64,000 bases of DNA, taken from the NCBI GenBank assembly GCA_027023405.1, contig JALVVN010000038.1, positions 147,333-211,332 on the forward strand, written 5' to 3'. Shown here piece by piece: positions 1-64,000 of this stretch. Source of the stretch: Campylobacterales bacterium (GTDB lineage Bacteria > Campylobacterota > Campylobacteria > Campylobacterales > QNZT01). Both the position numbers and the translations under genes were made by a program. Under the pieces are notes generated by a model, which saw nothing but the letters and a program-made list of their open reading frames with translations, made no database searches and was not told where the DNA came from. Numbering within the stretch: the first letter of the stretch is position 1; the number at the start of each line of letters is the position of its first letter.

Positions 1-780
1 ACCGGCTACTCAGAGAACCAAAACCAAACAGGTGACACCCAACTCAAACTCGACATCCAAAGCGATCTCATTATCGAAGAGGAGTTTGCCAAAGTATCAA
101 GTGTCAAAGAGTTAGCAAGTGAAGAGAAGGATGAGGCATGCCCACTCCACACTGAGGGAAAATATCTCATCGGATATGATCCGCTTGACGGCTCATCTTT
201 GGCAGATGTAAACCTCTCCGTGGGTTCCATCTTCGGTATCTACGAGAATGACTACTCCGGGAAAAACCTCAAAGCCGCCGTCTATGTCGTCTATGGACCA
301 AGAGTCGAGATGGTGATAGCCGACGAAGAGAGTGAAGTGCGAATGTATAAGATGGATAAAAACGGCACCTTTCATTTCGCACAAAATCTCACACTCAACC
401 CCAAAGGCAAACTCAACGCTCCCGGCGGTACACAACAGCAGTGGTACCCCTACCATAAAGCGCTGATCGATTCACTCTTTAGTGAAGGGTATCGCCTAAG
501 ATATAGTGGCGGTATGGTGCCCGATCTGCACCAAATCCTCATCAAGGGAGGCGGACTCTTCTCCTATCCAGGTACGCTTGATAAGCCTAAAGGAAAGCTA
601 CGGATGACTTTTGAAGTCTTTCCTTTTGCTTTTATCTATGAAAAAGCGGGCGGTGCCGCGATCGATGCCAAAAATCGCCTGCTCGATCTCTCCCCCGCAC
701 ACATCCACGATACCACACCCTGCTTTTTCGGATCCAATGATGAGATCGAGAAGGTAAAGGAAGTCTATGCCGGAAAATAG
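1..780 (+). CDS. fbp: Fructose-1,6-bisphosphatase class 1, 5'-truncated by the window edge
   Basis: Frame 1 is open from nt 1 (...[28 protein letters not shown]...). It has the DPLDGSS metal-binding block and C-terminal [11 protein letters not shown] / FFGS blocks typical of FBPase I. The tracked ORF 199..780 is only the part after an internal start. Confidence 0.85.
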
Positions 781-985
781 CGACATAGAGCAAGCACAAA
801 CGCCTGATCCCTTTGAACAGAGGCTACAAGCCGAATTAGAAGCACTCCAAAAGTGCCAAACAGAGCACCAAGTCAAAAGCTGTATGGAGTGCGAAAAGAT
901 CATCGGTTGTGAAGTGCGTGAACGCTATGTCAAAGCGGTCTATGGTAGCATGAACAAAGGTGATACGGGGGGATTTGAGTTTTAG
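767..985 (+). CDS. Small Cys-containing hypothetical protein (72 aa)
   Basis: The ORF overlaps the fbp stop by 14 nt and contains [13 protein letters not shown] (four Cys). No family recognised. Confidence 0.4.
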
Positions 986-1013
986 AGGTGAACTTTTTTT
1001 AGAACACCTCTAA
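982..1013. terminator. Hairpin between convergent genes, possible bidirectional terminator
   Basis: A 9-bp inverted repeat, ttagaggtg (982-990) / cacctctaa (1005-1013), flanks a T-rich 14-nt loop. It lies between the 3' ends of ORF 767..985 (+) and 1034..1402 (-). Confidence 0.4.
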
Positions 1014-1033
1014 GCGTTAGATGCGTTTTACTA

Positions 1034-1402
1034 CTACTTATCTGCTTCCTGTTTCGCAATTTCTGCGCGAACTTCATCCATATTGAGAGCGACTACTTGA
1101 TTGATCACATCTACAAGCGCCTCTTTTGGGAGCATTCCCGCTTGTAAAAATACAATGATGCCTTCACGAATAATCATCACAGTCGGAATCGATTGGATAT
1201 TAAAGTGCCCTGCTATACCCTGCTCCTCTTCCGTATTGACTTTGGCAAATGTGATATCGGGGTATTCATTTGAAGTCTCTTCGAAAATCGGACCAAACTG
1301 TACACAAGGTCCACACCACGGTGCCCAAAAGTCTACGATTACAATTGGATTGTTCTCTGTCGTTTCATTGAAGTTCGCTTCTGTTAAATTTATAACTGCC
1401 AT
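1034..1402 (-). CDS. Thioredoxin
   Basis: 122 aa with the canonical WAPWCGPC active site about 30 residues from the N-terminus. The layout (FWAPWCGPC...FAKVNTEE...IPTVMI) matches the thioredoxin fold. Confidence 0.85.
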   Translation of the reverse strand: MAVINLTEANFNETTENNPIVIVDFWAPWCGPCVQFGPIFEETSNEYPDITFAKVNTEEEQGIAGHFNIQSIPTVMIIREGIIVFLQAGMLPKEALVDVINQVVALNMDEVRAEIAKQEADK

Positions 1403-1540
1403 TATTATCCTTTATGTGTTGAATGACCACCATTATGCCTTTTTTTTCCTAATAACTGAACCCAATCTTCGGATTATTGCATTGTAGACGGTGCCCTAAA
1501 TTAAGATAAGGTTTATCTCAATGAAGCTATACTTATCATG

Positions 1541-4385
<2,845 letters not shown>

Positions 4386-4389
<4 letters not shown>

Positions 4390-4970
4390 GTCGAATCTAT
4401 CTAGTCGGAGATGCAAGCTACTCATTTGAAAAGACGCAAGAGGCACTCACTGAAGATATCGCTCTTTTTCAACTCCGACTCAAAAATCTTTCGCATGATC
4501 GTTTGATGGAAGAGGCGTATCGTTACCAAAAGTTGTGTCGAACACGCGGTATCCTCTTTGTGATCAATGACTATCTCGATGTAGCAATTGAGATCGATGC
4601 GGATGGACTTCATATCGGGCAGGATGATGTGGCGCTCAAAGAGGCTCGTGCGCGATTTGAGAAGATGATCGGCGTGAGTGCGAGAAGTGTTGCGGAGGCA
4701 AAAGCGGCATTTGAGGGGGGAGCGGACTATATCGGTGTGGGTGCGATCTTTCCGACGCAAACCAAAGCGGGTGCCAAAGTGATAGGGGTTGAGGGGCTGA
4801 GAGAGATTCGCCAAAGTGTTGAGGGGAAGATTGTCGCTATCGGCGGAATCAATGCCCAAAATTATCACTTGGCTTTAAAATCGGGGGCTGATATGGTGGC
4901 GATCAGCTCCGCAATCTTAGGTGCGGCATCGCCGCGAGAGGTTATCAAATCCATTAAAGGAGGCAAATAG
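4386..4970 (+). CDS. thiE: Thiamine-phosphate synthase ThiE
   Basis: 194 aa TIM-barrel ThiE pattern (LFVINDYLDVAIEIDADGLHIGQDD, GVSARS, DYIGVGAIFPTQTK, AIGGI). ATGA overlap with the thiD stop. Confidence 0.85.
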
Positions 4971-4971
4971 A

Positions 4972-5979
4972 ATGGATGTAGCGATTATCGGAGCGGGGCT
5001 TGTGGGGCGACTGTGCGCACTCGAACTGCTCAAACGAGGTGCACAGATCACCCTTTTTGATCAAGATAGTGCAGATGGAGAGGATGCTGCGGGAATGACC
5101 GCGGCGGGGATGTTGGCGCTCTTTGCGGAGCTGGAGAGTGCGGAGTCGATCATCTTTGAGAAGGGGGAGCGGAGTATTGCACTCTGGCCCGCTATCTTGG
5201 AGGAGCTTGGGATTGGTGATGCTTATATGCAAAGAGGTACTGTGATTACGGCGCATCCGCAAGACTATCCGGAGCTGGATCACTTTATTCAATCACTGCA
5301 GGCAAAAGTGCCACAGGCAAAAGAGATTCAACCCCTCGATGCGAGAGGTATCGCAGAGTATGAACCCGATCTGGGGCATCATCAGAAGGGATTTTATATT
5401 CCGCAGGAGGGTGTGGTCGATGCACAACGCTTTATGGAGGCGAGTTATCGATATCTTTCTAACAATCCCGCCATTAAATGGCATGAAAAGATATCCGTAA
5501 GAGACGAAGAACTTGCAAAATACCAAAAAGATTATGATTTGGTTATTGATAGTCGCGGTACGGGCGCCAAAGATAGCCTTTCGCAACTGCGCGGTGTGCG
5601 CGGTGAGGTGTTGTGGCTGGAGACTGACGAGATCGCCTTCACTCGCCCCGTCCGTATGCTCCATCCGCGCTATCGACTCTATATCGTCCCCCGCCCCGAA
5701 CACCGCTATATCATAGGTGCGACGGAGATCGAGAGTGATGACAAGAGTCCACTATCGGTGCGTTCGGGGCTTGAACTACTCTCGGCACTCTATTCGCTAC
5801 ACCCCTCTTTTGGGGAGGCGCGTGTGCTCAAGTGCGTGACCAATACCCGCCCCGCACTCACCGATAATTTACCACTTATTCAAAAAGAGGGAAATCTACT
5901 CACTATTAACGGACTCTATCGACACGGTTACTTGATGGGGCCGTCGATTGTGGAAGAGGCACTCAAGGAGATAAAATGA
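4972..5979 (+). CDS. thiO: Glycine oxidase ThiO (FAD-dependent)
   Basis: N-terminal dinucleotide fold MDVAIIGAGLVG and DAO-family length, positioned immediately before thiS-thiG as in ThiO-type operons. Start set at ATG 4972, 2 nt after the thiE stop with aaaggagg upstream; the 4921 extension was rejected. Confidence 0.8.
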   Translation: MDVAIIGAGLVGRLCALELLKRGAQITLFDQDSADGEDAAGMTAAGMLALFAELESAESIIFEKGERSIALWPAILEELGIGDAYMQRGTVITAHPQDYPELDHFIQSLQAKVPQAKEIQPLDARGIAEYEPDLGHHQKGFYIPQEGVVDAQRFMEASYRYLSNNPAIKWHEKISVRDEELAKYQKDYDLVIDSRGTGAKDSLSQLRGVRGEVLWLETDEIAFTRPVRMLHPRYRLYIVPRPEHRYIIGATEIESDDKSPLSVRSGLELLSALYSLHPSFGEARVLKCVTNTRPALTDNLPLIQKEGNLLTINGLYRHGYLMGPSIVEEALKEIK

Positions 5980-6179
5980 TTGAGATTATGGTCAATGGAG
6001 AGAAGCAAGAGGTAGAAGAGCGCTGTACGATTGAGGCGCTTATCACACAATTGGGCTACCAAGAGAAAAAATTTGTGGTTGCCCTCAATCAAGCGTTTGT
6101 CTCGATGCATGACTATCCGACAACCAAGATTAAAGCGGGTGACAGCATCGAGATATTAAGCCCCATGTCGGGAGGATGA
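5976..6179 (+). CDS. thiS: Sulfur carrier protein ThiS
   Basis: 67 aa ubiquitin-like protein ending in ...SPMSGG (C-terminal Gly-Gly). ATGA overlap with the thiO stop. Confidence 0.85.
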
Positions 6180-6180
6180 G

Positions 6181-7008
6181 ATGCAGGAGGATAAGATGCA
6201 ACAAGTAAAACAGAGCAAGAGCGTGTGGGAGATCGGAGGTAAAAAACTGAAGAGTCGAATCTTGATCGGATCGGCACTCTACCCCTCTCCCGCCATTATG
6301 AAAGAGGCGATCGTCGCAAGCGGCGCGGAGGTGGTGACACTCTCTTTGAGGCGGCAGAGTGCGGGGGATGATGCGGGGGAGAGATTTTTTGAGATCATTG
6401 CGTCGCTGGGTGTGCACCTACTACCTAACACTGCGGGATGCCATAGCGCCAAAGAGGCGATCACTACGGCGCAGATGGCGAGAGAGATGTTTGGTACCAA
6501 CTGGATCAAACTGGAGGTGATCGGCGATACCTACACCCTGCAACCCGATCCCTTTGCGACACTTGAAGCGGCAAGAGAGTTGATCGCACAAGGGTTTGAG
6601 GTGTTTCCCTATATGAGCGATGATTTGGTTTTGGCAAGTCGATTGGTCGAGAGCGGTGTGAAGATCTTGATGCCGTGGGGATCGCCGATCGGATCAGGTA
6701 TGGGACTGATGAACCCCTACAATCTCAAAACGCTACGAGAGCGCTTTCGCGATATCGCACTCATTGTTGATGCGGGGTTGGGCAAACCCTCTCACGCCGT
6801 TGAAGCGATGGAGATGGGGTATGACGGGGTACTGCTCAACTCTGCCGTCGCCTTGGCGCATGATCCTGTCAAAATGGCACAAGCCTTTAGCCATGGCGTC
6901 ACGGCGGGCAGACTCGGGTATGAAGCGGGAATGATGCCCAAACGATCCCTCGCCTCCCCCTCGACTCCCACGATCGGTACACCCTTTTGGCATCAAGATC
7001 AGGGATGA
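6181..7008 (+). CDS. thiG: Thiazole synthase ThiG
   Basis: 275 aa with conserved ThiG blocks ([44 protein letters not shown]). Starts 2 nt after the thiS stop. Confidence 0.9.
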
Positions 7009-7538
7009 TCGCCTATGCGATTACGGCGCGCTATTCGGAGGATGCACTCGCGCCGATTCTCTCGCACCACCCTGACTGGATCGCTTTTCGTACCGATACG
7101 CAGGAGGAGTTGAGAGCGCAGGCGCAATCCTTTTTGATGCACACAAGGCTCTGCGGTGCCAAACGCTTTCTCAACGGCGACTATCGACTGGCTCTGGAGC
7201 TTGGATTTGACGGAGTGCATCTGAAATCAACCCAATTTTCTCATATCAAAAAGTCAAAAGTAGCCGGGCTTCATGTAATTGTGAGCACGCACGCTGAAGC
7301 GGAGATCGCAAAAGCCCTTGATCTTGGTGCCGATTCTGTCACCTACTCACCTATATTTCCCACACCCAACAAGGGTCAAGCTAAGGGTATTGATGCACTC
7401 AAAGAGGCGGTAGAGAGATTCCCAAATCGTATTATTGCACTCGGAGGCATCCTCTCACAAAGAGAGATTGATGCTGTAAAAATGGAGTTTCTTGTCGGAT
7501 TTAGTGCTATCCGATACTTTGAAAAAAATTTACATTGA
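7005..7538 (+). CDS. Second ThiE/TenI-family protein (possible thiazole tautomerase TenI)
   Basis: 178 aa from ATG 7005, with an ATGA overlap on the thiG stop. It has a ThiE-like barrel pattern ([34 protein letters not shown]). It is a divergent paralog of the thiE at 4386..4970. The TenI assignment is only by analogy with ThiO-type operons. Confidence 0.55.
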
Positions 7539-7714
7539 AGAGACCCAAAGATTCGTGTGCGTTAAAAGGAGTGAAAATGAAACTTTGGGTGATGTAATTG
7601 TAGGAAGAGATTGTAAATGGTTGGTTAACAGTGAAACTTAAAATGATTTACTTCGGATTAATCTTCATGTTGTAAAATTCCAACTAAATAAAGTTTAGTC
7701 TATTACTATAAAGG

Positions 7715-8677
7715 ATGAAGATGAATCAGAGCAAGCAAACGATCGAAGCGATCAAGAGTGAGGTCAAAAAGGTTATCGTCGGGCATGAAGCGTTGATTGA
7801 TGCATTGTTAATCGGGTTAATTTCAGACGGGCATATCTTGGTGGAGGGTGTACCGGGCTTGGCAAAAACGACGGCGATCAACGCATTAGCTAAGACGCTG
7901 GGGCTTGACTTTAAACGGATACAGTTTACCCCTGATCTGCTTCCAAGTGACATTACCGGAACGGAGATCTATGATCAAAAGAGCGGTGCGTTTCGGGTGC
8001 GAAAAGGGCCGGCATTTACCAACCTCCTTCTAGCCGATGAGATCAACCGTGCTCCCGCAAAGGTGCAAGCCGCCCTCTTGGAGGTGATGCAGGAGCGACA
8101 AATCACCATCGGTGAGCAGAGTTTTAAACTCGATGATCCCTTTTTGGTACTGGCCACTCAAAACCCCGTCGAACAGGAGGGAGCCTATCGACTTCCCGAA
8201 GCACAACTCGATCGTTTTATGCTCAATGTCATCGTCGGCTACAATACACTTGATGAGGAGTTTGAGATCGTCAAGCGAGTCGCCGATGAGGAGTTTGGAG
8301 AGATTAGCCAGGTGGCATCCAAAGACGATCTCGCACAGTTAAAACGCGATCTCAAGTCGATTCATATTGACGATGCGCTCGTCAAATATATCTTGGAGAT
8401 TGTTTTTGCTTCGAGAGATCCGAAAGTATACGGCTTGGATAATTTGGCGGATGCGATAGAGTTTGGTGCGAGTCCAAGGGCTTCTATCAACCTCTACAAA
8501 GCTTCCAAAGCGTTGGCACTCATTAAAGGCAAAGATCATGTGACACCGATCGAGATCGCGCAGATCGCCCCCGATGTTTTGCGACACCGTATCATGCTCA
8601 ACTACAAAGCGGAGGCGACGCAGATCAAGAGCGATGATGTGATTCGTTCGATCCTGCAAACGATTCCGGTACCGTAG
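7715..8677 (+). CDS. MoxR-family AAA+ ATPase
   Basis: 320 aa with Walker A EGVPGLAKT, Walker B LLADEINRA and ATQNPVEQEGAYRLPEAQLDRF, typical of MoxR/RavA-type ATPases. First gene of the Bat-type operon. Confidence 0.9.
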   Translation: MKMNQSKQTIEAIKSEVKKVIVGHEALIDALLIGLISDGHILVEGVPGLAKTTAINALAKTLGLDFKRIQFTPDLLPSDITGTEIYDQKSGAFRVRKGPAFTNLLLADEINRAPAKVQAALLEVMQERQITIGEQSFKLDDPFLVLATQNPVEQEGAYRLPEAQLDRFMLNVIVGYNTLDEEFEIVKRVADEEFGEISQVASKDDLAQLKRDLKSIHIDDALVKYILEIVFASRDPKVYGLDNLADAIEFGASPRASINLYKASKALALIKGKDHVTPIEIAQIAPDVLRHRIMLNYKAEATQIKSDDVIRSILQTIPVP

Positions 8678-8686
8678 GGAGTCTGT

Positions 8687-9514
8687 ATGAGCCAAAAAGC
8701 CCAAGAGATCTTGATCAAATCGAGACGCAAATTTTATAGCCACAATTTGGGAAACAACCCCACCGCGTTTGTCGGAAACGGCATGGACTTTAGTGAGTTG
8801 CGGGAGTATCAACCCGGCGACGATGTGCGCAAGATCAACCACAAAGCCTCCGCGCGAATGCAAAAACCCTATATCAACCTCTTTACCGAGGAGCGGGAGC
8901 TCAATATCGTGACGGTGATGCTAGGAAGCGGTTCACTCTACTTCGGATCGGCTGATCTTAAGCAAAACAGAGTTGCGGAAGTGATAGCATTGCTAGGCTT
9001 TTGGGCATTGAGTAACCAAGATCGCGTCACGACTCTGATCTATACCGAGTCGGATTCTTACTTTCGACCCCCTAGCAAACGGATGCAACTACTCGATGAG
9101 ACGATACCCCATCTTGTCGATTTTGATACCAAACACCATAAGGTCGATTTCGACTCATTAGCACACTACCTATTGGGACGCATTTCACAAAAATCGCTGA
9201 TCTTTTTGGTGGGTGATTTTTATGAGGTGCCTGATCTCAATCTATTGGCGACGAAGCATGAGCTCTTTTGTGTCGTGGTGCGGGATCGGATGGAGGAGTC
9301 ACCACAACTAGAGGGTCTCTTTGATCTCATTGATCCCCAAAGTGGAGAGGTAGAGACGGTTGAACTCAACCCCTCTTACGCAGGGCAGATCAGCAGAGAA
9401 TTTGAGGCGCACGATCGGCAACTCTTTGAACAATTTGACAAATTGGGTATCCGATCGACGAAAATCTATACGGATGAAGATCCCTTTATCAAACTGAGAG
9501 AGATGGTGAAGTAA
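8687..9514 (+). CDS. DUF58-family protein (MoxR-associated, VWA-like)
   Basis: 275 aa with G.G.DFSELREYQPGDDVRKINHKASAR, the hallmark DUF58 block. Conserved position after moxR. Confidence 0.8.
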   Translation: MSQKAQEILIKSRRKFYSHNLGNNPTAFVGNGMDFSELREYQPGDDVRKINHKASARMQKPYINLFTEERELNIVTVMLGSGSLYFGSADLKQNRVAEVIALLGFWALSNQDRVTTLIYTESDSYFRPPSKRMQLLDETIPHLVDFDTKHHKVDFDSLAHYLLGRISQKSLIFLVGDFYEVPDLNLLATKHELFCVVVRDRMEESPQLEGLFDLIDPQSGEVETVELNPSYAGQISREFEAHDRQLFEQFDKLGIRSTKIYTDEDPFIKLREMVK

Positions 9515-9919
9515 ATGAAATCGAATCCACTACTAGCACAACTCAAAGATATCAAGCCGTTGATGCCGATCGAAGATCACTCACTACTTTATTTGAGTTT
9601 GATCGCCACGGTAACGGTGTTACTCCTTTTGGGGGTATGGCTCTGGATGCGGTCACAGCGACCACGCAAACGAAAGCGACTTCCGAGCGCCGAAGATCGG
9701 GCAAGAGATTCGCTAAGAAATATCGATCTCAATAATGCCAAAGATGCCTCCTACCGCCTAAGCACCGCACTACCACATCTGCTGAGTGATGAGGAACTGG
9801 CAGAGGCAAAAGCACTACTCGATCGCCTATCGCGCTACAAATATGCCAAAGAGACACCACCCTTTTGTGATGCGGATCGTCAAGCGGTCGAGAAGCTTTT
9901 AGGGAGGGTATTAAAATGA
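9515..9919 (+). CDS. Small membrane protein of the Bat operon (DUF4381-like)
   Basis: 134 aa with one predicted TM helix (LLYLSLIATVTVLLLLGVWLW) followed by a basic stretch. Start abuts the DUF58 stop. Assigned by operon position only. Confidence 0.45.
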   Translation: MKSNPLLAQLKDIKPLMPIEDHSLLYLSLIATVTVLLLLGVWLWMRSQRPRKRKRLPSAEDRARDSLRNIDLNNAKDASYRLSTALPHLLSDEELAEAKALLDRLSRYKYAKETPPFCDADRQAVEKLLGRVLK

Positions 9920-10815
9920 TGCAGATCCATTTTGAGTATCCTTGGGCATTTGCGCTTTTGGCGATCTATCTTATCTGTATGAAGTTTTGCAAGGAGCGAC
10001 ACGATCGGCTCATCTTTCCACGCCTCAAAGGTGTCGGAAGCGGTGCGTTCAAGAGCGGATGGATCAGCGATCTGCTCAAACTCTTGACGGCACTGCTACT
10101 GGTGATCGCCCTCGCCTCCCCTTTCAAGAGCGACAAAGTAGTCTTTGAGCGTGATAAGGGGTATGAGATATCGTTGATTCTGGATGCGAGCGGATCGATG
10201 CGTGAGCTCAATAAATTTTCGATCGTCAAAGGGATCGTGAGCCAATTTGTCAAGCAACGCCCCCACGACAAGATCGGATTGACCATCTTTGCCGATTTTG
10301 CCTATGTCGCCATACCGCTCACCTATGACAAAAAGTCGATCTTACGACTGCTCAAACGGATCGATGTGGGCGTTGCCGGTATGCAGAGAACCGCTCTCTA
10401 TGAGGCGCTCTTTTTGAGTAGCAAACTCTTTGCCCACTCCAAAGCGAAAGAGAAGCTCGCAATCCTGCTCACCGACGGTGTGGACAATACCGATACTATC
10501 CCGCTACAAGTGGCGATCAATACCGCCAAAAAGTATGGGATCAAAGTCTATGTGATAGGCGTCGGATCGGCGGGGGATTACAACCCGCAGGTGCTAGAAA
10601 TGATCGCGCAAGAGACTGGCGGGAAATTTTATGAAGCCGATAGCGTTGCTAAACTGCAAGCGATCTACAAAGAGATCGACCGACTTGAGAAGAGCGAGAT
10701 CAAGCAGGGAAGTTTTGTGAAGAAGCACTACTACTTCTACTATCCGCTTGGCGCGGGACTTTTGACACTTCTGCTCTACCTACTCTACCGAAAAAGGAGT
10801 CGTTATGGCATTTGA
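9916..10815 (+). CDS. batA: VWA-domain membrane protein BatA
   Basis: 299 aa with N- and C-terminal TM helices and a VWA MIDAS motif (LILDASGSM...). 4-nt overlap with the previous ORF. Confidence 0.8.
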   Translation: MMQIHFEYPWAFALLAIYLICMKFCKERHDRLIFPRLKGVGSGAFKSGWISDLLKLLTALLLVIALASPFKSDKVVFERDKGYEISLILDASGSMRELNKFSIVKGIVSQFVKQRPHDKIGLTIFADFAYVAIPLTYDKKSILRLLKRIDVGVAGMQRTALYEALFLSSKLFAHSKAKEKLAILLTDGVDNTDTIPLQVAINTAKKYGIKVYVIGVGSAGDYNPQVLEMIAQETGGKFYEADSVAKLQAIYKEIDRLEKSEIKQGSFVKKHYYFYYPLGAGLLTLLLYLLYRKRSRYGI

Positions 10816-11770
10816 GTATCCTGAGCTACTTTGGCTGTTACTGCTACTGCTCCCGCTTGCGCTGATGTTACGATCGCAAAAGAGTGATCTGGGGCGCTAT
10901 TTTGCTTCCGAAGTGTTGGAGAAGATCTATCAAAAGGGAGGTGCGCTTTCGCAAAATGCACGGCAGATGCTCCTCATCGGTGCGCTGGGGTTGGGGATTG
11001 TCGCGCTTGCAAACCCCTATCTCAATAAGGGAGAGATCAAGGTGGAGGATCAAACCTATGATTTGATCGTGGGGTTTGATATCTCCCGATCGATGATGAG
11101 CGATGATCTCTACCCCAATCGCTTTGCCTTTGCCAAGAAGAAGTTTGAGACGCTTTTGGATCATCTCAAGCAGACGCGTGTGGGCGTGATCGGCTTTAGT
11201 GCGAGGGCATTTCTCATCTCTCCGCTGACCACAGATCTCAGCTCACTGCGCTATCTGGTCTCCAATATGAGCCCCGATATGGTTTCACTTCGGGGAACAA
11301 GCATCCTAAGTGCGCTAGAGAGTGCCGATGAACTGCTCAAAGAGTCCGAACACAAAGCGATGCTACTCTTTACCGACGGTGGGGATAAAAAAGATTACAG
11401 CAAGGAGATTGCGTATGCAAAAGATCACCATATCACCCTCTTTATCTACGGTGTGGGTACCGACAAAGGGGGCGTCATCAAAGATTCGGGAGGCGTACTC
11501 AAGGATCAAAAGGGGGATATCGTCATTGTCAAACGAAATGATGCGATCGCTTCATTGGCGCGGGAGACAGGTGGGGTGTATCAAGTCTATTCGCTGGAGA
11601 GTAGCGATATGAAACGGCTTGCCCAAGCGATACGGGCACGGCTCAAACCGCAAAAAAAGCGTCAAAGAAGCTATGTCGATAAAAAGGAGCTCTTCTACTA
11701 TCCATTGCTTTTGAGCTTGTTGCTCTTTTTGCTTGCGACGACATCACTACCGCAAAGGAGGGGCGCATGA
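10805..11770 (+). CDS. batB: VWA-domain membrane protein BatB
   Basis: 321 aa with N-terminal TM helices, VWA MIDAS (VGFDISRSM, LLFTDGGD) and a C-terminal TM helix. 11-nt overlap with batA. Confidence 0.8.
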   Translation: MAFEYPELLWLLLLLLPLALMLRSQKSDLGRYFASEVLEKIYQKGGALSQNARQMLLIGALGLGIVALANPYLNKGEIKVEDQTYDLIVGFDISRSMMSDDLYPNRFAFAKKKFETLLDHLKQTRVGVIGFSARAFLISPLTTDLSSLRYLVSNMSPDMVSLRGTSILSALESADELLKESEHKAMLLFTDGGDKKDYSKEIAYAKDHHITLFIYGVGTDKGGVIKDSGGVLKDQKGDIVIVKRNDAIASLARETGGVYQVYSLESSDMKRLAQAIRARLKPQKKRQRSYVDKKELFYYPLLLSLLLFLLATTSLPQRRGA

Positions 11771-12702
11771 GGATCATTACTTTATGGTTGCTTGTACTCT
11801 TGGGAGCAGAGGCTTCGATCTTCGATTTTATGACGATCAAAAAAGCTAATAGAGCGTATCAGGAGGGAAACTATACCCAAGCGGTTGATGCCTTCGGAAA
11901 GCTTGAGAAGCGATCCCCCGATGTGCAGTATGATCTTGCCAACAGTTACTACAAAAAGGGTGACTACCAAAAGGCGCGTGAACTCTATGAGTCGATTGAG
12001 TCGCCGAAACTCTCCTTTGAGAAGTACCACAACCTCGGCAATACCTATGCACATCTTGGAAAGTTGGATGAGGCGATTAAGGCGTATGAGAAGGCATTGA
12101 AGATCAAGAAGGATGAGCAGACGAAATTTAATCTGGATTTGGTTAAGAAGATGAAGAAAAAACAGGAGCAAAAGAGGAAACAGCAGCAGAAAAAGAAGAA
12201 GAAGAATCAGAACCAAAATCAGAAAAACAAGAATAATCAGAACCAAAATCAGAAAAAGAAGCAGAACCAAAAGGATCAAAAGAAGCAAAACAAAAACCAA
12301 GATAAAAAACAAAACGGCAAAGAGGGGCAAAAAGATAAAAAGGATCAGAAAAAAGATCAGAAAAAGAAACATGGCGACAAACAATCCAAACAGAAACAGA
12401 AACAGAAACAAAAGAGCGATGCTAAAAAAGATCAAAAGAAGCCCTCAAAAGATCAAGCCAAACAGAGTAAAAAAGCGGATCAAAAAGAGGCGTCAAAACC
12501 CAAAGCGCAACAAAAAGCACCCAAAAAGGAGCTCAAGGAGCATCCGATAAAAGCGCAACAGGCGAGACCGATAAAAAAGGCGCCCATCAGTGATAAAGAG
12601 GTGCGAAAGTATCTCAATCGCTTAGAAAATCGGGGTATCAACACCCTACTCGTACCACTACACACCAAAGGAGAAAAAGATGAACAACTCAATGATTGGT
12701 AG
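11767..12702 (+). CDS. batC: TPR-repeat protein BatC with long K/Q/N-rich low-complexity tail
   Basis: Signal/TM N-terminus and TPR units (AYQEGNYTQAVDAF, ANSYYKKGDYQKARELY, GNTYAHLGKLDEAIKAYEKAL), followed by about 140 aa of K/Q/N repeats. 4-nt overlap with batB. Confidence 0.7.
   Translation: MRIITLWLLVLLGAEASIFDFMTIKKANRAYQEGNYTQAVDAFGKLEKRSPDVQYDLANSYYKKGDYQKARELYESIESPKLSFEKYHNLGNTYAHLGKLDEAIKAYEKALKIKKDEQTKFNLDLVKKMKKKQEQKRKQQQKKKKKNQNQNQKNKNNQNQNQKKKQNQKDQKKQNKNQDKKQNGKEGQKDKKDQKKDQKKKHGDKQSKQKQKQKQKSDAKKDQKKPSKDQAKQSKKADQKEASKPKAQQKAPKKELKEHPIKAQQARPIKKAPISDKEVRKYLNRLENRGINTLLVPLHTKGEKDEQLNDW
12205..12264 (+). repeat. Imperfect 30-bp tandem duplication inside the batC low-complexity region
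   Basis: aatcagaaccaaaatcagaaaaacaagaat is followed by aatcagaaccaaaatcagaaaaagaagcag. A (cagaaa)x3 run also lies near 12391-12408. Both are in frame and coding. Confidence 0.6.
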
Positions 12703-14308
12703 GCTATTTGCACTAATCTTCCTACCGATAGTTCTATTTGCAAATGTGAGCGCAAAACTCGACAAGCCGACTATCTATCGTGGGGATAGCGTGAAATTGA
12801 TCCTAGAGGCGGAGGGGGATGATGTCAATTTCCCTCAGATCGGCAAGATCGGTGGATTTCGTGTGATGGGCACCGCTACTTCACAAAGTATCAATATCAT
12901 CAACGGGAAAAGCAGTAAAAAACTCTCCAAAAGCTACACCTTTATCCCAACTCACAGTGTCAAAATACCCTCCTTTACGATTGAGGTGGACGGAAAAAGC
13001 CTACATACCAAACCGCTTTCGCTAAAAGTACTCGATCCGGCAAAGGCGCCACACGATCAGAGTGTGCAACTTCTCCTCAAAGCGGATAAAAAACATGCTC
13101 TTGTCGGTGAGAATATCAAAGTCGATCTCATTTTCAAACATGATCCAAGTGTCAAATATGACAAGGTTGTGATCAATCCACCCTCATTTGACGGCTTTTG
13201 GGTGAAACGATTGCCACAAGAGCGCACCTTTGCCTGCGGTGACGCGATATGTGAGGGGTATAGCTTTATTCTCACGCCTCAACAGGCGGGAAATTTCAAG
13301 ATCCCCCCTACTTCAGCAAGGCTTGGAAAGTATGATCCCGCACAAAACCGAGGTGGACTCTTTAACGATCCCTTTTTCGACGATCCCTTTTTCAACTCGC
13401 TAAGAGGAAGGTTGAGTTGGAGAGAAATTTACTCCAATGATCTCAATCTCTCCATCGATCCGCTTCCCAAAGGGGTCGAACTCTTCGGCTCCTACACAAT
13501 GGATGCAACTGTTGATAAGCAAAGTGTACACGCCGGAAAACCAGTCAATCTCACTATCGCCATCAAAGGAAGCGGAAATTTGGATGATATCCCGCCATTT
13601 AAGCTCGATATTCCTGATGCGGTGGTTTACAGCGATAAGCCGGAGGTGCATACCCATATTGAGGGGGAGAAGAGTGTCGGATCGTTTGAACAGAAGATCG
13701 CTATTGTTGCTGACAATAACTTTACTATTCCGGCGCTGACTCTGCAATATTATGATCAATTTGACAAAGAGATCAAGACGCTTAGCACTAAACCTATCTC
13801 CGTCACAGTCACGGGAGGATCAAAAAGAGCAAATGTAACGCCACAACAACCAAAAGTACAAGCTACACAATCCGCACCTGAACCGGTAGCATCATCTTCC
13901 CCAAAAGCCGATCATGAGGCTTCACAGACAGGTGAGAACGGTTCACAAAAGTATCCACTCTTCTATGGCGTGTTGATCTTCTTAGCAGGTGTTTTAAGTA
14001 CGCTTGGGGTGCAAAAATTGATCAAAATATTGCGCAATAAAGGTGCAAAAAGAGAGCATACACTTGCCGATAAAGTAGCAAAAGCAAAAGATAACAACGC
14101 GCTCTATCACTTGTTGTTACCTTACGCGAAGCTCGATCCTATCGTATCTGAAAGCTTGGAAGAGATCGAAAAGGATCGTAACAATTCAAAGCTCACACTC
14201 TCCAAAGAGATGCGTGAGAAGTTGGTTGATCGGCTTGACGAGTTAGAAGCGAAGGGGGGCAGTACTTCATCTTTCCTGATTTTTGCCGATAATACACAAA
14301 ATTCCTAG
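12680..14308 (+). CDS. batD: BatD-like oxygen-tolerance family protein
   Basis: 542 aa with a signal peptide, a long beta-rich extracytoplasmic region, one C-terminal TM helix (LFYGVLIFLAGVLSTLGV) and a cytoplasmic tail. Last gene of the Bat operon, overlapping batC by 23 nt. Confidence 0.65.
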   Translation: MNNSMIGRLFALIFLPIVLFANVSAKLDKPTIYRGDSVKLILEAEGDDVNFPQIGKIGGFRVMGTATSQSINIINGKSSKKLSKSYTFIPTHSVKIPSFTIEVDGKSLHTKPLSLKVLDPAKAPHDQSVQLLLKADKKHALVGENIKVDLIFKHDPSVKYDKVVINPPSFDGFWVKRLPQERTFACGDAICEGYSFILTPQQAGNFKIPPTSARLGKYDPAQNRGGLFNDPFFDDPFFNSLRGRLSWREIYSNDLNLSIDPLPKGVELFGSYTMDATVDKQSVHAGKPVNLTIAIKGSGNLDDIPPFKLDIPDAVVYSDKPEVHTHIEGEKSVGSFEQKIAIVADNNFTIPALTLQYYDQFDKEIKTLSTKPISVTVTGGSKRANVTPQQPKVQATQSAPEPVASSSPKADHEASQTGENGSQKYPLFYGVLIFLAGVLSTLGVQKLIKILRNKGAKREHTLADKVAKAKDNNALYHLLLPYAKLDPIVSESLEEIEKDRNNSKLTLSKEMREKLVDRLDELEAKGGSTSSFLIFADNTQNS

Positions 14309-14342
14309 GAAGGAAGCGCATCAATTTTAGGAGGGTTGTTAA

Positions 14343-15284
14343 GTGGCAAAAGTTATTGAAAAGAGTATAGAAACAAGCCAGGATAGTATTCTGAAGGAGA
14401 TGACCCTCCTTAACCCTCACCCTATAATCCTCTTTGATAGAATTGGAAAAGTGATTTTCGAAAATGATGCTGCTAAAAAGATCAATTTAGGTATTGATTC
14501 ACTCTATCAAATTTGTACATTGGAATCTGCAGAACTAGAGCAGATGATCTCAGAAAATAGAATAAAAAAGATACGCCATAATTCTCATGGCCGCTACTTT
14601 GATATTCAGCTTAAAGGAAGTAAAGAACATTGTGCCGTTTTCCTCTATGCTATGGATGTGACAAAAGAGTTTATGGTGCAAAAAGAGCTCAAATATACCC
14701 AAAAAGAGTTTACCCATACGATGGGGTTTATTGGAGAACAGCGATCAAATGAAACAGTCAGTCACATTAAACGAGTGAGTGAGTATAGTAAACTCTTGGG
14801 TATTGCAAGTGGTTTAAGGAGACAAGAGATAAAACTACTCTATCTTACGGCTCCTCTGCATGATATCGGCAATGCTCTGATTCCTGATGAAATACTTAAC
14901 AAACCTGAAAAGCTCACCAAGGAAGAGTTTAAAATCATGCAACAACATACGCAATTTGGTTATGAGATATTTAAAAATTATGAACAACCACTCTTCAAAG
15001 CTGCAGCTACGATTGCGCATCAGCATCACGAGAAGTTTGACGGAAGCGGTTATCCGCAAGGACTCAAAGGTGAGGAGATTCACATCTTCGCTAGAATATT
15101 TGCGATTGCGGATGTCTTTGATGCCTTGGCAAGTGATAGAGTTTATAAAAAGGCTTGGGATATCGACATTGTACTTGATCTGATTCGATCAGAAAGAGGA
15201 CACCATTTTGACCCTAAGCTCGTCGATCTATTTTTTAAGCATTTGCATAAATTTTTGGCGATAAAATCAAAATATCAAGATTAG
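14343..15284 (+). CDS. HD-GYP domain phosphodiesterase with N-terminal sensor-like domain
   Basis: 313 aa with a GTG start. HD motif LHDIGNALIP and HHEKFDGSGYPQGL (GYP) define HD-GYP. The N-terminal ~120 aa may be PAS-like. No receiver domain. Confidence 0.85.
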   Translation: MAKVIEKSIETSQDSILKEMTLLNPHPIILFDRIGKVIFENDAAKKINLGIDSLYQICTLESAELEQMISENRIKKIRHNSHGRYFDIQLKGSKEHCAVFLYAMDVTKEFMVQKELKYTQKEFTHTMGFIGEQRSNETVSHIKRVSEYSKLLGIASGLRRQEIKLLYLTAPLHDIGNALIPDEILNKPEKLTKEEFKIMQQHTQFGYEIFKNYEQPLFKAAATIAHQHHEKFDGSGYPQGLKGEEIHIFARIFAIADVFDALASDRVYKKAWDIDIVLDLIRSERGHHFDPKLVDLFFKHLHKFLAIKSKYQD

Positions 15285-15291
15285 AGTTTGC

Positions 15292-15846
15292 TCACTCCCG
15301 AAATCGTTCAAATACAAAGTCAAAGTCGATCTTCGGTGAGCACTCAATCCCCTCAAACTGAAACGAACCCTCAAGGAGATCTGTCACTTTTTCATAGGAT
15401 TTGCCGTCGAGTTTATAGATCTTTGCTTTGAGATCTTCGGGGTAGATCAGGATATAATAGGGAACTTTTTCACTCTCATAGAGAAGGTATTTGATCTTCT
15501 CGTCTCTGAGGGCGCTATTTTGCGAGACGATCTCTACGATGAGTTCGGGGCTTTTTTTGATGTAGGCGCCCTCTTTTTGTCCGCATACGAGGGCGATATC
15601 GGGGCGCAAGATCGTATCATCGGAGATTTTATAATCCATCTCAGAGACCACCATGCACCGTTTGCACTTTTTGATACTCTCAGTAAGAGAAGTTCCAATA
15701 AGCATGGCAATTGACTGATGATTAAACATTGGTGAGGGAGCCATTGCATAGGCATTTCCGTTGATTAGCTCCCAATCTCCTTCCCACTCTTTATACGCTT
15801 CATAGGTATAATAGGGGCGATACTCATCCTTTTTTACGGCACCCAT
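15292..15846 (-). CDS. Uma2-family (DUF820) putative endonuclease
   Basis: 184 aa with YELINGNAYAMAPSP, RPDIALV and PELIVEIVSQNSALRDEKIKYLLYESEKVPYYILIYPE, matching the PD-(D/E)xK-like Uma2 pattern. Confidence 0.7.
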   Translation of the reverse strand: MGAVKKDEYRPYYTYEAYKEWEGDWELINGNAYAMAPSPMFNHQSIAMLIGTSLTESIKKCKRCMVVSEMDYKISDDTILRPDIALVCGQKEGAYIKKSPELIVEIVSQNSALRDEKIKYLLYESEKVPYYILIYPEDLKAKIYKLDGKSYEKVTDLLEGSFQFEGIECSPKIDFDFVFERFRE

Positions 15847-15901
15847 CGATAGATCCTTCCTATTTTTTCTACATTATAGCAAAAATTTAGTCGCTTAGCT
15901 A

Positions 15902-17467
15902 CTATTTGGCATAGTTGACTGCCCGTAGCTCTCGGATGACATTGACTTTGATATCTCCGGGATATTGAACCTTTTCTTCAATCTCTTTGGCGATCTCTTT
16001 TGCCAAGAGTACTGCTTCATCATCGTTAATGAGTTGTGCATTGGCGATAACGCGCACCTCGCGTCCCGCGTTGATGGCGTAAGCTTGTTTGACCCCTTTT
16101 TGGGAGGTAGCGATCTCCTCAATCGCTGTTACCCGTTTCAAGAAGGCCTCCAGTACCTCTCTTCTTGCACCGGGTCTTGCGGCGGAGAGGACATCGGCAG
16201 TACATACGGCCGCGGATTCAACGCTATTGGGCTCCTCATGTCCGTGATGTGCATAGATCGCGTTAATGACGACTTCGTTCTCTTTGTAGCGCTTACATAT
16301 CTCTGCGCCTAAGTCAACATGGCTCCCTTCAAAATCATGGGTCAATGCCTTTCCGATATCATGAAGTAGTCCGGCTCGTTTGGCTAATTTTTCGTCTCCA
16401 CCGCATTCAGCAGCTATAATTGATGCCAAGTGTGCCACTTCGAGAGAGTGCCCCAAGGCATTTTGCCCGTAACTGGCACGAAACTTGAGTTTGCCCACAA
16501 GTTTGATAAGTTCTGGATGTAGATCGGAGATACCAAGATCAAAGACAATATTTTCACCCTCCTCCAAAAGGCGATCTTCAAATTCACGGCTCACGCGATC
16601 ATAAATCTCTTCAATGCGCGCGGGTTGAATGCGTCCATCGGCGACCAAATCCTCCACGACCCGTGTAGCGATTGCGCGACGATAGAGATTAAAGGAGCTT
16701 AGGATAATGACATTGGGGGTGTCATCGATGATCACATCCACACCCAAAAGCGTTTCGAGTGCTTTGATGTTGCGCCCCTCTCTTCCGATGATTCGACCTT
16801 TGATATCGTCACTTGGGAGTGTGACGGTATTCATCAGCCTCTCACTGGCAAACTCCCCGGCATAACGAGTGGTCGCTTGTGCGATGATAAAATTGGCTTT
16901 TCGCTTGGCTTGATTTTTGGCTTCAATTTCATATTTTCTCACAATATGTGCAATCTCACCTCGCGCCTTCTCCTCGGCTCGATTCAAGATCACCTCTTGT
17001 GCTTCACTTTGGGTCATACCTGCCGATTTTTCTATGAGTTCATCTGCTTGAGCAATCTTTTGTTCATAGAGTTTTTGCGTCGTCTCAAGCTCTTTTTCTC
17101 GCTCTTGCATCTCCTCTTTGAGCGCTTTGAGTTCAGCCTTTTCTAGTGTAATATTTTTCAGTTCATCTTTAAAGAGGGCATTGAGGTTGGCATCCTTGTC
17201 TTGAAGCTCCTCCATTCGCTTTTCATGCTCATCCCGTAACTTTTGAAGCTCACTTTCGTAGTGTTGTTTTTGTTCTAACTCAATCTCTTTTGCTTTGATT
17301 TTGGCATCTTGAAGCAATTTTTCCGCTTCGTGTTCGATCACCTTTGCCTTCGCTTTGGACTGTTCGACTAAGATATCTTTTTTGCTATTAGCGTAAAATT
17401 TCACTCCTAGATAACTCAAAAGTGCGCCACCGAGCGCGCCGCCTGTAATGCTGAAAATTTCGACCAT
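15902..17467 (-). CDS. rny: Ribonuclease Y
   Basis: 521 aa with an N-terminal TM helix, long coiled coil, KH domain (GRIIGREGRNIKALE) and HD domain (LLHDIGKA). Confidence 0.9.
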   Translation of the reverse strand: MVEIFSITGGALGGALLSYLGVKFYANSKKDILVEQSKAKAKVIEHEAEKLLQDAKIKAKEIELEQKQHYESELQKLRDEHEKRMEELQDKDANLNALFKDELKNITLEKAELKALKEEMQEREKELETTQKLYEQKIAQADELIEKSAGMTQSEAQEVILNRAEEKARGEIAHIVRKYEIEAKNQAKRKANFIIAQATTRYAGEFASERLMNTVTLPSDDIKGRIIGREGRNIKALETLLGVDVIIDDTPNVIILSSFNLYRRAIATRVVEDLVADGRIQPARIEEIYDRVSREFEDRLLEEGENIVFDLGISDLHPELIKLVGKLKFRASYGQNALGHSLEVAHLASIIAAECGGDEKLAKRAGLLHDIGKALTHDFEGSHVDLGAEICKRYKENEVVINAIYAHHGHEEPNSVESAAVCTADVLSAARPGARREVLEAFLKRVTAIEEIATSQKGVKQAYAINAGREVRVIANAQLINDDEAVLLAKEIAKEIEEKVQYPGDIKVNVIRELRAVNYAK

Positions 17468-18023
17468 ATCGTTTACCTGCTATCAAATTCTCTTTAGAGG
17501 AGAGATAGAAGTCACCCCGAATATCATGGGCACTGCAAACATTTTTTCTCGTCACACAGGGAATACGCTGTATAAAAATCACGGTAGGTTTCAGATGCAG
17601 CGTATCGAAAAATCTATCATACATTCCTTTGCCAAAACCCACACGCCCAAATCCACTATCCATTGCGACAACGGGTACTATAATTAAATCAACTTTTTTA
17701 TGCGCGCGTTTACTTTTTGGCTCTTGAATCTTAAAACTATTCTCTTCTAAAGGTAACCGGTATTCTACCATGTTAAAACTTTCTTTTTGGATTTTAGGTA
17801 CAAATAGTTTGATCCCCTTTCGACGGTAATGATAAATCAATCGTCGTAGGTCCACTTCAATAGGTAACGGTAGATAGAGAAGGATAGATTTGGGTTGAGG
17901 AGAGAGGGAATCGATTAACTTTTTGACTTGATTGGTTATCTTTTTATCGATGGCATAGCGATTTTTCATCCCATAAGTGCGTAATCTTTGTAGTGTTCGC
18001 TTTCGTAACTCTCTCTTAACCAT
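17388..18023 (-). CDS. 5-formyltetrahydrofolate cyclo-ligase family protein
   Basis: 211 aa with LLYLPLPIEVD, IIVPVVAMDSGFGRVGFGKGMYDRF and a late HD block, typical of 5-FCL. The 3' end overlaps the rny start by 80 nt. Confidence 0.7.
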   Translation of the reverse strand: MVKRELRKRTLQRLRTYGMKNRYAIDKKITNQVKKLIDSLSPQPKSILLYLPLPIEVDLRRLIYHYRRKGIKLFVPKIQKESFNMVEYRLPLEENSFKIQEPKSKRAHKKVDLIIVPVVAMDSGFGRVGFGKGMYDRFFDTLHLKPTVIFIQRIPCVTRKNVCSAHDIRGDFYLSSKENLIAGKRYGRNFQHYRRRARWRTFELSRSEILR

Positions 18024-18098
18024 TTTAAGCCTTTATGCTATATAATTTTCAAAAGGACAGTTAGAATAGTCCCCGAAAATATAAGGAATCAAAATAGT

Positions 18099-18704
18099 AT
18101 GATAGCAAAAATAGTACCGTTTTTACTTCTCTCACTACTTATGACAGGTTGCAATAAAAAGAGTGAGAATCAATCACAAAACAACAATGCAAACACTGAA
18201 GCGACCAAAACAGTGAAGCAAACAGATACAACAACCAACAAAACTGCCACACAGGAACCGCAAAAAAATGTGCTTCACATGAAAGGTGTCGATCAAAAAG
18301 ATTATGAATTGATTGCCGATTATCGTGGATTAATCTTCAAAGGATATGAAGGGAAGATTCTTTTGCTTGATTTTTTTGCGACCTGGTGTCCGCCGTGTCG
18401 TGCCGAAATACCCCATTTGGTCAATCTTCAAAAGAAGTACAAAGGCAAACTCCAAGTTTTCTCTATCTTGATGGAGGAGAATAAGTCCAATGAAGAGATG
18501 GAGGATTTTATCGATAGTTTTGACATCAACTATCCAGTACTCAACTCCAAAGAGAATTTCTTTCTCTCACAAGCACTTGGCGGTATTAAATCCCTTCCGA
18601 CACTAGTGATCTATGATAAAACTGGTGCCTACTTTACCCACTTTGTCGGTGCGGCACCTGAAGAGATGCTTGAGAGCGCAATCGAGAAGGCGCTCAAAAA
18701 GTAA
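18099..18704 (+). CDS. TlpA/ResA-family thiol:disulfide oxidoreductase lipoprotein
   Basis: 201 aa with lipobox LLMTGC, a low-complexity linker and a thioredoxin fold with WCPPC. Confidence 0.8.
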   Translation: MIAKIVPFLLLSLLMTGCNKKSENQSQNNNANTEATKTVKQTDTTTNKTATQEPQKNVLHMKGVDQKDYELIADYRGLIFKGYEGKILLLDFFATWCPPCRAEIPHLVNLQKKYKGKLQVFSILMEENKSNEEMEDFIDSFDINYPVLNSKENFFLSQALGGIKSLPTLVIYDKTGAYFTHFVGAAPEEMLESAIEKALKK

Positions 18705-19591
18705 TGTTCGGTTTTTTTAAAAAGGTACTCAACAAAACGACCGATCACATCAAGGAGATTGCACCCCAAAAGAGTGATAAAATCTCCAAAGAGATGCTTG
18801 AGGATATTTTACTCGAAGCGGATGTGAGTTACGATCTCGTTGAAGAGATCATCTACTACATGCCTCCCTCCAAAACGGTCTCTCGTTCGGATGTACGACG
18901 CGTCTTGTTGTCATATTTTATTGATGTGGAACCCTTAAAACAAGAGGAGCATATCAAACCTTTTGTAGAGCTCATTTTTGGTATCAACGGCGCGGGGAAA
19001 ACGACGACCATCGCCAAATTGGCATACCGCTATAAAAATGAGTTAAACAAAAGTGTCATTTTAGGTGCTTCGGATACTTTTCGCGCTGCTGCGATTGAGC
19101 AGTTGGAGCGCTGGGCGATGCGGATCGATGTGCCGATCGTCTCTACCAAGCAGGGTCATGATCCTTCAGCGGTGGCGTATGATACGATCAGTTCCGCTAT
19201 GGCTAAGGGGATCGACCGGGTGATAATCGATACTGCCGGGAGATTGCATACGCAAAAAAATCTCGCTTCAGAGCTTCAAAAGATCGAACGCATCTGCAAC
19301 AAAGCCAAAGAGGGAACACCCCATCGCAAAATCCTGATCCTTGATGGAACACAGGGAAATGCGGCGATTTCACAAGCCAAAGCATTTCATGAAATTATCG
19401 GTGTAGATGCACTGATTATCACCAAGCTAGACGGTACCGCCAAGGGGGGTGCACTCTTTAGTATTGCCAAAGAGCTCAAAAAGCCGATACTCTATATCGG
19501 GATGGGGGAGAATGAGAAAGATTTGCTACCGTTTGATAAAGAGGCGTTTGTTGAGCCGATTCTTGATGCGATTTTTGGAGAGGAAGCCTAA
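18704..19591 (+). CDS. ftsY: Signal recognition particle receptor FtsY
   Basis: 295 aa SRP-GTPase NG domain with GINGAGKTTTIAKL, DTAGRLH and TKLDGTAKGG. Confidence 0.9.
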   Translation: MFGFFKKVLNKTTDHIKEIAPQKSDKISKEMLEDILLEADVSYDLVEEIIYYMPPSKTVSRSDVRRVLLSYFIDVEPLKQEEHIKPFVELIFGINGAGKTTTIAKLAYRYKNELNKSVILGASDTFRAAAIEQLERWAMRIDVPIVSTKQGHDPSAVAYDTISSAMAKGIDRVIIDTAGRLHTQKNLASELQKIERICNKAKEGTPHRKILILDGTQGNAAISQAKAFHEIIGVDALIITKLDGTAKGGALFSIAKELKKPILYIGMGENEKDLLPFDKEAFVEPILDAIFGEEA

Positions 19592-19593
19592 GA

Positions 19594-20946
19594 TTGGCGA
19601 AGAAAAAAGTCCTCTTTGAGTGTCAAGCCTGCGGTTTTCAAAGCTCCAAATGGATGGGAAAATGCCCAAACTGCAATGCATGGGATCAGTTTATGGAGCT
19701 CAGTGCCAAAGAGATGGAGTTGCTCAAAGAGATTCAGAGCCACGCTACAAATGCCAAAAATCAAGCCCTATCCATTACAGAGGTTCAAGAGGAGCATCAC
19801 GAGCGTTTCAGTAGTGGGGATAGTGAACTGGATTTGGTTCTCGGCGGTGGTGTAGTTCCGGGATCATTGACGCTCATTGGCGGGAGCCCGGGAGTGGGGA
19901 AATCGACCCTGCTTTTGAAGATCGGTGCCAATCTTGCCCAAAGCGGTAAAAAGGTGCTCTATGTCAGCGGTGAGGAGTCGCTGGGACAGATCAAGATTCG
20001 TGCCAATCGACTCGAAGCCAATCATCCCAATCTCTACTTGCTCTCTGAAATCGATCTAGCCCTGATCTTTGCGGAGCTTTCAAAACAATCTTATGACATT
20101 TTGATTGTTGATTCGATTCAAACGCTCTACTCTCAAGCTATCAGTTCTGCTCCTGGTAGCGTGTCGCAGGTACGCGAGATCACCTTTGAGTTGATGCGCT
20201 ACTCCAAAGAGAGGCGTGTCGCCACCTTTATCATCGGTCATATCACCAAGGAGGGATCGATCGCGGGGCCACGGGTTTTGGAGCATATGGTCGATACGGT
20301 GCTTTATTTTGAGGGGGATGCGAACCGAGAATTGCGACTGCTTCGGGGATTTAAAAATCGTTTTGGATCGACGAGTGAAGTGGGTATCTTTGAGATGACA
20401 GAACAAGGACTTCTCAGTGCGACAGACATCTCCAAAAAGTTTTTCAATCGTGGACGAAATCAAGCGGGATCGGCAATTACCGTCATTATGGAGGGGAGTC
20501 GCCCTATCATCCTTGAGGTGCAGGCGCTTGTGGCGGAGAGTAGCGGTTCATCGCCCAAACGGAGTGCGACAGGCTATGAGCAAAACCGTCTGACGATGCT
20601 CTTGGCGCTACTGGAGAGAAAGCTCGATCTCCCACTCAACGGCTATGATGTGTTCATTAATATCGCCGGAGGTATTAAGATTAATGAGACAGCTGCCGAT
20701 TTAGCTATTGTAGCAGCAATTATCAGTAGCTTTCGAGATCGGGTGATTTCACACGAGAGTATCTTTATCGGTGAAGTTTCACTCATCGGTGATATTCGTG
20801 ATGTTTACCATCTGGAAACGCGTCTTAAAGAGGCGAAAACACACGGCTTTGAGAAGGCGATCGTCGCAAAAAAGCCAAGCGCTAAAGAAGATTTGATAAA
20901 ATGTTATGAAGTGAATGAGGTTGAAAAACTTATTGACTGGATGTAA
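19594..20946 (+). CDS. radA: DNA repair protein RadA/Sms
   Basis: 450 aa (TTG start) with an N-terminal zinc finger (CQACG...CPNC), RecA-like Walker A GGSPGVGKST, the KNRFG motif and a Lon-like C-terminal domain. Confidence 0.9.
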   Translation: MAKKKVLFECQACGFQSSKWMGKCPNCNAWDQFMELSAKEMELLKEIQSHATNAKNQALSITEVQEEHHERFSSGDSELDLVLGGGVVPGSLTLIGGSPGVGKSTLLLKIGANLAQSGKKVLYVSGEESLGQIKIRANRLEANHPNLYLLSEIDLALIFAELSKQSYDILIVDSIQTLYSQAISSAPGSVSQVREITFELMRYSKERRVATFIIGHITKEGSIAGPRVLEHMVDTVLYFEGDANRELRLLRGFKNRFGSTSEVGIFEMTEQGLLSATDISKKFFNRGRNQAGSAITVIMEGSRPIILEVQALVAESSGSSPKRSATGYEQNRLTMLLALLERKLDLPLNGYDVFINIAGGIKINETAADLAIVAAIISSFRDRVISHESIFIGEVSLIGDIRDVYHLETRLKEAKTHGFEKAIVAKKPSAKEDLIKCYEVNEVEKLIDWM

Positions 20947-20966
20947 AAAAGATTAAAGGTTTTAAA

Positions 20967-21248
20967 ATGTCAAAAGAGATGTCTATTCATGCACTGCATG
21001 AAATGGAAGAGCGATATAGTAGATTAGTCATTGAGTACCATAGTTTAGAGCAGAAAGAGAAGATTTTTCATACCGTTAATGATACGATTAAGAAATTTAA
21101 ACTACACCCTATGCAAATGATGGAACCACATGGAGAATTTGAGGGAAAATTTTGTCTTGAGTTTCATGACGATTATCGCAAAGAGTCAGGAGAATTTTTT
21201 GAGGAGATCTTAAAAGAACTTGATGTCGATCACTGCGATCTCGGCTAA
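20967..21248 (+). CDS. Hypothetical protein (93 aa)
   Basis: Acidic ORF in a lower-GC stretch with a plausible start context. No motif recognised. Confidence 0.35.
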   Translation: MSKEMSIHALHEMEERYSRLVIEYHSLEQKEKIFHTVNDTIKKFKLHPMQMMEPHGEFEGKFCLEFHDDYRKESGEFFEEILKELDVDHCDLG

Positions 21249-21290
21249 GTAATTAACACTTTATTTACACTAAGCAGGTACAATTCACGC

Positions 21291-22733
21291 ATGAATTTAA
21301 AGATCCCTTTTCTTATGCTCCTGCTTATTTCTTTGCAGTTTCCGCTTTTTGCCAATAAAAGTTCCCAAGAATATATTGAAGAAGCAAAGCGGGATCTTCC
21401 ACCGCAATGTCTCTTCTTTTTTAAAATGTATCTCAATGCCAAAAGTCCTAAGGCATTTGCCTATGCGTATGACAACCAATCAAAATATACCTGTCGCTTT
21501 AGTTCCGGTAGCGACAGTGGACTCAAAGCGCAAGAAGTGGCACTCGCATCTTGTAGAAAGAGTAAAAAGAAGCGTAACATTAAAAGTAGTTGCCGTCTGT
21601 ATAAATTGTATGTAAAAGGCTTTTTGAGTAAGAGGAGCCAAATCTTTTTGAATAAGTATAAAATCTCGTTAAATAAGATTGAAAAAGAGCTCAAGACTAG
21701 TAAAACAGAATATAAAAAAACTCAAAAAGAGGAAACAAGCCATAAGAAAGTGGATAAAGTTACATTGGCTGAAATTGAAAAGATGAAGCTACCACAAACA
21801 ACTACAAAGAAAAAGGTCAATCATAAAAAAAGGGAGCCTAAGCAGATTAGCAATCTCAAAGAGTCTCTACCAAAACCTTGTCGTATTATCTATAAACTTT
21901 ATCAACTTTCCAAACCCAATAAGGCATTTTATGTTGCAATTGATAATCACAAACGCTTTTCTTGCAAATTTTCTGCGAAGGCATCCTCCCTAAAGAGAGC
22001 GAAAGAGGTCGGACTCAAATCGTGTCAAAAAACGAAAAAGAGAAGAGGTGTCAAGGCAGATTGTTCTCTTTTTGAGTTTGCTGAAGCACCTGCGAAGGTG
22101 AAAATTCCACAACCGACTACTAAAGAAAAGAAAAAAGTTTCAAAAACAAAAGTTGTTTCAAAACCGAAAGTGATGCCAATCACTAAACCCCCAAAACCAA
22201 TTCATAAACCTACAGTTCAAACAAAAACAGATGCACCTCGGAATATTGTTAAAAAAACACCTCGTGTGCGCAATAAAGCACTTGAAAAGGCTATCTTGGA
22301 TACCGATTTACCTACGATTAAAAAATTGATAGCAGCCGGTGCCGATGTTGATACCGAAGCGGATGATCATTCGCGTGCACTCTTTGTGGCTACGGCAAAG
22401 GGTGATATTAAATTTGTAAAAGAGTTACTTGCCAAGGGAGCCAATCCCTTCTTTACCAAAGGAGATGGGAACAACCTTCTTGTTGCCGCCATCATGAGCG
22501 GAAAATTGGAGATGCTTAAACTCATTCTCGAGCAGGGAGTCGATCCCAATCAACAATGCAATGAGGGTAACACACCGTTACATTTTGCCTTTATGATGTT
22601 TGATGACAAAATGATGCGAGAGTTGTATAAAAATGGAGCTATTGATGATATACCAAACGACAAAGGGGAGACGGTCAAAGAGATGGCAAAAGCCTATCAT
22701 GTTAATCTCAATAGACTAAAGCCTCATAAGTAG
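21291..22733 (+). CDS. Secreted protein with two Cys-containing DUF4189-like modules, a basic linker and C-terminal ankyrin repeats
   Basis: Signal peptide (MNLKIPFLMLLLISLQFPLFA). An internal duplication pairs PPQCLFFFKMYLNAKSPKAFAYAYDNQSKYTCRFSSG...ALASCRKSKKKRNIKSSCRLYKL with PKPCRIIYKLYQLSKPNKAFYVAIDNHKRFSCKFSAK...GLKSCQKTKKRRGVKADCSLFEF. The C-terminus has ANK units (LIAAGADVD, LLAKGANP, GNTPLHFA). Confidence 0.75.
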   Translation: MNLKIPFLMLLLISLQFPLFANKSSQEYIEEAKRDLPPQCLFFFKMYLNAKSPKAFAYAYDNQSKYTCRFSSGSDSGLKAQEVALASCRKSKKKRNIKSSCRLYKLYVKGFLSKRSQIFLNKYKISLNKIEKELKTSKTEYKKTQKEETSHKKVDKVTLAEIEKMKLPQTTTKKKVNHKKREPKQISNLKESLPKPCRIIYKLYQLSKPNKAFYVAIDNHKRFSCKFSAKASSLKRAKEVGLKSCQKTKKRRGVKADCSLFEFAEAPAKVKIPQPTTKEKKKVSKTKVVSKPKVMPITKPPKPIHKPTVQTKTDAPRNIVKKTPRVRNKALEKAILDTDLPTIKKLIAAGADVDTEADDHSRALFVATAKGDIKFVKELLAKGANPFFTKGDGNNLLVAAIMSGKLEMLKLILEQGVDPNQQCNEGNTPLHFAFMMFDDKMMRELYKNGAIDDIPNDKGETVKEMAKAYHVNLNRLKPHK

Positions 22734-22753
22734 GGTAACGATTGGATTTAAGG

Positions 22754-24058
22754 CTAAGAGAGTTTGTGTAAATTTTCAAGCTTTTGATAGAAGTGATCCA
22801 CTTTAGGATTGACCTTGATCACCCGATGAAGGTAGTCGCCAAAGCCTTCTCTTGAAAATTGGAGTTTCAGTTTTTGGGGATCAATAGCACGCGAGAGTGC
22901 GACATAAAATTGACTATCGGTAAAGATAGTATCGACATTGCAAAGCAACGACTCGATGCTCATTCCCTGTGATTTGTGAATCGTGATCGCATAGCCGAGT
23001 CGCAATGGAAACTGCTCAAACGAAGCAATTACTTCATCCCCCACTTCTCCTTTGCTATCGATGACGGTTTTGGTGAGTTCAAAGGTGAAGCGCTCTACCT
23101 TGATGAGTCGCCCGCCCTTTTGTACCAAGATCACATCATCATCGATATGCTCTACGATGCCTCTTTCACCGTTGTGGTAAAAGCCCCATCTGTTTGTGGT
23201 GAAAATGACTGGTACCCCCTCTTTGAGTTGGAGCATTTGGAGTGTCGGCAGACGATTGATCCATGCATCTAAGATTTTATCATTGAGTGTATGATCCTTT
23301 TTGGTGACGATACCCTCTTTGGAGATGAGGGAGCCTTGATGGGCTTGAAGCCGTGCGAGATTACGCTGATCCGCTTCACGGTTGGTACCGAAGAGTACCG
23401 TCGCGCTTTCGGGATCGAGATCGGTGTGCCTCAGGGATTCAAGGTATTCGATTAGTTGCGCATCGATCTCACCCTTTCGGATGCGGTTGAGCACCTCCAT
23501 AAAATCTCTATCGGTCGTGCGTTTGATCTGCGTCAGCTCCACTGTCACAAAGTCAAAATAATCCCACGCACTACTTTCAAAGGCATATATCGCATCGTCA
23601 AAAAGGACATGAGGTTGACTGCTCTGCTTCTGCACTGGCGAGAGTTGATAAAAATCGCCCACGACCATCAGTTTGCCACGAAATTCGCCGTTTCGTAGGC
23701 GAAAGAGGATCATATCCATGAGGTTGGCGCTGACCATACTGATCTCATCGATGATGAGCAAATCAAGCTTTTTGAGAATCTTATTGAGCTCTTTGACCCT
23801 TGAGCGGTTATAGCGCTCACTCTTTTCCAACTCCTCAAAAGAGGAGGCGATCCCGAAGATAAAGAAGGAGTGGATCGTCTGACCGCCGACATTGACGGCG
23901 GAGATGCCGGTGCTACCGAGTACGACAACCTGTCTCTTTTCAGCGTGATAGTAGCGGGTGATCTGCTTGGTGAGGTAGCTTTTGCCCACGCCTGCACCGC
24001 CGGTGAGAAAGAGGTTATCCCCCTCCAAAATCTGAATGACGCGCTCAAATGTATCCAT
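22754..24058 (-). CDS. PIF1/RecD-like SF1B DNA helicase
   Basis: 434 aa with Walker A TGGAGVGKSY, Walker B LLIIDEISMV, GDFYQLSPV and C-terminal YAITIHKSQGMS. Confidence 0.75.
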   Translation of the reverse strand: MDTFERVIQILEGDNLFLTGGAGVGKSYLTKQITRYYHAEKRQVVVLGSTGISAVNVGGQTIHSFFIFGIASSFEELEKSERYNRSRVKELNKILKKLDLLIIDEISMVSANLMDMILFRLRNGEFRGKLMVVGDFYQLSPVQKQSSQPHVLFDDAIYAFESSAWDYFDFVTVELTQIKRTTDRDFMEVLNRIRKGEIDAQLIEYLESLRHTDLDPESATVLFGTNREADQRNLARLQAHQGSLISKEGIVTKKDHTLNDKILDAWINRLPTLQMLQLKEGVPVIFTTNRWGFYHNGERGIVEHIDDDVILVQKGGRLIKVERFTFELTKTVIDSKGEVGDEVIASFEQFPLRLGYAITIHKSQGMSIESLLCNVDTIFTDSQFYVALSRAIDPQKLKLQFSREGFGDYLHRVIKVNPKVDHFYQKLENLHKLS

Positions 24059-24092
24059 AGTGGATTATAATCAAATATCGCTATAATTCCAA

Positions 24093-25214
24093 ATGATTTT
24101 TTCAGTAGATAAGCAAGAGGGCAATGCAAGAGCCTGTACGATCCAAACCGCACATAGTACCATCCAAACTCCTGTTTTTATGCCTGTAGGCACACTTGGA
24201 AGTGTCAAGGGACTCGATAGCGAAGATCTCCTCACACATCTTAAAGCCGAGGTCATTTTGGGCAACACCTACCACCTCTATCTGCGACCCGGCGATGAAG
24301 TGGTGAGGGATTTGGGAGGATTGCACCGATTTAGCCGATATACCAAAAGCTTTTTGACCGATAGCGGTGGATTTCAAGCCTTTTCTCTCTCCAAGATTGC
24401 CAAGGCGGATGAGACGGGGATCCACTTCAAGAGCCACATCGACGGATCTAGCCACTACTTCACCCCCGAAAAGGTGATCGAGATACAGAACAATCTCGGA
24501 TCGGATATCATGATGGTACTTGATGATCTCATCGCCCTACCCGCCACTGATGAGCGCATTCAACAATCGATCGATCGCACCACAAGATGGGCGGAGAGTT
24601 CGATCAAGTTTCATCAAAAACGCCAAGATCAGGGGATCGGACGCGATCAAAATATCTTCGCCATTATCCAGGGAGGCACTTCGCAAAAGTATCGCAAAAT
24701 CAGCGCCGAGTCGCTCTGCGCCATGCCCTTTGACGGCTTTGCGATCGGTGGATTGAGTGTGGGCGAAGCCAATACCCAAATGTACGACACCGTTGAATAT
24801 ACCACACAATTTATGCCCCAAGAGAAACCCCGCTACCTGATGGGTGTCGGCACACCGCAAGATCTGATCGAAAATATCTACCGCGGTGTTGATATGTTTG
24901 ACTGTGTAATGCCGACACGAAACGCACGAAACGGCACCCTCTTCACCTCGTTCGGCAGACTCAACATCAAAGGCGCCAAACATATCCGAAGCGATGAACC
25001 GATCGATAGCCGTTGCGACTGCTACACCTGCCACAACTACTCCAGAGGCTACCTCAACCACCTCTTTCGCGCCAAAGAGCTCAGCTACTTTCGACTCGCT
25101 TCACTCCACAATCTCCACTACTACCTCACACTGATGAGAGGGGCGAGAGAGGCGATCTTGGAGGGGAGATTTGAAGCCTTTAGAGAGGATTTTTATGGGG
25201 CGCAAGATGGTTAA
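24093..25214 (+). CDS. tgt: Queuine tRNA-ribosyltransferase
   Basis: 373 aa with [32 protein letters not shown] and the zinc site CDCYTC...H. Confidence 0.9.
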
Positions 25215-25287
25215 TATTATTTGAAGTTATTATTCTTTATAATTTATGTATATTTAGCGTTCTACTAAAAGGGATAAAGGTTTTATA

Positions 25288-25545
25288 ATGACAACTTTAA
25301 AAGTGACTATTCGAGACAGCTTTTTAGAAGATTTTTTATCGATTGTAGAGCACTATAAGGATCAAATACAAATTGAAAAAGATGAAAATCTGATAGAGGA
25401 TCCCTACTTTTATAACAGGCAAAAAGAGCTTCAACAAGATCTTATAGAGTTTGATAACGGCACTATTGAGATAGTCTCGCAAGAGGAGTATGATAAAGAG
25501 AAAGAGAACTTATTTGTTGAATTAAAATCAAAATATGCAAATTAA
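25288..25545 (+). CDS. Putative antitoxin of a ParE-type TA pair
   Basis: 85-aa acidic ORF directly upstream of the ParE-like ORF and overlapping it by 11 nt. Called from genetic architecture only. Confidence 0.45.
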   Translation: MTTLKVTIRDSFLEDFLSIVEHYKDQIQIEKDENLIEDPYFYNRQKELQQDLIEFDNGTIEIVSQEEYDKEKENLFVELKSKYAN

Positions 25546-25825
25546 CCGCTCAAGAAGATACATCAACAGTTTATTTGAAATATTAGATTTTATTGCACAA
25601 GATAACATAAGTGCAAGTGAAAACTTTTTAGATAAGTTAGATGAGTGCATTAGTAATCTTCCCAATTTTCCATATAAATATAGAAAATCATTATATTTTC
25701 ATGATGACAATATAAGAGATATGATCTATAAGGGTTATACTGTTGTTTATCGAGTGAATTTAGAAAAAAATAGTATAGATATTTTACAAATTTTCAATAA
25801 AAATAAACCGCCTTTAAATAAGTAG
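25535..25825 (+). CDS. parE: RelE/ParE-family toxin
   Basis: 96 aa with the ParE-like layout: N-terminal helices (L..I.DFIAQDN...A..F...L), then PNFPY...R, Y.VVYRV and a C-terminal I.IL.IF block. Confidence 0.6.
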   Translation: MQINRSRRYINSLFEILDFIAQDNISASENFLDKLDECISNLPNFPYKYRKSLYFHDDNIRDMIYKGYTVVYRVNLEKNSIDILQIFNKNKPPLNK

Positions 25826-25844
25826 CAAATTTATAGGATATCAA

Positions 25845-26261
25845 ATGAAAAAGCCATCCCCAAACATGCCCTGTCCCTGCGGAAGCGGGAAAAAATATAA
25901 AAAGTGTTGCCAACCCTACCACAAAGGTGCCCGCCCTGCCGATGCCTTGCTTTTGATGAAGAGTCGTTATAGTGCTTATGCCGTAGGAGAGAGTCGATAT
26001 ATCATCAACACCACCCATCCTGACAATCCCGACTATACTGAAGATACCGATAGATGGATGGAGGCGATTGAAACCTTTTCGAAAGAGAGGGAGTTTCGGA
26101 GATTGGAAATCATGGATTTTATCGATGGAGAAATGGAGTCGTTTGTGACATTTCGCGCGATATTTGATGCGGGAGAGATGGTGGAGCGGAGTCGTTTTGT
26201 ATATGAAGAGGGAAGATGGTTTTATTACAGTGGGGAGTTTCTTAACTCCTCCATTGCATAG
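25845..26261 (+). CDS. YchJ-family (UPF0225) SEC-C motif protein
   Basis: 138 aa with an N-terminal SEC-C zinc motif CPCGSGKKYKKCC followed by an NTF2-like domain (SRYSAYAVGE...). Confidence 0.75.
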   Translation: MKKPSPNMPCPCGSGKKYKKCCQPYHKGARPADALLLMKSRYSAYAVGESRYIINTTHPDNPDYTEDTDRWMEAIETFSKEREFRRLEIMDFIDGEMESFVTFRAIFDAGEMVERSRFVYEEGRWFYYSGEFLNSSIA

Positions 26262-28045
26262 CGCAATATCTTTTCATCGGTGACGGGATCAAACCATTTG
26301 AAGTGTTTACCGCTTTGGATATCTCCTCGGAGTAGATCACCGCTTTGGCGGTAGGCGAGATCGAGTTCGGCGATCTCGAAGCCGTCGGTGGTTTGGGCGA
26401 AGGCTTTGAGTCGTTTGCTTTGGGGTTGATGTGTAAAGAGAAAGCAGTATCCTTTAAGACCGTTTCGGCTCACGCGTCCTCGAAGCTGATGGAGTGTCGC
26501 CAGACCTAACCGCTCAGGCGCTACCAGAATGATGGTCGAGAGTTTTGGAAGTGAAACACCCACTTCGATGAGTGTCGTGGCGAGTAGGATATTGCCCTCT
26601 TTTGCAAACTGTGCGATCACCTCCTCCTTCTCCTTGTCTTTACCATGCGTGACAAAGACCTTTTCAAAATTCTTCTCCCAATAACCGCGCGCCTCATCGA
26701 TCGACTGATACTCAATCGTCTCACTCTCTTGCACCAACGGATAGACAATGATGATTTGATTGCCTTTTTCTATTTCTGAACGGATGTGTGCCAGGAGATC
26801 GTGAAAGGACTTTTTGCCGATGATCAGCGTATCGATATCTTTGGGAAAGGGTGTTTGTTGAATCTTGGAGATATCGATCATCTGCGACTGCATCATATTG
26901 AGTGTACGGGGGATGGGTGTAGCGGAAAATTGGAGATAGTGGGGGCGTTTCTCTCCTTGGCTGACAAGCTTTTCGATGAGGGATCGCTGTTTGGTTCCGA
27001 AGCGATGCTGTTCATCGACCATCACCAACGCGATATCGTCGGGAAGATCACGAAAAAGGAGTGCGTGCGTACCGATGATAAAGTCATATTCGCTTAAATC
27101 CTCGCCCTTTTTGCTCTTGTTTGTGACCAAGGTGATCTTGAGAGTTTTGGGGAGAAACTTCTTTGCCTCTTCATAGATTTGCGCCGCCAAGACGGTTGTC
27201 GGAGCCATCAAAATCGATCGATAGGGTCTTGCGAGCATGACGGAGGCGAAGATCACCATCGTTTTACCCGATCCGACATCTCCCATGATAACGCGTCGTG
27301 CGGCAATCGGTTGTTTGAGATCATGCTGAATCTCCTTGATGACGCTACGCTGATCATCGGTCAAGTCAAAAGGGAGCGATTTGATAAAAGGAGTTGCATC
27401 GCCCTGAAGTGAAGCGATTGACTCAAAGCGTACCCGTTTGGATGAGAGTTTTTTGAGATGGTTATAGATCTCTAAATATTTCAAAAAGAGGAGTGTTGTC
27501 CTGTCAAACCCCTCTTTTTGAAATGCCTGTACAAAATCGCGGTCTGGGAAATGGATGCGGTGTAGTATCTCCCACTTTTTTGCATCAAGTCCCTCCTCTC
27601 GCATACTCTCTTGCGTCATATACTTTTTTATGAGCGCTTGAACGGTTTTGGATTGGAGGCGTGTTTTATATTTGGGGAGTATGATACCTGCTTGAACAAT
27701 GATCTGCGGTTGTGTCATCTGCCATTGATCGTTGTGGAGATTGACTTTGCCGTAGAGGAAGTGTGTGGAGGAGAGGGTAAACTTTTCATAGTGGTATTTT
27801 CTCGGATGAAAGAGGATGGCGTTGAGTCTGAGATTAAGCCGGGGTGCATAGAGCTTAAGACGCATATATTTTGGATGATAGTGTCGATCTTCTATTGTTG
27901 CTTCTAATGTGGCAAAATGATCCTCTTGGAGACTTGTTGAAAGGGTGTAATCTTCATATTTGTGTGGAATAATCAGGGCAAGATCGAGTGGGGTTTGAAC
28001 CCCTATTTTATGCAATTTTTCACGATCTTCCTCTAAAAAATTCAC
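26225..28045 (-). CDS. recG: ATP-dependent DNA helicase RecG
   Basis: 606 aa with a wedge domain followed by SF2 helicase motifs (GDVGSGKT, DEQHRFG, TATPIPRT-like SATPIPRT, QLRGRVSR). Confidence 0.9.
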   Translation of the reverse strand: MNFLEEDREKLHKIGVQTPLDLALIIPHKYEDYTLSTSLQEDHFATLEATIEDRHYHPKYMRLKLYAPRLNLRLNAILFHPRKYHYEKFTLSSTHFLYGKVNLHNDQWQMTQPQIIVQAGIILPKYKTRLQSKTVQALIKKYMTQESMREEGLDAKKWEILHRIHFPDRDFVQAFQKEGFDRTTLLFLKYLEIYNHLKKLSSKRVRFESIASLQGDATPFIKSLPFDLTDDQRSVIKEIQHDLKQPIAARRVIMGDVGSGKTMVIFASVMLARPYRSILMAPTTVLAAQIYEEAKKFLPKTLKITLVTNKSKKGEDLSEYDFIIGTHALLFRDLPDDIALVMVDEQHRFGTKQRSLIEKLVSQGEKRPHYLQFSATPIPRTLNMMQSQMIDISKIQQTPFPKDIDTLIIGKKSFHDLLAHIRSEIEKGNQIIIVYPLVQESETIEYQSIDEARGYWEKNFEKVFVTHGKDKEKEEVIAQFAKEGNILLATTLIEVGVSLPKLSTIILVAPERLGLATLHQLRGRVSRNGLKGYCFLFTHQPQSKRLKAFAQTTDGFEIAELDLAYRQSGDLLRGDIQSGKHFKWFDPVTDEKILRYAMEELRNSPL

Positions 28046-29328
28046 TTTTTGGTTACAATAGAGAAGCTAAGGCGGTTGATTTCAGGATGCGATTTGATAA
28101 AGTGATTGAGCGTTTTGAGGTCAAGCTTTTCAATACGCTTGAGCATCTCCTTGGAGTGTCCGAGTTCAAACCCTTCATAATATTCATGAAAGGCACGGTT
28201 GAGTCGCTGTGAAAGAGTCTCATTTCGCAACGGTTCACTACCGAGCAAAAAGCGTTTTGCCTGATCGAGTTCATCTTGCGTAACTCCCTCTTTGACAAAT
28301 TTAGCAATCACCTCTTTGACCAGCTTGATCGCCTTCTCTTGTGAGCTGATCTTTGTCTGTAGATAGCCAAAAAAGTTTGAGTGACTTTTGGTGATGGCAG
28401 CGCGACTATAGGCTGAATATGCCAAACCGTTTTTGACCCTGATCTCCTCCATCATTCGACTTCCAAAACCGCCACTTCCGAGGATAAACATCGCCACACG
28501 GGAGATGTAACGATCGCTACTGTTCACATCGACATAATATGGTGCACCGAAATAGACATAGGCTTGCTTGGTCTCTTTTTTGACCTCTTTTGTTTGTGGC
28601 GTATCAGTCGGGTTACAGTGGCAAAGTTGGAAAGGCTTTGCGCTTTTGAGTACCTCTAGCACCTCTTTGCTATAGAGTTGTGCCTCTTTTTTATCCAAAT
28701 CCCCACCGATGACGACAATCGCTTCATCGACAATAAGATGTTTGTTGTGAAATGCTTGAATATCATCAAGTGAGATCTGTTCAATACTCTCTTTGGTACC
28801 GATAGAGGGATACGCCAATGGGGTATTTGCATAGAGTATCTTATAGAGATTACGATTGGCAATATAGTCAAAATCGCTCATCTTGCGATCGATTTGCGCC
28901 AGAGTGAGAAGTTTGAGCTTTTTGAGGGTATCGGGTGTGTAGTTGGGGTCTTGGAGTAGTGATCTTAGCAGTTTAATCCCCTCGGAGAACTTCTCTTTGA
29001 GCGCAGAGAGTTCAATGACAAAAGTCTCTCGTCCAGTGTTGGCACTCAGATGAATAGCATTGTCATCTAAAATGGTAGCAAAACCGACAGCACCTAGCTT
29101 TTTGGTTCCCTCATTGAGCAGTTTGGCACTCAATCGTGCAAGACCACTTCTATTTCCGTCAAAGAGCATCCCGCTATTTTGAAATACCAGTTGCATCGTC
29201 ACTATCGGGAGATTGTGATCCGCCTCATAGATGAGTGGAACCTCGTGATGGTTGATCTTGACTTTACTTAGATTACTTCCCAATATCACTCCTTCTATCA
29301 ATAGTATTACAAAGAGAATCTTTTTCAT
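28042..29328 (-). CDS. M16 (pitrilysin/insulinase) family protein lacking the HxxEH zinc motif
   Basis: 428 aa with a signal peptide and the M16 two-domain layout. The position of G.AH.LEH..F.GT reads GLARLSAKLLNEGT, so RLSAK replaces HxxEH. Confidence 0.75.
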   Translation of the reverse strand: MKKILFVILLIEGVILGSNLSKVKINHHEVPLIYEADHNLPIVTMQLVFQNSGMLFDGNRSGLARLSAKLLNEGTKKLGAVGFATILDDNAIHLSANTGRETFVIELSALKEKFSEGIKLLRSLLQDPNYTPDTLKKLKLLTLAQIDRKMSDFDYIANRNLYKILYANTPLAYPSIGTKESIEQISLDDIQAFHNKHLIVDEAIVVIGGDLDKKEAQLYSKEVLEVLKSAKPFQLCHCNPTDTPQTKEVKKETKQAYVYFGAPYYVDVNSSDRYISRVAMFILGSGGFGSRMMEEIRVKNGLAYSAYSRAAITKSHSNFFGYLQTKISSQEKAIKLVKEVIAKFVKEGVTQDELDQAKRFLLGSEPLRNETLSQRLNRAFHEYYEGFELGHSKEMLKRIEKLDLKTLNHFIKSHPEINRLSFSIVTKK

Positions 29329-30386
29329 TATGCCTCCATGGTATCATAAATCTCTAATATATCATAATTGGTATTTCGTTTGGCAGGGATCTCGCCGATA
29401 TCGGAGATGAGACGGATCATCTCCTCTTGGTTCATGCGGTTACTCGCACCTGCTGCGGCAACTACATTCTCCTCCATCATGGTACTACCCAGATCATTGG
29501 CGCCAAAGAGTAGAGCTAACTGTCCGATATAGCTTCCTTGTGTGACCCAAGAGGATTGGATATTGGGGAAGTTATCGAGATAGAGACGACTAAGGGCTAA
29601 GAGGCGCAGGTAGCGATTAGAGGATTGTTTGCTGATCTCGGGGTGCTCCTGGATGAGCTTGGTGTTATCAGACTGAAAGCTCCAGAGGATAAAGGCACGA
29701 AAACCGCCTGTTTTGTCTTGAAGCTTGCGAATATGCTCCAGATGCTCGATGATATCCTCATCGTTCTCTACGGTTCCAAACATCATCGTCGCAGTAGTCT
29801 TGATCCCGATCTCATGCGCGATCTCGTGTACTTGGAGCCAATCTTTAACATCCAGTTTTTTGGGTGCAATGACATCCCGTACTTTGTCACTGAGGATCTC
29901 TGCTCCCGCACCCGGCATCGAGTAGAGCCCTTTGGCGTGGAGTCGCTCCAATACCTCTCGCACACTGATGCGAGAAACCTTGGCGATATAGTCGATCTCA
30001 ATGGCAGAAAATCCGTGAATAGTAATAGATGGGTAGTGTGTTGAGATATATTCGACCAAATCTTCATACCACTCAATCTTGAGTTTGGGGTGGACCCCGC
30101 CTTGAAAGAGGATCTGGGTGCCTCCGATAGCGATAAGCTCCTCAATCTTTTTGCCAATCTCCTCATAGCTGAGTATGTAAGCATCTTCATCTTTGGCATG
30201 ACGATAGAAGGCGCAAAATTTGCAATCGACCCAACAGACATTGGTGTAGTTGATATTACGATCAACGATGAATGAAGTGATCTTGTCAGGGTGAAGTTCT
30301 CGCTTTTTCTCTGTTGCCATGCGACCTAGATCAGCTAATGAGGCATTTCGTAATAGATCTAGCGCTTCTTCATTACTTAGTCTCAT
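29328..30386 (-). CDS. mqnC: Radical SAM enzyme of the futalosine menaquinone pathway (MqnC-like; MqnE not excluded)
   Basis: 352 aa with FIVDRNINYTNVCWVDCKFCAF (CxxxCxxC cluster) and GGFRAFILWSFQ, which I associate with MqnC. The MqnC/MqnE/CofH subfamilies cannot be separated reliably by eye. Confidence 0.65.
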   Translation of the reverse strand: MRLSNEEALDLLRNASLADLGRMATEKKRELHPDKITSFIVDRNINYTNVCWVDCKFCAFYRHAKDEDAYILSYEEIGKKIEELIAIGGTQILFQGGVHPKLKIEWYEDLVEYISTHYPSITIHGFSAIEIDYIAKVSRISVREVLERLHAKGLYSMPGAGAEILSDKVRDVIAPKKLDVKDWLQVHEIAHEIGIKTTATMMFGTVENDEDIIEHLEHIRKLQDKTGGFRAFILWSFQSDNTKLIQEHPEISKQSSNRYLRLLALSRLYLDNFPNIQSSWVTQGSYIGQLALLFGANDLGSTMMEENVVAAAGASNRMNQEEMIRLISDIGEIPAKRNTNYDILEIYDTMEA

Positions 30387-30431
30387 TCCATCCCCTATTA
30401 TGCGTGTTAGGGGATATTATAGCAGGAAATA

Positions 30432-32324
30432 TTAAAATTCAACGCTAAGTTTCTCTGTCTGTGATGCACCGACATGCACATCCGGTAGCACCTTTTTGTT
30501 GCCGTGTTCTGTCACTTCCACTTCATAAGTTCCTGTCGGAACTGTCACCGTCGCAACACCGCTACTACGATCGGAAAACTCATAATTTATGCGTTGATGA
30601 TTGTCAGTGCGATAGACACTTACCTTGACATAGAGCGGTTTTCCGCCTCGTGTGGCAACCACCTTGATCTTTCCATCTTGGAAACTGATATGTCTGGTGA
30701 TATCTCCACCCTCTTTGAGGTGGATATTTTTAAGTGTTTTTTGGAGTTTACCGTCGCGTGTACGGTAGGTTGCTCGCACCATATAGACACCCGCAGGTAG
30801 TTTGATCGTGTTCATCTTGTGACCACGCATACTATAAAAGGTTTTGACGCGATCTTTGGTACCGTTTTTAAACACTTCGATCCAAGCGCTGACCGGTTTG
30901 TTGTTTTGTGTTACACGCATACTCAAGCGCCCTACTTCGTTGTCGGGATTATATCCACCACCAAGTACACGATCATCCATCTTTCCGAGAACACGACCGG
31001 CGAAGATATCTTCCTCCTCTTTGGGCTGCGGATAGTGACTCTTTTTATCGATTACCTTGGTGATGACAATCTTATTGCCCGCTTTTTGAATACGACCTTC
31101 TGAAGGTTTCTCCTCCTCTTTGGGAGGGTTAAGATCCTCATAGCCCTCTTTATAATCGGTATTGATCGTTTCGCTTGGTTGCGGTGCTTCATAAGAGGGA
31201 GTCGGCTCCTGTTTGTTTGGTATAATCGGTTTTGGCACTTCAACCGGTGACGGCACATATACCGGAAGTGGTTTTGTTGCAATCTGTGTCGGTGCCGGTA
31301 TCGTGATCGGTTTAGATGTGGGGGGAGTGGTGCTCTTTTGTGTAGTGGGTTGTGGAGTAGATGCAATCGGATTTGTTTGTAGTTTGGGTGTGGTAGGAAC
31401 AATTTTTTGGGAAGCACTCTTTTTCTCCTCTTTGGAGGGTTTGAACTCTTTAAAAACAGGTGGTTTGATCGCACTCTCCTCTTCGATCTTTTTATCATCA
31501 AAGAGTTTTATTTCTGTCGGCAACTTAGAAAAATCGCGACGGATGATTGTGGCTTCTTGAGTCATCGCAGCAGGATCGACAGTCTCTTTTTTTGGCTGTG
31601 GTTTTGGTGCGGGAGCAGATATCGAATGAGGCTCACTCTTTTTCTCTTGCGTCTGCTCTTTTTTTTCATTTGATTTTGCCGACGGAGTCATCGAAAAGCT
31701 TTTGATAAGATTTTTGAAAATATGGGTAAAATTACTATAAAATGAGTCTGATAGCGGTTTTGTATGGTGTGTTTTAGCAGGTTGCATTTGTGTGCTTGAT
31801 AAGGTTTTTGGCTCCTCCGGTTGTTGAATGAGAGGCTGAGATTTGGGTTTGCTCTCCTCGACAAATTCACCGACAATAGGCTCTTGCTTAGGTGCGATCT
31901 TTTTTACTCTTTTTTTCTGTTTTCTCTTTTTTACCTTAGGGTGAGTTCTCTTTTTCTCTTGAAGTGCTTTTTTATAAAGCGCCTTTTTAACCATTGTCGG
32001 CAGAGCTTTTACCGGTGCAATGCGATACTGAAAAGTTCCACTATTAACATGAATTTTGATGCGATCGCCCGGCTGAACATTATCGTGAAAGACAAGATAA
32101 ATATCATCAACTTGATCTTGGGCGCTATAATAGACCTTGCCTCGGTTACTCATCTCAATATCGAAATTAGCATTACTCCCACTTTGTCGTATTAGATTTA
32201 GTGAGTGCCCATCGAGAGGTTGTAGAACAACCTCCTCTCCACTATGCAAGAGACCGCTTTGTGATGCCATTAGATAGACTATCCCACCTAGAGCTATGAC
32301 AAATAGTAAAATCTTTTTCAACAT
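30432..32324 (-). CDS. Secreted/anchored hypothetical protein with K/P/T/Q-rich spacer and tandem C-terminal beta-sandwich-like modules
   Basis: 630 aa with an N-terminal signal/TM (ILLFVIALGGIVYLMA) and about 300 aa of low complexity (KKRKQKKRVKK..., PTTPKLQTNPIASTPQPTTQKSTTPPTSKP). The C-terminus repeats IKLPAGVYMVRATY and VTVPTGTYEVEVTE. Its stop abuts the start of the pglF-like gene. Confidence 0.6.
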   Translation of the reverse strand: MLKKILLFVIALGGIVYLMASQSGLLHSGEEVVLQPLDGHSLNLIRQSGSNANFDIEMSNRGKVYYSAQDQVDDIYLVFHDNVQPGDRIKIHVNSGTFQYRIAPVKALPTMVKKALYKKALQEKKRTHPKVKKRKQKKRVKKIAPKQEPIVGEFVEESKPKSQPLIQQPEEPKTLSSTQMQPAKTHHTKPLSDSFYSNFTHIFKNLIKSFSMTPSAKSNEKKEQTQEKKSEPHSISAPAPKPQPKKETVDPAAMTQEATIIRRDFSKLPTEIKLFDDKKIEEESAIKPPVFKEFKPSKEEKKSASQKIVPTTPKLQTNPIASTPQPTTQKSTTPPTSKPITIPAPTQIATKPLPVYVPSPVEVPKPIIPNKQEPTPSYEAPQPSETINTDYKEGYEDLNPPKEEEKPSEGRIQKAGNKIVITKVIDKKSHYPQPKEEEDIFAGRVLGKMDDRVLGGGYNPDNEVGRLSMRVTQNNKPVSAWIEVFKNGTKDRVKTFYSMRGHKMNTIKLPAGVYMVRATYRTRDGKLQKTLKNIHLKEGGDITRHISFQDGKIKVVATRGGKPLYVKVSVYRTDNHQRINYEFSDRSSGVATVTVPTGTYEVEVTEHGNKKVLPDVHVGASQTEKLSVEF

Positions 32325-34103
32325 CTATACCATTTCCTTATGTTCAAATTCCGGTACAATCCGTTTTAGCGCCTCTATCTTATCATCACTTTGCAAAAGA
32401 TTCTCTATATCGCTATTAAGACGATCGATCGCATAGGGCGTAGGCTTGGCGACAAAGATAGAGTCGTAGGTTGTTTTTTTATCATCATCATTTAGCAGTA
32501 ACTCCTCATAGAGTTTTTCCCCCGCTCTCAAGCCGGTAAATTCAATTCCCAAATGCTCTTTATCATAAAGTTTGAGCATTTTTCGTGCCAGATCGACGAT
32601 CTTGATCGGTTTTCCCATATCCAGCACAAAGAGTTCCCGTTCTTTGGCAATTGCCGCCGCTTGAAGCACCAATTGGCAGGCTTCGGGTATAAGCATAAAG
32701 TAGCGGGTAATCTCAGGATGTGTTACGGCAAGCGGTCGATTGGCTTCGATGAGGCGTTTGAACTTCGGGATCACCGAACCGCTCGAACCGAGGACATTTC
32801 CAAAGCGCACACAGGTGATAAGCGTTTTGCCATTTGGTACATTTTGGGCATACAGTTCACACACCCGTTTGGTTGCTCCCATGACATTGGTGGGTCTGAC
32901 CGCTTTATCGGTGGAGATGAGAACGAAACGATCCGTACCGTATTTAATCGCAAGATCAATTGTATTTTTCGTTCCGATGACATTATTGAGTATTGCTCCT
33001 TCTTGATTCTCTTCACAGAGTGGTACATGTTTGTAGGCGGCAGCATGAATGACAATTTCCGGCCGATAAGTGGCAAAAGTCTTTTCTAGCAGCTTGCGAT
33101 CGACTACCGACTGCATGAGTGAGATCTTGGGCACTCCCTGAATCTGCTCTGAAATTGCATAGAGGTTGTATTCACTGTGATCAAGCAGTATCAACTCTTT
33201 GGCACCAAACCGCTCACATTGACGGGCGATCTCACTCCCGATACTTCCCCCCGCACCGGTAATCAAGATGCGCCGATCTCGAATCAGCGTCTCGATCGCT
33301 TTGAGATCGAGATCTTTGGGACGGCGCGCTAGCAAATCTTCAATGGAGATATCGATGAGCTTTTCATTTTTGTCGCCGAGGAGTTTAGAGCGTTTGATGT
33401 GGGTGATGCCTAGACTTGATAGCTTTTCAAAGAGAGCATCCATTTTGGAAGGTTCAAGATCAAGCGTAATAATCGCCGACTCAATCTCATCATCTGCGAC
33501 AATCTGCTCCAAATCTTCCATGCCAGATATTTTGAGAGATGCCATATATGTCCCGACAACATTCGCGTCTTCATCGACAATACTTACGGGCTCATAGGCA
33601 ATTTCTCCGTTTTTTGCACTGGAGATGAGTGAAAGTGTGCGTTGATTGGCTCCGATAAAGAGTGTGCGAGGACGATCTTCGTGAATCTGCGTACCGGCAA
33701 CGAGGCGTTTGGAAAGCCGCAAACTAAGAAGAAGAAAAAAAGAGAGAAGAAAATCGATCATGATGACTGTACGAGGGAAAGCACCATGATACCAAAAGAA
33801 GAGATAGGTAATAAAAAGTAGATAAGAGAGCAGTAGTGCATAGAGAATTTTTTTGCCATCTGAGAGTATAAAGTAGCGCCAAGTGATCTCATAGACTCTC
33901 AAAAGATACATTGAAACTATTTTTAATCCAACAATAATAAAAACCAGCGATGATGCGCCAAGAATATGCTCAGGAGGTATTTGGAGGTTGAAGCGCAGTA
34001 GATATGCGAGATAGAAAGAGAGATAAAAGATCAGTGCATCTGCAACGATAAAAAAGAGTGTGCGTTTCCACGGCGCACTCTTGAACAGATCAGTAATCTT
34101 CAA
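32325..34103 (-). CDS. pglF: Membrane-bound UDP-sugar 4,6-dehydratase (PglF/CapD/WbpM family)
   Basis: 592 aa with four N-terminal TM helices followed by a Polysacc_synt_2 SDR domain (ILITGAGGSIGSEI, AAAYKHVP, ISTDKAV). Confidence 0.8.
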   Translation of the reverse strand: MKITDLFKSAPWKRTLFFIVADALIFYLSFYLAYLLRFNLQIPPEHILGASSLVFIIVGLKIVSMYLLRVYEITWRYFILSDGKKILYALLLSYLLFITYLFFWYHGAFPRTVIMIDFLLSFFLLLSLRLSKRLVAGTQIHEDRPRTLFIGANQRTLSLISSAKNGEIAYEPVSIVDEDANVVGTYMASLKISGMEDLEQIVADDEIESAIITLDLEPSKMDALFEKLSSLGITHIKRSKLLGDKNEKLIDISIEDLLARRPKDLDLKAIETLIRDRRILITGAGGSIGSEIARQCERFGAKELILLDHSEYNLYAISEQIQGVPKISLMQSVVDRKLLEKTFATYRPEIVIHAAAYKHVPLCEENQEGAILNNVIGTKNTIDLAIKYGTDRFVLISTDKAVRPTNVMGATKRVCELYAQNVPNGKTLITCVRFGNVLGSSGSVIPKFKRLIEANRPLAVTHPEITRYFMLIPEACQLVLQAAAIAKERELFVLDMGKPIKIVDLARKMLKLYDKEHLGIEFTGLRAGEKLYEELLLNDDDKKTTYDSIFVAKPTPYAIDRLNSDIENLLQSDDKIEALKRIVPEFEHKEMV

Positions 34104-35025
34104 AACTTACCGCCTTATCAATAGTTCGCATTAAGATAAAAAGCAATATCATATAACAAATAAAATAAAGATAGAGCCATCTACTCTCATAGAGATAGAT
34201 AAGACCCAACAGCACTGCAAGATTGATACCCATCGCTATCATCACCACTTTATCGTGTGAAAAACCCATTTGCACGGCGCGTTGAAACAGATGCTTTCGA
34301 TGTGCGCTCATCAACCTCTCTCCCGCTAAAGCTCTTCGGATCAGCGTCACAGTCGCATCAAAGATAAAGAGTCCCAGTAGCATGAGCCACAACAGAAGGT
34401 CGTTTAATGAGTGACTATGGTAGAGTGCCATACAAAAAACGAGAAAGCCCAAAAAGGTACTTCCCGCATCGCCCATAAATATTTTCGCCTTGTGCCAATT
34501 GTGGAGCAAAAAACCACTCAAAAGCGCTATCAAGATGAGTAGCGTGGTGTCATGGAAAAAGAGCGTTGCAGCGCCGACGACAAAAATTGCTTCACTCGTT
34601 GCATAACCGTCAATACCGTCCAAGAAGTTGTAGAGATTGATCAGCCACACACCAGAGAGCATCATCAATATGGTTTGCCACCAGGCAAAATGTTCCCATA
34701 ATCCCAATGCCAACATCGCCCATACTACTACACTAAACTGTATCAACAATCGGTAAATGGGCTTTATATGTTTGATATCATCTAGGAAACCGACAAATGC
34801 CAAAGGGATACCACCCAAAAGTGCATAAAAAAGTTCAGAATCTATCTCTAACCGATAGTGCAAAATCACGATCGAAATATAAAACAACACCACAAAAACA
34901 GCACCACCCCCCGTAGGTGTCGGCATCTTGTGGGAGCTTCGATGATTTGGAAGATCGTGAGGTGCATAGGTGCGCATCCACCACACCCCAAAGTAGGAGA
35001 GTAAAAAGAGCATAAAATAGATCAT
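34090..35025 (-). CDS. Polyprenyl-phosphate HexNAc-1-phosphate transferase (GT4 MraY/WecA family)
   Basis: 311 aa polytopic protein with NLYNFLDGIDG and IFMGDAGSTFLGF motifs of the MraY/WecA/WbpL family. Overlaps the pglF-like gene by 14 nt and pglB by 4 nt. Confidence 0.8.
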   Translation of the reverse strand: MIYFMLFLLSYFGVWWMRTYAPHDLPNHRSSHKMPTPTGGGAVFVVLFYISIVILHYRLEIDSELFYALLGGIPLAFVGFLDDIKHIKPIYRLLIQFSVVVWAMLALGLWEHFAWWQTILMMLSGVWLINLYNFLDGIDGYATSEAIFVVGAATLFFHDTTLLILIALLSGFLLHNWHKAKIFMGDAGSTFLGFLVFCMALYHSHSLNDLLLWLMLLGLFIFDATVTLIRRALAGERLMSAHRKHLFQRAVQMGFSHDKVVMIAMGINLAVLLGLIYLYESRWLYLYFICYMILLFILMRTIDKAVSFEDY

Positions 35026-37130
35026 CTTTTTAGTCGATACACCTTTGCGTATGGGCTCATGATCACAGGTTCAAACAGATCTTTATCATAATTTTCAAAA
35101 ACAAACATTTGAATAAAAAGAGAGTTGTAAAACTTCTCATCCACTATCAAAAAAGTACCGTAACTTTGCAAAAAGATGATAGAGAGCTTGGCATTTGGAT
35201 CAAGTTCCTCTACTTTTTGATGAATCTTTCTCTCCTGATCGTACCCCACCACTACAAATCGCTTGAGCGTCGTAGCGCCTTTGCCGATGTGTAAAATCCC
35301 TTTCTCTTTTTCAAGTGCGATCCCGTGATCTAGGTTGAGAATCTTACCGTCATCTTTGAAGCGCCCAGTTTGATAATAGAAAGGTTGCTCACCCTTTTTA
35401 CCGGTCTCAAGATCAAGATTGCTAAAGAGATCAACCGTAGGAAAGATATTGAGCATACGATTGGGCAGATAGAGGTAGATATCACGCGTTTTTGGAGGCA
35501 GAGTATAGCTATCACTTTTGAGCTCATCCAACAGATCATTGGGGCTCTCTTTGGCAAAAAGTGTGTCAGCGACAACACCGCCCTCTTTAACATACTTCTC
35601 AACTGAAACTCTCGCGAGATTGGCTGCGAGTAGAGGTGAAGAAGTGTTGAGTATCTTGGATATGATATAGTTGTCATGTCCATGCTTACCACCGTCGATG
35701 AGCGTATTGGTATCGGAATAGTACCAGATCGGATAGCCGTAGTCCCACCAAGTTAGTGTATAATCTTTGTCACTTGCGATTTTGTCCAACTGCTTGAGAA
35801 CTTTTACCTCTTCGCTGTTGAAAACCGTCGGAACCTTATAGGAGATGATATGCTTGATATTGGGGTAGATCATCAGCGCTGTCAAGGCAGCGATCATTGC
35901 ATATTGAAAGGGTTTTTTATCGCTTGCATTTGCAATGATATAAAATAGATAAACCGCACTCATCGCCGCAATCGGCACGGCAAAAACGGTAAATCTAAGC
36001 CCACCCATTAGTGAAAACACACCGATTCCGATGAGAGGTAACGCAAGAATAAAAGAGCGATAACGAATAACAAGTAGAATATATCCAATGAGGCTAACGA
36101 GTAAGCCGGCAACTGACCCACTAATACGATTTGCCATGACAGAAAACGGTATCTTTCCCGCTTCTCGAACAGTTTGATTAACTTGAAAAAAGTGGAGCCC
36201 CTCTTCATCCACACTTCTTGAAAGATAATAGCTCACTTTACCTATGATGAGCGAGAATACATTGCCGAAATATAAAAACCCGACTACAGCAAAAAATGCC
36301 AATATCATAAGTGGTTTTAACTCTATGCTTGCCTTTTGCAAGATGAAATAAAATAGTACCAACACAGCAACAGTAGCTATGTACGAGAAGGGTGACGGGA
36401 TAAACGAATAAAAAGGCAATGCAGAAAGAGAGACCAAGATGATCGCTTTGTATGTATTCTTCTCTTTGCGATGATAGACAATGAGATAGAGAAAATAGAT
36501 CATCGACATCGCAAAGACCACCGCCCTGCCCTGATCGTACAAAAAAGGATAGATAGCGATCATCACCGCCGCATAAAGTGCACTTTTGAGCGTAAAATTT
36601 TTAACTGATGCCATAAAAAAATAGAGGACAAACATCGGTGCCATCGCTGCAAACATGTCGCTATCATAATAGCCGGTCATCGTACGGTTGTAGTAACTCC
36701 AAGCGATACTTCCAAGCAGTGCTGCAAAAAATCCCCAAAGCGTCGCACCAAAGAGTCTAGCGATCAAAATCATAGGTATCACAACCAATGAAGAGATAAT
36801 TGTAGGCATATAGAGTGTCACTGTCTCAAGCGAAAACGGCGTAATCTTAACTAGTAAAACTGTAAAAAATGTCACACCGTAACTAAGCCACGATGGAACT
36901 CTTGGATTTGGTTCATGCAAGCCAAAGAGTGCCTGTTGAGCTCCCGAGGCAAAGAAGTAGCCGTCATTTGTGTTGATCATAAGCTGACCATTGTAGTGAA
37001 ATGGTGCATAGTCTGCAAATTGAAATACCCATATAAGTCTGATGGCAAAGCTAAAAGCATAAGCTAGAAGAATAAGTCCTATAAGTTGCTTGGTTGAGAT
37101 ATTCTCTTTTGGTAGATCTAAAAATTGCAT
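35022..37130 (-). CDS. pglB: N-linked oligosaccharyltransferase PglB (STT3 family)
   Basis: 702 aa with a 13-TM-type N-terminal half carrying NTNDGYFF, a periplasmic domain with the diagnostic TWWDYGYPIWYYS (WWDYG) motif, and a downstream MLNI (MxxI-type) motif. Confidence 0.9.
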   Translation of the reverse strand: MQFLDLPKENISTKQLIGLILLAYAFSFAIRLIWVFQFADYAPFHYNGQLMINTNDGYFFASGAQQALFGLHEPNPRVPSWLSYGVTFFTVLLVKITPFSLETVTLYMPTIISSLVVIPMILIARLFGATLWGFFAALLGSIAWSYYNRTMTGYYDSDMFAAMAPMFVLYFFMASVKNFTLKSALYAAVMIAIYPFLYDQGRAVVFAMSMIYFLYLIVYHRKEKNTYKAIILVSLSALPFYSFIPSPFSYIATVAVLVLFYFILQKASIELKPLMILAFFAVVGFLYFGNVFSLIIGKVSYYLSRSVDEEGLHFFQVNQTVREAGKIPFSVMANRISGSVAGLLVSLIGYILLVIRYRSFILALPLIGIGVFSLMGGLRFTVFAVPIAAMSAVYLFYIIANASDKKPFQYAMIAALTALMIYPNIKHIISYKVPTVFNSEEVKVLKQLDKIASDKDYTLTWWDYGYPIWYYSDTNTLIDGGKHGHDNYIISKILNTSSPLLAANLARVSVEKYVKEGGVVADTLFAKESPNDLLDELKSDSYTLPPKTRDIYLYLPNRMLNIFPTVDLFSNLDLETGKKGEQPFYYQTGRFKDDGKILNLDHGIALEKEKGILHIGKGATTLKRFVVVGYDQERKIHQKVEELDPNAKLSIIFLQSYGTFLIVDEKFYNSLFIQMFVFENYDKDLFEPVIMSPYAKVYRLKR

Positions 37131-37292
37131 AGTTTTAATTCCTCATCTTTTCTATAAATATAGTTTAACATAAAGAGCACAAATTATACCAATAAATATA
37201 TCTCAACCAATCATACAAATCTATCTCTTTTTAGCTCTCTTAGCATAAGATTTAACTTTTTTTTTGTTTCTCTACCAATCTCTCTTTTAATC

Positions 37293-37520
37293 TCATCTCA
37301 ATTTGTTCCAATAGCATCTCTTTCGCCTTTTGAAAACGCATCTCTTGCCAGGTAATCTCTCTTTGCAAATAAAATCCACATCATATGAGACTCTATGAGC
37401 TATATAGGTGCTTAGAGCCGTGCCACCGAAAAAATAGAGAGGATAGTTCTCAAAAAGCAAGCTATGTTTTATCTTCTCAAGCAATGCTTTGATCTCTTTT
37501 GTCACTTCTGCATCCTCCAC
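37293..37520 (-). pseudogene. Truncated AbiEii/AbiGii-family nucleotidyltransferase toxin remnant
   Basis: Only 75 codons remain. YFFGGTALSTYIAHRVSYDVDFI matches the N-terminal GGTAL...R.S.D.DF block of AbiEii, after which the frame degenerates. Full-length toxins are several-fold longer, and only about 390 nt remain before pglB. Confidence 0.55.
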
Positions 37521-37963
37521 CTCTCAAACTGCATAAGCGTCTCACGAATCTTTTGATAATTTTTATCCCGTCTATCCTTGTAGAGCTTCAAGCTCTCCTC
37601 TACCAATCTTGTGTATCCAAAAAGTGAATAAAGCCCCATAAGATCATCTTGCGTATAGTTTCTTAAATATGCCTTAAGCAAAGTATCGACTTTGATCCTA
37701 AATCCATCCTTAACATTCCAAAAGAGATCATTTGAAAAAAGCTTTTTGTTGAGAGGTATCTCTTTCATGGAGCGTTTAACATAGACTCTCTGAGCAGGTT
37801 TGTAAAATCTCCCTCTACCGCTCTTTACGATGATGCCCCTATCGGCCAATCTCGATATATAGACGCGAAGTTTATCACTTTGCATATCAAATACTTTATA
37901 GCTATATATAGTATCAGATTTAAGCTTTTTAACTTTCCTTAAGATTTTATCAAACTCCGACAA
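37502..37963 (-). CDS. AbiEi-family antitoxin / transcriptional regulator (wHTH)
   Basis: 153 aa. VYISRLADRGIIVKSGRGRFYKP matches the AbiEi_4-type L.rL...G.i.r..rG.Y winged-helix signature. Overlaps the AbiEii remnant by 19 nt. Confidence 0.55.
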   Translation of the reverse strand: MSEFDKILRKVKKLKSDTIYSYKVFDMQSDKLRVYISRLADRGIIVKSGRGRFYKPAQRVYVKRSMKEIPLNKKLFSNDLFWNVKDGFRIKVDTLLKAYLRNYTQDDLMGLYSLFGYTRLVEESLKLYKDRRDKNYQKIRETLMQFERWRMQK

Positions 37964-37990
37964 ATAGGATACTTCATTGCTATTTTATAA

Positions 37991-38048
37991 GATAAATTAT
38001 AACGAAAAAGTTTCGTTACAGATAGATTATAACGAAAATATTTCGTTA
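37991..38048. promoter_or_regulatory. Two tandem 28-bp repeats, each with a perfect 8-bp-arm palindrome; candidate AbiEi operator
   Basis: The repeats are gataaattaTAACGAAAaagTTTCGTTA (37991-38018) and gatagattaTAACGAAAataTTTCGTTA (38021-38048). They lie 28-85 nt upstream of the abiEi start at 37963. Confidence 0.5.
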
Positions 38049-38137
38049 ACGCAATGTTTTTTAGCCTCTTAAGTTTTTATATAAATATCTTTTCATTCCT
38101 GATGGTAGTAAGAAAAGCACAAAATGAGCCATTCTTT

Positions 38138-39148
38138 TCAACCTAAGAGACTCTTTTTTAAATAGTTTGATATTATTGTACCAATTCCAACCAAAGAACC
38201 AAAACCATATGAGATATGTAGAGTAATAAAAGTAGCAATAAGATAGAAAAATGAGTTATCTTCATCTTTTAGTTTGATTGAAAAGTATAAAATTGCAACA
38301 AGATATGCTAAAAATGAGGCTAATGAGATAATGAAAAATTTTTTATTTAATAAAGCCAACAAAGATGGTAATAGAAGTGACAATACAAAGAGAAGAGGAA
38401 TTATATGGTGAAGATGCAGTGATGAGAACCTTTTTGTGATATATGGATTTAGTACTACCCATTTACCGGTATTAAAACTCTTTTTTGCCAAATCTTTTAA
38501 GCTCTCTTTTGCATAATAGGTAAAAGAGAGATCAGGTACGATATATACTTTCCCTCCTCTATCAATAAATCTCTTATTTATCTCCAAATCCTCTGTTCTC
38601 TCTAACCGTTCATCAAAGCCTCCATATTTTAAAAGTGCCTCTTTTTTAAAGCATCCAAATGGAACAGTGTTTGATCTTTTAGGTTGATCGATTTCCCCTC
38701 TATAATCTCCTCCACCTACTCCAAATTTATGACTCATAACTGCTTTGATGGCATTTGTCTTTGGGGTTTTAGTCAGTACATCTGTAACACATACTCCACC
38801 TACATTATCTGCATCAAGCTTTTTTGCCCAATATAAAAGATTGGAAAAGTACTCCTTTGGATAGAGTGAGTGTGCATCTATACGGATGATATACGCCCCT
38901 TGAGCATGTTTTATACCTATGTTCATCGCAACAGGAATAATCTTTTTTTCATTTGTATATAGTTTTATAAAAGAATATTTTTGCATATACTCTTTTACTA
39001 TCTTTACGGTATTGTCACTACTTAAGCCATCGATAACTAATACTTCATAACTTCCTATTTTCAAATCTGACTCTATAACAGAGTCTAAACAAGAAGTGAT
39101 ATATCTCTCTTCATTTAGTGTAGGAATAATAATCGATACTTCAACCAT
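38138..39148 (-). CDS. Family 2 glycosyltransferase with C-terminal membrane anchor
   Basis: 336 aa with VSIIIPTLNEERYI...VIDGLSSDNT and a RIDAHS (DxH-like) region of GT2, plus 3-4 C-terminal TM helices. Confidence 0.8.
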   Translation of the reverse strand: MVEVSIIIPTLNEERYITSCLDSVIESDLKIGSYEVLVIDGLSSDNTVKIVKEYMQKYSFIKLYTNEKKIIPVAMNIGIKHAQGAYIIRIDAHSLYPKEYFSNLLYWAKKLDADNVGGVCVTDVLTKTPKTNAIKAVMSHKFGVGGGDYRGEIDQPKRSNTVPFGCFKKEALLKYGGFDERLERTEDLEINKRFIDRGGKVYIVPDLSFTYYAKESLKDLAKKSFNTGKWVVLNPYITKRFSSLHLHHIIPLLFVLSLLLPSLLALLNKKFFIISLASFLAYLVAILYFSIKLKDEDNSFFYLIATFITLHISYGFGSLVGIGTIISNYLKKSLLG

Positions 39149-39149
39149 A

Positions 39150-40052
39150 CTATAAAACTCTCTCTATCTGTTGATAAACATACTTGACACTCATATTATT
39201 AAAACATTTAAAATCTTGGCACTTTATAGGTTTATATTTTGTATGAAAACATGGACGACAATCTATGTCAATATATATATCAAAGTTTCTATCTCTATCA
39301 TAACTTCCAACCTCTTTTTCATCAGTCATCCCAAAGATAGTAAATGTTTTAATCCCAACCGCTTTTCCTATATGCATCAAACCGTTATCGTTTCCTATCA
39401 GTAGATCTAACTTTGATATAACATTTATACTATCTTCCAAACTCTCTTTAACGATCTTTATCGATTTGGCATCTTTTAATCTATCATATAAATCATCTTC
39501 ATCCGGACCGATAAAAACTAAAATATTTGCATCAAACTTACCCATTAATTCTATAAACTTTTCAATATCCCATCTCTTGAACTTCTGTTTATACCCACTA
39601 CCGACAGCAAAACCTATATTTTTTCTATTTTGAACTATATATGGTTGAAATGAATCACTTTTTGGGATATATATATAAGGCTGTTTAGTAATCTCTTTAC
39701 AAAACGGCTTGACCATATTGAGATTTAACTCTAGTCTGTGAATGCCTTTTTTTTGAAATGTCGAGATTACATGTTTTGCACCTATCATCAGGTTTAAAAG
39801 TTTTGCCTTTAGGGGATTGGTTCCTGCAGTTACAATAAAGTAATCATACTTTTTATAAAATCTCAAAAAATCTGTTATCTTGTTGATTACAAATATATTT
39901 TTGACAAATTTAGCCTCTTTCACTATCGATCTATTTATACTATTTGTTAGTACTAAATCAACTTCATATCCATTTAATGCTAAAGTTTTCAACATCGGTG
40001 TTGCCATAACAAGATCGCCTATACCCCAACTATGAAATACTAAAATTTTCAT
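39150..40052 (-). CDS. Family 9 glycosyltransferase (heptosyltransferase-like)
   Basis: 300 aa with an N-terminal KILVFHSWGIGDLVMATPMLKTL and C-terminal LIGNDNGLMHIGKAVGIKTFTIFG, the GT9 signature blocks. Confidence 0.8.
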   Translation of the reverse strand: MKILVFHSWGIGDLVMATPMLKTLALNGYEVDLVLTNSINRSIVKEAKFVKNIFVINKITDFLRFYKKYDYFIVTAGTNPLKAKLLNLMIGAKHVISTFQKKGIHRLELNLNMVKPFCKEITKQPYIYIPKSDSFQPYIVQNRKNIGFAVGSGYKQKFKRWDIEKFIELMGKFDANILVFIGPDEDDLYDRLKDAKSIKIVKESLEDSINVISKLDLLIGNDNGLMHIGKAVGIKTFTIFGMTDEKEVGSYDRDRNFDIYIDIDCRPCFHTKYKPIKCQDFKCFNNMSVKYVYQQIERVL

Positions 40053-40055
40053 TTC

Positions 40056-41111
40056 CTACACATACTCTTTCAAATAATTTAACAGCTTTTGACTCTGTCT
40101 ATCCCAACTAAATTTACTAAAGTCAAAGTTATGCACTTTTTTTTCAATGCTGGTCATCATTTTATCAAATTCATCAATCTTTGCAAACTCGATAAACGGA
40201 AAATTTTTTTGTTTTAACAACTTCAAAGGGGTCGATAAAACTGTAGCACCGGACAAACCATACTCTAAAGCTTTAATTGGAAATGCATTGTTAGTAAAAT
40301 CGTTTAATTTGAATGGTATCAAACCGATATCAAGGGTTTTAAAGTAGTCTCCTACTTTTTCAGGAGAGATCATACCTGTAAAGATGATATCATTTTGGTA
40401 TCTTCTTTTTAACTCTTGAAAAAAGTAGGAATTGCTATCACCGACAACAATCATTGCGTTGTTATGTGATTTAACTTTCATATATGCTTCACAGGCTCTA
40501 TCTATCCCTGTCCACTCATCTACTCCACCAATATAACCAAACACCTTTTTCTCTTCTAATCCAAGTTCTCTTTTAAGTGACTTTGCCTCTGCAAACCTAT
40601 CGATATATACCCCATTTTCAATAGTTATAACATTTTGATTTAACTCTCTTACTTTTTCCTGCAATATATCCGTAACCGCTATAACTGCTTGTGAATTTCT
40701 TATATCATCTTTTATCTTACCAACGCGTTTCCTGCTAAGACCTATATCACTGTTTATCTCTAGATGGTCATCTACCAAATCATAAACCACAGGAACTTTT
40801 ATTTTTTTTATATCAAATAACAACGCGTTTGCATTAACAACTATATCTATGTGTAATTTATCTATCAACAGGTTAAGATTTTTACTGTTTATTTGAGCTG
40901 CGAACTTCTCAGGTCGAAAAAGGAGTGGTATCTGGACTATCTTCCCATCTTGTTTATATTTTAATGAGTTGAGTTGTGATTTAACCTTCTCTTTAAATGA
41001 ACTATTCTCAATCTCCCAATATAAAAAATAGCTATTTGTACTTTTTGCAAACTCATAAACGCGGTTTATCAACTTTATATTTGGTGTATGGGGGATGAAG
41101 AGGATGTTCAT
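40056..41111 (-). CDS. GT-B fold glycosyltransferase (GT4/GT1-like)
   Basis: 351 aa with a GYIGGVDEWTGID region and a C-terminal FPIKALEYGLSGATVLST block resembling the E-x7-E region of Glycos_transf_1. Confidence 0.65.
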   Translation of the reverse strand: MNILFIPHTPNIKLINRVYEFAKSTNSYFLYWEIENSSFKEKVKSQLNSLKYKQDGKIVQIPLLFRPEKFAAQINSKNLNLLIDKLHIDIVVNANALLFDIKKIKVPVVYDLVDDHLEINSDIGLSRKRVGKIKDDIRNSQAVIAVTDILQEKVRELNQNVITIENGVYIDRFAEAKSLKRELGLEEKKVFGYIGGVDEWTGIDRACEAYMKVKSHNNAMIVVGDSNSYFFQELKRRYQNDIIFTGMISPEKVGDYFKTLDIGLIPFKLNDFTNNAFPIKALEYGLSGATVLSTPLKLLKQKNFPFIEFAKIDEFDKMMTSIEKKVHNFDFSKFSWDRQSQKLLNYLKEYV

Positions 41112-42322
41112 TTTGACAATAACCTTCCTTTAAAATATAAAGCTGAAAAAAACATGAGTAAAAAACTTATATCCAAACTATATATTATTGATTTTTCATC
41201 TAAACCAAACAGATACAAGAGAGCTATTATAATAAAAAAAGTGATATTCCCTATAACTCTCACCCAAAGTGCGAGATCAAACCTGTCGAATCCTTTTAAT
41301 ATATTAACAAGAAAAGATGTGTAGATTATAAATGGTAAAAACGGCAACATAAGATTAAGTAATTTATAACTATTTTGATAGCTTACTGGAAAAATCAATC
41401 CTATAACTGTCTTGGTAAAAAAAAGACCTACTAGTATTAACAAAAACATCAGTAGCAAATATTTTTGTAATACTTTTTCCATTCTTGTTACTTCATAATA
41501 TCTATTTTCAGAGATAAATCTGGAGACTTCAGGAAAAGTATAAGATGCAACAGGGTGAGCAAAAATAGCAACAAGTGCAAAAAAAATACTTTTTACAACA
41601 ACTTGATACTCTGATAAGATATCACTACTATTAAAAAAATAAAGCATAATTATTGCACTCATATAGATTGATATTGAACCCAAAAAAGATGTAACTGTGG
41701 CAAGTAGATAATTTTTCATAAATTTTTTATAAGTATCTATATTAACAAAATTTTCAGGCATAAAAAATATGTTTGGAGAAGTAATGTATATATATATTGT
41801 ATGAATAAACATTTGTAAAATGTATGCAACTATAAGAGCATTAAGATTGTCAAAATATTTACTTAGTATTACAAAACTTAGTACTAAACTTAAAGCTTTT
41901 ATGCTCTTTTCATAAAGCATAGAGTTATAGTTTTTATATGCTACATTCAAATATGAATAAAAATTTGATATTTGTGTGGCTATAAAGAAAAGTAGTAGCA
42001 AATAGACAGAAAATATTTTATTCTGATTATTTTGTAAATTATAGAGCAAAAGTAGTACTAGCACAGAGGCAATACTCACTGCTAAATAGTTTCTAACAAT
42101 ATATCTATATACTTCAAAAAACTTTTTTTCCGAATATACTTTAATCATACTATCTTTGTATCCTGTAAAAAAAAGAGCTACTATTGATACTAAATCCAAC
42201 AAAGTATAAAAAATACCAAGTTTATCTTTAGATATATGGTAAGATAAATATATCTTAAATCCAAAGTTGATAGCTGTAACAAAAATAGTTAATAAGATTG
42301 ATTTAGAGATTATGCTTTTCAT
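41108..42322 (-). CDS. Polytopic membrane protein, Wzx-like oligosaccharide flippase (MOP superfamily)
   Basis: 404 aa that is almost entirely hydrophobic helices (about 10-12), sitting among glycosyltransferases. No sharp motif; called by topology and context. Confidence 0.55.
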   Translation of the reverse strand: MKSIISKSILLTIFVTAINFGFKIYLSYHISKDKLGIFYTLLDLVSIVALFFTGYKDSMIKVYSEKKFFEVYRYIVRNYLAVSIASVLVLLLLYNLQNNQNKIFSVYLLLLFFIATQISNFYSYLNVAYKNYNSMLYEKSIKALSLVLSFVILSKYFDNLNALIVAYILQMFIHTIYIYITSPNIFFMPENFVNIDTYKKFMKNYLLATVTSFLGSISIYMSAIIMLYFFNSSDILSEYQVVVKSIFFALVAIFAHPVASYTFPEVSRFISENRYYEVTRMEKVLQKYLLLMFLLILVGLFFTKTVIGLIFPVSYQNSYKLLNLMLPFLPFIIYTSFLVNILKGFDRFDLALWVRVIGNITFFIIIALLYLFGLDEKSIIYSLDISFLLMFFSALYFKGRLLSK

Positions 42323-42999
42323 TTAAATTGCAAAAAAAGTTTAATAAGTTTAACTATGTAATGGATTAACCTAACCAAAATAACATAAACCAAAGAGAAA
42401 TCAAGATGATCAAAAAGTAGTCCAAGAGTGATAATAAATATCCATTTATCATAGAGTGTAAACATATCTACAATTTTGATAATTGGTCTCAACCTGCTAC
42501 TCTTTTCCTGTAATGATATAGGCTGAGTTGAGTTTTCTTCCAAAGTTGATTCTGCAACCAAATTTTTTTCTAATGCAAACTCCAAAAAAGAGAGTATAAA
42601 AAATAGAGTTGTTAAATAGAGATAAAAGGTATTACTTGTTGTGTTATAGAGATAAACTCCCATAGAAAATAGAACTATAGATATATTCCATCCATCTACC
42701 AAACTATCAAATAGGGCACCAAACTTCGATGTCATTTTTTTCACTCTAGCCCATTGCCCATCAAAATTATCAAAAAGATATAATAGATTCAATAAAATAG
42801 CCGATGTTATTAAATAACCATTTATTAGTGCAAATCCAAATAACATACCAAATATTAATGACAATAGAGTAAAAAAATTAGGCGATAAATTGAACTTTTG
42901 TATTCTATAAATTAATTGGGTAGCAATCTCGTTACTGATTCGTAACCAAAACCCCCTTCCTTTTTGTGTTTGCCTAATCTCAACTATTGAGTACTTCAT
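42319..42999 (-). CDS. CDP-alcohol phosphatidyltransferase family protein
   Basis: 226 aa membrane protein. FDNFDGQWARVKKMTSKFGALFDSLVDG matches D-x2-D-G-x2-A-R-x8-G-x3-D-x3-D exactly. Confidence 0.85.
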   Translation of the reverse strand: MKYSIVEIRQTQKGRGFWLRISNEIATQLIYRIQKFNLSPNFFTLLSLIFGMLFGFALINGYLITSAILLNLLYLFDNFDGQWARVKKMTSKFGALFDSLVDGWNISIVLFSMGVYLYNTTSNTFYLYLTTLFFILSFLEFALEKNLVAESTLEENSTQPISLQEKSSRLRPIIKIVDMFTLYDKWIFIITLGLLFDHLDFSLVYVILVRLIHYIVKLIKLFLQFK

Positions 43000-43679
43000 A
43001 CCTTACCTTTCATATAGTTAACTATATATTTAGCATATAATTCGTTACTATCGAAGACTGCTTTCCTTTTATAACTATTAAGTTTTTTTGATATCGTCAA
43101 CTCTGTACATCCAAATAAAATTGAGTCAATATTATAAGTATCAAATAGATCAATCAGTTGTTCAGCAAGTTGTTCAACTTTAACTTGATCATTTATTTTT
43201 ACAGCTTCTATTAATTGATAAACTATTTTATTTTCATTATCATTTAAATACATTGTATTTTGAAGGTATTTATCATATAACCTTTTTGTAACTGTTACAT
43301 AACCACCCAAAACAAGTGTCTTCTTATATCCAGACATTTTAATTTCATTTGAAATAATTTGTAACATATTTAGCCATGGTATATTTATCCGTTCAATAAC
43401 TCTATCATAAAAATAGTGAACTGAATTACAAGGAAGAACAACAGCTTTGGCACCAACAGCTTCTAATCTATTGATTGCTTTAATAATATATGGTGTTGGA
43501 TCCTCTTCATTATATAATATATATCTTGTCCGACTAGGTATCGTTATATCACTATCTAAAATAATGTGAATATGCTCCCAATCTTTTTTAGCAGGAGTTA
43601 AATCATAAATTTTTTTAGTAAATTCCAAAGAAGCATATGGTCCCATACCTCCTAAAATTGCTAATATCTCTTTATCCAT
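42996..43679 (-). CDS. Aspartate/glutamate-type (PLP-independent) racemase family protein
   Basis: 227 aa with ILGGMGPYAS at the N-terminus and both catalytic Cys blocks, VLPCNSVHYF and LFGCTELT. Confidence 0.8.
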   Translation of the reverse strand: MDKEILAILGGMGPYASLEFTKKIYDLTPAKKDWEHIHIILDSDITIPSRTRYILYNEEDPTPYIIKAINRLEAVGAKAVVLPCNSVHYFYDRVIERINIPWLNMLQIISNEIKMSGYKKTLVLGGYVTVTKRLYDKYLQNTMYLNDNENKIVYQLIEAVKINDQVKVEQLAEQLIDLFDTYNIDSILFGCTELTISKKLNSYKRKAVFDSNELYAKYIVNYMKGKV

Positions 43680-44444
43680 CTATTCCTCTTTTTTAAACAC
43701 ATAATAGTAGTTAACAAGTTTATTTAAACTTGGCTTCCAAACTAAGTCTTTGCATTTTAAACACCTAAGAAGATACTTATACATCTTTTCTTGAAATAAA
43801 AAACTTAATTTTAACCTGTTTAATAGATCTCTTAACTCACCTACTCTATAAGCTAAATTCTCTTTTGTAACTAAAAGTTTTAGTTCATTTATATCTTTAT
43901 AAAAATTTTTGAAACGATAATAAGCAATATATCTATCATCTATTTTATCAACTCTCTCTTTTGTCATAACACTTTCCCTTAAAACCAAAACAGCACTCTT
44001 ATTTAGTATCTTATTTATATTTTCATAGATATAGTTGATAGATCTATCCTCAATATACATTAACACACCACCAACATAAATAAAGTCATATTTAACTTTA
44101 CTATGCCCTATCCACTCTTCTAATGTCGCTTTATGATACTGAATATTTGTAAAATCACTATTTTCTCTATTTCGTTTGATTATAGGCTGTGCAATATCTA
44201 TCGCATCAACTTTATCAAAATATTGAGATAATACTCTACTAAATCTACCATTTCCACATCCTACATCCAATGCTCTTGTTCTATTATTATGTGTTGTAAA
44301 TTTATATATAAACTCTTTTAACTCTTCCTTTTCAATCAAAAAACGAAAATTATTAATTTTTGAATCATTACTTATATAACCACCGTCATCTAAATCGTTA
44401 TAAGCACTATTCCAAAACTCATCAATAATTTTATTTGTTTGCAT
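43680..44444 (-). CDS. Class I SAM-dependent methyltransferase
   Basis: 254 aa with motif I ALDVGCGNGRFS, an acidic loop VDAIDIA and the downstream FIYVGGVLMYIED. Confidence 0.8.
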   Translation of the reverse strand: MQTNKIIDEFWNSAYNDLDDGGYISNDSKINNFRFLIEKEELKEFIYKFTTHNNRTRALDVGCGNGRFSRVLSQYFDKVDAIDIAQPIIKRNRENSDFTNIQYHKATLEEWIGHSKVKYDFIYVGGVLMYIEDRSINYIYENINKILNKSAVLVLRESVMTKERVDKIDDRYIAYYRFKNFYKDINELKLLVTKENLAYRVGELRDLLNRLKLSFLFQEKMYKYLLRCLKCKDLVWKPSLNKLVNYYYVFKKEE

Positions 44445-45438
44445 TTTTCATCATTTCAATTTGTTCTAAAAGATAGTTTTTTGTATCTCTCTGTTCTTGT
44501 AAATACTTTTCTATTACCTCCATCTCTTCATCTATTTCCAATATATACTCAGTATCCATCTTTATCTCATTTTCAATAGAGACATTGGCTATCAAATAGC
44601 CTATATCCCTTTTATTACCTTTTCTTAATCTTTCTAACAATGTTGGAAAATCATCTTTCCTAAAAGGGAAAAAATGGCGTGTTGTTCGTGGAGGATATAA
44701 TTTTTCATTTAATGCTCTATCAATAACTTCAGCTTTTGAAATAGTTAAAGTTTTATCCTTTAAAAAACGATGTTTTAGATGGTTCCCGACAAAAATTGTT
44801 TCATCTTCATAATTGACATACAATACAGGTGCTTCAAGATAACCCTCTTGTAATAAATAGGCATACCTGTGAGATCCATCTAAAACAATATTATATTTTC
44901 TATCTACAATCAAAGGTTTTTTTATAAAACCATCTTTTTCTACCATATCAGCAATATTTGAAAGATGAGTAGGTAAAACTTGTTCTAATGGTCTTAATTG
45001 ATCTATAGGTACTAACTCAACAGACATTTTAATATTTAAACTACTCAAAGAGAGTGCTTTTAATGCCATGCTATTATTTCGTAATTCCGTAGCACTGTAG
45101 CCTATTCCCTCCGTCCTTGGAATGAATTTAGTTTTATACTCTTTAGAGAGTTTATCTAAAACTTTTTGGTTCCCCGACAACACAGTATCTACTCCACTAG
45201 GGATAACAACCGTTCCTTTCTCTACTATTCCAGTAACTTTATGAACTTCAATTGATTTAAAATCTGCAAATACTTCATTTAATATATCACAAACTTCTGT
45301 TGTGGACATTATCTTTTTGTCTTCTGTTACACCGATAATTAACTTTTCATACTCTTTATATATCCTCAATATTGTACGAATGTGTCCTAAATGTGGGGGT
45401 TGAAACTTTCCTAAAAAGATTGCAACATTTTTACTCAA
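44431..45438 (-). CDS. Fusion protein: cytidylyltransferase-fold domain + ParB/sulfiredoxin-like domain
   Basis: 335 aa. The N-terminus has GKFQPPHLGH (HxGH) and PRTEGIGYSATELR (RTEGIS-type). Residues ~140-215, VELVPIDQLRPLE...PLIVDRKYNIVLDGSHRYAYL, resemble the ParB/Srx DGxHR fold. The C-terminus is a coiled tail. Confidence 0.65.
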   Translation of the reverse strand: MSKNVAIFLGKFQPPHLGHIRTILRIYKEYEKLIIGVTEDKKIMSTTEVCDILNEVFADFKSIEVHKVTGIVEKGTVVIPSGVDTVLSGNQKVLDKLSKEYKTKFIPRTEGIGYSATELRNNSMALKALSLSSLNIKMSVELVPIDQLRPLEQVLPTHLSNIADMVEKDGFIKKPLIVDRKYNIVLDGSHRYAYLLQEGYLEAPVLYVNYEDETIFVGNHLKHRFLKDKTLTISKAEVIDRALNEKLYPPRTTRHFFPFRKDDFPTLLERLRKGNKRDIGYLIANVSIENEIKMDTEYILEIDEEMEVIEKYLQEQRDTKNYLLEQIEMMKNANK

Positions 45439-47171
45439 ACTCTCTCTCCTACAATAAAATAGTATCTATTCATTTTGGGTACTTTGCTACCCTCATCATC
45501 CAAATAGCAGATATCTTTGATTTTAAATCCATTTGTTTTTAAAAGATACTCCCATTGAATTATGTTATACCATTTCTCACGAAAAGGAGAATCAAATGGA
45601 TACATCCATCGTCCACTTATCTCATAAAAAGGCTTTAACACCCCAAGTAATGATAAAGGATTTCTATCACCGATAATCAATATTCCACCCGGTTTAAGAC
45701 TATTGTAAATAGAGCTTAAGGCTTCATCAATAACTGTATGCTGCAAAACTTCAAATGTCATAATTGCATCGTATTTGCCAATGATGTTATAGATACTCCC
45801 TTTTTTGATCTGTTGATTTTCATAAACAGGATCTATACCTACAAATTTTGTTTTTTGATACACTTTTTGAAGTTCACTTATCATCACCCCTTTCCCACAA
45901 CCAACATCTAAAACAGTCTGATTTTCATCCATTATATACTTTTTAATAGATGCTATATACTTTTTGTCCATCTCACTAATATTATCAGTTACGATTTGAT
46001 TTGAGACATTAAAAGCATTTGAGACAAAAAACTCCTGCTCTTTTACTCTATCAATATCTAAAGCATCATATAAGATCATCGAATCAATAAAAAATTTATT
46101 ACTCCAATTTACAAACTCAAACCCACCATACCTTCCCCAAAAAGGGCTACTGGCACTAAAACCACCTTTCATGATAGATGTTTTAAGTTGTTTCGCTTTT
46201 AGATAGTAGAGTGTTGAAGATGCACTTTTTAGATATGCTTCGTCTTTTGTAATCTTATATAATCGAAGTGCAACACCAGTCCACTGGGCTAAACCGGTTA
46301 TACACCTCTCGCTGTTAGTACACTCAAAATTCTCATTATATTGAGAACATAGGATAAGATCTCGATCATCACCCCTATCTTTTAAAACGGCTGTATTTTT
46401 CAATACAGCTTCAAGAATATCTTTATCCTGGGTTCTATCATAGATATCAAGTAATCCTTCTAAAACATAGACAATCGTATGTAAATATGCATCTACTCCA
46501 TCTACAAAGGAGCTATATTTAAAGAACCCGTTTGGTAGTTGGTTTGACAAGACCCATTTGATATTTTTCAGAGCTCTCTCTTTAAACTCCTCATTTTCAA
46601 CTATTTCTCCAGCTTCATAGAGAGCAGAAGCTACACGGGAGTAGTATGTATGTTTTTGATTATTATATGCAAACTTTTCCCAACTACCGTCATCATTTTG
46701 AACGGTTATAAGCCACAAAGCAACTTTTTCAATCGCTTGTTTATATCTATCTTCTCTAGTATAACGATAGAGGCTATTTAAACCAAATAGTATTTGACCG
46801 GTATCAAAGACAAAAGGCTTATTTGTATCTATTTCATTAAAACTACCATTATCATTTTGCATATCCAAAAGCCACTCTCCAGCTTTCAAAGCAGAGCTAA
46901 TATATTTCTCTTCTTTTAATTTTAATAGGGTTGGTATGATATATCCGGTCGTCTCTATATAACTGTTGTCTCTACCTGATATAAAGCCAAATTTTCTGCT
47001 ATAACCACCATCACTGTTTTGCATATACAAAAGCCAATCTGCAGCCATCTTTATGTGAGTTTTATTATCAAATATCTCATCATTAAACATACTTTTAACT
47101 GAGGATATAAGTATACTGGGATACTTCAACGAGTGTAAAAATCCATAAATATTTAAAACTATTTTTTTCAT
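45435..47171 (-). CDS. Fusion protein: terpene-cyclase/prenyltransferase-like alpha/alpha toroid repeats + class I SAM methyltransferase
   Basis: 578 aa with five spaced repeats of the type A..WL...Q..DGS(F/W): AADWLLYMQNSDGGYS, AGEWLLDMQNDNGSFN, VALWLITVQNDDGSWE, NIKWVLSNQLPNGFFK, and a weaker fifth. The C-terminus has VLDVGCGKGVMISEL...LKPGGILIIGD. Confidence 0.65.
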   Translation of the reverse strand: MKKIVLNIYGFLHSLKYPSILISSVKSMFNDEIFDNKTHIKMAADWLLYMQNSDGGYSRKFGFISGRDNSYIETTGYIIPTLLKLKEEKYISSALKAGEWLLDMQNDNGSFNEIDTNKPFVFDTGQILFGLNSLYRYTREDRYKQAIEKVALWLITVQNDDGSWEKFAYNNQKHTYYSRVASALYEAGEIVENEEFKERALKNIKWVLSNQLPNGFFKYSSFVDGVDAYLHTIVYVLEGLLDIYDRTQDKDILEAVLKNTAVLKDRGDDRDLILCSQYNENFECTNSERCITGLAQWTGVALRLYKITKDEAYLKSASSTLYYLKAKQLKTSIMKGGFSASSPFWGRYGGFEFVNWSNKFFIDSMILYDALDIDRVKEQEFFVSNAFNVSNQIVTDNISEMDKKYIASIKKYIMDENQTVLDVGCGKGVMISELQKVYQKTKFVGIDPVYENQQIKKGSIYNIIGKYDAIMTFEVLQHTVIDEALSSIYNSLKPGGILIIGDRNPLSLLGVLKPFYEISGRWMYPFDSPFREKWYNIIQWEYLLKTNGFKIKDICYLDDEGSKVPKMNRYYFIVGERV

Positions 47172-47267
47172 AAAAACCTACAAACCCTAAACTAAGTACA
47201 AAAAACTGCATAAATCTTTAATTAAATTTAATTATTTATATAATATATAAAAATTGTTAAACTAGGC

Positions 47268-47918
47268 TTATCTTTGACTTATACTCCCCTCCAACACATC
47301 CAAAAACGCATCCCTCCGCATCTCCACCGCTCCCATTCTTTTTAGATGGTCCGACGGCACTTGACAATCAATCAATTCATAGCCGTTCTCAAGACAGTAT
47401 TGCGCCAGATGCACCAACGCGGCTTTGGAGGCGTCGCTCTTTTTGGAGAACATACTCTCCCCACAAAAGATACCGCCGAGATCGATGCCGTAGAGTCCTC
47501 CGACAAGCTCACCCTCATAGTAGGTCTCAAAGGACTTTGCCAGCCCCATATGGTGTATCTGTGTATAGGCTTCGATCACCTCTTCGAGGATCCATGTTCC
47601 TTCATCGCTATTGACTCTGATATCTCTGCAGTTTCGCATCACACCCTCAAAATCATGATCGATTTTGAGTTCAAATTTTTTCATACTTTTTTTGAGGGAT
47701 TTGGAGATCTTGATGTCTTTGGGATAGAGTACAAGACGCGGATCGGGAGACCACCACAAGATAGGATCGTTTTCATTGTACCAAGGGAAAATACCTTTTA
47801 GATAGGCGGAGATGATGCGGTTGGGGTTGAGATCTCCTCCCCATGCGACCAAGCCCTCTTCGGAGCTTTCACGCGGATTAGGGAAGAGGTAGTTAAAGCG
47901 ATTGACTTCCGGTATCAA
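47268..47918 (-). CDS. aat: Leucyl/phenylalanyl-tRNA--protein transferase
   Basis: 216 aa with GIFPWYNENDPILWWSPDPR and GESMFS blocks. 4-nt overlap with clpA. Confidence 0.9.
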   Translation of the reverse strand: MIPEVNRFNYLFPNPRESSEEGLVAWGGDLNPNRIISAYLKGIFPWYNENDPILWWSPDPRLVLYPKDIKISKSLKKSMKKFELKIDHDFEGVMRNCRDIRVNSDEGTWILEEVIEAYTQIHHMGLAKSFETYYEGELVGGLYGIDLGGIFCGESMFSKKSDASKAALVHLAQYCLENGYELIDCQVPSDHLKRMGAVEMRRDAFLDVLEGSISQR

Positions 47919-50125
47919 GCAACTACTTCACTTTTATAATGCAAGATGAGCTTATCATCTTCGATATCAAGCTCTACTACACCGCCATCACGCAACTTGC
48001 CAAAGAGGACTTCATCGGTGAGTGGTGTTTTGACTTCATCTTGAATGACGCGACTCATCACTCTCGCACCGAGCGTATCGCTGTATCCTTTATCGGCAAG
48101 ATACTCTTTTGCCGCTTTTGTCGCTTCGATCGTCACACCTTTGTCACTCAGAAGCATCTCAAGCTCAGTGAGCTGTTTTTCGACGATATGGATCATATTC
48201 TCCCTCGCGAGTGGCTTAAAGTGTACCGTTGCATCAAGTCGGTTTCTAAATTCAGGAGCGAAGAAGTCTCCGATTGCATTTTCCGCCTGCGCACTATCAT
48301 CTTTAGTAAAGCCCATTGTCGGTGCTGCTTGGGTACCGAGGTTACTTGTCATGATGATGATCACATTTCTAAAGTCGGTTTTGACACCGTCGTTATCCGT
48401 CAGTGTTGCATTGTCCATCACTTGAAGGAGGATATTCATCACATCCGGATGCGCCTTCTCAACTTCATCGAGCAGAAGCACACTATAAGGGTGTTTTCGT
48501 ATAGCTTCGGTAAGCTGACCACCCTCCTCATATCCGACATACCCCGGAGGCGCACCGATAAGCCTTGCGACATTGTGCTTCTCCATATACTCACTCATAT
48601 CAAAGCGCTCAAAGTGGATACCGAGACTCTGCGCGAGCTGCTTTGCCACCTCTGTCTTACCAACACCCGTAGGCCCAACAAAGAGGAACGATCCGACCGG
48701 TGCATTCGGACGACCAAGACCGGCACGACCGCGTTTGACCGCCTTGGCAAGCTCTACGATCGCTTCATCTTGACCGAATACTTTGCTCTTGAGTTCGCTC
48801 TCCAGATTTTGTAGCACTTTCACATCATCGCTACTTACCTGTTTGGTTGGAATATTCGCCATACGAGATACCACCTCTTCGATATCGGTAACGACCACTT
48901 CACTTCGACCCTTTTTATGGATATGAAACGACGCTCCCACTTCATCGATTAAGTCAATCGCACTATCGGGCAAGAAACGATCATTGATATGCTTCTTCGC
49001 CAACTCTACCGCACTCTGAAGCGTCTCATCGGGGTAGCTGATCTTGTGGTGTGTTTCATACTTCTCTTTGAGTCCTTTGAGGATCAAAAAGCTATCTTCG
49101 ATACTCGGTTCATTCACATCGATCTTTGCAAAGCGTCGTGAGAGTGCCTTGTCTTTGTCAAAAAAGTTTCGGTATTCACTGTATGTCGTCGCACCGATAC
49201 ACTTGATGCCTCCACTGGCAAGTGCAGGTTTGAGTAGGTTGGAGAGATCCATGCTCCCGCCACTCGTTGAGCCTGCACCTACGATGGTATGGATCTCATC
49301 GATAAAGAGCACGGCATTCTCGATCCCCTCTAGCTCACTCAAGACACCTTTGAGTCGCTTCTCAAAATCACCGCGATACTTTGTCCCAGAAAGCAACGCA
49401 CCGATGTCGAGTGAAAAGAGTGAAGCGTTTTTGAGGATCTCAGGTGTTTCATCATTAAGAATCTTGAGTGCAAGCCCCTCGACGATCGCCGTCTTACCCA
49501 CTCCGGGTTCACCCACGAGAAGCGGATTGTTCTTTTTACGACGGCAAAGCACTTGCATCACCCGATCGAGTTCCTGATCCCGCCCGATGACCGGATCGAT
49601 CTTTCCACTTTTAGCTAAAGCGTTGAGATTGACGGTATAGTTGGCTAGATCGCCATCCTCTTTCGGCTCACTCTCTTTTTTCACTTCACTCTTTTGCTCA
49701 TAGCGTTCATCGGCAACATGCTCCATAATCATCAATCTCGATATGCCCTGTTGTTTGAGCAGATAGACACTATAACTCCGCTCCTCATCAAAAAGCGCAA
49801 TCAGTAGATCTTCGACACTTGCCTGTTTCTTATCCGCACCCTTGATAGAGGTGAGCATATTGTCGATCACCCGAGCGAGTGCGACTGTCTCAAAGGGATC
49901 GTGATAGTTCTCCTCCGGCAACGGCTTAAATACCGAGTCAAGATGTGTCTTAATTCTCTCATACAAAAAATCGGTATCCGCACCGCATTTTTTCAGTAAG
50001 GCGATCGCTTGATCGTTTGTCAAAAGCGAGTAGAAGACATGCTCAATCGTGACATATTCGTGTTTGCTCTTTTTGGCATACTCTAACGCTTCATTTAATA
50101 CCGAATTTAACTCTTTGTTTAACAT
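47915..50125 (-). CDS. clpA: ATP-dependent Clp protease ATP-binding subunit ClpA
   Basis: 736 aa with a Clp N-domain and two AAA+ modules (GEPGVGKT, FIDEIH; GPTGVGKTE, LLLDEVEKAH). No ClpB-type middle domain. Confidence 0.9.
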   Translation of the reverse strand: MLNKELNSVLNEALEYAKKSKHEYVTIEHVFYSLLTNDQAIALLKKCGADTDFLYERIKTHLDSVFKPLPEENYHDPFETVALARVIDNMLTSIKGADKKQASVEDLLIALFDEERSYSVYLLKQQGISRLMIMEHVADERYEQKSEVKKESEPKEDGDLANYTVNLNALAKSGKIDPVIGRDQELDRVMQVLCRRKKNNPLLVGEPGVGKTAIVEGLALKILNDETPEILKNASLFSLDIGALLSGTKYRGDFEKRLKGVLSELEGIENAVLFIDEIHTIVGAGSTSGGSMDLSNLLKPALASGGIKCIGATTYSEYRNFFDKDKALSRRFAKIDVNEPSIEDSFLILKGLKEKYETHHKISYPDETLQSAVELAKKHINDRFLPDSAIDLIDEVGASFHIHKKGRSEVVVTDIEEVVSRMANIPTKQVSSDDVKVLQNLESELKSKVFGQDEAIVELAKAVKRGRAGLGRPNAPVGSFLFVGPTGVGKTEVAKQLAQSLGIHFERFDMSEYMEKHNVARLIGAPPGYVGYEEGGQLTEAIRKHPYSVLLLDEVEKAHPDVMNILLQVMDNATLTDNDGVKTDFRNVIIIMTSNLGTQAAPTMGFTKDDSAQAENAIGDFFAPEFRNRLDATVHFKPLARENMIHIVEKQLTELEMLLSDKGVTIEATKAAKEYLADKGYSDTLGARVMSRVIQDEVKTPLTDEVLFGKLRDGGVVELDIEDDKLILHYKSEVVA

Positions 50126-50431
50126 TTATGCTTCCTCTATGATTGCTTTTAACGGATATTCGTTCTCTTTTGCTCTCTGTTTGACTTGAAAAGCTTTGGT
50201 CTCAGCCACTTCATAGCTATAGATACCGCAGACTCCGCGACCGTTTCGATGCACCTCGAGCATAATATTGATAGCGCTATCGACACTATGCCCAAAGAGA
50301 TCCATCAAAATCTCAACAACAAAATCCATGCTGGTAAAATCGTCATTTAACAGAACTACTTTATACTTTTTGAGCTCTAATATCTGCTCTTGCGAGTCTA
50401 GTTCCGTATCTAAGTCACTTTTTGTGCTCAC
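50126..50431 (-). CDS. clpS: ClpA adaptor protein ClpS
   Basis: 101 aa with YKVVLLNDDFTSMDFVVEILMDLFGHS, typical of ClpS. Abuts clpA. Confidence 0.9.
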   Translation of the reverse strand: MSTKSDLDTELDSQEQILELKKYKVVLLNDDFTSMDFVVEILMDLFGHSVDSAINIMLEVHRNGRGVCGIYSYEVAETKAFQVKQRAKENEYPLKAIIEEA

Positions 50432-50552
50432 TTACTTTCCTCTTTTGTCATGAATTTACCTTAATTATACACACATAAAGCAAATTATTGGTTAATAAAC
50501 CGGAAAAATTTTCTCCAAACACTTCAAAGTTGTAGTTTGGTAAACTTTTTGG

Positions 50553-51188
50553 ATGAAAACACTCTTTATCACCGCTACCAATACCGATGTCGGCAAAACC
50601 TATACTACACTGAAACTGCTTGAACTCTATGCTCGACTTGGCTACCGTGTCGGTGTGATGAAACCCATAGAAACAGGTGTAAAAAATGCCCCCAAAGATG
50701 CTACACGACTCTTCAAAAAAGCATGCACACTCAACCCCGTTCTCAACGCTCTCACTCTGGATGATATCTGCCCGATTCGATTTACTCTGCCGGCAGCCCC
50801 AATCGTCGCAAACAACTTGGAGCCAATCGATCTTGCACCATTGAAAAAGAGTTATGACAAGCTCAACAAAATGTGCGATCTCATCTTGATTGAGGGAGCC
50901 GGAGGACTTTTGACACCCATCAACCTAAACTTTTATATGGCTGATCTGATCCCTTTTTTTGATGCCAAGGCGCTATTGGTCTGTGATGATGCTTTGGGCG
51001 CCATCAACCAAATCCACCTCAACCTCCACTATCTTGCATCACAAAAGATCGCTTATGAGTGGATCATCAACCAACGAGACCCACATTTCGAGCAGATTAG
51101 CAAACCCTATCTCCAAGCGCATTTTGGCAAGGTAGAAACGATCGAGCACGATCTCGCAACCGTCGCGCGCCGACTGTTGGATCAGTAG
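50553..51188 (+). CDS. bioD: Dethiobiotin synthase
   Basis: 211 aa with the N-terminal P-loop FITATNTDVGKTYTT and IEGAGGLLTP. Confidence 0.85.
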   Translation: MKTLFITATNTDVGKTYTTLKLLELYARLGYRVGVMKPIETGVKNAPKDATRLFKKACTLNPVLNALTLDDICPIRFTLPAAPIVANNLEPIDLAPLKKSYDKLNKMCDLILIEGAGGLLTPINLNFYMADLIPFFDAKALLVCDDALGAINQIHLNLHYLASQKIAYEWIINQRDPHFEQISKPYLQAHFGKVETIEHDLATVARRLLDQ

Positions 51189-51724
51189 CTCACCGTTACC
51201 GTCACAGGGATCGTTCTAAGCGGTCGATCGCTGATCTTGACAATCCTTCTTCCTTTATAGTAGGCGATATTCTCATACCCTACCAATCGACTTTGCGCCC
51301 TGCTTTGGCGATATTTAGTTACACACTCCCGCTTCGTCTGGTAGGTAGGCTCTTGATAGATCTGCTGTTGTTGCGCGTGTTGTTGCGCCATATTTCCACC
51401 GACGATCGTCCCCAAGATCGCCCCGCCGATGGTCGCGACATCTTTTCCCTTGCCTTTTCCGATCTGATGTCCCAAGACACCGCCGACCGCACCGCCCAAA
51501 ACCGATGCGGCTACCTGATCCTGATTCATCGTATTTGTACCACCGCCACCATAGGCCCTCTGGACTCTTACGCGTTTGTCGTAACACTCCTGATAAGGGA
51601 TGCGCTCACTAGTTCGTTCATACTGCGGATGGCTCTCACTCACCCTGATCTGCTGCGTAAAACTAAAACTCTCTGCATTTGCAAGTGTTGTTAAAAGTGC
51701 TAATGTTGTTACTACTCTTTTCAT
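51182..51724 (-). CDS. Secreted glycine-zipper protein (Rickettsia 17-kDa antigen-like)
   Basis: 180 aa with a signal peptide and the glycine zipper VLGGAVGGVLGHQIGKGKGKDVATIGGAILGTIVGG. Confidence 0.6.
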   Translation of the reverse strand: MKRVVTTLALLTTLANAESFSFTQQIRVSESHPQYERTSERIPYQECYDKRVRVQRAYGGGGTNTMNQDQVAASVLGGAVGGVLGHQIGKGKGKDVATIGGAILGTIVGGNMAQQHAQQQQIYQEPTYQTKRECVTKYRQSRAQSRLVGYENIAYYKGRRIVKISDRPLRTIPVTVTVSY

Positions 51725-51802
51725 TTTTTCTCCTTAAACCTTTTGAGAAATTATCCCACTCTACTGTGAAACGATTGTGAAGATTTAAACTTTTGTGCTA
51801 AA

Positions 51803-52714
51803 ATGAACCTTATGAAACATCTAACTAGTACCGAAGATTTGAGCCTCTCCGAAGTCGAAGCGATCCTCGATCGTACCCGCCGGTTCAAAAATAATTTTAA
51901 AGACAATTCTATCCAACGAACGCTCAAAGATCGCCTTATTATCACCATCTTTTTTGAAAACTCCACACGCACACGAAGCTCCTTTGAAGTTGCTGCCAAA
52001 CGACTCGGTGCCGAAGTGGTCAGTCTCGATGTCTCCAAAAGCTCCACTTCTAAGGGGGAGACACTCTATGACACCGCGAGTAATCTTGATGCGATGATGC
52101 CCGACGCGATCATTGTTCGGCACAAAGATTCGGGCGTACCGAAAATCCTCTCCAACTATATCTCCTGTCCGATCCTCAATGCCGGCGACGGCTCACACGC
52201 ACACCCTAGCCAAGCCCTACTCGATCTCTTTACCATCAAAGAACATTTCAACTTTGGAGAGATAAGGGGCAAACGCATCGCTATCGTCGGCGATATCAAA
52301 AACTCCCGCGTCGCCAATAGCAATATCGAACTACTTGGCCGCATGGGCTTGGATATCACGCTCGTCGCCCCACCCCACTTTATGCCCAAGCGCCCCTCTC
52401 TCAAGCAGAGCCACGCACTAGAGCCGATTCTGGATGAAGTGGATATCATTATGAGCCTACGCACCCAAATAGAGCGACACTCCAACGCTACCTACGCATC
52501 ACTCAAAGATTATGCCCGCGATTTTTGCATCACCAAAGATCGTATCGGGGATCGTGATATTTTACTCCTGCATCCAGGGCCGGTCAATCGCAATATCGAT
52601 ATCGATGATGAGATGCTCAGTGATCCGCGATGCAAAGTACTTACACAAGTACAAAACGGTGTTTTTGTTCGAATGTCGATATTGGAGAAGCTGATCCTTG
52701 ATTCCCAAGCATAA
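51803..52714 (+). CDS. pyrB: Aspartate carbamoyltransferase catalytic subunit
   Basis: 303 aa with [21 protein letters not shown] and HPGP motifs. Confidence 0.9.
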
Positions 52715-53669
52715 TCCCGATCTTCAAGAGAGGCTCAACCACTACGGCAGAGCGCGAACTCCGATCCTCTTTGTTATCAGCTACGATATGAGCGATTACA
52801 CTATTATACCGCTTGCCGATCTCGATCCCGCCGTTCAATACAGCATCGACAACTCCCAAAGCGGACACTCCGACCGAAACAGAAAAATACCCTACACCTA
52901 TCACCCCGTCTCCAAAGAGCGCTACCAAAAAGCATTTGAGACGGTTCAATCCTACATCCGATCTGGACACACCTATCTAGCCAATCTTACTTTTCCTTCA
53001 CACATCGAGATTGACTATTCACTCGAGGAGATCTACCGCTATGCTGATGCACGATTCAAACTTCTCTTTAAAGATCGCTTTGTCTGCTTCTCTCCCGAAC
53101 GCTTTGTCAAGATCGTAAACGACACCCTCTACACCCACCCGATGAAAGGGACGATCGACGCCACGATCCCCGATGCCGAGTCTCTGATCCTCGCCAATGA
53201 AAAGGAGATGGCAGAGCACACTATGGTCGTCGATCTGCTCCGAAATGATTTGGCGATGGTCTCCAAAGGTGTAACGGTCGATCGTTTTCGTTATATTGAA
53301 AAAATCAAGGCGGGAGAGCGGGAGCTGTTACAGGTGAGCTCACAGATTAAAGGGCAATTACGATCGAGATGGCAGGATCGCCTCGGCAATATTCTCATCA
53401 AGCTTCTTCCTGCTGGCTCCATCACCGGCACACCCAAAAAGCGAACCTGTGAAATCATCGAAGAGGTTGAGGGGTACGATCGCGGTTTTTACAGTGGTGT
53501 TTTTGGCATATTTGACGGAGAGTCACTTGATTCGGCGGTAATGATCCGCTTTATCGAAAAACAAGGTGACAAACTCATCTACAAAAGCGGCGGAGGGATC
53601 ACGATCGATAGCGATTGCGAAGCGGAGTATCAAGAGATGTGCGAGAAGATCTATGTCCCTTTTCTTTGA
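52698..53669 (+). CDS. pabB: Aminodeoxychorismate synthase component I (chorismate-binding enzyme, short form)
   Basis: 323 aa (TTG start) with [32 protein letters not shown] and GFYSGVFG blocks of the anthranilate/PABA synthase family. Followed by a class IV aminotransferase-like gene. Confidence 0.75.
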
Positions 53670-54234
53670 GACGATCTTCCTCCAAAACGGCAACATTCGC
53701 AATCTCTCCTTTCACAATGCGCGCCTAAATCGTACACGAAAACTCTGCCTCAATCAAGATAGACCGCTCGATCTTGCCTCACTCGATCTTCCCTATCAAG
53801 ATGATCCGCTTCGAGTGAAGATTGTTTATGGCAAAGAATTTGTGGAAATGATGCATTTTCCGATTCTCCCGCGTAAATTTGAATCCTTCAAGATCATTCA
53901 CGCTGATCTCTCCTATCCCTTTAAGGCGCTAGATCGTACCCCACTAGATAAGCTTGTGGCACAGAAGGGATCGTGCGATGAGATTTTGATTGTCGATTCA
54001 GAGGGCTCTCTCAAAGATTTTTCCATCGCCAATATCGCACTCTTTGACGGTCAAAAATGGATTACACCTCGCCACCCCCTACTGCAAGGAACGATGCGTG
54101 CTTCTCTCCTAAATAATCAATTACTTTTAGAAAAAGATGTTAAAATAGAGCAATTAAAAACTTTTACAAAAATCGCAATGTTAAACGCTATTTTGGGTTT
54201 TCATCAAATTTCACGATTTCATATAGAGGAGTAG
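53653..54234 (+). CDS. pabC: Aminodeoxychorismate lyase-like (class IV aminotransferase fold)
   Basis: 194 aa from ATG 53653, overlapping pabB by 17 nt. It has a YPFKALDR Lys block and NIALFDGQKWITPRHPLLQGTMRASLL. The tracked 53566 extension lies inside pabB and was rejected. Confidence 0.6.
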   Translation: MSLFFETIFLQNGNIRNLSFHNARLNRTRKLCLNQDRPLDLASLDLPYQDDPLRVKIVYGKEFVEMMHFPILPRKFESFKIIHADLSYPFKALDRTPLDKLVAQKGSCDEILIVDSEGSLKDFSIANIALFDGQKWITPRHPLLQGTMRASLLNNQLLLEKDVKIEQLKTFTKIAMLNAILGFHQISRFHIEE

Positions 54235-54236
54235 AG

Positions 54237-54683
54237 ATGCATCGATTTTTAACGGACGCAAACTTTTGTAATTTAATGAGGCGACATATCTATGAAACGA
54301 TCGATCTTCTACTTCAAAAGGGAGAGTTTTTTTCCGTCTTAACCCATATCAACAGTGTAAACTTTGACCCGCAACTCCCCGAAGAGATTAGCCGTAGATT
54401 CAAACCTGTCACACTCTTTGATATCGCTGAATATACTTTTGAGAGTGCAACGATTGATGATAAAAATTTCTACTTTGAAGCCGGTTTCGGTGCAGAAAAT
54501 ATCGGAAGTTTTGTCACGGTACCGCTGAGCTCAATCGTGCAAATACTTTTGGGTGACACCCCGATCTTAATCAACCTCTCGATTGAAGTAGCATCGCAAG
54601 AGGAGCATCATAAAGACGGCATCGAGCGATCAACCAATATCTTTCTCTCTAATCCAAAAAATAAAAAAATATTAAAAAAGTAG
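54237..54683 (+). CDS. Hypothetical protein, possibly SspB-like
   Basis: 148 aa. The layout (I..LL..G..., L..I..., F.A.FG......VP...IV.I) is reminiscent of the SspB adaptor fold. Weak, memory-based similarity only. Confidence 0.3.
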   Translation: MHRFLTDANFCNLMRRHIYETIDLLLQKGEFFSVLTHINSVNFDPQLPEEISRRFKPVTLFDIAEYTFESATIDDKNFYFEAGFGAENIGSFVTVPLSSIVQILLGDTPILINLSIEVASQEEHHKDGIERSTNIFLSNPKNKKILKK

Positions 54684-54692
54684 AAGTGCCTT

Positions 54693-55598
54693 TTACACTT
54701 TTCTACTTCGACTCATTACAAAATCTGATACCTTTTCGATAAAAGCATCATGTTTGCGCTCTTTGAGATAGACAACAGAGAAGTGTCGCTTGATTTTGAC
54801 ACCTTTGACCTGCGACATATACAACAATCCTTTGCTCAACTCCTCTTGAATCACAAATTTTGACATCAAGGAAAGCGTTGGAGTAGCTTTATCCTTCTTG
54901 GCGTTAATGATAGTGTTTTTGACGGCAGTTTGTGACGAAACCGTTGCAACGATATTAAAGTTACGGCACTCAATATCCATTTTGGCAAAATACTCCGTCG
55001 CAAGCTTTCTAGTATGTGAATCCTCTTCACGACAGACCCAGTGGTACTTTTCAAGGTTTTCCGGCTTAATATAGCGCGGTAACGGCATATTACTTACCAA
55101 TACCAACTCATCTTCCAGCCACTGTTTGATGATCACACCATCCACTAGAACCGGTCCCTCTACCAGAGCAAGGTCTATCTTTTTTGCAAGCAACATTTCC
55201 AAAATGTGATTGGTCGTATCGATTTGAATATGCGCCTCATTTTTGATCGCATCCTGGAGTTCATTTAGACAATAGGGCAAAACATAGTTACCAATCGTAA
55301 ATGAAGTACCAATACGGAAAATCAACTCTTTATTAATAATCTTGATGATATCCTGCTCGACATTATTGATACATCGCTCTAGTCGTTGTGCCACACGATA
55401 GAGCTCTTCCCCCGTATTGGTTAAAGTTATACCGTTCTTCTTTCGCTCAACGATTTTATTATCCAAATACTCCTCTAGCCACTTGATCTGCTGTGTGACC
55501 GCAGGCTGAGAAATCCCGAGCTTTTTAGAAGCCTTTGAAAAGCTCTTTTCTTTAACTACTGTCAGAAATGTCTCCAGTTTTGCAAAATCTTTTAACAT
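54693..55598 (-). CDS. LysR-family transcriptional regulator
   Basis: 301 aa with the N-terminal HTH FLTVVKEKSFSKASKKLGISQPAVTQQIKWLE followed by a LysR substrate-binding domain. Confidence 0.85.
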   Translation of the reverse strand: MLKDFAKLETFLTVVKEKSFSKASKKLGISQPAVTQQIKWLEEYLDNKIVERKKNGITLTNTGEELYRVAQRLERCINNVEQDIIKIINKELIFRIGTSFTIGNYVLPYCLNELQDAIKNEAHIQIDTTNHILEMLLAKKIDLALVEGPVLVDGVIIKQWLEDELVLVSNMPLPRYIKPENLEKYHWVCREEDSHTRKLATEYFAKMDIECRNFNIVATVSSQTAVKNTIINAKKDKATPTLSLMSKFVIQEELSKGLLYMSQVKGVKIKRHFSVVYLKERKHDAFIEKVSDFVMSRSRKV

Positions 55599-55747
55599 AA
55601 TCTCCCTTTATATACTAAACATCATCTGATTATAATATGATTTTATATCAGTTTGAGATTATTATAACCCATAATAATGTAAATTTAGATAAAATCTAAA
55701 AATAATATGCTATAATAAATAAGAATATAGTTAATACGGTAAGGGTC

Positions 55748-57799
55748 ATGGAATCAATTTTAAACTCTCTAAACGACGCACAAAAAGAGGCGGTACAACA
55801 GATTGACGGACCACTGTTAATCTTAGCCGGTGCCGGTAGTGGCAAGACCAAGACGATTACATCCAGGGTAGCGTATCTGCTCAAAAACGGTATCCCGCCC
55901 TCCTCCATTCTGACCCTGACCTTTACCAACAAAGCCGCAAATGAGATGCGAAACCGCGCCCTTTCACTTATCGATGAGCAGTTGAGCTATACGCCACTTT
56001 TGTGCACTTTTCATAAATTCGGCTTGCTCTTTCTCAAGCATCACATCTCTCACCTCGATCGGGAAAACAATTTTGTCATCATCGATACCGATGATAAGAA
56101 GCGCATCATCAAAAGTTTCGATATCGATCTGCCAGTTTCACTCATCGCTAGTGAGATCTCTCGCTACAAAAACAATCTCGTCAATCCCCAAGAAGCGATC
56201 GCAGGTGCGCAACTCCCCAACTTCAAAAAGATCGCCCACCTCTACCAAAAGTATGAAGCCTATCTTCGTCAAAATAATTTGGTCGATTTTGATGATCTTA
56301 TCGCCCTCCCCTATCAGATCCTTGATCAAAAACCCGATCTTGCACGGGAGACGAGTGAACGATACCGTTACATTATGGTCGATGAGTACCAAGATACCAA
56401 CGATCTACAACTGATGCTACTCAAAAAGCTCACTACCGCCCACCACAATATCTGTGTCGTCGGTGATGACGATCAGAGTATCTATGGCTGGCGTGGTGCC
56501 AATATCAAAAATATTCTCGAGTTTGACCGGCTCTATGATGATGTCAAAGTGATCAAACTAGAGACCAACTACCGATCGACTGATCATATCCTTGAGTGTG
56601 CCAATAAACTCATCTCCCATAATCGAAACCGCCACCAAAAATCGCTCAATGGAACTAAGGGAAAAGGGGACGAAGTCAAACTCCTCAGCCACGATACAGA
56701 GAACCAAGAGGCGCTCAAGATCGCCCAAATGATCAATGACTTTCTCGATGAGGGCGTCAATCTCAACGATATCGCCGTGCTCTATCGCATCAATGCGCTA
56801 AGCCGCTCAATCGAAGAGGGGCTCAATCGCCAAGGAATCGCCTACAAAATGGTCGGCGGTGTGAAGTTTTATGAGAGAGCGGAGATCAAAGATATCATCT
56901 CCTATCTACGGCTCATCGCCAATCCCAACGATGATTTTTCGCTCAAGCGCATCATCAACAAACCCAAAAGAGGTCTCGGTAAAGCAACCATCGACAAACT
57001 CCAAGCGGGCGCACATGATCAACGATGCTCTATCTTTAGTTATATCTCTGAACATCAAACCGAACTCAAAAAAAAGATCGCCAAAAAACCTTTCGATGCT
57101 ATTACTCGATTCGTCGATCTGATGGATCATTTGATAGCCAAAAAAGAGGAGGGTTCACTGGAGACGCTCATCGATGATCTTGAAGATAGTTTCGGTATCA
57201 AGAGCTACTATCAAATGTTACCAGACGCACAAGAGAGAGTACTCAATATTGAGGAATTTTATGGGCTCTATCGTGATTTCATGATCCGAAATAGCGATGC
57301 AACTCTCGATGATTTTCTCAACGACATCTCACTCCAAAGTGATCAAGATCAGATAGACGAGAGTAGCGTCTCGGTGATGAGCATCCACGCAGCCAAAGGG
57401 TTGGAGTTCTCCTATGTGTTTGTGATCGGGCTTGAAGAGGGATTTTTCCCACTTTTGGGTGACGGTACCGATATCGAAGAGGAGCGACGACTCGGATATG
57501 TCGCCTTTACTAGAGCCAAAGATGCACTTTTTCTCTCACACTCCGAAAGTCGTTTCTACAAAGGGAAGCGCGCACGACTCAGCAAGAGCAGATTTTTGAG
57601 TGAAGCGGGGCTAGTCAAAGGATCTCTCAAGCTCAACAAAGATACCGCCGGCTACAAAAAAGGGATGCTTGTCAAGCATAAAATCTTTGGGATTGGCAGG
57701 GTCTTGGCGGTAAGCAAAGTCAAACGCGAAACAAAGCTCAAGATCAACTTTGCAGGCACCACACGCGACATCCTCGCCTCATTCGTGCAAAAGGTATAG
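55748..57799 (+). CDS. UvrD/PcrA/Rep-family SF1A DNA helicase
   Basis: 683 aa with LILAGAGSGKT, MVDEYQDTN, GDDDQSIYGWRGA, NYRS, SIHAAKGLEF and YVAFTRA motifs. Confidence 0.9.
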   Translation: MESILNSLNDAQKEAVQQIDGPLLILAGAGSGKTKTITSRVAYLLKNGIPPSSILTLTFTNKAANEMRNRALSLIDEQLSYTPLLCTFHKFGLLFLKHHISHLDRENNFVIIDTDDKKRIIKSFDIDLPVSLIASEISRYKNNLVNPQEAIAGAQLPNFKKIAHLYQKYEAYLRQNNLVDFDDLIALPYQILDQKPDLARETSERYRYIMVDEYQDTNDLQLMLLKKLTTAHHNICVVGDDDQSIYGWRGANIKNILEFDRLYDDVKVIKLETNYRSTDHILECANKLISHNRNRHQKSLNGTKGKGDEVKLLSHDTENQEALKIAQMINDFLDEGVNLNDIAVLYRINALSRSIEEGLNRQGIAYKMVGGVKFYERAEIKDIISYLRLIANPNDDFSLKRIINKPKRGLGKATIDKLQAGAHDQRCSIFSYISEHQTELKKKIAKKPFDAITRFVDLMDHLIAKKEEGSLETLIDDLEDSFGIKSYYQMLPDAQERVLNIEEFYGLYRDFMIRNSDATLDDFLNDISLQSDQDQIDESSVSVMSIHAAKGLEFSYVFVIGLEEGFFPLLGDGTDIEEERRLGYVAFTRAKDALFLSHSESRFYKGKRARLSKSRFLSEAGLVKGSLKLNKDTAGYKKGMLVKHKIFGIGRVLAVSKVKRETKLKINFAGTTRDILASFVQKV

Positions 57800-57908
57800 G
57801 AGGCTGTCGAACTCATGCTTGATTGGCTACAAAATCTACTCTTTTGTCTTATTTTCAGCTCCTTTTTGTTGAATAGATACGGCTATTCGCCTCAAAGGAG
57901 CTAAAAAT

Positions 57909-58793
57909 ATGCCTAAAAGATTACATTTTTCGCTTCAATCAGATGAGTCCGACAACCTCCAATCCCCCTTGCAAAATCGACTCTTTGTAGCCTACAAACC
58001 TGCTTCTATTGGCTCAAACCGTTTTCTCTCGCAGATCAAGCGAAGGTACGGCGTCAAAAAGGCGGGCTTCTCCGGTACGCTCGATCCCTTCGCCAAAGGG
58101 GTGCTCATCATCGCATTTGGACAATACACCAAACTCTTTCGCTATCTCAAAAAAGCTCCCAAACGCTACCGCGCTACCCTCTGGCTAGGTGCCCAAAGCC
58201 CGACACTCGATATCGAAAAAGTTTCGCAGATCAGCGAAGTCAAATCTCTTGATACTAAACGCATTGAAGCACTCTTTGCAGATCTGATCGGGCAGATCAG
58301 CTATCTACCGCCCAAATATAGCGCCAAGAAGATCGCGGGTAGACGCGCCTATGATCTTGCTAGAGCTGATCAAGATTTTGAACTCAAAACAGTGGAGAGC
58401 ACCATTTATGAGCTCAATCTTGTTCACTACACACACCCCTTTCTCACCTTTGATATTACCATCAGTGAGGGGGGATATGTACGATCTATTGCACAGATCA
58501 TCGCACAGAGGCTTGAAACGGTCGGAACACTAAGTGCTTTGGAGAGAGTGAATGAGGGAGACTTTGTCTATCAAGATGAATTACCGCTTGATCCGATCCA
58601 CTATCTCGATCTTCCACGAAATCGCTACTTAGGCGATACTGAGGATATTCTACTAGGTAGAAAACTCAAAAGATCGGATTTTAAGATCCAAAATGAGGGA
58701 GAGTATCTGCTCGTTTATGATACAATTCTCTCTATCATCGCCATCACGGAGGATGGTGTGGAATATCGATTAAATGGAGTGAAACGATGTTAG
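57909..58793 (+). CDS. truB: tRNA pseudouridine(55) synthase
   Basis: 294 aa with the catalytic block GFSGTLDPFAKGVL and the KYSAKKI..RRAY motif. The N-terminus is about 25 aa longer than the usual core. Confidence 0.85.
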   Translation: MPKRLHFSLQSDESDNLQSPLQNRLFVAYKPASIGSNRFLSQIKRRYGVKKAGFSGTLDPFAKGVLIIAFGQYTKLFRYLKKAPKRYRATLWLGAQSPTLDIEKVSQISEVKSLDTKRIEALFADLIGQISYLPPKYSAKKIAGRRAYDLARADQDFELKTVESTIYELNLVHYTHPFLTFDITISEGGYVRSIAQIIAQRLETVGTLSALERVNEGDFVYQDELPLDPIHYLDLPRNRYLGDTEDILLGRKLKRSDFKIQNEGEYLLVYDTILSIIAITEDGVEYRLNGVKRC

Positions 58794-59017
58794 TCTTAGG
58801 AAGAAAAAAGGGAGAGAGTCTTTATATCGGCAATGATATCTGTCTGCGTATCGAAGATATTTCTGCAAACATGGTAAAAGTCGGAATAGAAGCACCCAAA
58901 GAGGTCGTCATCCTGCGAAGCGAACTCAAAGAGAAGATCGCCTCCCAAAATCTCAAAGCAACGCAAAGTGCTGATGTCGATACACTCAAATCTCTTTCCA
59001 AACAGTTTGGGAAATGA
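58787..59017 (+). CDS. csrA: Carbon storage regulator CsrA
   Basis: 76 aa with MLVLGRKKGESLYIG....L.I......VKVGIEAPKEV.ILRSEL, the canonical CsrA sequence. Overlaps truB by 7 nt and ispE by 4 nt. Confidence 0.85.
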   Translation: MLVLGRKKGESLYIGNDICLRIEDISANMVKVGIEAPKEVVILRSELKEKIASQNLKATQSADVDTLKSLSKQFGK

Positions 59018-59793
59018 TGACACAACGCGCCCACGCCAAGGTCAATATCTTTCTAAAAATCACCGCCAAACGGGGTGACTACCATGAACTCTGCTCTCGT
59101 TTTGTGCAGGTGAATGATCTCTATGATGAGATCACATTTCTCCCCAAAGATCAGCCTGATTCGGCATTCGAACTGGAGGGGAATTTTAGCTGTCGTTTGA
59201 AGCAAAACAGTATCTACAAAGCTTATCGCCTACTGCTTGAACAAGCACCCCAAAAAGTCGCCGATTTTTTCCGACACCATAGAGTCAAAGTCAATAAAAA
59301 TATCCCCGAATTTGCTGGACTCGGCGGTGGAAGCAGTGATGCGGCGACCTTTCTCAATCTCACCAATGAGATCCTCGATCTACGATTTGCCCCCGATCGA
59401 CTTGCCGATCTCTCAAGCCGGATCGGCGCCGATGTTCCCTTTTTCATCTACGGCTACCACAGTGCCAATGTCAGTGGGATCGGTGAGATCGTCGAGTCGT
59501 TTGAGGAGGAGCCGATCGAGATCGAGACATTTACACCCGATATCAAATGCGACACAAAAGCGGTCTATCAAACCTTTCGGGAGCACTTTTTTCAAGTCTG
59601 CGATCAGCCCTTTTGTGATAAGCTCTCCGCTATGAAATCTAAAGAAATCCTAGCAAATTACGCCCCCGACCAACTCAACGATCTACTCCCCCCTGCCCTC
59701 TCACTCTACCCCGATCTGCGCCCCTATTTCGATAAGGAAGAGTGGTTCTTCTCCGGTAGCGGCAGTACCCTCTTTAGGATCAAACATGGCTAA
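59014..59793 (+). CDS. ispE: 4-diphosphocytidyl-2-C-methyl-D-erythritol kinase
   Basis: 259 aa with AKVNIFLKI at the N-terminus and the GHMP kinase motif [14 protein letters not shown]. Confidence 0.85.
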
Positions 59794-60262
59794 GAAAAAA
59801 GTGACAAACGACCGCACCGTCGCACGCAACAAAAAGGCATTTCACGACTATGAGATCTTGGAGCGATTTGAGGCGGGATTGGTGCTAGAGGGAAGCGAAG
59901 TCAAAGCACTGCGCGCCGGACGCGTCAATCTCAAAGATAGCTTTGTCAAGATCATCAAAAATGAAGCCTATCTGCTCAACGCCCACATCTCCTACTTTGA
60001 GACGACCCACTCCCACTACCGTCCCGATGAGCGACGCGCCCGCAAACTACTCCTACACAGAAAAGAGATCGACAAGTTAGTAGGCAAAACCTCCAAAGAG
60101 GGACTCACCATCGTACCGCTAAGTATCTACTTCAACAAAAAGAACTTCGCCAAAGTCCAAATCGCCCTCGCCAAAGGAAAAAAACTCCACGACAAACGCG
60201 AAACCCTCAAGAAAAAGCAAGCGGACAAAGATGCGAAAATGGCGATGAAGAAGTATATGTAG
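59786..60262 (+). CDS. smpB: SsrA-binding protein SmpB
   Basis: 158 aa with [10 protein letters not shown]...[14 protein letters not shown] and [10 protein letters not shown] blocks. Confidence 0.9.
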
Positions 60263-60296
60263 ATCGACACACTAGTGGATGATCTTGATCGTGCTT

Positions 60297-61427
60297 TTAA
60301 CCCATTAACAAAACAACATACCTCACATTTCTACCGGCTGTTCCCTCTACCTGTTTTATGAGATTTTTAGTGACCAGATCAGCGATATCTCTCTTGGCTG
60401 TAGCTGGAGAAGTTTTTGCTATGGAGATATATTTTTTTGTATTTAGACCACCTTCGAAACCGTCAACTCCCGCATCGAGTAACTTATTGAGCACTTTTAT
60501 TTGACGAGTGTTTAGCGGATACTCTCTTGCCCTATCCCAAAAATTGGCTTTTTGTACGGCTATTTGAACCTGTTGTAGTGATATTTCTATCGCTTTGTTT
60601 ATCAAATCTATATGCCAAGATATCCACTCTGTGAGATCTAAGTTTTTATTGTACATCAGCTTTTGGCTTTGCTCTAAAAGCTCATAGTATCTCTTTTTAT
60701 CCTCCACTATGGCTGTAGATATGGAGTAGTAACCGTCATTTAATCCAAGCTCTTTTGATAAGAGATAGTTTGTTATCGCTCTTGCAATTCTACCGTTTCC
60801 ATCATCATAAGGGTGTATCGTCACAAACCAAAAGTGGGCTATTGCGGCTTTAGTGTAAGGCTCTTGCGTACTTGTGTTTACAAACGCCAAAAAAGCGTCC
60901 ATCTCTTTATCTAAAATATCCGGTGGCGGTGCGATGTAGTGCGTCTGTTCTCTACCACCCCTATTGGAGACAATAGACATCTCCTCTTCTCTAAATTTAG
61001 CTACATTGATTTTATAGAGTCCGCTATAACCATCAGGAAAGAGCGTATGGTGCCATCCGTTAAGTCGTTCTACTGTAAGCGGCGAGTGATTTGTACTGCT
61101 ATCCATAAACATAGCCACAAGTCCATCGGTATGTTTTGTAGAGCTATCTTTTTTGCTAACGCTACCGGATAACTTTTTTAAAATAGACGAACGAACACTT
61201 TGACGATCCAAAACCTCACCCTCTATTTGAGAGGAGGTAACGATTTCATTGATAAAAGATTCTACTTTAAGCACATTGCTTTTTTGAACCCCAAGCATAG
61301 TAAGTATGCCGTCTAATCTACCACTGTTTTGACTCACAGACAATAAACTTCTACTCAACCGATCTTTATCGTATCTGAAATGAGGATAATTATCATCTTG
61401 CCATATCCAAATTTTCTCACTCTGCAT
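60297..61427 (-). CDS. Fic-family protein (class II, with N-terminal inhibitory motif and C-terminal wHTH)
   Basis: 376 aa with the Fic core HPYDDGNGRIARA (HxFx(D/E)GNGRxxR type, with Y at the F position), an upstream SSQIEG matching the (S/T)xxxE(G/N) alpha-inh motif, and an N-terminal IWIWQDDNYPHFRYD DUF4172-like start. Confidence 0.85.
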   Translation of the reverse strand: MQSEKIWIWQDDNYPHFRYDKDRLSRSLLSVSQNSGRLDGILTMLGVQKSNVLKVESFINEIVTSSQIEGEVLDRQSVRSSILKKLSGSVSKKDSSTKHTDGLVAMFMDSSTNHSPLTVERLNGWHHTLFPDGYSGLYKINVAKFREEEMSIVSNRGGREQTHYIAPPPDILDKEMDAFLAFVNTSTQEPYTKAAIAHFWFVTIHPYDDGNGRIARAITNYLLSKELGLNDGYYSISTAIVEDKKRYYELLEQSQKLMYNKNLDLTEWISWHIDLINKAIEISLQQVQIAVQKANFWDRAREYPLNTRQIKVLNKLLDAGVDGFEGGLNTKKYISIAKTSPATAKRDIADLVTKNLIKQVEGTAGRNVRYVVLLMG

Positions 61428-61528
61428 CTCTACCCTTGCTCTATGTGAGCCAATTATTTAAGATAATCGTATCATAATATGAGCTGATTGTCAAATTGAA
61501 ACGGCTTGAAGTACAATAACTACACGCT

Positions 61529-62395
61529 TTATATCAATCCAAGCTCTTGGGAGATGTCTTTGATGAGTTTTGAGAGTGAGTATCTATGCAGTTCATTTTC
61601 ATCAGGGAGATAGTTACCAAATAGATCTTGCTTGACCTCCTCCTCTGTTTTTTGTGTCAGTTGTGCCAACTCTCTAATACGACTATCTGGATAGGCTTTG
61701 CGTTTCTGTATCATTTCAAGTACTTTATATTTATGGTGGGCATAACGACCGTTTAGCTCAAAGACTTCGATATATTTTGAGTACAGATCGCTAAAATCCT
61801 CTTTCAACAAAAGCTCAAAATCTTTTTCATTTTCAATTATTAGATGCGGATTGCTCATAAAAGTTTTAAATCGTACTCTCTCATCAAAGTCAAAACTATT
61901 GGATGTCGGCACTCTCTTGCCGATATTTTGCTCCTTTTTTAGTTTAGAGTTGCAAATATAGCAAGAGGGGATAATATTATAAAGGCTGAGTGCCAAATGG
62001 GGATATTCTGTTTTTGGCAAAATATGATCAAGCGTATAACCACTTTTTGTATTTTTATTTGTCGTTTTAAACAGATTGATAAAGTCTATATTGCAGTAGT
62101 AGCAGGTATGAATCTCTAAATACTTTTTAAATATATCAGAGATATGTTTTCGATATTTGTTTTGATAGTCAAAAAGTTTTGCAATTTCATCATTTATACC
62201 AGTTGGCAATTTTATCTTAGATAGTTTATCAAACGAAGAGCATAGTAGAGTTCGTAAATCACATTTGATATGCTTTTCAAACTCCTCACGATATATCTCT
62301 CCAAGTGTTTTATTGCCATAGGATCGATGCTTTCTTTTTGATAGATCAGCATAATAGACATCCTCTATCTTGTGATATTCAGTTACTTTTATCAC
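61529..62395 (-). CDS. HNH endonuclease, PtuB-like (candidate Septu nuclease)
   Basis: 288 aa with CYYC-x22-DHILPK-x13-NIIPSCYICNSKLK, a CxxC...DH...N...CxxCN zinc-HNH core. The start overlaps the stop of the upstream ATPase by 17 nt. Confidence 0.65.
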   Translation of the reverse strand: MIKVTEYHKIEDVYYADLSKRKHRSYGNKTLGEIYREEFEKHIKCDLRTLLCSSFDKLSKIKLPTGINDEIAKLFDYQNKYRKHISDIFKKYLEIHTCYYCNIDFINLFKTTNKNTKSGYTLDHILPKTEYPHLALSLYNIIPSCYICNSKLKKEQNIGKRVPTSNSFDFDERVRFKTFMSNPHLIIENEKDFELLLKEDFSDLYSKYIEVFELNGRYAHHKYKVLEMIQKRKAYPDSRIRELAQLTQKTEEEVKQDLFGNYLPDENELHRYSLSKLIKDISQELGLI

Positions 62396-64000
62396 TTTTT
62401 AACTTCTCCAAATATGCTTCTGTGCGTTTGATCTCCTCTTCTCTTGCCGCATCTTTTCCCAAAAGGATTTTTTCGATTTCAACAAGATGATTTTTGATAA
62501 CCTGTTTGAGATAATCCTCACCTATGATTTGTTGTATTTGCCAAAATTTATCTTTTTTAGTACTGTATTCTCTTTTGAGTTCCTCTAAGTCGCTACTATC
62601 TTTTTTGTTCTCTTCTTCAACTTTTTTATGAAACTTGATAACATCATCTATCTTGCTCCTCGCAAACTCCCCCATCAGTCCATCTTCCATAAAGAAACTA
62701 TCACTTAGAAGTGTATGGATATTTTGTCCAAAAGTTTGTTTTTTAGCCATAACTTTATCATGGGGTAATACTTTACATTTTCCATTACAAGTATCCAAAA
62801 AAATGATGTTTTGTTTCGGGATGTCTGAGAGTAGGAAGGGGGAATGGGTGGTGAAGATGAAATTGAGTTGTAAATTATCGTAATTTTTAAAAAAATTTAC
62901 TATCCATACAATTAATCTCTTTTGCCAGTCAGGATGAAAAGTATTTTCTATTTCATCTAAAAAAATATTAAAACTTTTAGTTTTATCTTTCCTCAAATGT
63001 ATAATATTTTCAATAGAAAACAAAAGCTTAAGAATATTTTGTTCTCCACTGCTTAATTTACTAAACTTAATATCTTTTTCAGAAGCAAAATCTACTGAAA
63101 GATATGATGGTAACTGCTTTAATATTGATATATTTTCTTCATCGAATTTATTAACATCTAATTCATAATCATGTTCAGGATAATTATTTATATTTTGTAT
63201 TAAATCAATTAGAGTTGCACTGTTAATTAATAAATTTACTATTTTCTCTAATTCAGATAAATTTTTTAAATAAAAATCATTGCTCGTATTACTATCAAAT
63301 CTAACACTTTGTTTGAATGATTTTATTTTTATATCTATCTCTTGCAAGATAGGTTTAATATCCGATAAAATATTGTCAAGGTTGTCAATTATGTTAGAAT
63401 AATCATTAAAATAGTTCTTCAATTTATAAATATACTCATAAAAATCAGTATGAAATTTTTTTGTGTTAATTACATATCTTAAAAAGAAAACTGTTTCTAA
63501 TTTTAATATGCTTTCAATACTAGATTTTTTTAAAAAATTACGATATGCAACTTCTTCTTTTGTTCCTCCACTAAACAAATTTACAAAAACTTCTCTATTT
63601 AAAAATATTTTTGTTGGAAGCCAAAATTTTGTAAGTTTTTCCGGTATCCTACTCCTATTTAAAAAAAAGTTTGTAAGATAACCATAAATCTTGCCATATT
63701 CATGTTCTAGATTAATAACACCATCATATTTATTTACTTCTGTATAAAACAAAAGCTCTTCATTATAAACATATGTTGGTCTTAAAAAATCATCTGCCTC
63801 TAAATTATTGCCAAAAAAATAAAAAAAGCTTCTGTCATATTCATCATTATAGCTCTGAAGTTGCTTTATTTGTGGGAAAAAGCTACCAGAAACATAATTT
63901 TGAATGTTATTTGATGAATTTATGTGTGTCAACTTATATGGAAATTTACAAGTTATTTGTTCATCACTAACTAAAGATGAATCTATAAAAATCTGTTTTT
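62379..64000 (-). CDS. ABC/SMC-like AAA ATPase, PtuA-like (candidate Septu ATPase), 5'-truncated by the window edge
   Basis: The reading frame stays open upstream of the tracked TTG at 63932 to nt 64000 (...KQIFIDSSLVSDEQITCKFPYKL-THINSS...), so the N-terminus with Walker A lies outside the window. Visible motifs: signature LSSGEQ, Walker B IFLDEIE, a TTHSP switch and a long helical insertion. Confidence 0.7.
   Translation of the reverse strand, partial: KQIFIDSSLVSDEQITCKFPYKLTHINSSNNIQNYVSGSFFPQIKQLQSYNDEYDRSFFYFFGNNLEADDFLRPTYVYNEELLFYTEVNKYDGVINLEHEYGKIYGYLTNFFLNRSRIPEKLTKFWLPTKIFLNREVFVNLFSGGTKEEVAYRNFLKKSSIESILKLETVFFLRYVINTKKFHTDFYEYIYKLKNYFNDYSNIIDNLDNILSDIKPILQEIDIKIKSFKQSVRFDSNTSNDFYLKNLSELEKIVNLLINSATLIDLIQNINNYPEHDYELDVNKFDEENISILKQLPSYLSVDFASEKDIKFSKLSSGEQNILKLLFSIENIIHLRKDKTKSFNIFLDEIENTFHPDWQKRLIVWIVNFFKNYDNLQLNFIFTTHSPFLLSDIPKQNIIFLDTCNGKCKVLPHDKVMAKKQTFGQNIHTLLSDSFFMEDGLMGEFARSKIDDVIKFHKKVEEENKKDSSDLEELKREYSTKKDKFWQIQQIIGEDYLKQVIKNHLVEIEKILLGKDAAREEEIKRTEAYLEKLKSDKSN

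Follow-up and report, generated by a model that had tools for sequence, protein, structure and literature searches.

We propose that a horizontally acquired, translationally coupled gene cassette lies inside a pglB N-glycosylation locus of a deep-sea-vent Campylobacterales bacterium. Judged from the sequences, its products probably phosphorylate serine, activate it as a CDP derivative, N-methylate and racemise it, and pass the phospho-D-amino acid to a lipid-linked N-glycan. The original prediction had paired a racemase with a CDP-alcohol phosphotransferase and suggested that a D-amino acid of the D-Asp, D-Glu or D-Ser type, or a derivative, is joined through a phosphodiester. The phosphodiester part of that proposal is supported; the D-Asp and D-Glu types are argued against because neither has a hydroxyl to phosphorylate. 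Established directly were the structure and conserved order of the genes, the families and catalytic motifs of their products, the association specific to one racemase clade, and the domain fusions.

Both ORFs of the pair are present in the window (the whole stretch of 64,000 nucleotides that was analysed) where they had been placed (Table 1). They lie on the minus strand, which had not been stated. The two genes overlap by the claimed 4 nt, in which the racemase stop TGA and the transferase start ATG are combined (TCAT on the plus strand, ATGA on the coding strand), and a Shine-Dalgarno-like stretch, GGTAAGG, lies just upstream of this overlap. A second ATGA overlap joins the transferase to the Wzx-like gene, and the stop codon of the preceding methyltransferase abuts the racemase ATG.

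Table 1. Features of the cassette and the adjoining glycan genes (positions in the window).
Feature	Position	Strand	Size	Remarks
PglB oligosaccharyltransferase	35022-37130	-		PF21436 149 bits, PF02516, PF18527; marks N-glycosylation locus
GT2	38138-39148	-		Pfam; same low-GC block
GT9	39150-40052	-		Pfam; same low-GC block
GT4	40056-41111	-		Pfam; same low-GC block
Wzx-like multi-span flippase	41108-42322	-	404 aa	PF01943 25.7 bits, just under cut-off
ATGA overlap, transferase to Wzx-like gene	42319-42322
CDP-alcohol phosphotransferase	42319-42999	-	226 aa	All-helical membrane protein; motif residues 77-102
ATGA stop/start overlap, racemase to transferase	42996-42999	-	4 nt	Read directly from sequence
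Two-cysteine PLP-independent amino-acid racemase	42996-43679	-	227 aa	PF01177 95 bits
Class I SAM methyltransferase	43680-44444	-	254 aa	PF05891 (alpha-N-methyltransferase) 47.3 bits, nearly full profile
HxGH nucleotidyltransferase (residues 1-125) + SerK-like ParB/Srx-fold domain (136-335)	44431-45438	-		PF01467; predicted CDP-amino-acid maker
Alpha/alpha-toroid (squalene-cyclase/prenyltransferase-like) + class I methyltransferase	45435-47171	-	578 aa	PF13243, PF00432, PF13489
Gap upstream of cassette	47172-47267	-	96 bp	Promoter-like match 47260-47231, 10/12 positions, weak

The glycan-operon context that had been predicted is real: Wzx-like, GT4, GT9, GT2 and PglB genes follow downstream on the same strand. 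GC content is 26-34% over 38-47 kb versus 41-48% in the flanks. The cassette order (toroid-methyltransferase, nucleotidyltransferase/SerK-like fusion, N-methyltransferase, racemase, transferase, Wzx) recurs in the pglB loci of Hydrogenimonas and Sulfurovum and in those of vent metagenomes. The transferases of Hydrogenimonas sp. SS33, a Sulfurovum MAG and other vent contigs are 52-67% identical to the one here, and each of these loci keeps the order and lies next to pglB. In the four lineages examined the cassette is embedded among sugar-nucleotide genes, a Wzx-like flippase, glycosyltransferases and pglB, PglB coming after the cassette in all four; the Wzx-like gene directly follows the transferase in loci L004, L005 and L007. 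The toroid-methyltransferase, the first gene, occurs in all pgl-type cassettes and is absent from other architectures. A scan of contigs with a strict pattern from the transferase alignment returned one locus, that of the Sulfurovum MAG already named. The DNA occurs in hydrothermal-vent metagenome runs, one of which may be its source; no RNA run is listed with it. The promoter-like site upstream of the cassette is one of four joint top-scoring matches (10/12) on the minus strand; in the promoter/terminator consensus scan site counts were not above those of shuffles, and no terminator-like sites were found inside 38-47 kb.

The racemase matches PF01177 far beyond chance (E 5.5e-27, cut-off 31 bits), exceeds the cut-off of the aspartate-racemase subfamily model TIGR00035 (140.7 versus 93.1 bits) and aligns with the aspartate racemase of Pyrococcus horikoshii (1jfl, E 2e-31) across both cysteine motifs. 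These motifs are the blocks VLPCNSVHYF and LFGCTELT that the original prediction had read in the translation. C84 and C191 occupy the places of C82 and C194 in 1jfl, R50 and K161 those of its R48 and K164, and all four residues are invariant across 26 homologues. In the Pyrococcus enzyme R48 and K164 reportedly bind the side-chain carboxylate. The 13 solved matches listed at E <= 0.001 are Asp/Glu racemases, putative or family-level members, or McyF. Arylmalonate decarboxylase (AMDase) has lost one catalytic Cys. An identity as arylmalonate decarboxylase or maleate isomerase was rejected for the present protein, since both Cys are present and the solved matches listed are of racemase type; it groups with the two-cysteine aspartate/cysteate racemases. 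It is not MurI (31.7 bits against TIGR00067, cut-off 146.65), and a true MurI (210 bits) is encoded elsewhere in the genome on contig 34. Nor is it a member of the cysteate-racemase family CuyB (NF052483, 160.2 bits, under the 190 cut-off); one member of its clade, from L098, passes that cut-off with 196 bits. The substrate of CuyB from Bilophila wadsworthia is a C3 amino acid whose beta-substituent is anionic, and the enzyme is inactive on Ser and Cys (PMC11193023). The alignments imply that the racemase probably prefers amino acids with an anionic beta-substituent, and we predict that it acts on an amino acid that is phosphorylated or linked to CDP. Literature searches for CDP-serine and for a phosphoserine racemase found nothing relevant.

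In a quick IQ-TREE run the racemase falls into a clade (SH-aLRT support 98) separate from aspartate racemase and CuyB, with the signature PCNS(V/A)(H/C)YF. All ten clade racemases with enough flanking DNA have a CDP-type phosphotransferase (CDP-alcohol or LicD) and/or a kinase/nucleotidyltransferase close by (within 6 kb); the remaining three, on contigs of < 3.4 kb, were excluded from this count. Among racemases outside the clade, 0/71 have such neighbours. The co-occurrence of the gene pair in other genomes, put forward as a check in the original prediction, was borne out with divergent transferase lineages, since the racemase-transferase adjacency recurs with transferases that score 16-50 bits between lineages. 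The racemase appears to belong to a distinct clade dedicated to CDP-amino-acid-type cassettes. The clade racemase of L024 is fused to a PK-like methyltransferase, an arrangement that would tie racemisation to methylation. Sister cassettes with LicD-type glycan phosphotransferases sit in flagellin or glycan islands, and L096 combines HAD, nucleotidyltransferase and LicD genes with a clade racemase. No glycan genes lie near the marine trio L015, a context in which the product of a related module may be a lipid or a solute.

Adjacency might carry no pathway meaning, with an aspartate or cysteate racemase supplying a D-amino acid for use elsewhere, for example as an amide-linked glycan substituent. 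The score against the general aspartate-racemase model and the clade member that passes the CuyB cut-off fit that view. We consider it barely credible in the face of the clade-specific association (10/10 assessable members against 0/71), the 4-nt coupling and the racemase-methyltransferase fusion; moreover, no CuyA-type lyase gene was found in any cassette examined.

A dedicated pathway would begin with the nucleotidyltransferase/SerK-like fusion. This protein matches the NCBIfam models for SerK (E 2.8e-13, 49.6 bits, cut-off 380) and SbnI (E 4.3e-7), and in its predicted model (pLDDT 85.8) the kinase-like domain has the SerK-type fold (Foldseek against 5x0k, E 8e-8). Compared with SerK of Thermococcus kodakarensis (5x0b), the domain keeps RPLEQ, DGSHR and TTRH. 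RPLEQ aligns with KPHEQ and DGSHRYA with DGHHRWA, and a Glu lines up with the residue replaced in the E30Q and E30A structures of SerK; E152, D187, G188 and R191 are invariant. The ParB/Srx fold, the aligned Glu, DGxHR and TTRH are shared by SerK and by SbnI of Staphylococcus aureus, a likeness that would make the substrate class a free amino-acid hydroxyl. SerK itself is specific for free L-Ser. Unlike SerK, the fusion lacks ~ 100 residues of the C-terminal domain and has an added long C-terminal helix as well as the nucleotidyltransferase. As the kinase-like domain is ~ 17% identical to SerK, has no counterpart of SerK residues 98-203 and scores far under the cut-off, serine is a guess, and threonine or another hydroxy acid is a possible substrate. 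The best fold matches of the N-terminal domain are the adenylyltransferases PPAT and NMNAT, so the use of CTP is read from the partner enzyme only. One SerK-like protein has been reported to bind CTP (PMC12704722).

Elsewhere the same two domains occur in reverse order (kinase-nucleotidyltransferase, L015) or as separate genes (L024). In L016 an NTP_transferase is fused to an ApgM-like domain, whose third-best NCBIfam match is 'proposed homoserine kinase', just behind two phosphoglycerate-mutase models, and in L096 activation by HAD and nucleotidyltransferase is Fta-like. By these sequences, the activation step appears to have been built independently in several ways, at least four. The methyltransferase between fusion and racemase is homologous (E 1e-14) to the methyltransferase domain of the L024 fusion; its family contributes one or two copies per orthologous cassette, and it is a predicted N-methylase of the head group. 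Two other head groups were considered and rejected. Phosphocholine or phosphoethanolamine, formed from serine phosphate by decarboxylation and then methylation, would require a decarboxylase, of which there is none, and would leave a two-cysteine racemase without the alpha-carboxylate on which it depends. A CDP-glycerate type was discounted in view of the racemase and the alpha-N-methyltransferase-like enzyme, both of which indicate an amino acid.

The transferase carries the perfect motif D-x2-D-G-x2-A-R-x8-G-x3-D-x3-D that had been claimed (DNFDGQWARVKKMTSKFGALFDSLVD, from residue 77), and none of the eight motif residues varies among 20 orthologues. Its match to PF01066 is far beyond chance (E 8.5e-15, 55.9 bits, cut-off 22). 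The predicted model (pLDDT 85) finds its best fold match in AF2299 (TMq 0.74, E 1e-5), against TMq 0.63 for DIPPS, 0.38 for CPT1 and 0.36 for PssA; AF2299 and DIPPS are also the best sequence matches among solved structures (17-20% identity). All named NCBIfam equivalogs score far below their cut-offs: pgsA 18.1 bits (cut-off 109.1), pssA 32.7 (107), DIPP synthase 57.8 (180), archaetidylinositol-phosphate synthase 43.8 (170) and PIP synthase 39.6 (580), with a weak 30 bits for archaetidylserine synthase. On these scores the DIPP, archaetidylinositol-phosphate and PIP synthases appear to be the nearest relatives of a protein that is a member of none. The transferase stands apart as an isolated clade: among 1.84 billion representatives its own cluster scores 374 bits and the runner-up 91 bits. 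Separate genes for PgsA (151.8 bits) and a PssA-type enzyme (92 bits) lie on other contigs of the genome. Because these enzymes and MurI are encoded elsewhere, neither the racemase nor the transferase is the housekeeping enzyme, a possibility that the original prediction had raised for the latter.

The transferase is predicted to move a phospho-amino acid from a CDP-amino acid. PssA and archaetidylserine synthases, to which the transferase has weak matches, use serine as acceptor, and a PssA-like reaction could use CDP-diacylglycerol as donor and racemase-supplied D-serine as acceptor to give phosphatidyl-D-serine, the kinase-nucleotidyltransferase serving another purpose. We regard this as very improbable: the fold is far from that of PssA, the nearest racemases prefer anionic side chains (CuyB being inactive on serine), and the recurrent coupling of racemase and transferase to a hydroxy-amino-acid kinase and nucleotidyltransferase, in at least four independent builds, would be unexplained. 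The upstream fusion, on which the original prediction for this pair had not drawn, argues that the amino acid is the CDP-activated donor, not the acceptor.

Classical CDP-alcohol phosphotransferases are known as lipid and solute synthases; to our knowledge all characterised bacterial PF01066 members except DIPPS make lipids, and we know of none with an established glycan acceptor. A Kennedy-type lipid is accordingly the first alternative to a glycan product. The phospho-(N-methyl)-D-amino acid would be transferred to diacylglycerol or another lipid alcohol, and the phosphatidyl-D-serine-like lipid might remain a membrane component or act as a donor in the periplasm. The choline/ethanolamine Kennedy pathway uses exactly these enzyme classes, a kinase, an HxGH nucleotidyltransferase and a CDP-alcohol phosphotransferase, and the L015 trio sits among non-glycan genes. 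We nevertheless think a lipid product unlikely, given the glycan surroundings in four lineages, the LicD-type glycan phosphotransferases of the sister cassettes and a transferase fold nearest to AF2299/DIPPS rather than CPT1. A soluble phosphodiester or compatible solute resembling di-myo-inositol phosphate, with the phospho-amino acid joined to a small soluble alcohol, would suit the vent-dwelling source organisms, the L015 context and the place of DIPP synthase among the nearest named families. It is highly unlikely for a cassette that lies in a pgl locus, is directly followed by the flippase in every orthologous case and contains no DIPP-type phosphatase. The earlier caution that sequence cannot decide between glycan, lipid and solute stands; here the pglB context favours the glycan.

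For transfer to the glycan, which we prefer, the following scheme can be drawn. The SerK-like domain would phosphorylate a free hydroxy-amino acid, most likely L-serine, and the fused HxGH nucleotidyltransferase would join the phospho-amino acid to CTP, giving a CDP-amino acid. The alpha-N-methyltransferase-like enzyme(s) would methylate the amine. The two-cysteine racemase would then act on the phosphorylated or CDP-bound form and invert its alpha-carbon; the anionic side chain of this form resembles that of aspartate or cysteate. At the cytoplasmic face, the membrane transferase would release CMP and place the phospho-(N-methyl)-D-amino acid on a hydroxyl of the glycan carried by undecaprenyl diphosphate, and the Wzx-like flippase and PglB would deliver the decorated glycan to proteins. 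What we infer in this scheme is which amino acid is used, that CTP is the activating nucleotide, that methylation precedes racemisation, that the final product has the D configuration, and what the acceptor is.

Somewhat more tentatively, these cassettes may represent a widespread, previously undescribed class of surface decoration, phosphodiester-linked D-amino acids. If so, the racemase clade, now annotated by pipelines as aspartate or cysteate racemase, would be assigned a function as the first racemase on O-phosphoserine or a CDP-amino acid; among metabolites, CDP-D-serine and its N-methylated forms would be new. Lipid-linked glycans would be decorated by classical CDP-alcohol phosphotransferases, whose family would gain a new class of donor and possibly one of acceptor. 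At least three kinds of activation chemistry and two families of phosphotransferase would have been combined with the racemase-centred module, which would span N-glycan, flagellin and capsule-like loci and apparently one phage-like contig. Inversion to the D-amino acid would make the surface group antigenically distinct and resistant to ordinary peptidases and phosphatases. Since the sequenced Hydrogenimonas sp. SS33 carries the whole cassette, the case is directly testable.

The racemase shares the two-cysteine PLP-independent fold and both Cys motifs with the Pyrococcus aspartate racemase and CuyB; unlike that of CuyB, its clade is never found beside the sulfo-lyase CuyA and always within CDP-head-group cassettes. 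The transferase shares its motif and helical membrane fold with AF2299 and IPCT-DIPPS of Archaeoglobus fulgidus (4o6m/4o6n, 4mnd), and DIPPS is a precedent for a soluble CDP-alcohol donor (CDP-inositol) supplied by an associated nucleotidyltransferase. Unlike these proteins, the transferase has no fused cytoplasmic domain, and its predicted donor and acceptor are a CDP-amino acid and a glycan. The succession of kinase, cytidylyltransferase and phosphotransferase is that of the CDP-choline/CDP-ethanolamine (Kennedy) pathway and of Lic phosphocholine decoration. In contrast to both, the predicted head group retains its carboxylate (needed by the racemase) and is inverted to D, and the kinase family is unrelated to choline kinases.

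The closest parallel in logic is the modification of flagellin glycans by FtaABCD of Clostridioides difficile (CD0241-CD0244) and PA1088-PA1091 of Pseudomonas aeruginosa, which add phospho-N-methyl(or dimethyl)-threonine via CDP-threonine after glycosylation; in C. difficile CDP-threonine is converted to CDP-N-methylthreonine before transfer to GlcNAc (bioRxiv 10.64898/2026.02.12.704994; PMC10714395). That CDP-activated amino acids exist as metabolites was demonstrated as late as 2026, for a single flagellin pathway (bioRxiv 10.64898/2026.02.12.704994). The present cassettes suggest that CDP-amino-acid chemistry is far more widespread and modular, was invented with unrelated enzymes, reaches bacterial N-glycosylation and can take in a step to the D form of the amino acid. 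Both systems would share a phospho-amino acid, CTP activation, SAM-dependent N-methylation and transfer from CMP to a sugar hydroxyl, encoded in one compact operon inside a protein-glycosylation locus. Members of the FtaA (HAD), FtaB (NTP_transferase) and FtaD (TagF-like) families were not found in the cassette, and by analogy we consider it a likely non-homologous analogue of FtaABCD, not a member. Phosphorylation is by a HAD/ThrH-like phosphotransferase in Fta and would be by a ParB/Srx-fold SerK-like kinase here; the nucleotidyltransferases are of GlmU/ManC and HxGH type, respectively; and transfer relies on a TagF-like transferase without the CDP-AP motif in Fta versus a classical membrane CDP-alcohol phosphotransferase. 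New here are this classical transferase and the dedicated racemase clade: Fta lacks a racemase, and its product derives from L-threonine. Finally, the target in Fta is an O-linked flagellin sugar, whereas that of the cassette is predicted to be a lipid-linked N-glycan.

Translation of the window places the racemase and the CDP-alcohol phosphotransferase (hereafter transferase) at the positions given in the original prediction, shows that both lie on the minus strand, and bears out the sequence details. Both cysteine blocks are present in the racemase, the motif D-x2-D-G-x2-A-R-x8-G-x3-D-x3-D occupies transferase residues 77-102, and the coding strand of 42996-42999 reads ATGA, the 4-nt overlap of racemase stop and transferase start. 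An overlap of this type also links the transferase gene with the one that follows it (42319-42322), the racemase ATG is directly abutted by the stop of the upstream methyltransferase, and two further upstream genes overlap by 14 and 4 nt.

Genes of the cassette and the adjoining pglB locus, in order of transcription
Feature	Position	Strand	Remarks
Alpha/alpha-toroid (squalene-cyclase/prenyltransferase-like) + class I methyltransferase protein	45435-47171	-	Opens every pgl-type cassette
HxGH nucleotidyltransferase + ParB/Srx-fold fusion	44431-45438	-	Second in cassette; 335 aa; matches free serine kinases SerK, SbnI
Methyltransferase		-	Third in cassette, directly before racemase; best family alpha-N-methyltransferase PF05891
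Racemase	42996-43679	-	Fourth in cassette; 227 aa; PF01177, E 5.5e-27 (Pfam)
CDP-alcohol phosphotransferase	42319-42999	-	Fifth in cassette; 226 aa; PF01066, E 8.5e-15 (Pfam)
Wzx-like flippase		-	Directly after transferase; family search
GT4, GT9, GT2 glycosyltransferases		-	After Wzx-like flippase; family search
Small ORF	37502-37963	-	153 aa; between pglB and GT2 gene, at boundary of low-GC block; no Pfam family at E 1e-3
PglB, WecA-type transferase, PglF-like dehydratase		-	End of gene series, downstream; family search

The two outcomes that would have refuted the original prediction, a transferase that is the housekeeping phosphatidylglycerophosphate (PgsA) or phosphatidylserine (PssA) synthase and a racemase belonging to a non-racemase subfamily, are both ruled out. 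The transferase scores 18 bits against the PgsA equivalog model (cut-off 109) and 33 bits against PssA (cut-off 107); its best equivalog matches, all sub-threshold, are the archaetidylinositol-phosphate, PIP and DIPP synthases. Besides the window transferase, the genome (2.03 Mb, 99.9% complete) encodes two PF01066 proteins: one, at 151.8 bits, is a true PgsA, and the other, at 92 bits, is of the PssA type. By sequence the nearest solved structures are AF2299 and IPCT-DIPPS, and the fold ranking from a confident model (pLDDT 85) agrees: TMq is 0.74 to AF2299, 0.64 to PIPS, 0.63 to DIPPS, about 0.4 to PgsA and 0.36 to PssA. The racemase groups with the aspartate racemases: it passes the model of that subfamily, and its alignment with the Pyrococcus enzyme (E 2e-31) matches up the two catalytic cysteines. 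It is closest to the model of the cysteate racemase CuyB, yet falls below its cut-off. Another contig carries a true MurI, the glutamate racemase (210 bits).

The second gene of the cassette is predicted to supply the activated substrate. Its model (pLDDT 85.8) has free serine kinase as best match (E about 1e-7), and the alignment retains DGxHR, a C-terminal TTRH and the Glu at the position exchanged in the SerK E30Q structures; across 28 homologues all of these are fully or almost fully conserved. The N-terminal domain matches the fold of PPAT- and NMNAT-type nucleotidyltransferases. The modelled fold is nearer to adenylyltransferases, and we infer CTP as the nucleotide from the partner enzyme; CTP binding has been reported for one SerK-like protein (PMC12704722). 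The fusion family comprises 526 clusters and is far wider than the racemase-transferase pair. In Francisella philomiragia (L009:6548-9874, an O-antigen-like locus) and Thermomonas brevis (L010:6616-9801, a flagellin glycosylation island) the fusion has a methyltransferase next to it but no racemase.

A block of nine genes between about 38 and 47 kb (38000-47200) has a G+C content of 26-34%, whereas the clpA/aat and pglB regions on either side have 41-48%. This fits horizontal acquisition next to pglB, and by composition the block looks like an inserted island. The transferase has few close orthologues: a search of 5.8 billion proteins gave 28 clusters, and of 401 genomes sampled from the phylum 2 carry one. 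They form an isolated clade; among 1.84 billion representatives its own cluster scores 374 bits and the best one after it 91. Wherever the surrounding genes are known, their order beside pglB is the same; this covers Hydrogenimonas sp. SS33, a Sulfurovum MAG and two further lineages from vents, in which the PF05891-like methyltransferase is present once or twice. The toroid-methyltransferase gene is specific to these pgl-type cassettes and is missing from the other architectures described below. Downstream of pglB, the window carries a WecA/MraY-type GT4 (PF00953) and a PglF-like dehydratase (32325-35025, minus strand), whereas in the same place Hydrogenimonas and Sulfurovum carry genes for PglC (Bac_transf) and for PglE-like and PglF-like proteins (L004:16915-20419, L005:17064-20511); the N-glycan initiating enzyme therefore varies among carriers of one cassette.

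Eighty metagenomic loci of racemase relatives were fetched and scanned with purpose-built HMMs. In a tree of 84 racemases, every one with a CDP-type phosphotransferase, a kinase/nucleotidyltransferase or both within 6 kb (10 in all) falls into a single clade (SH-aLRT 98), which includes the window racemase. The three further members of this clade come from contigs of < 3.4 kb, and no such neighbour within 6 kb accompanies any of the 71 racemases outside it. The transferases paired with these racemases are mutually very divergent (16-50 bits between lineages), which argues that the pairing is functional rather than inherited as a single block.

The sister architectures link the same predicted steps in different ways. 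In locus L016, racemase and transferase lie beside an NTP_transferase fused to an ApgM-like domain, for which NCBIfam gives phosphoglycerate-mutase models first (361 and 356 bits) and 'proposed homoserine kinase' third (347 bits). Locus L024 encodes kinase and nucleotidyltransferase separately, followed by a racemase fused to a PF05891-like methyltransferase, homologous to the one upstream of the window racemase (E 1e-14), and then by a transferase. The last Asp of the transferase motif is His in both loci (D-x2-D-G-x2-A-R-x8-G-x3-D-x3-H in L016:9730-10464); in L024:7407-8300, which has no Pfam match at E 1e-3, the third acidic residue is in addition replaced by Glu. In locus L096 and in Aliarcobacter skirrowii (L014), the racemase occurs with methyltransferases, a nucleotidyltransferase and a LicD-type phosphotransferase, in L096 with an additional HAD enzyme and in A. 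skirrowii within a flagellin glycosylation island. There (L014:5235-8235) the clade racemase is adjoined by a DUF711 protein, a 215-aa protein of no family and an NTP_transferase with a weak SerK-like HMM match (59 bits). The nearest outgroup of the window transferase has a perfect motif and belongs to a set of methyltransferase, clade racemase, transferase and nucleotidyltransferase (NTP_transferase) in L098:213-3077 (JGI 3300076260, Ga0565086_001065). This set is directly beside phage-like genes (NUMOD3, SNF2 helicase, PDDEXK, SprT-like, AAA_24); a phage may carry the head-group module, possibly for conversion of the host surface.

By analogy with the FtaABCD pathway of C. difficile, and from the gene and sequence evidence, we propose the following route. 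A free hydroxy-amino acid would be phosphorylated; it could be serine, threonine or another, with serine the best guess given the strict specificity of SerK for free L-serine. The fused nucleotidyltransferase would condense the phospho-amino acid with CTP, after which N-methylation and inversion of the alpha-carbon by the racemase would follow, in either order. An Arg and a Lys aligned with R48 and K164 of the Pyrococcus aspartate racemase, residues that we take to mark a substrate with an anionic side-chain, are invariant in the clade. The nearest characterized relative, CuyB, is active on L-cysteate but on neither serine nor cysteine (PMC11193023). Together these features suggest that the racemase substrate has an anionic beta-substituent, that is, a phosphorylated or CDP-bound form and not free serine. 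The membrane transferase would then pass the phospho-amino acid to a lipid-linked glycan at the cytoplasmic face, the Wzx-like protein would flip the decorated glycan, and PglB would transfer it to protein. Calculated from elemental composition, a phosphoserine diester would add 166.998 Da to an N-glycopeptide, and each methyl a further 14.016 Da.

The main rival is a Kennedy-type lipid as product, since related modules may serve lipids or solutes. A marine metagenome (L015:3454-5945) holds a minimal trio of kinase-nucleotidyltransferase, racemase (cluster P0223, 79 member sequences) and transferase, in which the two domains of the window fusion recur in reversed order (47% and 41% identical). 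Its neighbourhood contains neither a methyltransferase nor glycan genes but FUR, cobW, amylase and SusC-like receptor genes. The product of this module may be a lipid or a solute instead of a glycan decoration. For the window cassette, the pglB context favours a glycan as acceptor.

Phospho-amino-acid decoration via CDP-amino acids is already known as a class from one system. In Fta, CDP-threonine is N-methylated by FtaC, and the TagF-like FtaD moves phospho-N-methylthreonine to GlcNAc on flagellin (bioRxiv 10.64898/2026.02.12.704994). Fta is the sole characterized pathway that shares this logic, but none of its enzyme families is used in the window cassette, which is thus an analogue and not a member. 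What is new here is a dedicated racemase clade, implying D-amino-acid head groups, the use of a classical CDP-alcohol phosphotransferase for the predicted transfer step, the setting in a bacterial N-glycosylation locus, and a series of independent gene fusions that link the steps of the pathway.

Follow-up and report, generated by a model that had tools for sequence, protein, structure and literature searches.

The locus analysed in this work raises the question of which reaction is catalysed by a protein that joins a nucleotidyltransferase domain to a ParB/Srx-like domain, and where its product would go. The window denotes the whole stretch of 64,000 nucleotides taken from contig JALVVN010000038.1 of a Campylobacterales bacterium (GCA_027023405.1). 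A preliminary description of the window had inferred that the fusion phosphorylates a serine-like alcohol and converts it to the CDP-alcohol, analogous to LicA and LicC but built from other folds. This inference is supported by every comparative test that was run, and no activity has been measured. The fusion is likely bifunctional, a beta-hydroxy-amino-acid kinase and phospho-amino-acid cytidylyltransferase whose product, CDP-Ser or CDP-Thr, serves phosphodiester-linked glycan decoration. The activities, the use of CTP, and the substrate are inferred, and there are no biochemical data for the family. The decoration made from CDP-Ser or CDP-Thr is also inferred, and it is probably N-methylated and D-configured. 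The features on which this reading is built are shown in Table 1.

Table 1. Positions of the fusion gene, its domains, its operon, and the adjacent N-glycosylation genes in the window.
Feature	Position	Strand	Residues or length	Basis or remark
Fusion gene (nucleotidyltransferase domain, SerK-like domain, coiled-coil helix)	44431-45438	minus	335 aa	single ORF
Nucleotidyltransferase domain, HxGH class I (GKFQPPHLGH, SGN, RTEGIGYSATELR)	45064-45438	minus	residues 1-125	PF01467, Foldseek, profile
SerK/SbnI-like ParB/Srx-fold domain, putative amino-acid hydroxyl kinase (P150-L-E152, D187GSHR, PRTTRHFFPFRK)	44584-45030	minus	residues 137-285	sequence, profile, Foldseek
Long C-terminal helix	44440-44577	minus	residues 288-333	DSSP on full-length model
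Alpha/alpha-toroid domain (prenyltransferase/terpene-cyclase-like) with class I SAM methyltransferase	45435-47171	minus	578 aa	first operon gene
Class I SAM methyltransferase, putative CDP-amino-acid N-methyltransferase	43680-44444	minus	254 aa	Methyltransf_PK, NodS, other methyltransferase families
PLP-independent Asp/Glu-type amino-acid racemase	42996-43679	minus	227 aa	PF01177 5.5e-27
Membrane CDP-alcohol phosphotransferase, putative phospho-amino-acid transferase	42319-42999	minus	226 aa	PF01066 8.5e-15
Wzx-like flippase	41108-42322	minus		rest of low-GC operon (38138-42322)
GT1/GT4-type glycosyltransferase	40056-41111	minus		low-GC operon
GT9 glycosyltransferase	39150-40052	minus		low-GC operon
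GT2 glycosyltransferase	38138-39148	minus		low-GC operon
PglB/STT3 oligosaccharyltransferase	35022-37130	minus		adjacent N-glycosylation genes (32325-37130)
Glycos_transf_4 initiating transferase	34090-35025	minus		adjacent N-glycosylation genes
PglF-like dehydratase	32325-34103	minus		adjacent N-glycosylation genes

The two domains had been described as a single fused gene, which held, and the gene lies on the minus strand. The ORF starts with TTG, is preceded by AGGAG, and overlaps the TGA stop codon of the upstream gene. The N-terminus of the protein agrees with those of its homologs in the alignment. All of the motifs on which the domain assignments draw (H16-L-G-H19, S88GN, R108TEGIGYSATELR, P150LE152, D187GSHR, and T252TRH) are present in the protein. 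The domain identities and the intact catalytic motifs are shown directly. The full-length structure model has a pLDDT of 86. The C-terminal helix is also found in the half-model of the protein, where it spans residues 153-198 of that model (DSSP). Its role in oligomerisation is inferred and likely. In the alignment of permuted family members, the helix connects to the nucleotidyltransferase domain as a linker.

The N-terminal ~125 residues had been described as a cytidylyltransferase with a GKFQPPHLGH (HxGH) motif and an RTEGIS-type block of the TagD/CCT/ECT kind. The motif is present and an HxGH nucleotidyltransferase is confirmed, but the block was misassigned and the term cytidylyl comes from context and not from homology. 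PF01467 (CTP_transf_like) matches the N-terminal half with 29.3 bits (Pfam; gathering cutoff 21). The criteria of the HxGH superfamily are satisfied by this score, H16LGH19, the C-terminal SxxxxR-type motif YSATELR, and a Rossmann-like fold. The structural matches are HxGH nucleotidyltransferases of the PPAT/NMNAT type with target-normalised TM of ~0.6 (Foldseek), and HxGH is kept in 30/30 family members. Residues 1-128 find their best sequence-profile match in the archaeal NMNAT MJ0541. The family profile matches MJ0541 (PDB 1f9a) with an E-value of 6e-14 and TagD (1coz) with only 7e-4, and on these values the domain is not closest to the GCT/CCT clade of TagD/CCT/ECT-type cytidylyltransferases with its RTEGISTT signature. 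The RTEG.GYS..ELR segment is better aligned with the archaeal NMNAT motif FNRKEYSGTEIRR. The nearest solved relatives of the domain are adenylyltransferases (NMNAT and PPAT) and not cytidylyltransferases. Because the domain is NMNAT-like rather than TagD/CCT-like, CTP as its nucleotide rests on the partner enzymes and the genomic context alone. MJ0541, PPAT, and TagD have the fold and the HxGH and SxxxxR-type motifs in common with the window domain, whereas the latter differs from archaeal NMNAT in being fused to a putative kinase and in its predicted nucleotide (CTP) and predicted acceptor (a phospho-amino acid).

These similarities permit a rival reading in which the protein is an adenylyltransferase-based cofactor enzyme comparable to the NadR-like pairing of a kinase with an NMN adenylyltransferase. 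In its favour, archaeal NMNATs are the closest solved relatives and several JGI annotations name homologs of the protein NMNAT. However, the domain falls far below the curated cutoffs for NMN adenylyltransferase (30.1 bits vs 127 for PRK01153 and 23.6 vs 181 for TIGR01527). The loci examined are always related to glycans or CDP-transferases and never to NAD salvage, and the SerK-like domain is also fused to a GT-A NTP_transferase that has no role in NAD synthesis. The NadR-like role in NAD salvage was rejected on genomic context, and this rival can be all but ruled out.

The C-terminal half had been assigned to the ParB/Srx fold with a DGxHR block, which held in profile, PDB sequence, and Foldseek comparisons, the last of these on the isolated model. 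Against NCBIfam, this half matches SerK with an E-value of 2.8e-13 and SbnI with 4.3e-7, and against PDB sequences it matches SerK with 4.9e-8. The family profile matches the SerK homolog 1vk1 (1.6e-14), SerK (1.2e-13), and SbnI (6e-8). The half that was modelled alone (pLDDT 94.3, pTM 0.87) retrieves ParB/Srx-fold proteins only in Foldseek, in the order of SerK (7.7e-9), SbnI, and then others. Of the lower matches (ParB N-domains, Noc, KorB, PadC, and sulfiredoxin), the first three are weak partial structural matches with E-values of 1e-3 or worse over ~80-120 columns. Profile and structure comparisons, as the preliminary description had proposed, place SerK and SbnI at the top, with ParB N-domains lower in the structure comparison, and the domain does not fall outside this fold. 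The SerK/SbnI-like identity of this half is far above chance.

The putative catalytic residues are conserved. The residue E152 in 'RPLEQ' aligns with SerK Glu30 in 'KPHEQ' and with the corresponding A and Q variants (5x0e and 5x0j); Glu30 is the position that was changed in the E30A and E30Q crystal structures of SerK. Every sequence (30/30) keeps E152, DGSHR, and the TTRH motif that SerK also has, and the invariant residues of the family all lie within the SerK-like domain in the alignment. SerK (TK0378 of Thermococcus kodakarensis; PDB 5x0b) and SbnI of Staphylococcus, which are the two known kinases of free serine, share with the window domain the ParB/Srx-derived fold, the DGxHR nucleotide-binding motif, Glu at the position of SerK Glu30, and a C-terminal 'TTRH...PF' motif, although the C-terminal subdomain of SerK around this motif is matched only in part. 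They differ from the window protein, which carries the fused nucleotidyltransferase and the coiled-coil helix, and their context is cysteine or siderophore biosynthesis whereas that of the window protein is surface-glycan biosynthesis.

The window protein is a distant relative of SerK and SbnI and not an equivalog. Its structural identity to SerK is ~17%, and its scores lie far below the equivalog cutoffs of SerK (NF053625, 49.6 bits vs 380) and SbnI (NF033589, 29.6 vs 350). SerK residues 17-97 are aligned to residues 139-215 and SerK residues 204-241 to residues 234-271. The middle of SerK (residues ~100-200) has no counterpart, as only ~20 residues are found there and ~100 are missing. Because of these low scores and the missing middle, the substrate may differ from that of SerK. 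Threonine is not accepted by SerK (PMC5120207). Nor can the phosphate donor be predicted. The donor of SerK is ADP and that of SbnI is ATP. SbnI has been described as ATP-binding and one SerK-like archaeal protein has been reported as CTP-binding (PMC12704722). Fusions to PF01467 or PF00483 are not mentioned in that ParB-fold survey and its supplements, and nothing relevant on the fusion architecture was found in the literature searched.

The preliminary description had also offered an alternative in which the ParB/Srx-like domain serves as a CTP-binding regulatory or delivery module. In this rival, CTP or another NTP would be bound, as in a switch of the ParB-CTPase type, to control or feed the nucleotidyltransferase, and the phospho-substrate would come from elsewhere. 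It is known that ParB N-domains bind and hydrolyse CTP, and the nucleotide bound by the archaeal SerK-like protein mentioned above was reported to be CTP and not ATP. However, the nearest relatives of the domain are the enzymes SerK and SbnI and not ParB switches, and the putative catalytic Glu is invariant, as is TTRH of the C-terminal subdomain, which is present in SerK and missing in ParB. Neither an HTH or other DNA-binding domain nor a ParB C-terminal domain was found in the window protein by Pfam or in the structure model, and no other candidate kinase recurs in the conserved neighbourhoods surveyed. Moreover, stand-alone SerK-like genes adjoin stand-alone nucleotidyltransferase genes, as is expected of consecutive enzymes. 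This alternative is disfavoured and very improbable but not excluded.

The kinase reading is supported by the ways in which the SerK-like domain is coupled to nucleotidyltransferases, which were surveyed across related loci as had been proposed. Most homologs share the order of the window protein, in which the nucleotidyltransferase comes before the SerK-like domain. The order is permuted in P0093, P0096, P0105, P0110, and P0116, and in L009 and L016 the two domains are encoded by separate genes that overlap. The SerK-like domain of DPANN archaea is fused to an unrelated PF00483/IspD-like NTP_transferase of the GT-A type (L010, L015, L017, and P0125), and a PF00483-type gene adjoins a separate SerK-like gene in L011 and L013. 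A coupling that occurs in four arrangements and with two unrelated nucleotidyltransferase folds supports a kinase step that is followed by nucleotidyl transfer. The archaeal nucleotidyltransferase matches the CTP-dependent IPCT/DIPPS (inositol-1-phosphate cytidylyltransferase/CDP-inositol phosphotransferase) over nearly all of the cytidylyltransferase part of the model. The gene directly upstream in the DPANN loci is most similar to CobD (E-values of 1e-39 to 1e-41), which is the O-phospho-L-threonine decarboxylase.

The neighbours of the fusion in the window belong to an operon with a GC content of 27-30% compared with 44-50% in its flanks. The racemase scores 140.7 bits against the TIGR00035 cutoff of 93, matches CuyB-like proteins with 7e-47 (NCBIfam) and the aspartate racemase of P. 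horikoshii (1jfl) with 2e-31, and keeps both catalytic-Cys motifs (LPC84NS and GC190TEL). The CDP-alcohol phosphotransferase has hydrophobic segments and the canonical motif D77NFDGQWARVKKMTSKFGALFDSLVD. The 578-aa toroid-methyltransferase protein may be a second methyltransferase of the pathway, which is only a possibility; in L002 and L027, too, its gene lies directly 5' of the fusion. The flippase and glycosyltransferase part of the operon is syntenic in these two loci, and PglB adjoins the operon in all three.

The partner enzymes were surveyed in 26 independent loci, and the associations found are shown directly. A CDP-dependent phosphotransferase is found beside the SerK-like/nucleotidyltransferase module in 22 of the 26 loci and belongs to one of three unrelated families, namely PF01066 CDP-alcohol phosphotransferases (13/26), TagF/FtaD-like proteins (7/26), and LicD-like proteins (2/26). 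No transferase was seen in the other 4/26 loci, where a contig end is close to the gene in each. The TagF/Glyphos_transf-like proteins score 26.5 and 26.9 bits against a cutoff of 22.1 (Pfam) and show an additional weak similarity to Epimerase_2, as the authors of FtaD report for FtaD. The LicD-like protein in L026 scores 30.8 bits against 22.6 (Pfam). The upstream proteins of Francisella and Aliarcobacter gave only coiled-coil noise or no match against PDB sequences, and their TagF-like label rests on Pfam matches of family members from Acinetobacter and Thermomonas together with BLAST family links. CDP as the carrier is inferred because these phosphotransferases adjoin the module and the archaeal nucleotidyltransferase matches IPCT/DIPPS.

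The methyltransferase family of the window occurs in 16 of the 24 loci that were first examined. It is one family over all locus types, has invariant residues outside the SAM motif, and resembles N-methyltransferases. The aspartate-type racemase adjoins the fusion in 11 loci, and racemase-methyltransferase fusions were identified in L006 and L008. In Aliarcobacter skirrowii and Thermomonas brevis, the fusion and the methyltransferase lie within flagellin glycosylation islands (2/7 of the TagF/FtaD-like loci are so placed), and in Francisella philomiragia they lie within a polysaccharide cluster. An amino acid is inferred as the substrate because of the co-travelling racemase, the N-methyltransferase-like enzyme, and the archaeal CobD-like gene.

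Two rivals bear on these partners. In the first, the kinase-to-CDP logic is kept, and in place of a proteinogenic beta-hydroxy amino acid the substrate could be an amino alcohol or a hydroxy acid, with ethanolamine, serinol, homoserine, isoserine, and glycerate as examples. The distance from SerK described above, with its low identity, sub-cutoff score, and missing middle, speaks for it, and a CDP-amino-alcohol is the probable end product of the archaeal loci, which carry a CobD-like decarboxylase. Against it, a racemase with both catalytic cysteines in 11 loci, fused to a methyltransferase in two of them, requires a chiral alpha-amino acid. CobD-type enzymes use O-phospho-amino acids, which puts an amino acid upstream of any amino alcohol, and no decarboxylase was found in the window. 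This rival is considered unlikely.

In the second rival, a CDP-amino acid is made but its group is passed to a membrane lipid such as diacylglycerol, and the product of this Kennedy-type route is a lipid resembling phosphatidyl-(N-methyl)-serine and not a glycan decoration. Most characterised PF01066 enzymes are makers of phospholipids, the best NCBIfam matches of the window phosphotransferase are archaetidylinositol-phosphate and PIP synthases, and the archaeal loci have no obvious glycan context. However, the gene in the window, L002, and L027 is part of an operon of tightly overlapping genes that also encodes a Wzx-like flippase and three glycosyltransferases, with PglB adjoining. In other genomes, flagellin-glycosylation or polysaccharide loci carry a TagF/FtaD-like or LicD-like glycan phosphotransferase in place of this enzyme. 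Transfer to a lipid is regarded as improbable.

Transfer to a glycan, the preferred reading, has precedents in known CDP-activated systems. The flagellin glycans of C. difficile and P. aeruginosa bear phospho-N-methyl- or N,N-dimethyl-threonine that is formed via CDP-threonine, which is methylated by FtaC before the group is transferred by the TagF-like FtaD (PMC10714395; PMC11833859; bioRxiv 10.64898/2026.02.12.704994). That CDP-activated amino acids serve as donors in the cell was reportedly first shown in 2026, in work on C. difficile flagellin whose authors are reported to have suggested that such intermediates may be of wider generality. FtaABCD (CD0241-CD0244) and PA1088-PA1091 of P. aeruginosa share with the window a predicted logic that runs from phospho-amino acid to CDP-amino acid, its SAM-dependent N-methylation, and transfer of the phospho-amino acid to a sugar hydroxyl. 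FtaA is a HAD-type phosphoserine-phosphatase-like phosphotransferase, whereas the kinase role is assigned here to the ParB/Srx-fold domain and no HAD (FtaA-type) protein was found among the ORFs of the window operon with Pfam. FtaB is a GT-A NTP_transferase and its non-homologous window counterpart is of the HxGH type. FtaC is a small class I SAM methyltransferase; the window family has its own co-travelling class I methyltransferase, for which orthology to FtaC is not established. FtaD is TagF-like without a CDP-alcohol phosphotransferase motif, whereas the window has a canonical PF01066 enzyme with the full motif. The window further has the racemase, the second toroid-methyltransferase, and the membrane location of its phosphotransferase, and the operon adjoins PglB and not flagellin. 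By analogy, the window fusion is inferred to be a non-homologous counterpart of FtaA/FtaB.

The LicA/LicC/LicD phosphocholine and TarI/TarJ/TarL CDP-ribitol pathways also run from a kinase (or reductase) to a cytidylyltransferase and a phosphotransferase that acts on a surface glycan, and the LicD-like partner in L026 is a further likeness to the former. They differ from the window in that the kinase and cytidylyltransferase folds are unrelated and the predicted head group in the window is an amino acid. IPCT/DIPPS resembles the window system in pairing a cytidylyltransferase with PF01066 and in its polar, non-lipid CDP-alcohol, and both the window phosphotransferase and the archaeal nucleotidyltransferase match its family. 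However, its fusion partner is the transferase and not a kinase, its cytidylyltransferase is of the GT-A type, and its product is an osmolyte and not a glycan decoration.

The proposed pathway would consist of five steps and is inferred throughout as to its activities, the nucleotide used (CTP), the amino acid and its configuration, the sequence of events within the third step, and the acceptor. The SerK-like domain, with E152 as the catalytic base, would phosphorylate the side-chain hydroxyl of a free beta-hydroxy amino acid, most likely serine by homology and possibly threonine by analogy with Fta. The HxGH domain would join the O-phospho-amino acid and CTP to give CDP-serine or CDP-threonine and pyrophosphate. 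The aspartate-racemase-type enzyme would invert the alpha-carbon and the SAM methyltransferase(s) would N-methylate, with the CDP-amino acid as the probable substrate of both. At the cytoplasmic face, the CDP-alcohol phosphotransferase would transfer the phospho-amino acid to a lipid-linked glycan, at one of its hydroxyls, and release CMP. The Wzx-like protein would then flip the glycan, to be used by PglB (N-glycan) or for LOS. A glycan with phospho-serine or a phospho-D-amino acid was not found in the literature searched, which also held nothing usable on the N-glycan structures of vent Campylobacterota.

If this reading is true, the family represents an independent, non-homologous solution for making CDP-amino acids, and the enzymatic repertoire of the ParB/Srx fold reaches glycan biosynthesis. 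New phospho-amino-acid epitopes, possibly D-configured and N-methylated, would be predicted on N-glycans, LOS/O-antigens, and flagellins of bacteria including Aliarcobacter, Francisella, and Acinetobacter, and a compact two-step enzyme would be available to supply CDP-amino-acid donors for glycoengineering. A bolder reading, which is possible but no more than that, is that the family is a widespread unrecognised CDP-amino-acid route. In that case, the window operon would install phospho-(N-methyl)-D-serine or D-threonine on a PglB-dependent N-glycan of this Campylobacterota bacterium, a decoration not found in the literature searched, and DPANN archaea would have a Kennedy-like CDP-amino-alcohol route, based on serine or threonine, via the kinase module together with the CobD-like decarboxylase, the GT-A cytidylyltransferase, and a CDP-alcohol phosphotransferase.

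We have identified >500 homologs of the fusion protein with a length of ~335 aa. Full-length family members were absent from plasmids and phages in tblastn searches, where only distant SbnI/Y4yB-like ParB-N proteins were found. The family ranges over Campylobacterota, Gammaproteobacteria, Firmicutes, Bacteroidota, Chloroflexota, Saccharibacteria, and DPANN and methanogenic archaea. Its current database label is only 'adenylyltransferase/cytidyltransferase family protein'.

The fusion gene encodes a protein of 335 aa in which a nucleotidyltransferase (NTase) domain with an HxGH motif is followed by a SerK-like domain, and it begins with a TTG codon. An AGGAG sequence lies approximately 8 nt 5' of this codon, which overlaps the TGA that ends the preceding gene, as is usual in the closely packed operon extending from 47171 down to 38138. 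The N-terminus agrees with the N-termini of the homologs in the alignment. Residues 7-46 match the Pfam family CTP_transf_like (PF01467) with 29.3 bits against a cutoff of 21. Residues 136-215 match the NCBIfam models of two serine kinases, the ADP-dependent SerK of archaea (E 2.8e-13) and SbnI of Staphylococcus (E 4.3e-7). Both of these scores are far under the equivalog cutoffs, and the fusion was rejected as a SerK equivalog on that score. Among PDB sequences, SerK was matched in two stretches (query 139-215 to SerK 17-97 and query 234-271 to SerK 204-241), and the glutamate of 'RPLEQ' is aligned to SerK Glu30, which is substituted in the crystal structures of the E30A and E30Q variants.

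The closest solved relatives of the N-terminal domain in the family-profile search are archaeal NMN adenylyltransferases (NMNATs; MJ0541, E 6e-14), and its 'RTEG.GYS..ELR' block aligns with the NMNAT motif 'FNRKEYSGTEIRR'. The match to TagD is weaker (7e-4). Since NMNATs are closer than TagD, nucleotide specificity is not established by homology. The fusion was rejected as an NMNAT despite this relationship. The preliminary description had reported an NTase domain joined to a ParB/Srx-like domain. That observation held and the motifs it quoted were all found, whereas its TagD-type assignment of the N-terminal domain failed in detail.

A 30-sequence alignment was used to build the full-length AlphaFold model, which has high confidence (pLDDT 86.1). 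It predicts two domains connected by a disordered segment (residues 111-136), and a long helix at the C-terminus (288-333). Foldseek searches of this model against the PDB matched the C-terminal part to SerK structures and the N-terminal part to PPAT/NMNAT-type HxGH nucleotidyltransferases. The C-terminal half was also modelled alone (pLDDT 94.3, pTM 0.87). Its significant PDB matches are SerK (ranks 1-6, E 7.7e-9), SbnI (ranks 7-9), and below them ParB N-domains, Noc, ParB-CDP, KorB, PadC, and sulfiredoxin. The preliminary description had named a C-terminal domain of some other fold as grounds for its own refutation; these matches are exclusively ParB/Srx-fold proteins, so that condition does not apply.

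The word-indexed search identified 526 homologs of the fusion, most of them approximately 335 aa long with the same architecture, in Aliarcobacter, Acinetobacter, Francisella, Thermomonas, Carnobacterium, and many metagenomes. In public records they bear generic labels ('adenylyltransferase/cytidyltransferase family protein', 'hypothetical', 'Y4yB'). The HxGH, DGSHR, P-[L/I]-E, and RTTRHFFPFRK motifs are each present in 30/30 sequences. The invariant residues of the alignment are all located in the SerK-like half (P150, E152, H158, D179, D187-G-S, R191, and R251..R254HFFPFRK261). When this half was searched exhaustively against 1.84 billion representatives, 995 relatives were identified at E <= 1e-3 and only 23 clusters at E <= 1e-30. 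The tight SerK-like family is small yet architecturally diverse.

Coupling between the SerK-like domain and a nucleotidyltransferase takes four forms. The NTase precedes the SerK-like domain in the window fusion, follows it in permuted proteins (P0093, P0096, P0105, P0110, and P0116), and is encoded by a separate overlapping gene in Saccharibacteria (L009) and Mariniphaga (L016). An unrelated GT-A-type NTP_transferase (PF00483/IspD-like) is fused to it in DPANN archaea (L010, L015, L017, and P0125), and a GT-A-type NTase is a separate neighbouring gene in Methanosarcinales (L011) and Nanoarchaeota (L013). Judged from sequence alone, the recruitment of two unrelated NTase folds to one kinase-like domain would be difficult to account for if the NTase substrate were not the product of that domain.

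A further architecture is seen in a metagenomic protein of 760 aa (P0121), where an asparagine-synthase-like domain (PF00733) is N-terminal to the SerK-like domain and might amidate an amino-acid carboxylate. Distant SerK/SbnI-like 'ParB N-terminal domain' proteins were also matched on plasmids of Rhizobiales and Burkholderia (13 matches, H1-H13), and they probably account for the 'Y4yB' label on one homolog. One of them adjoins a type III PLP-dependent enzyme gene, a setting that is similar to SbnI/SbnH-type siderophore clusters.

The neighbourhoods of 26 independent loci (the window, 19 genome loci, and six looked-up contigs) were surveyed by unsupervised clustering, BLAST, and Pfam. A CDP-dependent phosphotransferase lies beside the fusion in 22 of them: 13 are CDP-alcohol phosphotransferases (CDP-AP, PF01066), seven are TagF/Glyphos_transf-like, and two are LicD-like. 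The window CDP-AP carries the full D-x2-DG-x2-AR-x8-G-x3-D-x3-D motif. The three classes replace one another across loci; only L025, with a TagF-like protein and a sub-threshold LicD match, hints at two. The contig ends near the gene in the four loci without a transferase. CTP is inferred to be the nucleotide because all three families use CDP-activated donors.

One methyltransferase family recurs in 16 of the 24 loci from the initial clustering and in the later-added L025-L027. An aspartate-racemase-type racemase is present in 11 loci; its nearest solved relative is 1jfl (2e-31), and it retains both motifs with the catalytic cysteines. The two enzymes form one fused protein of approximately 440 aa in L006 and L008, which implies that both act on the same intermediate.

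The type A flagellin glycan of C. difficile is GlcNAc-phospho-N-methyl-L-threonine, and its Fta pathway via CDP-threonine was put forward in 2023 and has since been demonstrated for the most part in a preprint from 2026 (PMC10714395; PMC11833859; bioRxiv 10.64898/2026.02.12.704994). FtaA is a HAD-type phosphotransferase, FtaB a GT-A cytidylyltransferase, FtaC a CDP-threonine N-methyltransferase, and FtaD a TagF-like phosphotransferase; CDP-glutamine was the only other CDP-amino acid known to the authors, who do not mention a SerK/ParB-type route (PMC10714395; PMC11833859; bioRxiv 10.64898/2026.02.12.704994). The weak Epimerase_2 similarity that they reported for FtaD is shared by the seven TagF-like proteins found here. 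FtaA and FtaB are apparently replaced, non-homologously, by a single protein in the fusion family. Consistent with this replacement, the fusion, methyltransferase, and TagF-like genes of Aliarcobacter skirrowii lie amid flagellin and Maf genes, those of Thermomonas brevis are flanked by flagellin genes, and those of Francisella philomiragia belong to a polysaccharide cluster. Membership of the fusion in the Fta enzyme families was rejected (ParB/Srx-HxGH versus HAD/GT-A). By analogy, its most likely role is that of FtaA and FtaB combined, with both activities inferred.

The racemase is inferred to require a chiral alpha-amino acid, and the methyltransferase resembles N-methyltransferases (e.g., Methyltransf_PK and NodS). 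In DPANN loci, the NTase-SerK-like fusion is directly preceded by a gene most similar to CobD (E 1e-39 to 1e-41), a match that is ahead of HisC yet under the equivalog cutoff. CobD is an O-phospho-L-threonine decarboxylase, and its substrate is exactly the type of molecule expected from a Ser/Thr hydroxyl kinase. SerK is strictly L-serine-specific and rejects threonine and homoserine (PMC5120207). The substrate could be serine, as for SerK, or threonine, as in the known glycan precedent.

The DPANN loci combine the CobD-like PLP enzyme, the GT-A NTP_transferase-SerK-like fusion, CDP-AP, and often the same methyltransferase family. DPANN archaea are thought to lack lipid biosynthesis. These loci may represent a Kennedy-like route that starts from serine or threonine and leads to a CDP-amino-alcohol head group, a tentative reading that rests on sequence alone.

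In the mechanism that we propose, the kinase domain, with E152 as base, would phosphorylate the side-chain hydroxyl of Ser or Thr, and the HxGH domain would convert CTP and the phospho-amino acid to a CDP-amino acid. The racemase and methyltransferase(s) would then yield a CDP-N-methyl-D-amino acid, from which CDP-AP would move the phospho-amino acid onto a glycan and free CMP. Racemisation and methylation at the CDP-amino acid stage are suggested by the two fusion pairs (kinase-NTase and racemase-methyltransferase) and by the FtaC precedent. The phosphate donor is not predictable. SerK uses ADP and SbnI uses ATP; SbnI has been described as ATP-binding and one SerK-like protein has been reported to bind CTP (PMC12704722). 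The main reading of the preliminary description, a kinase step followed by CDP activation, is supported by several independent comparative lines without biochemistry. The overall mechanism of phosphorylation, CDP activation, modification, and transfer is considered likely, with every step inferred and no biochemical data, and the pathway probably belongs among the known CDP-alcohol and CDP-amino-acid decoration pathways.

The window fusion is located in a low-GC island (27-30% GC versus 44-50% in the flanks) that forms a single operon of abutting or overlapping genes. A complete-looking N-linked protein glycosylation core adjoins the island, which may be a horizontally acquired variable part of a pgl/LOS region. 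A Sulfurovum MAG (L002) and a metagenomic relative (L027) have the same operon with PglB at its end, and L027 carries two copies of the small methyltransferase. The membrane CDP-AP with its cytoplasmic active site, followed by the flippase and PglB, suggests from sequence that the decoration is added to a lipid-linked oligosaccharide prior to flipping. LOS remains a possible alternative target, given the GT9 gene.

Positions of the features in the window and in related loci
Feature	Position	Strand	Remark
Toroid-methyltransferase, 578 aa	45435-47171	minus	first operon gene
Fusion	44431-45438	minus	
Methyltransferase	43680-44444	minus	
Racemase	42996-43679	minus	
CDP-AP	42319-42999	minus	
Wzx-like flippase	41108-42322	minus	
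GT1/4-type, GT9, and GT2 glycosyltransferases	38138-41111	minus	
PglB/STT3 (702 aa), Glycos_transf_4 initiating transferase, PglF-like dehydratase	32325-37130	minus	directly downstream of island
ORF, 630 aa	30432-32324	minus	
BatD-domain protein, 542 aa	12680-14308	plus	
Second low-GC stretch	60297-63932	minus	27% GC at 62-64 kb
Racemase-methyltransferase fusion	L006:11456-12772		Wohlfahrtiimonas and Acinetobacter pair with L008
Racemase-methyltransferase fusion	L008:11040-12359		Wohlfahrtiimonas and Acinetobacter pair with L006
CobD-like PLP enzyme genes	L012:289-1218; L015:8280-9221; L017:8280-9227; L020:8310-9242		adjoin NTase-SerK-like fusions and CDP-AP genes
Plasmid SerK/SbnI-like match (example)	NZ_CP116698.1:537033-537437		

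The first operon gene encodes an N-terminal alpha/alpha-toroid (prenyltransferase/squalene-hopene-cyclase-like repeats) and a class I SAM methyltransferase, and it is kept only in the three PglB-linked loci (the window, L002, and L027). The 630-aa ORF is flanked by the PglF-like gene on one side and a radical-SAM CofH/MqnC-like gene on the other; no significant Pfam domain was identified in it, only a sub-threshold match to DUF4493. The second low-GC stretch encodes a DUF4172-Fic/DOC protein, an HNH endonuclease-domain protein, and an AAA_21 (AbiEii/OLD-like) ATPase, and is probably a defence or mobile island. The gene of the BatD-domain protein falls in a region of strong AT skew (0.29 at 12-14 kb).
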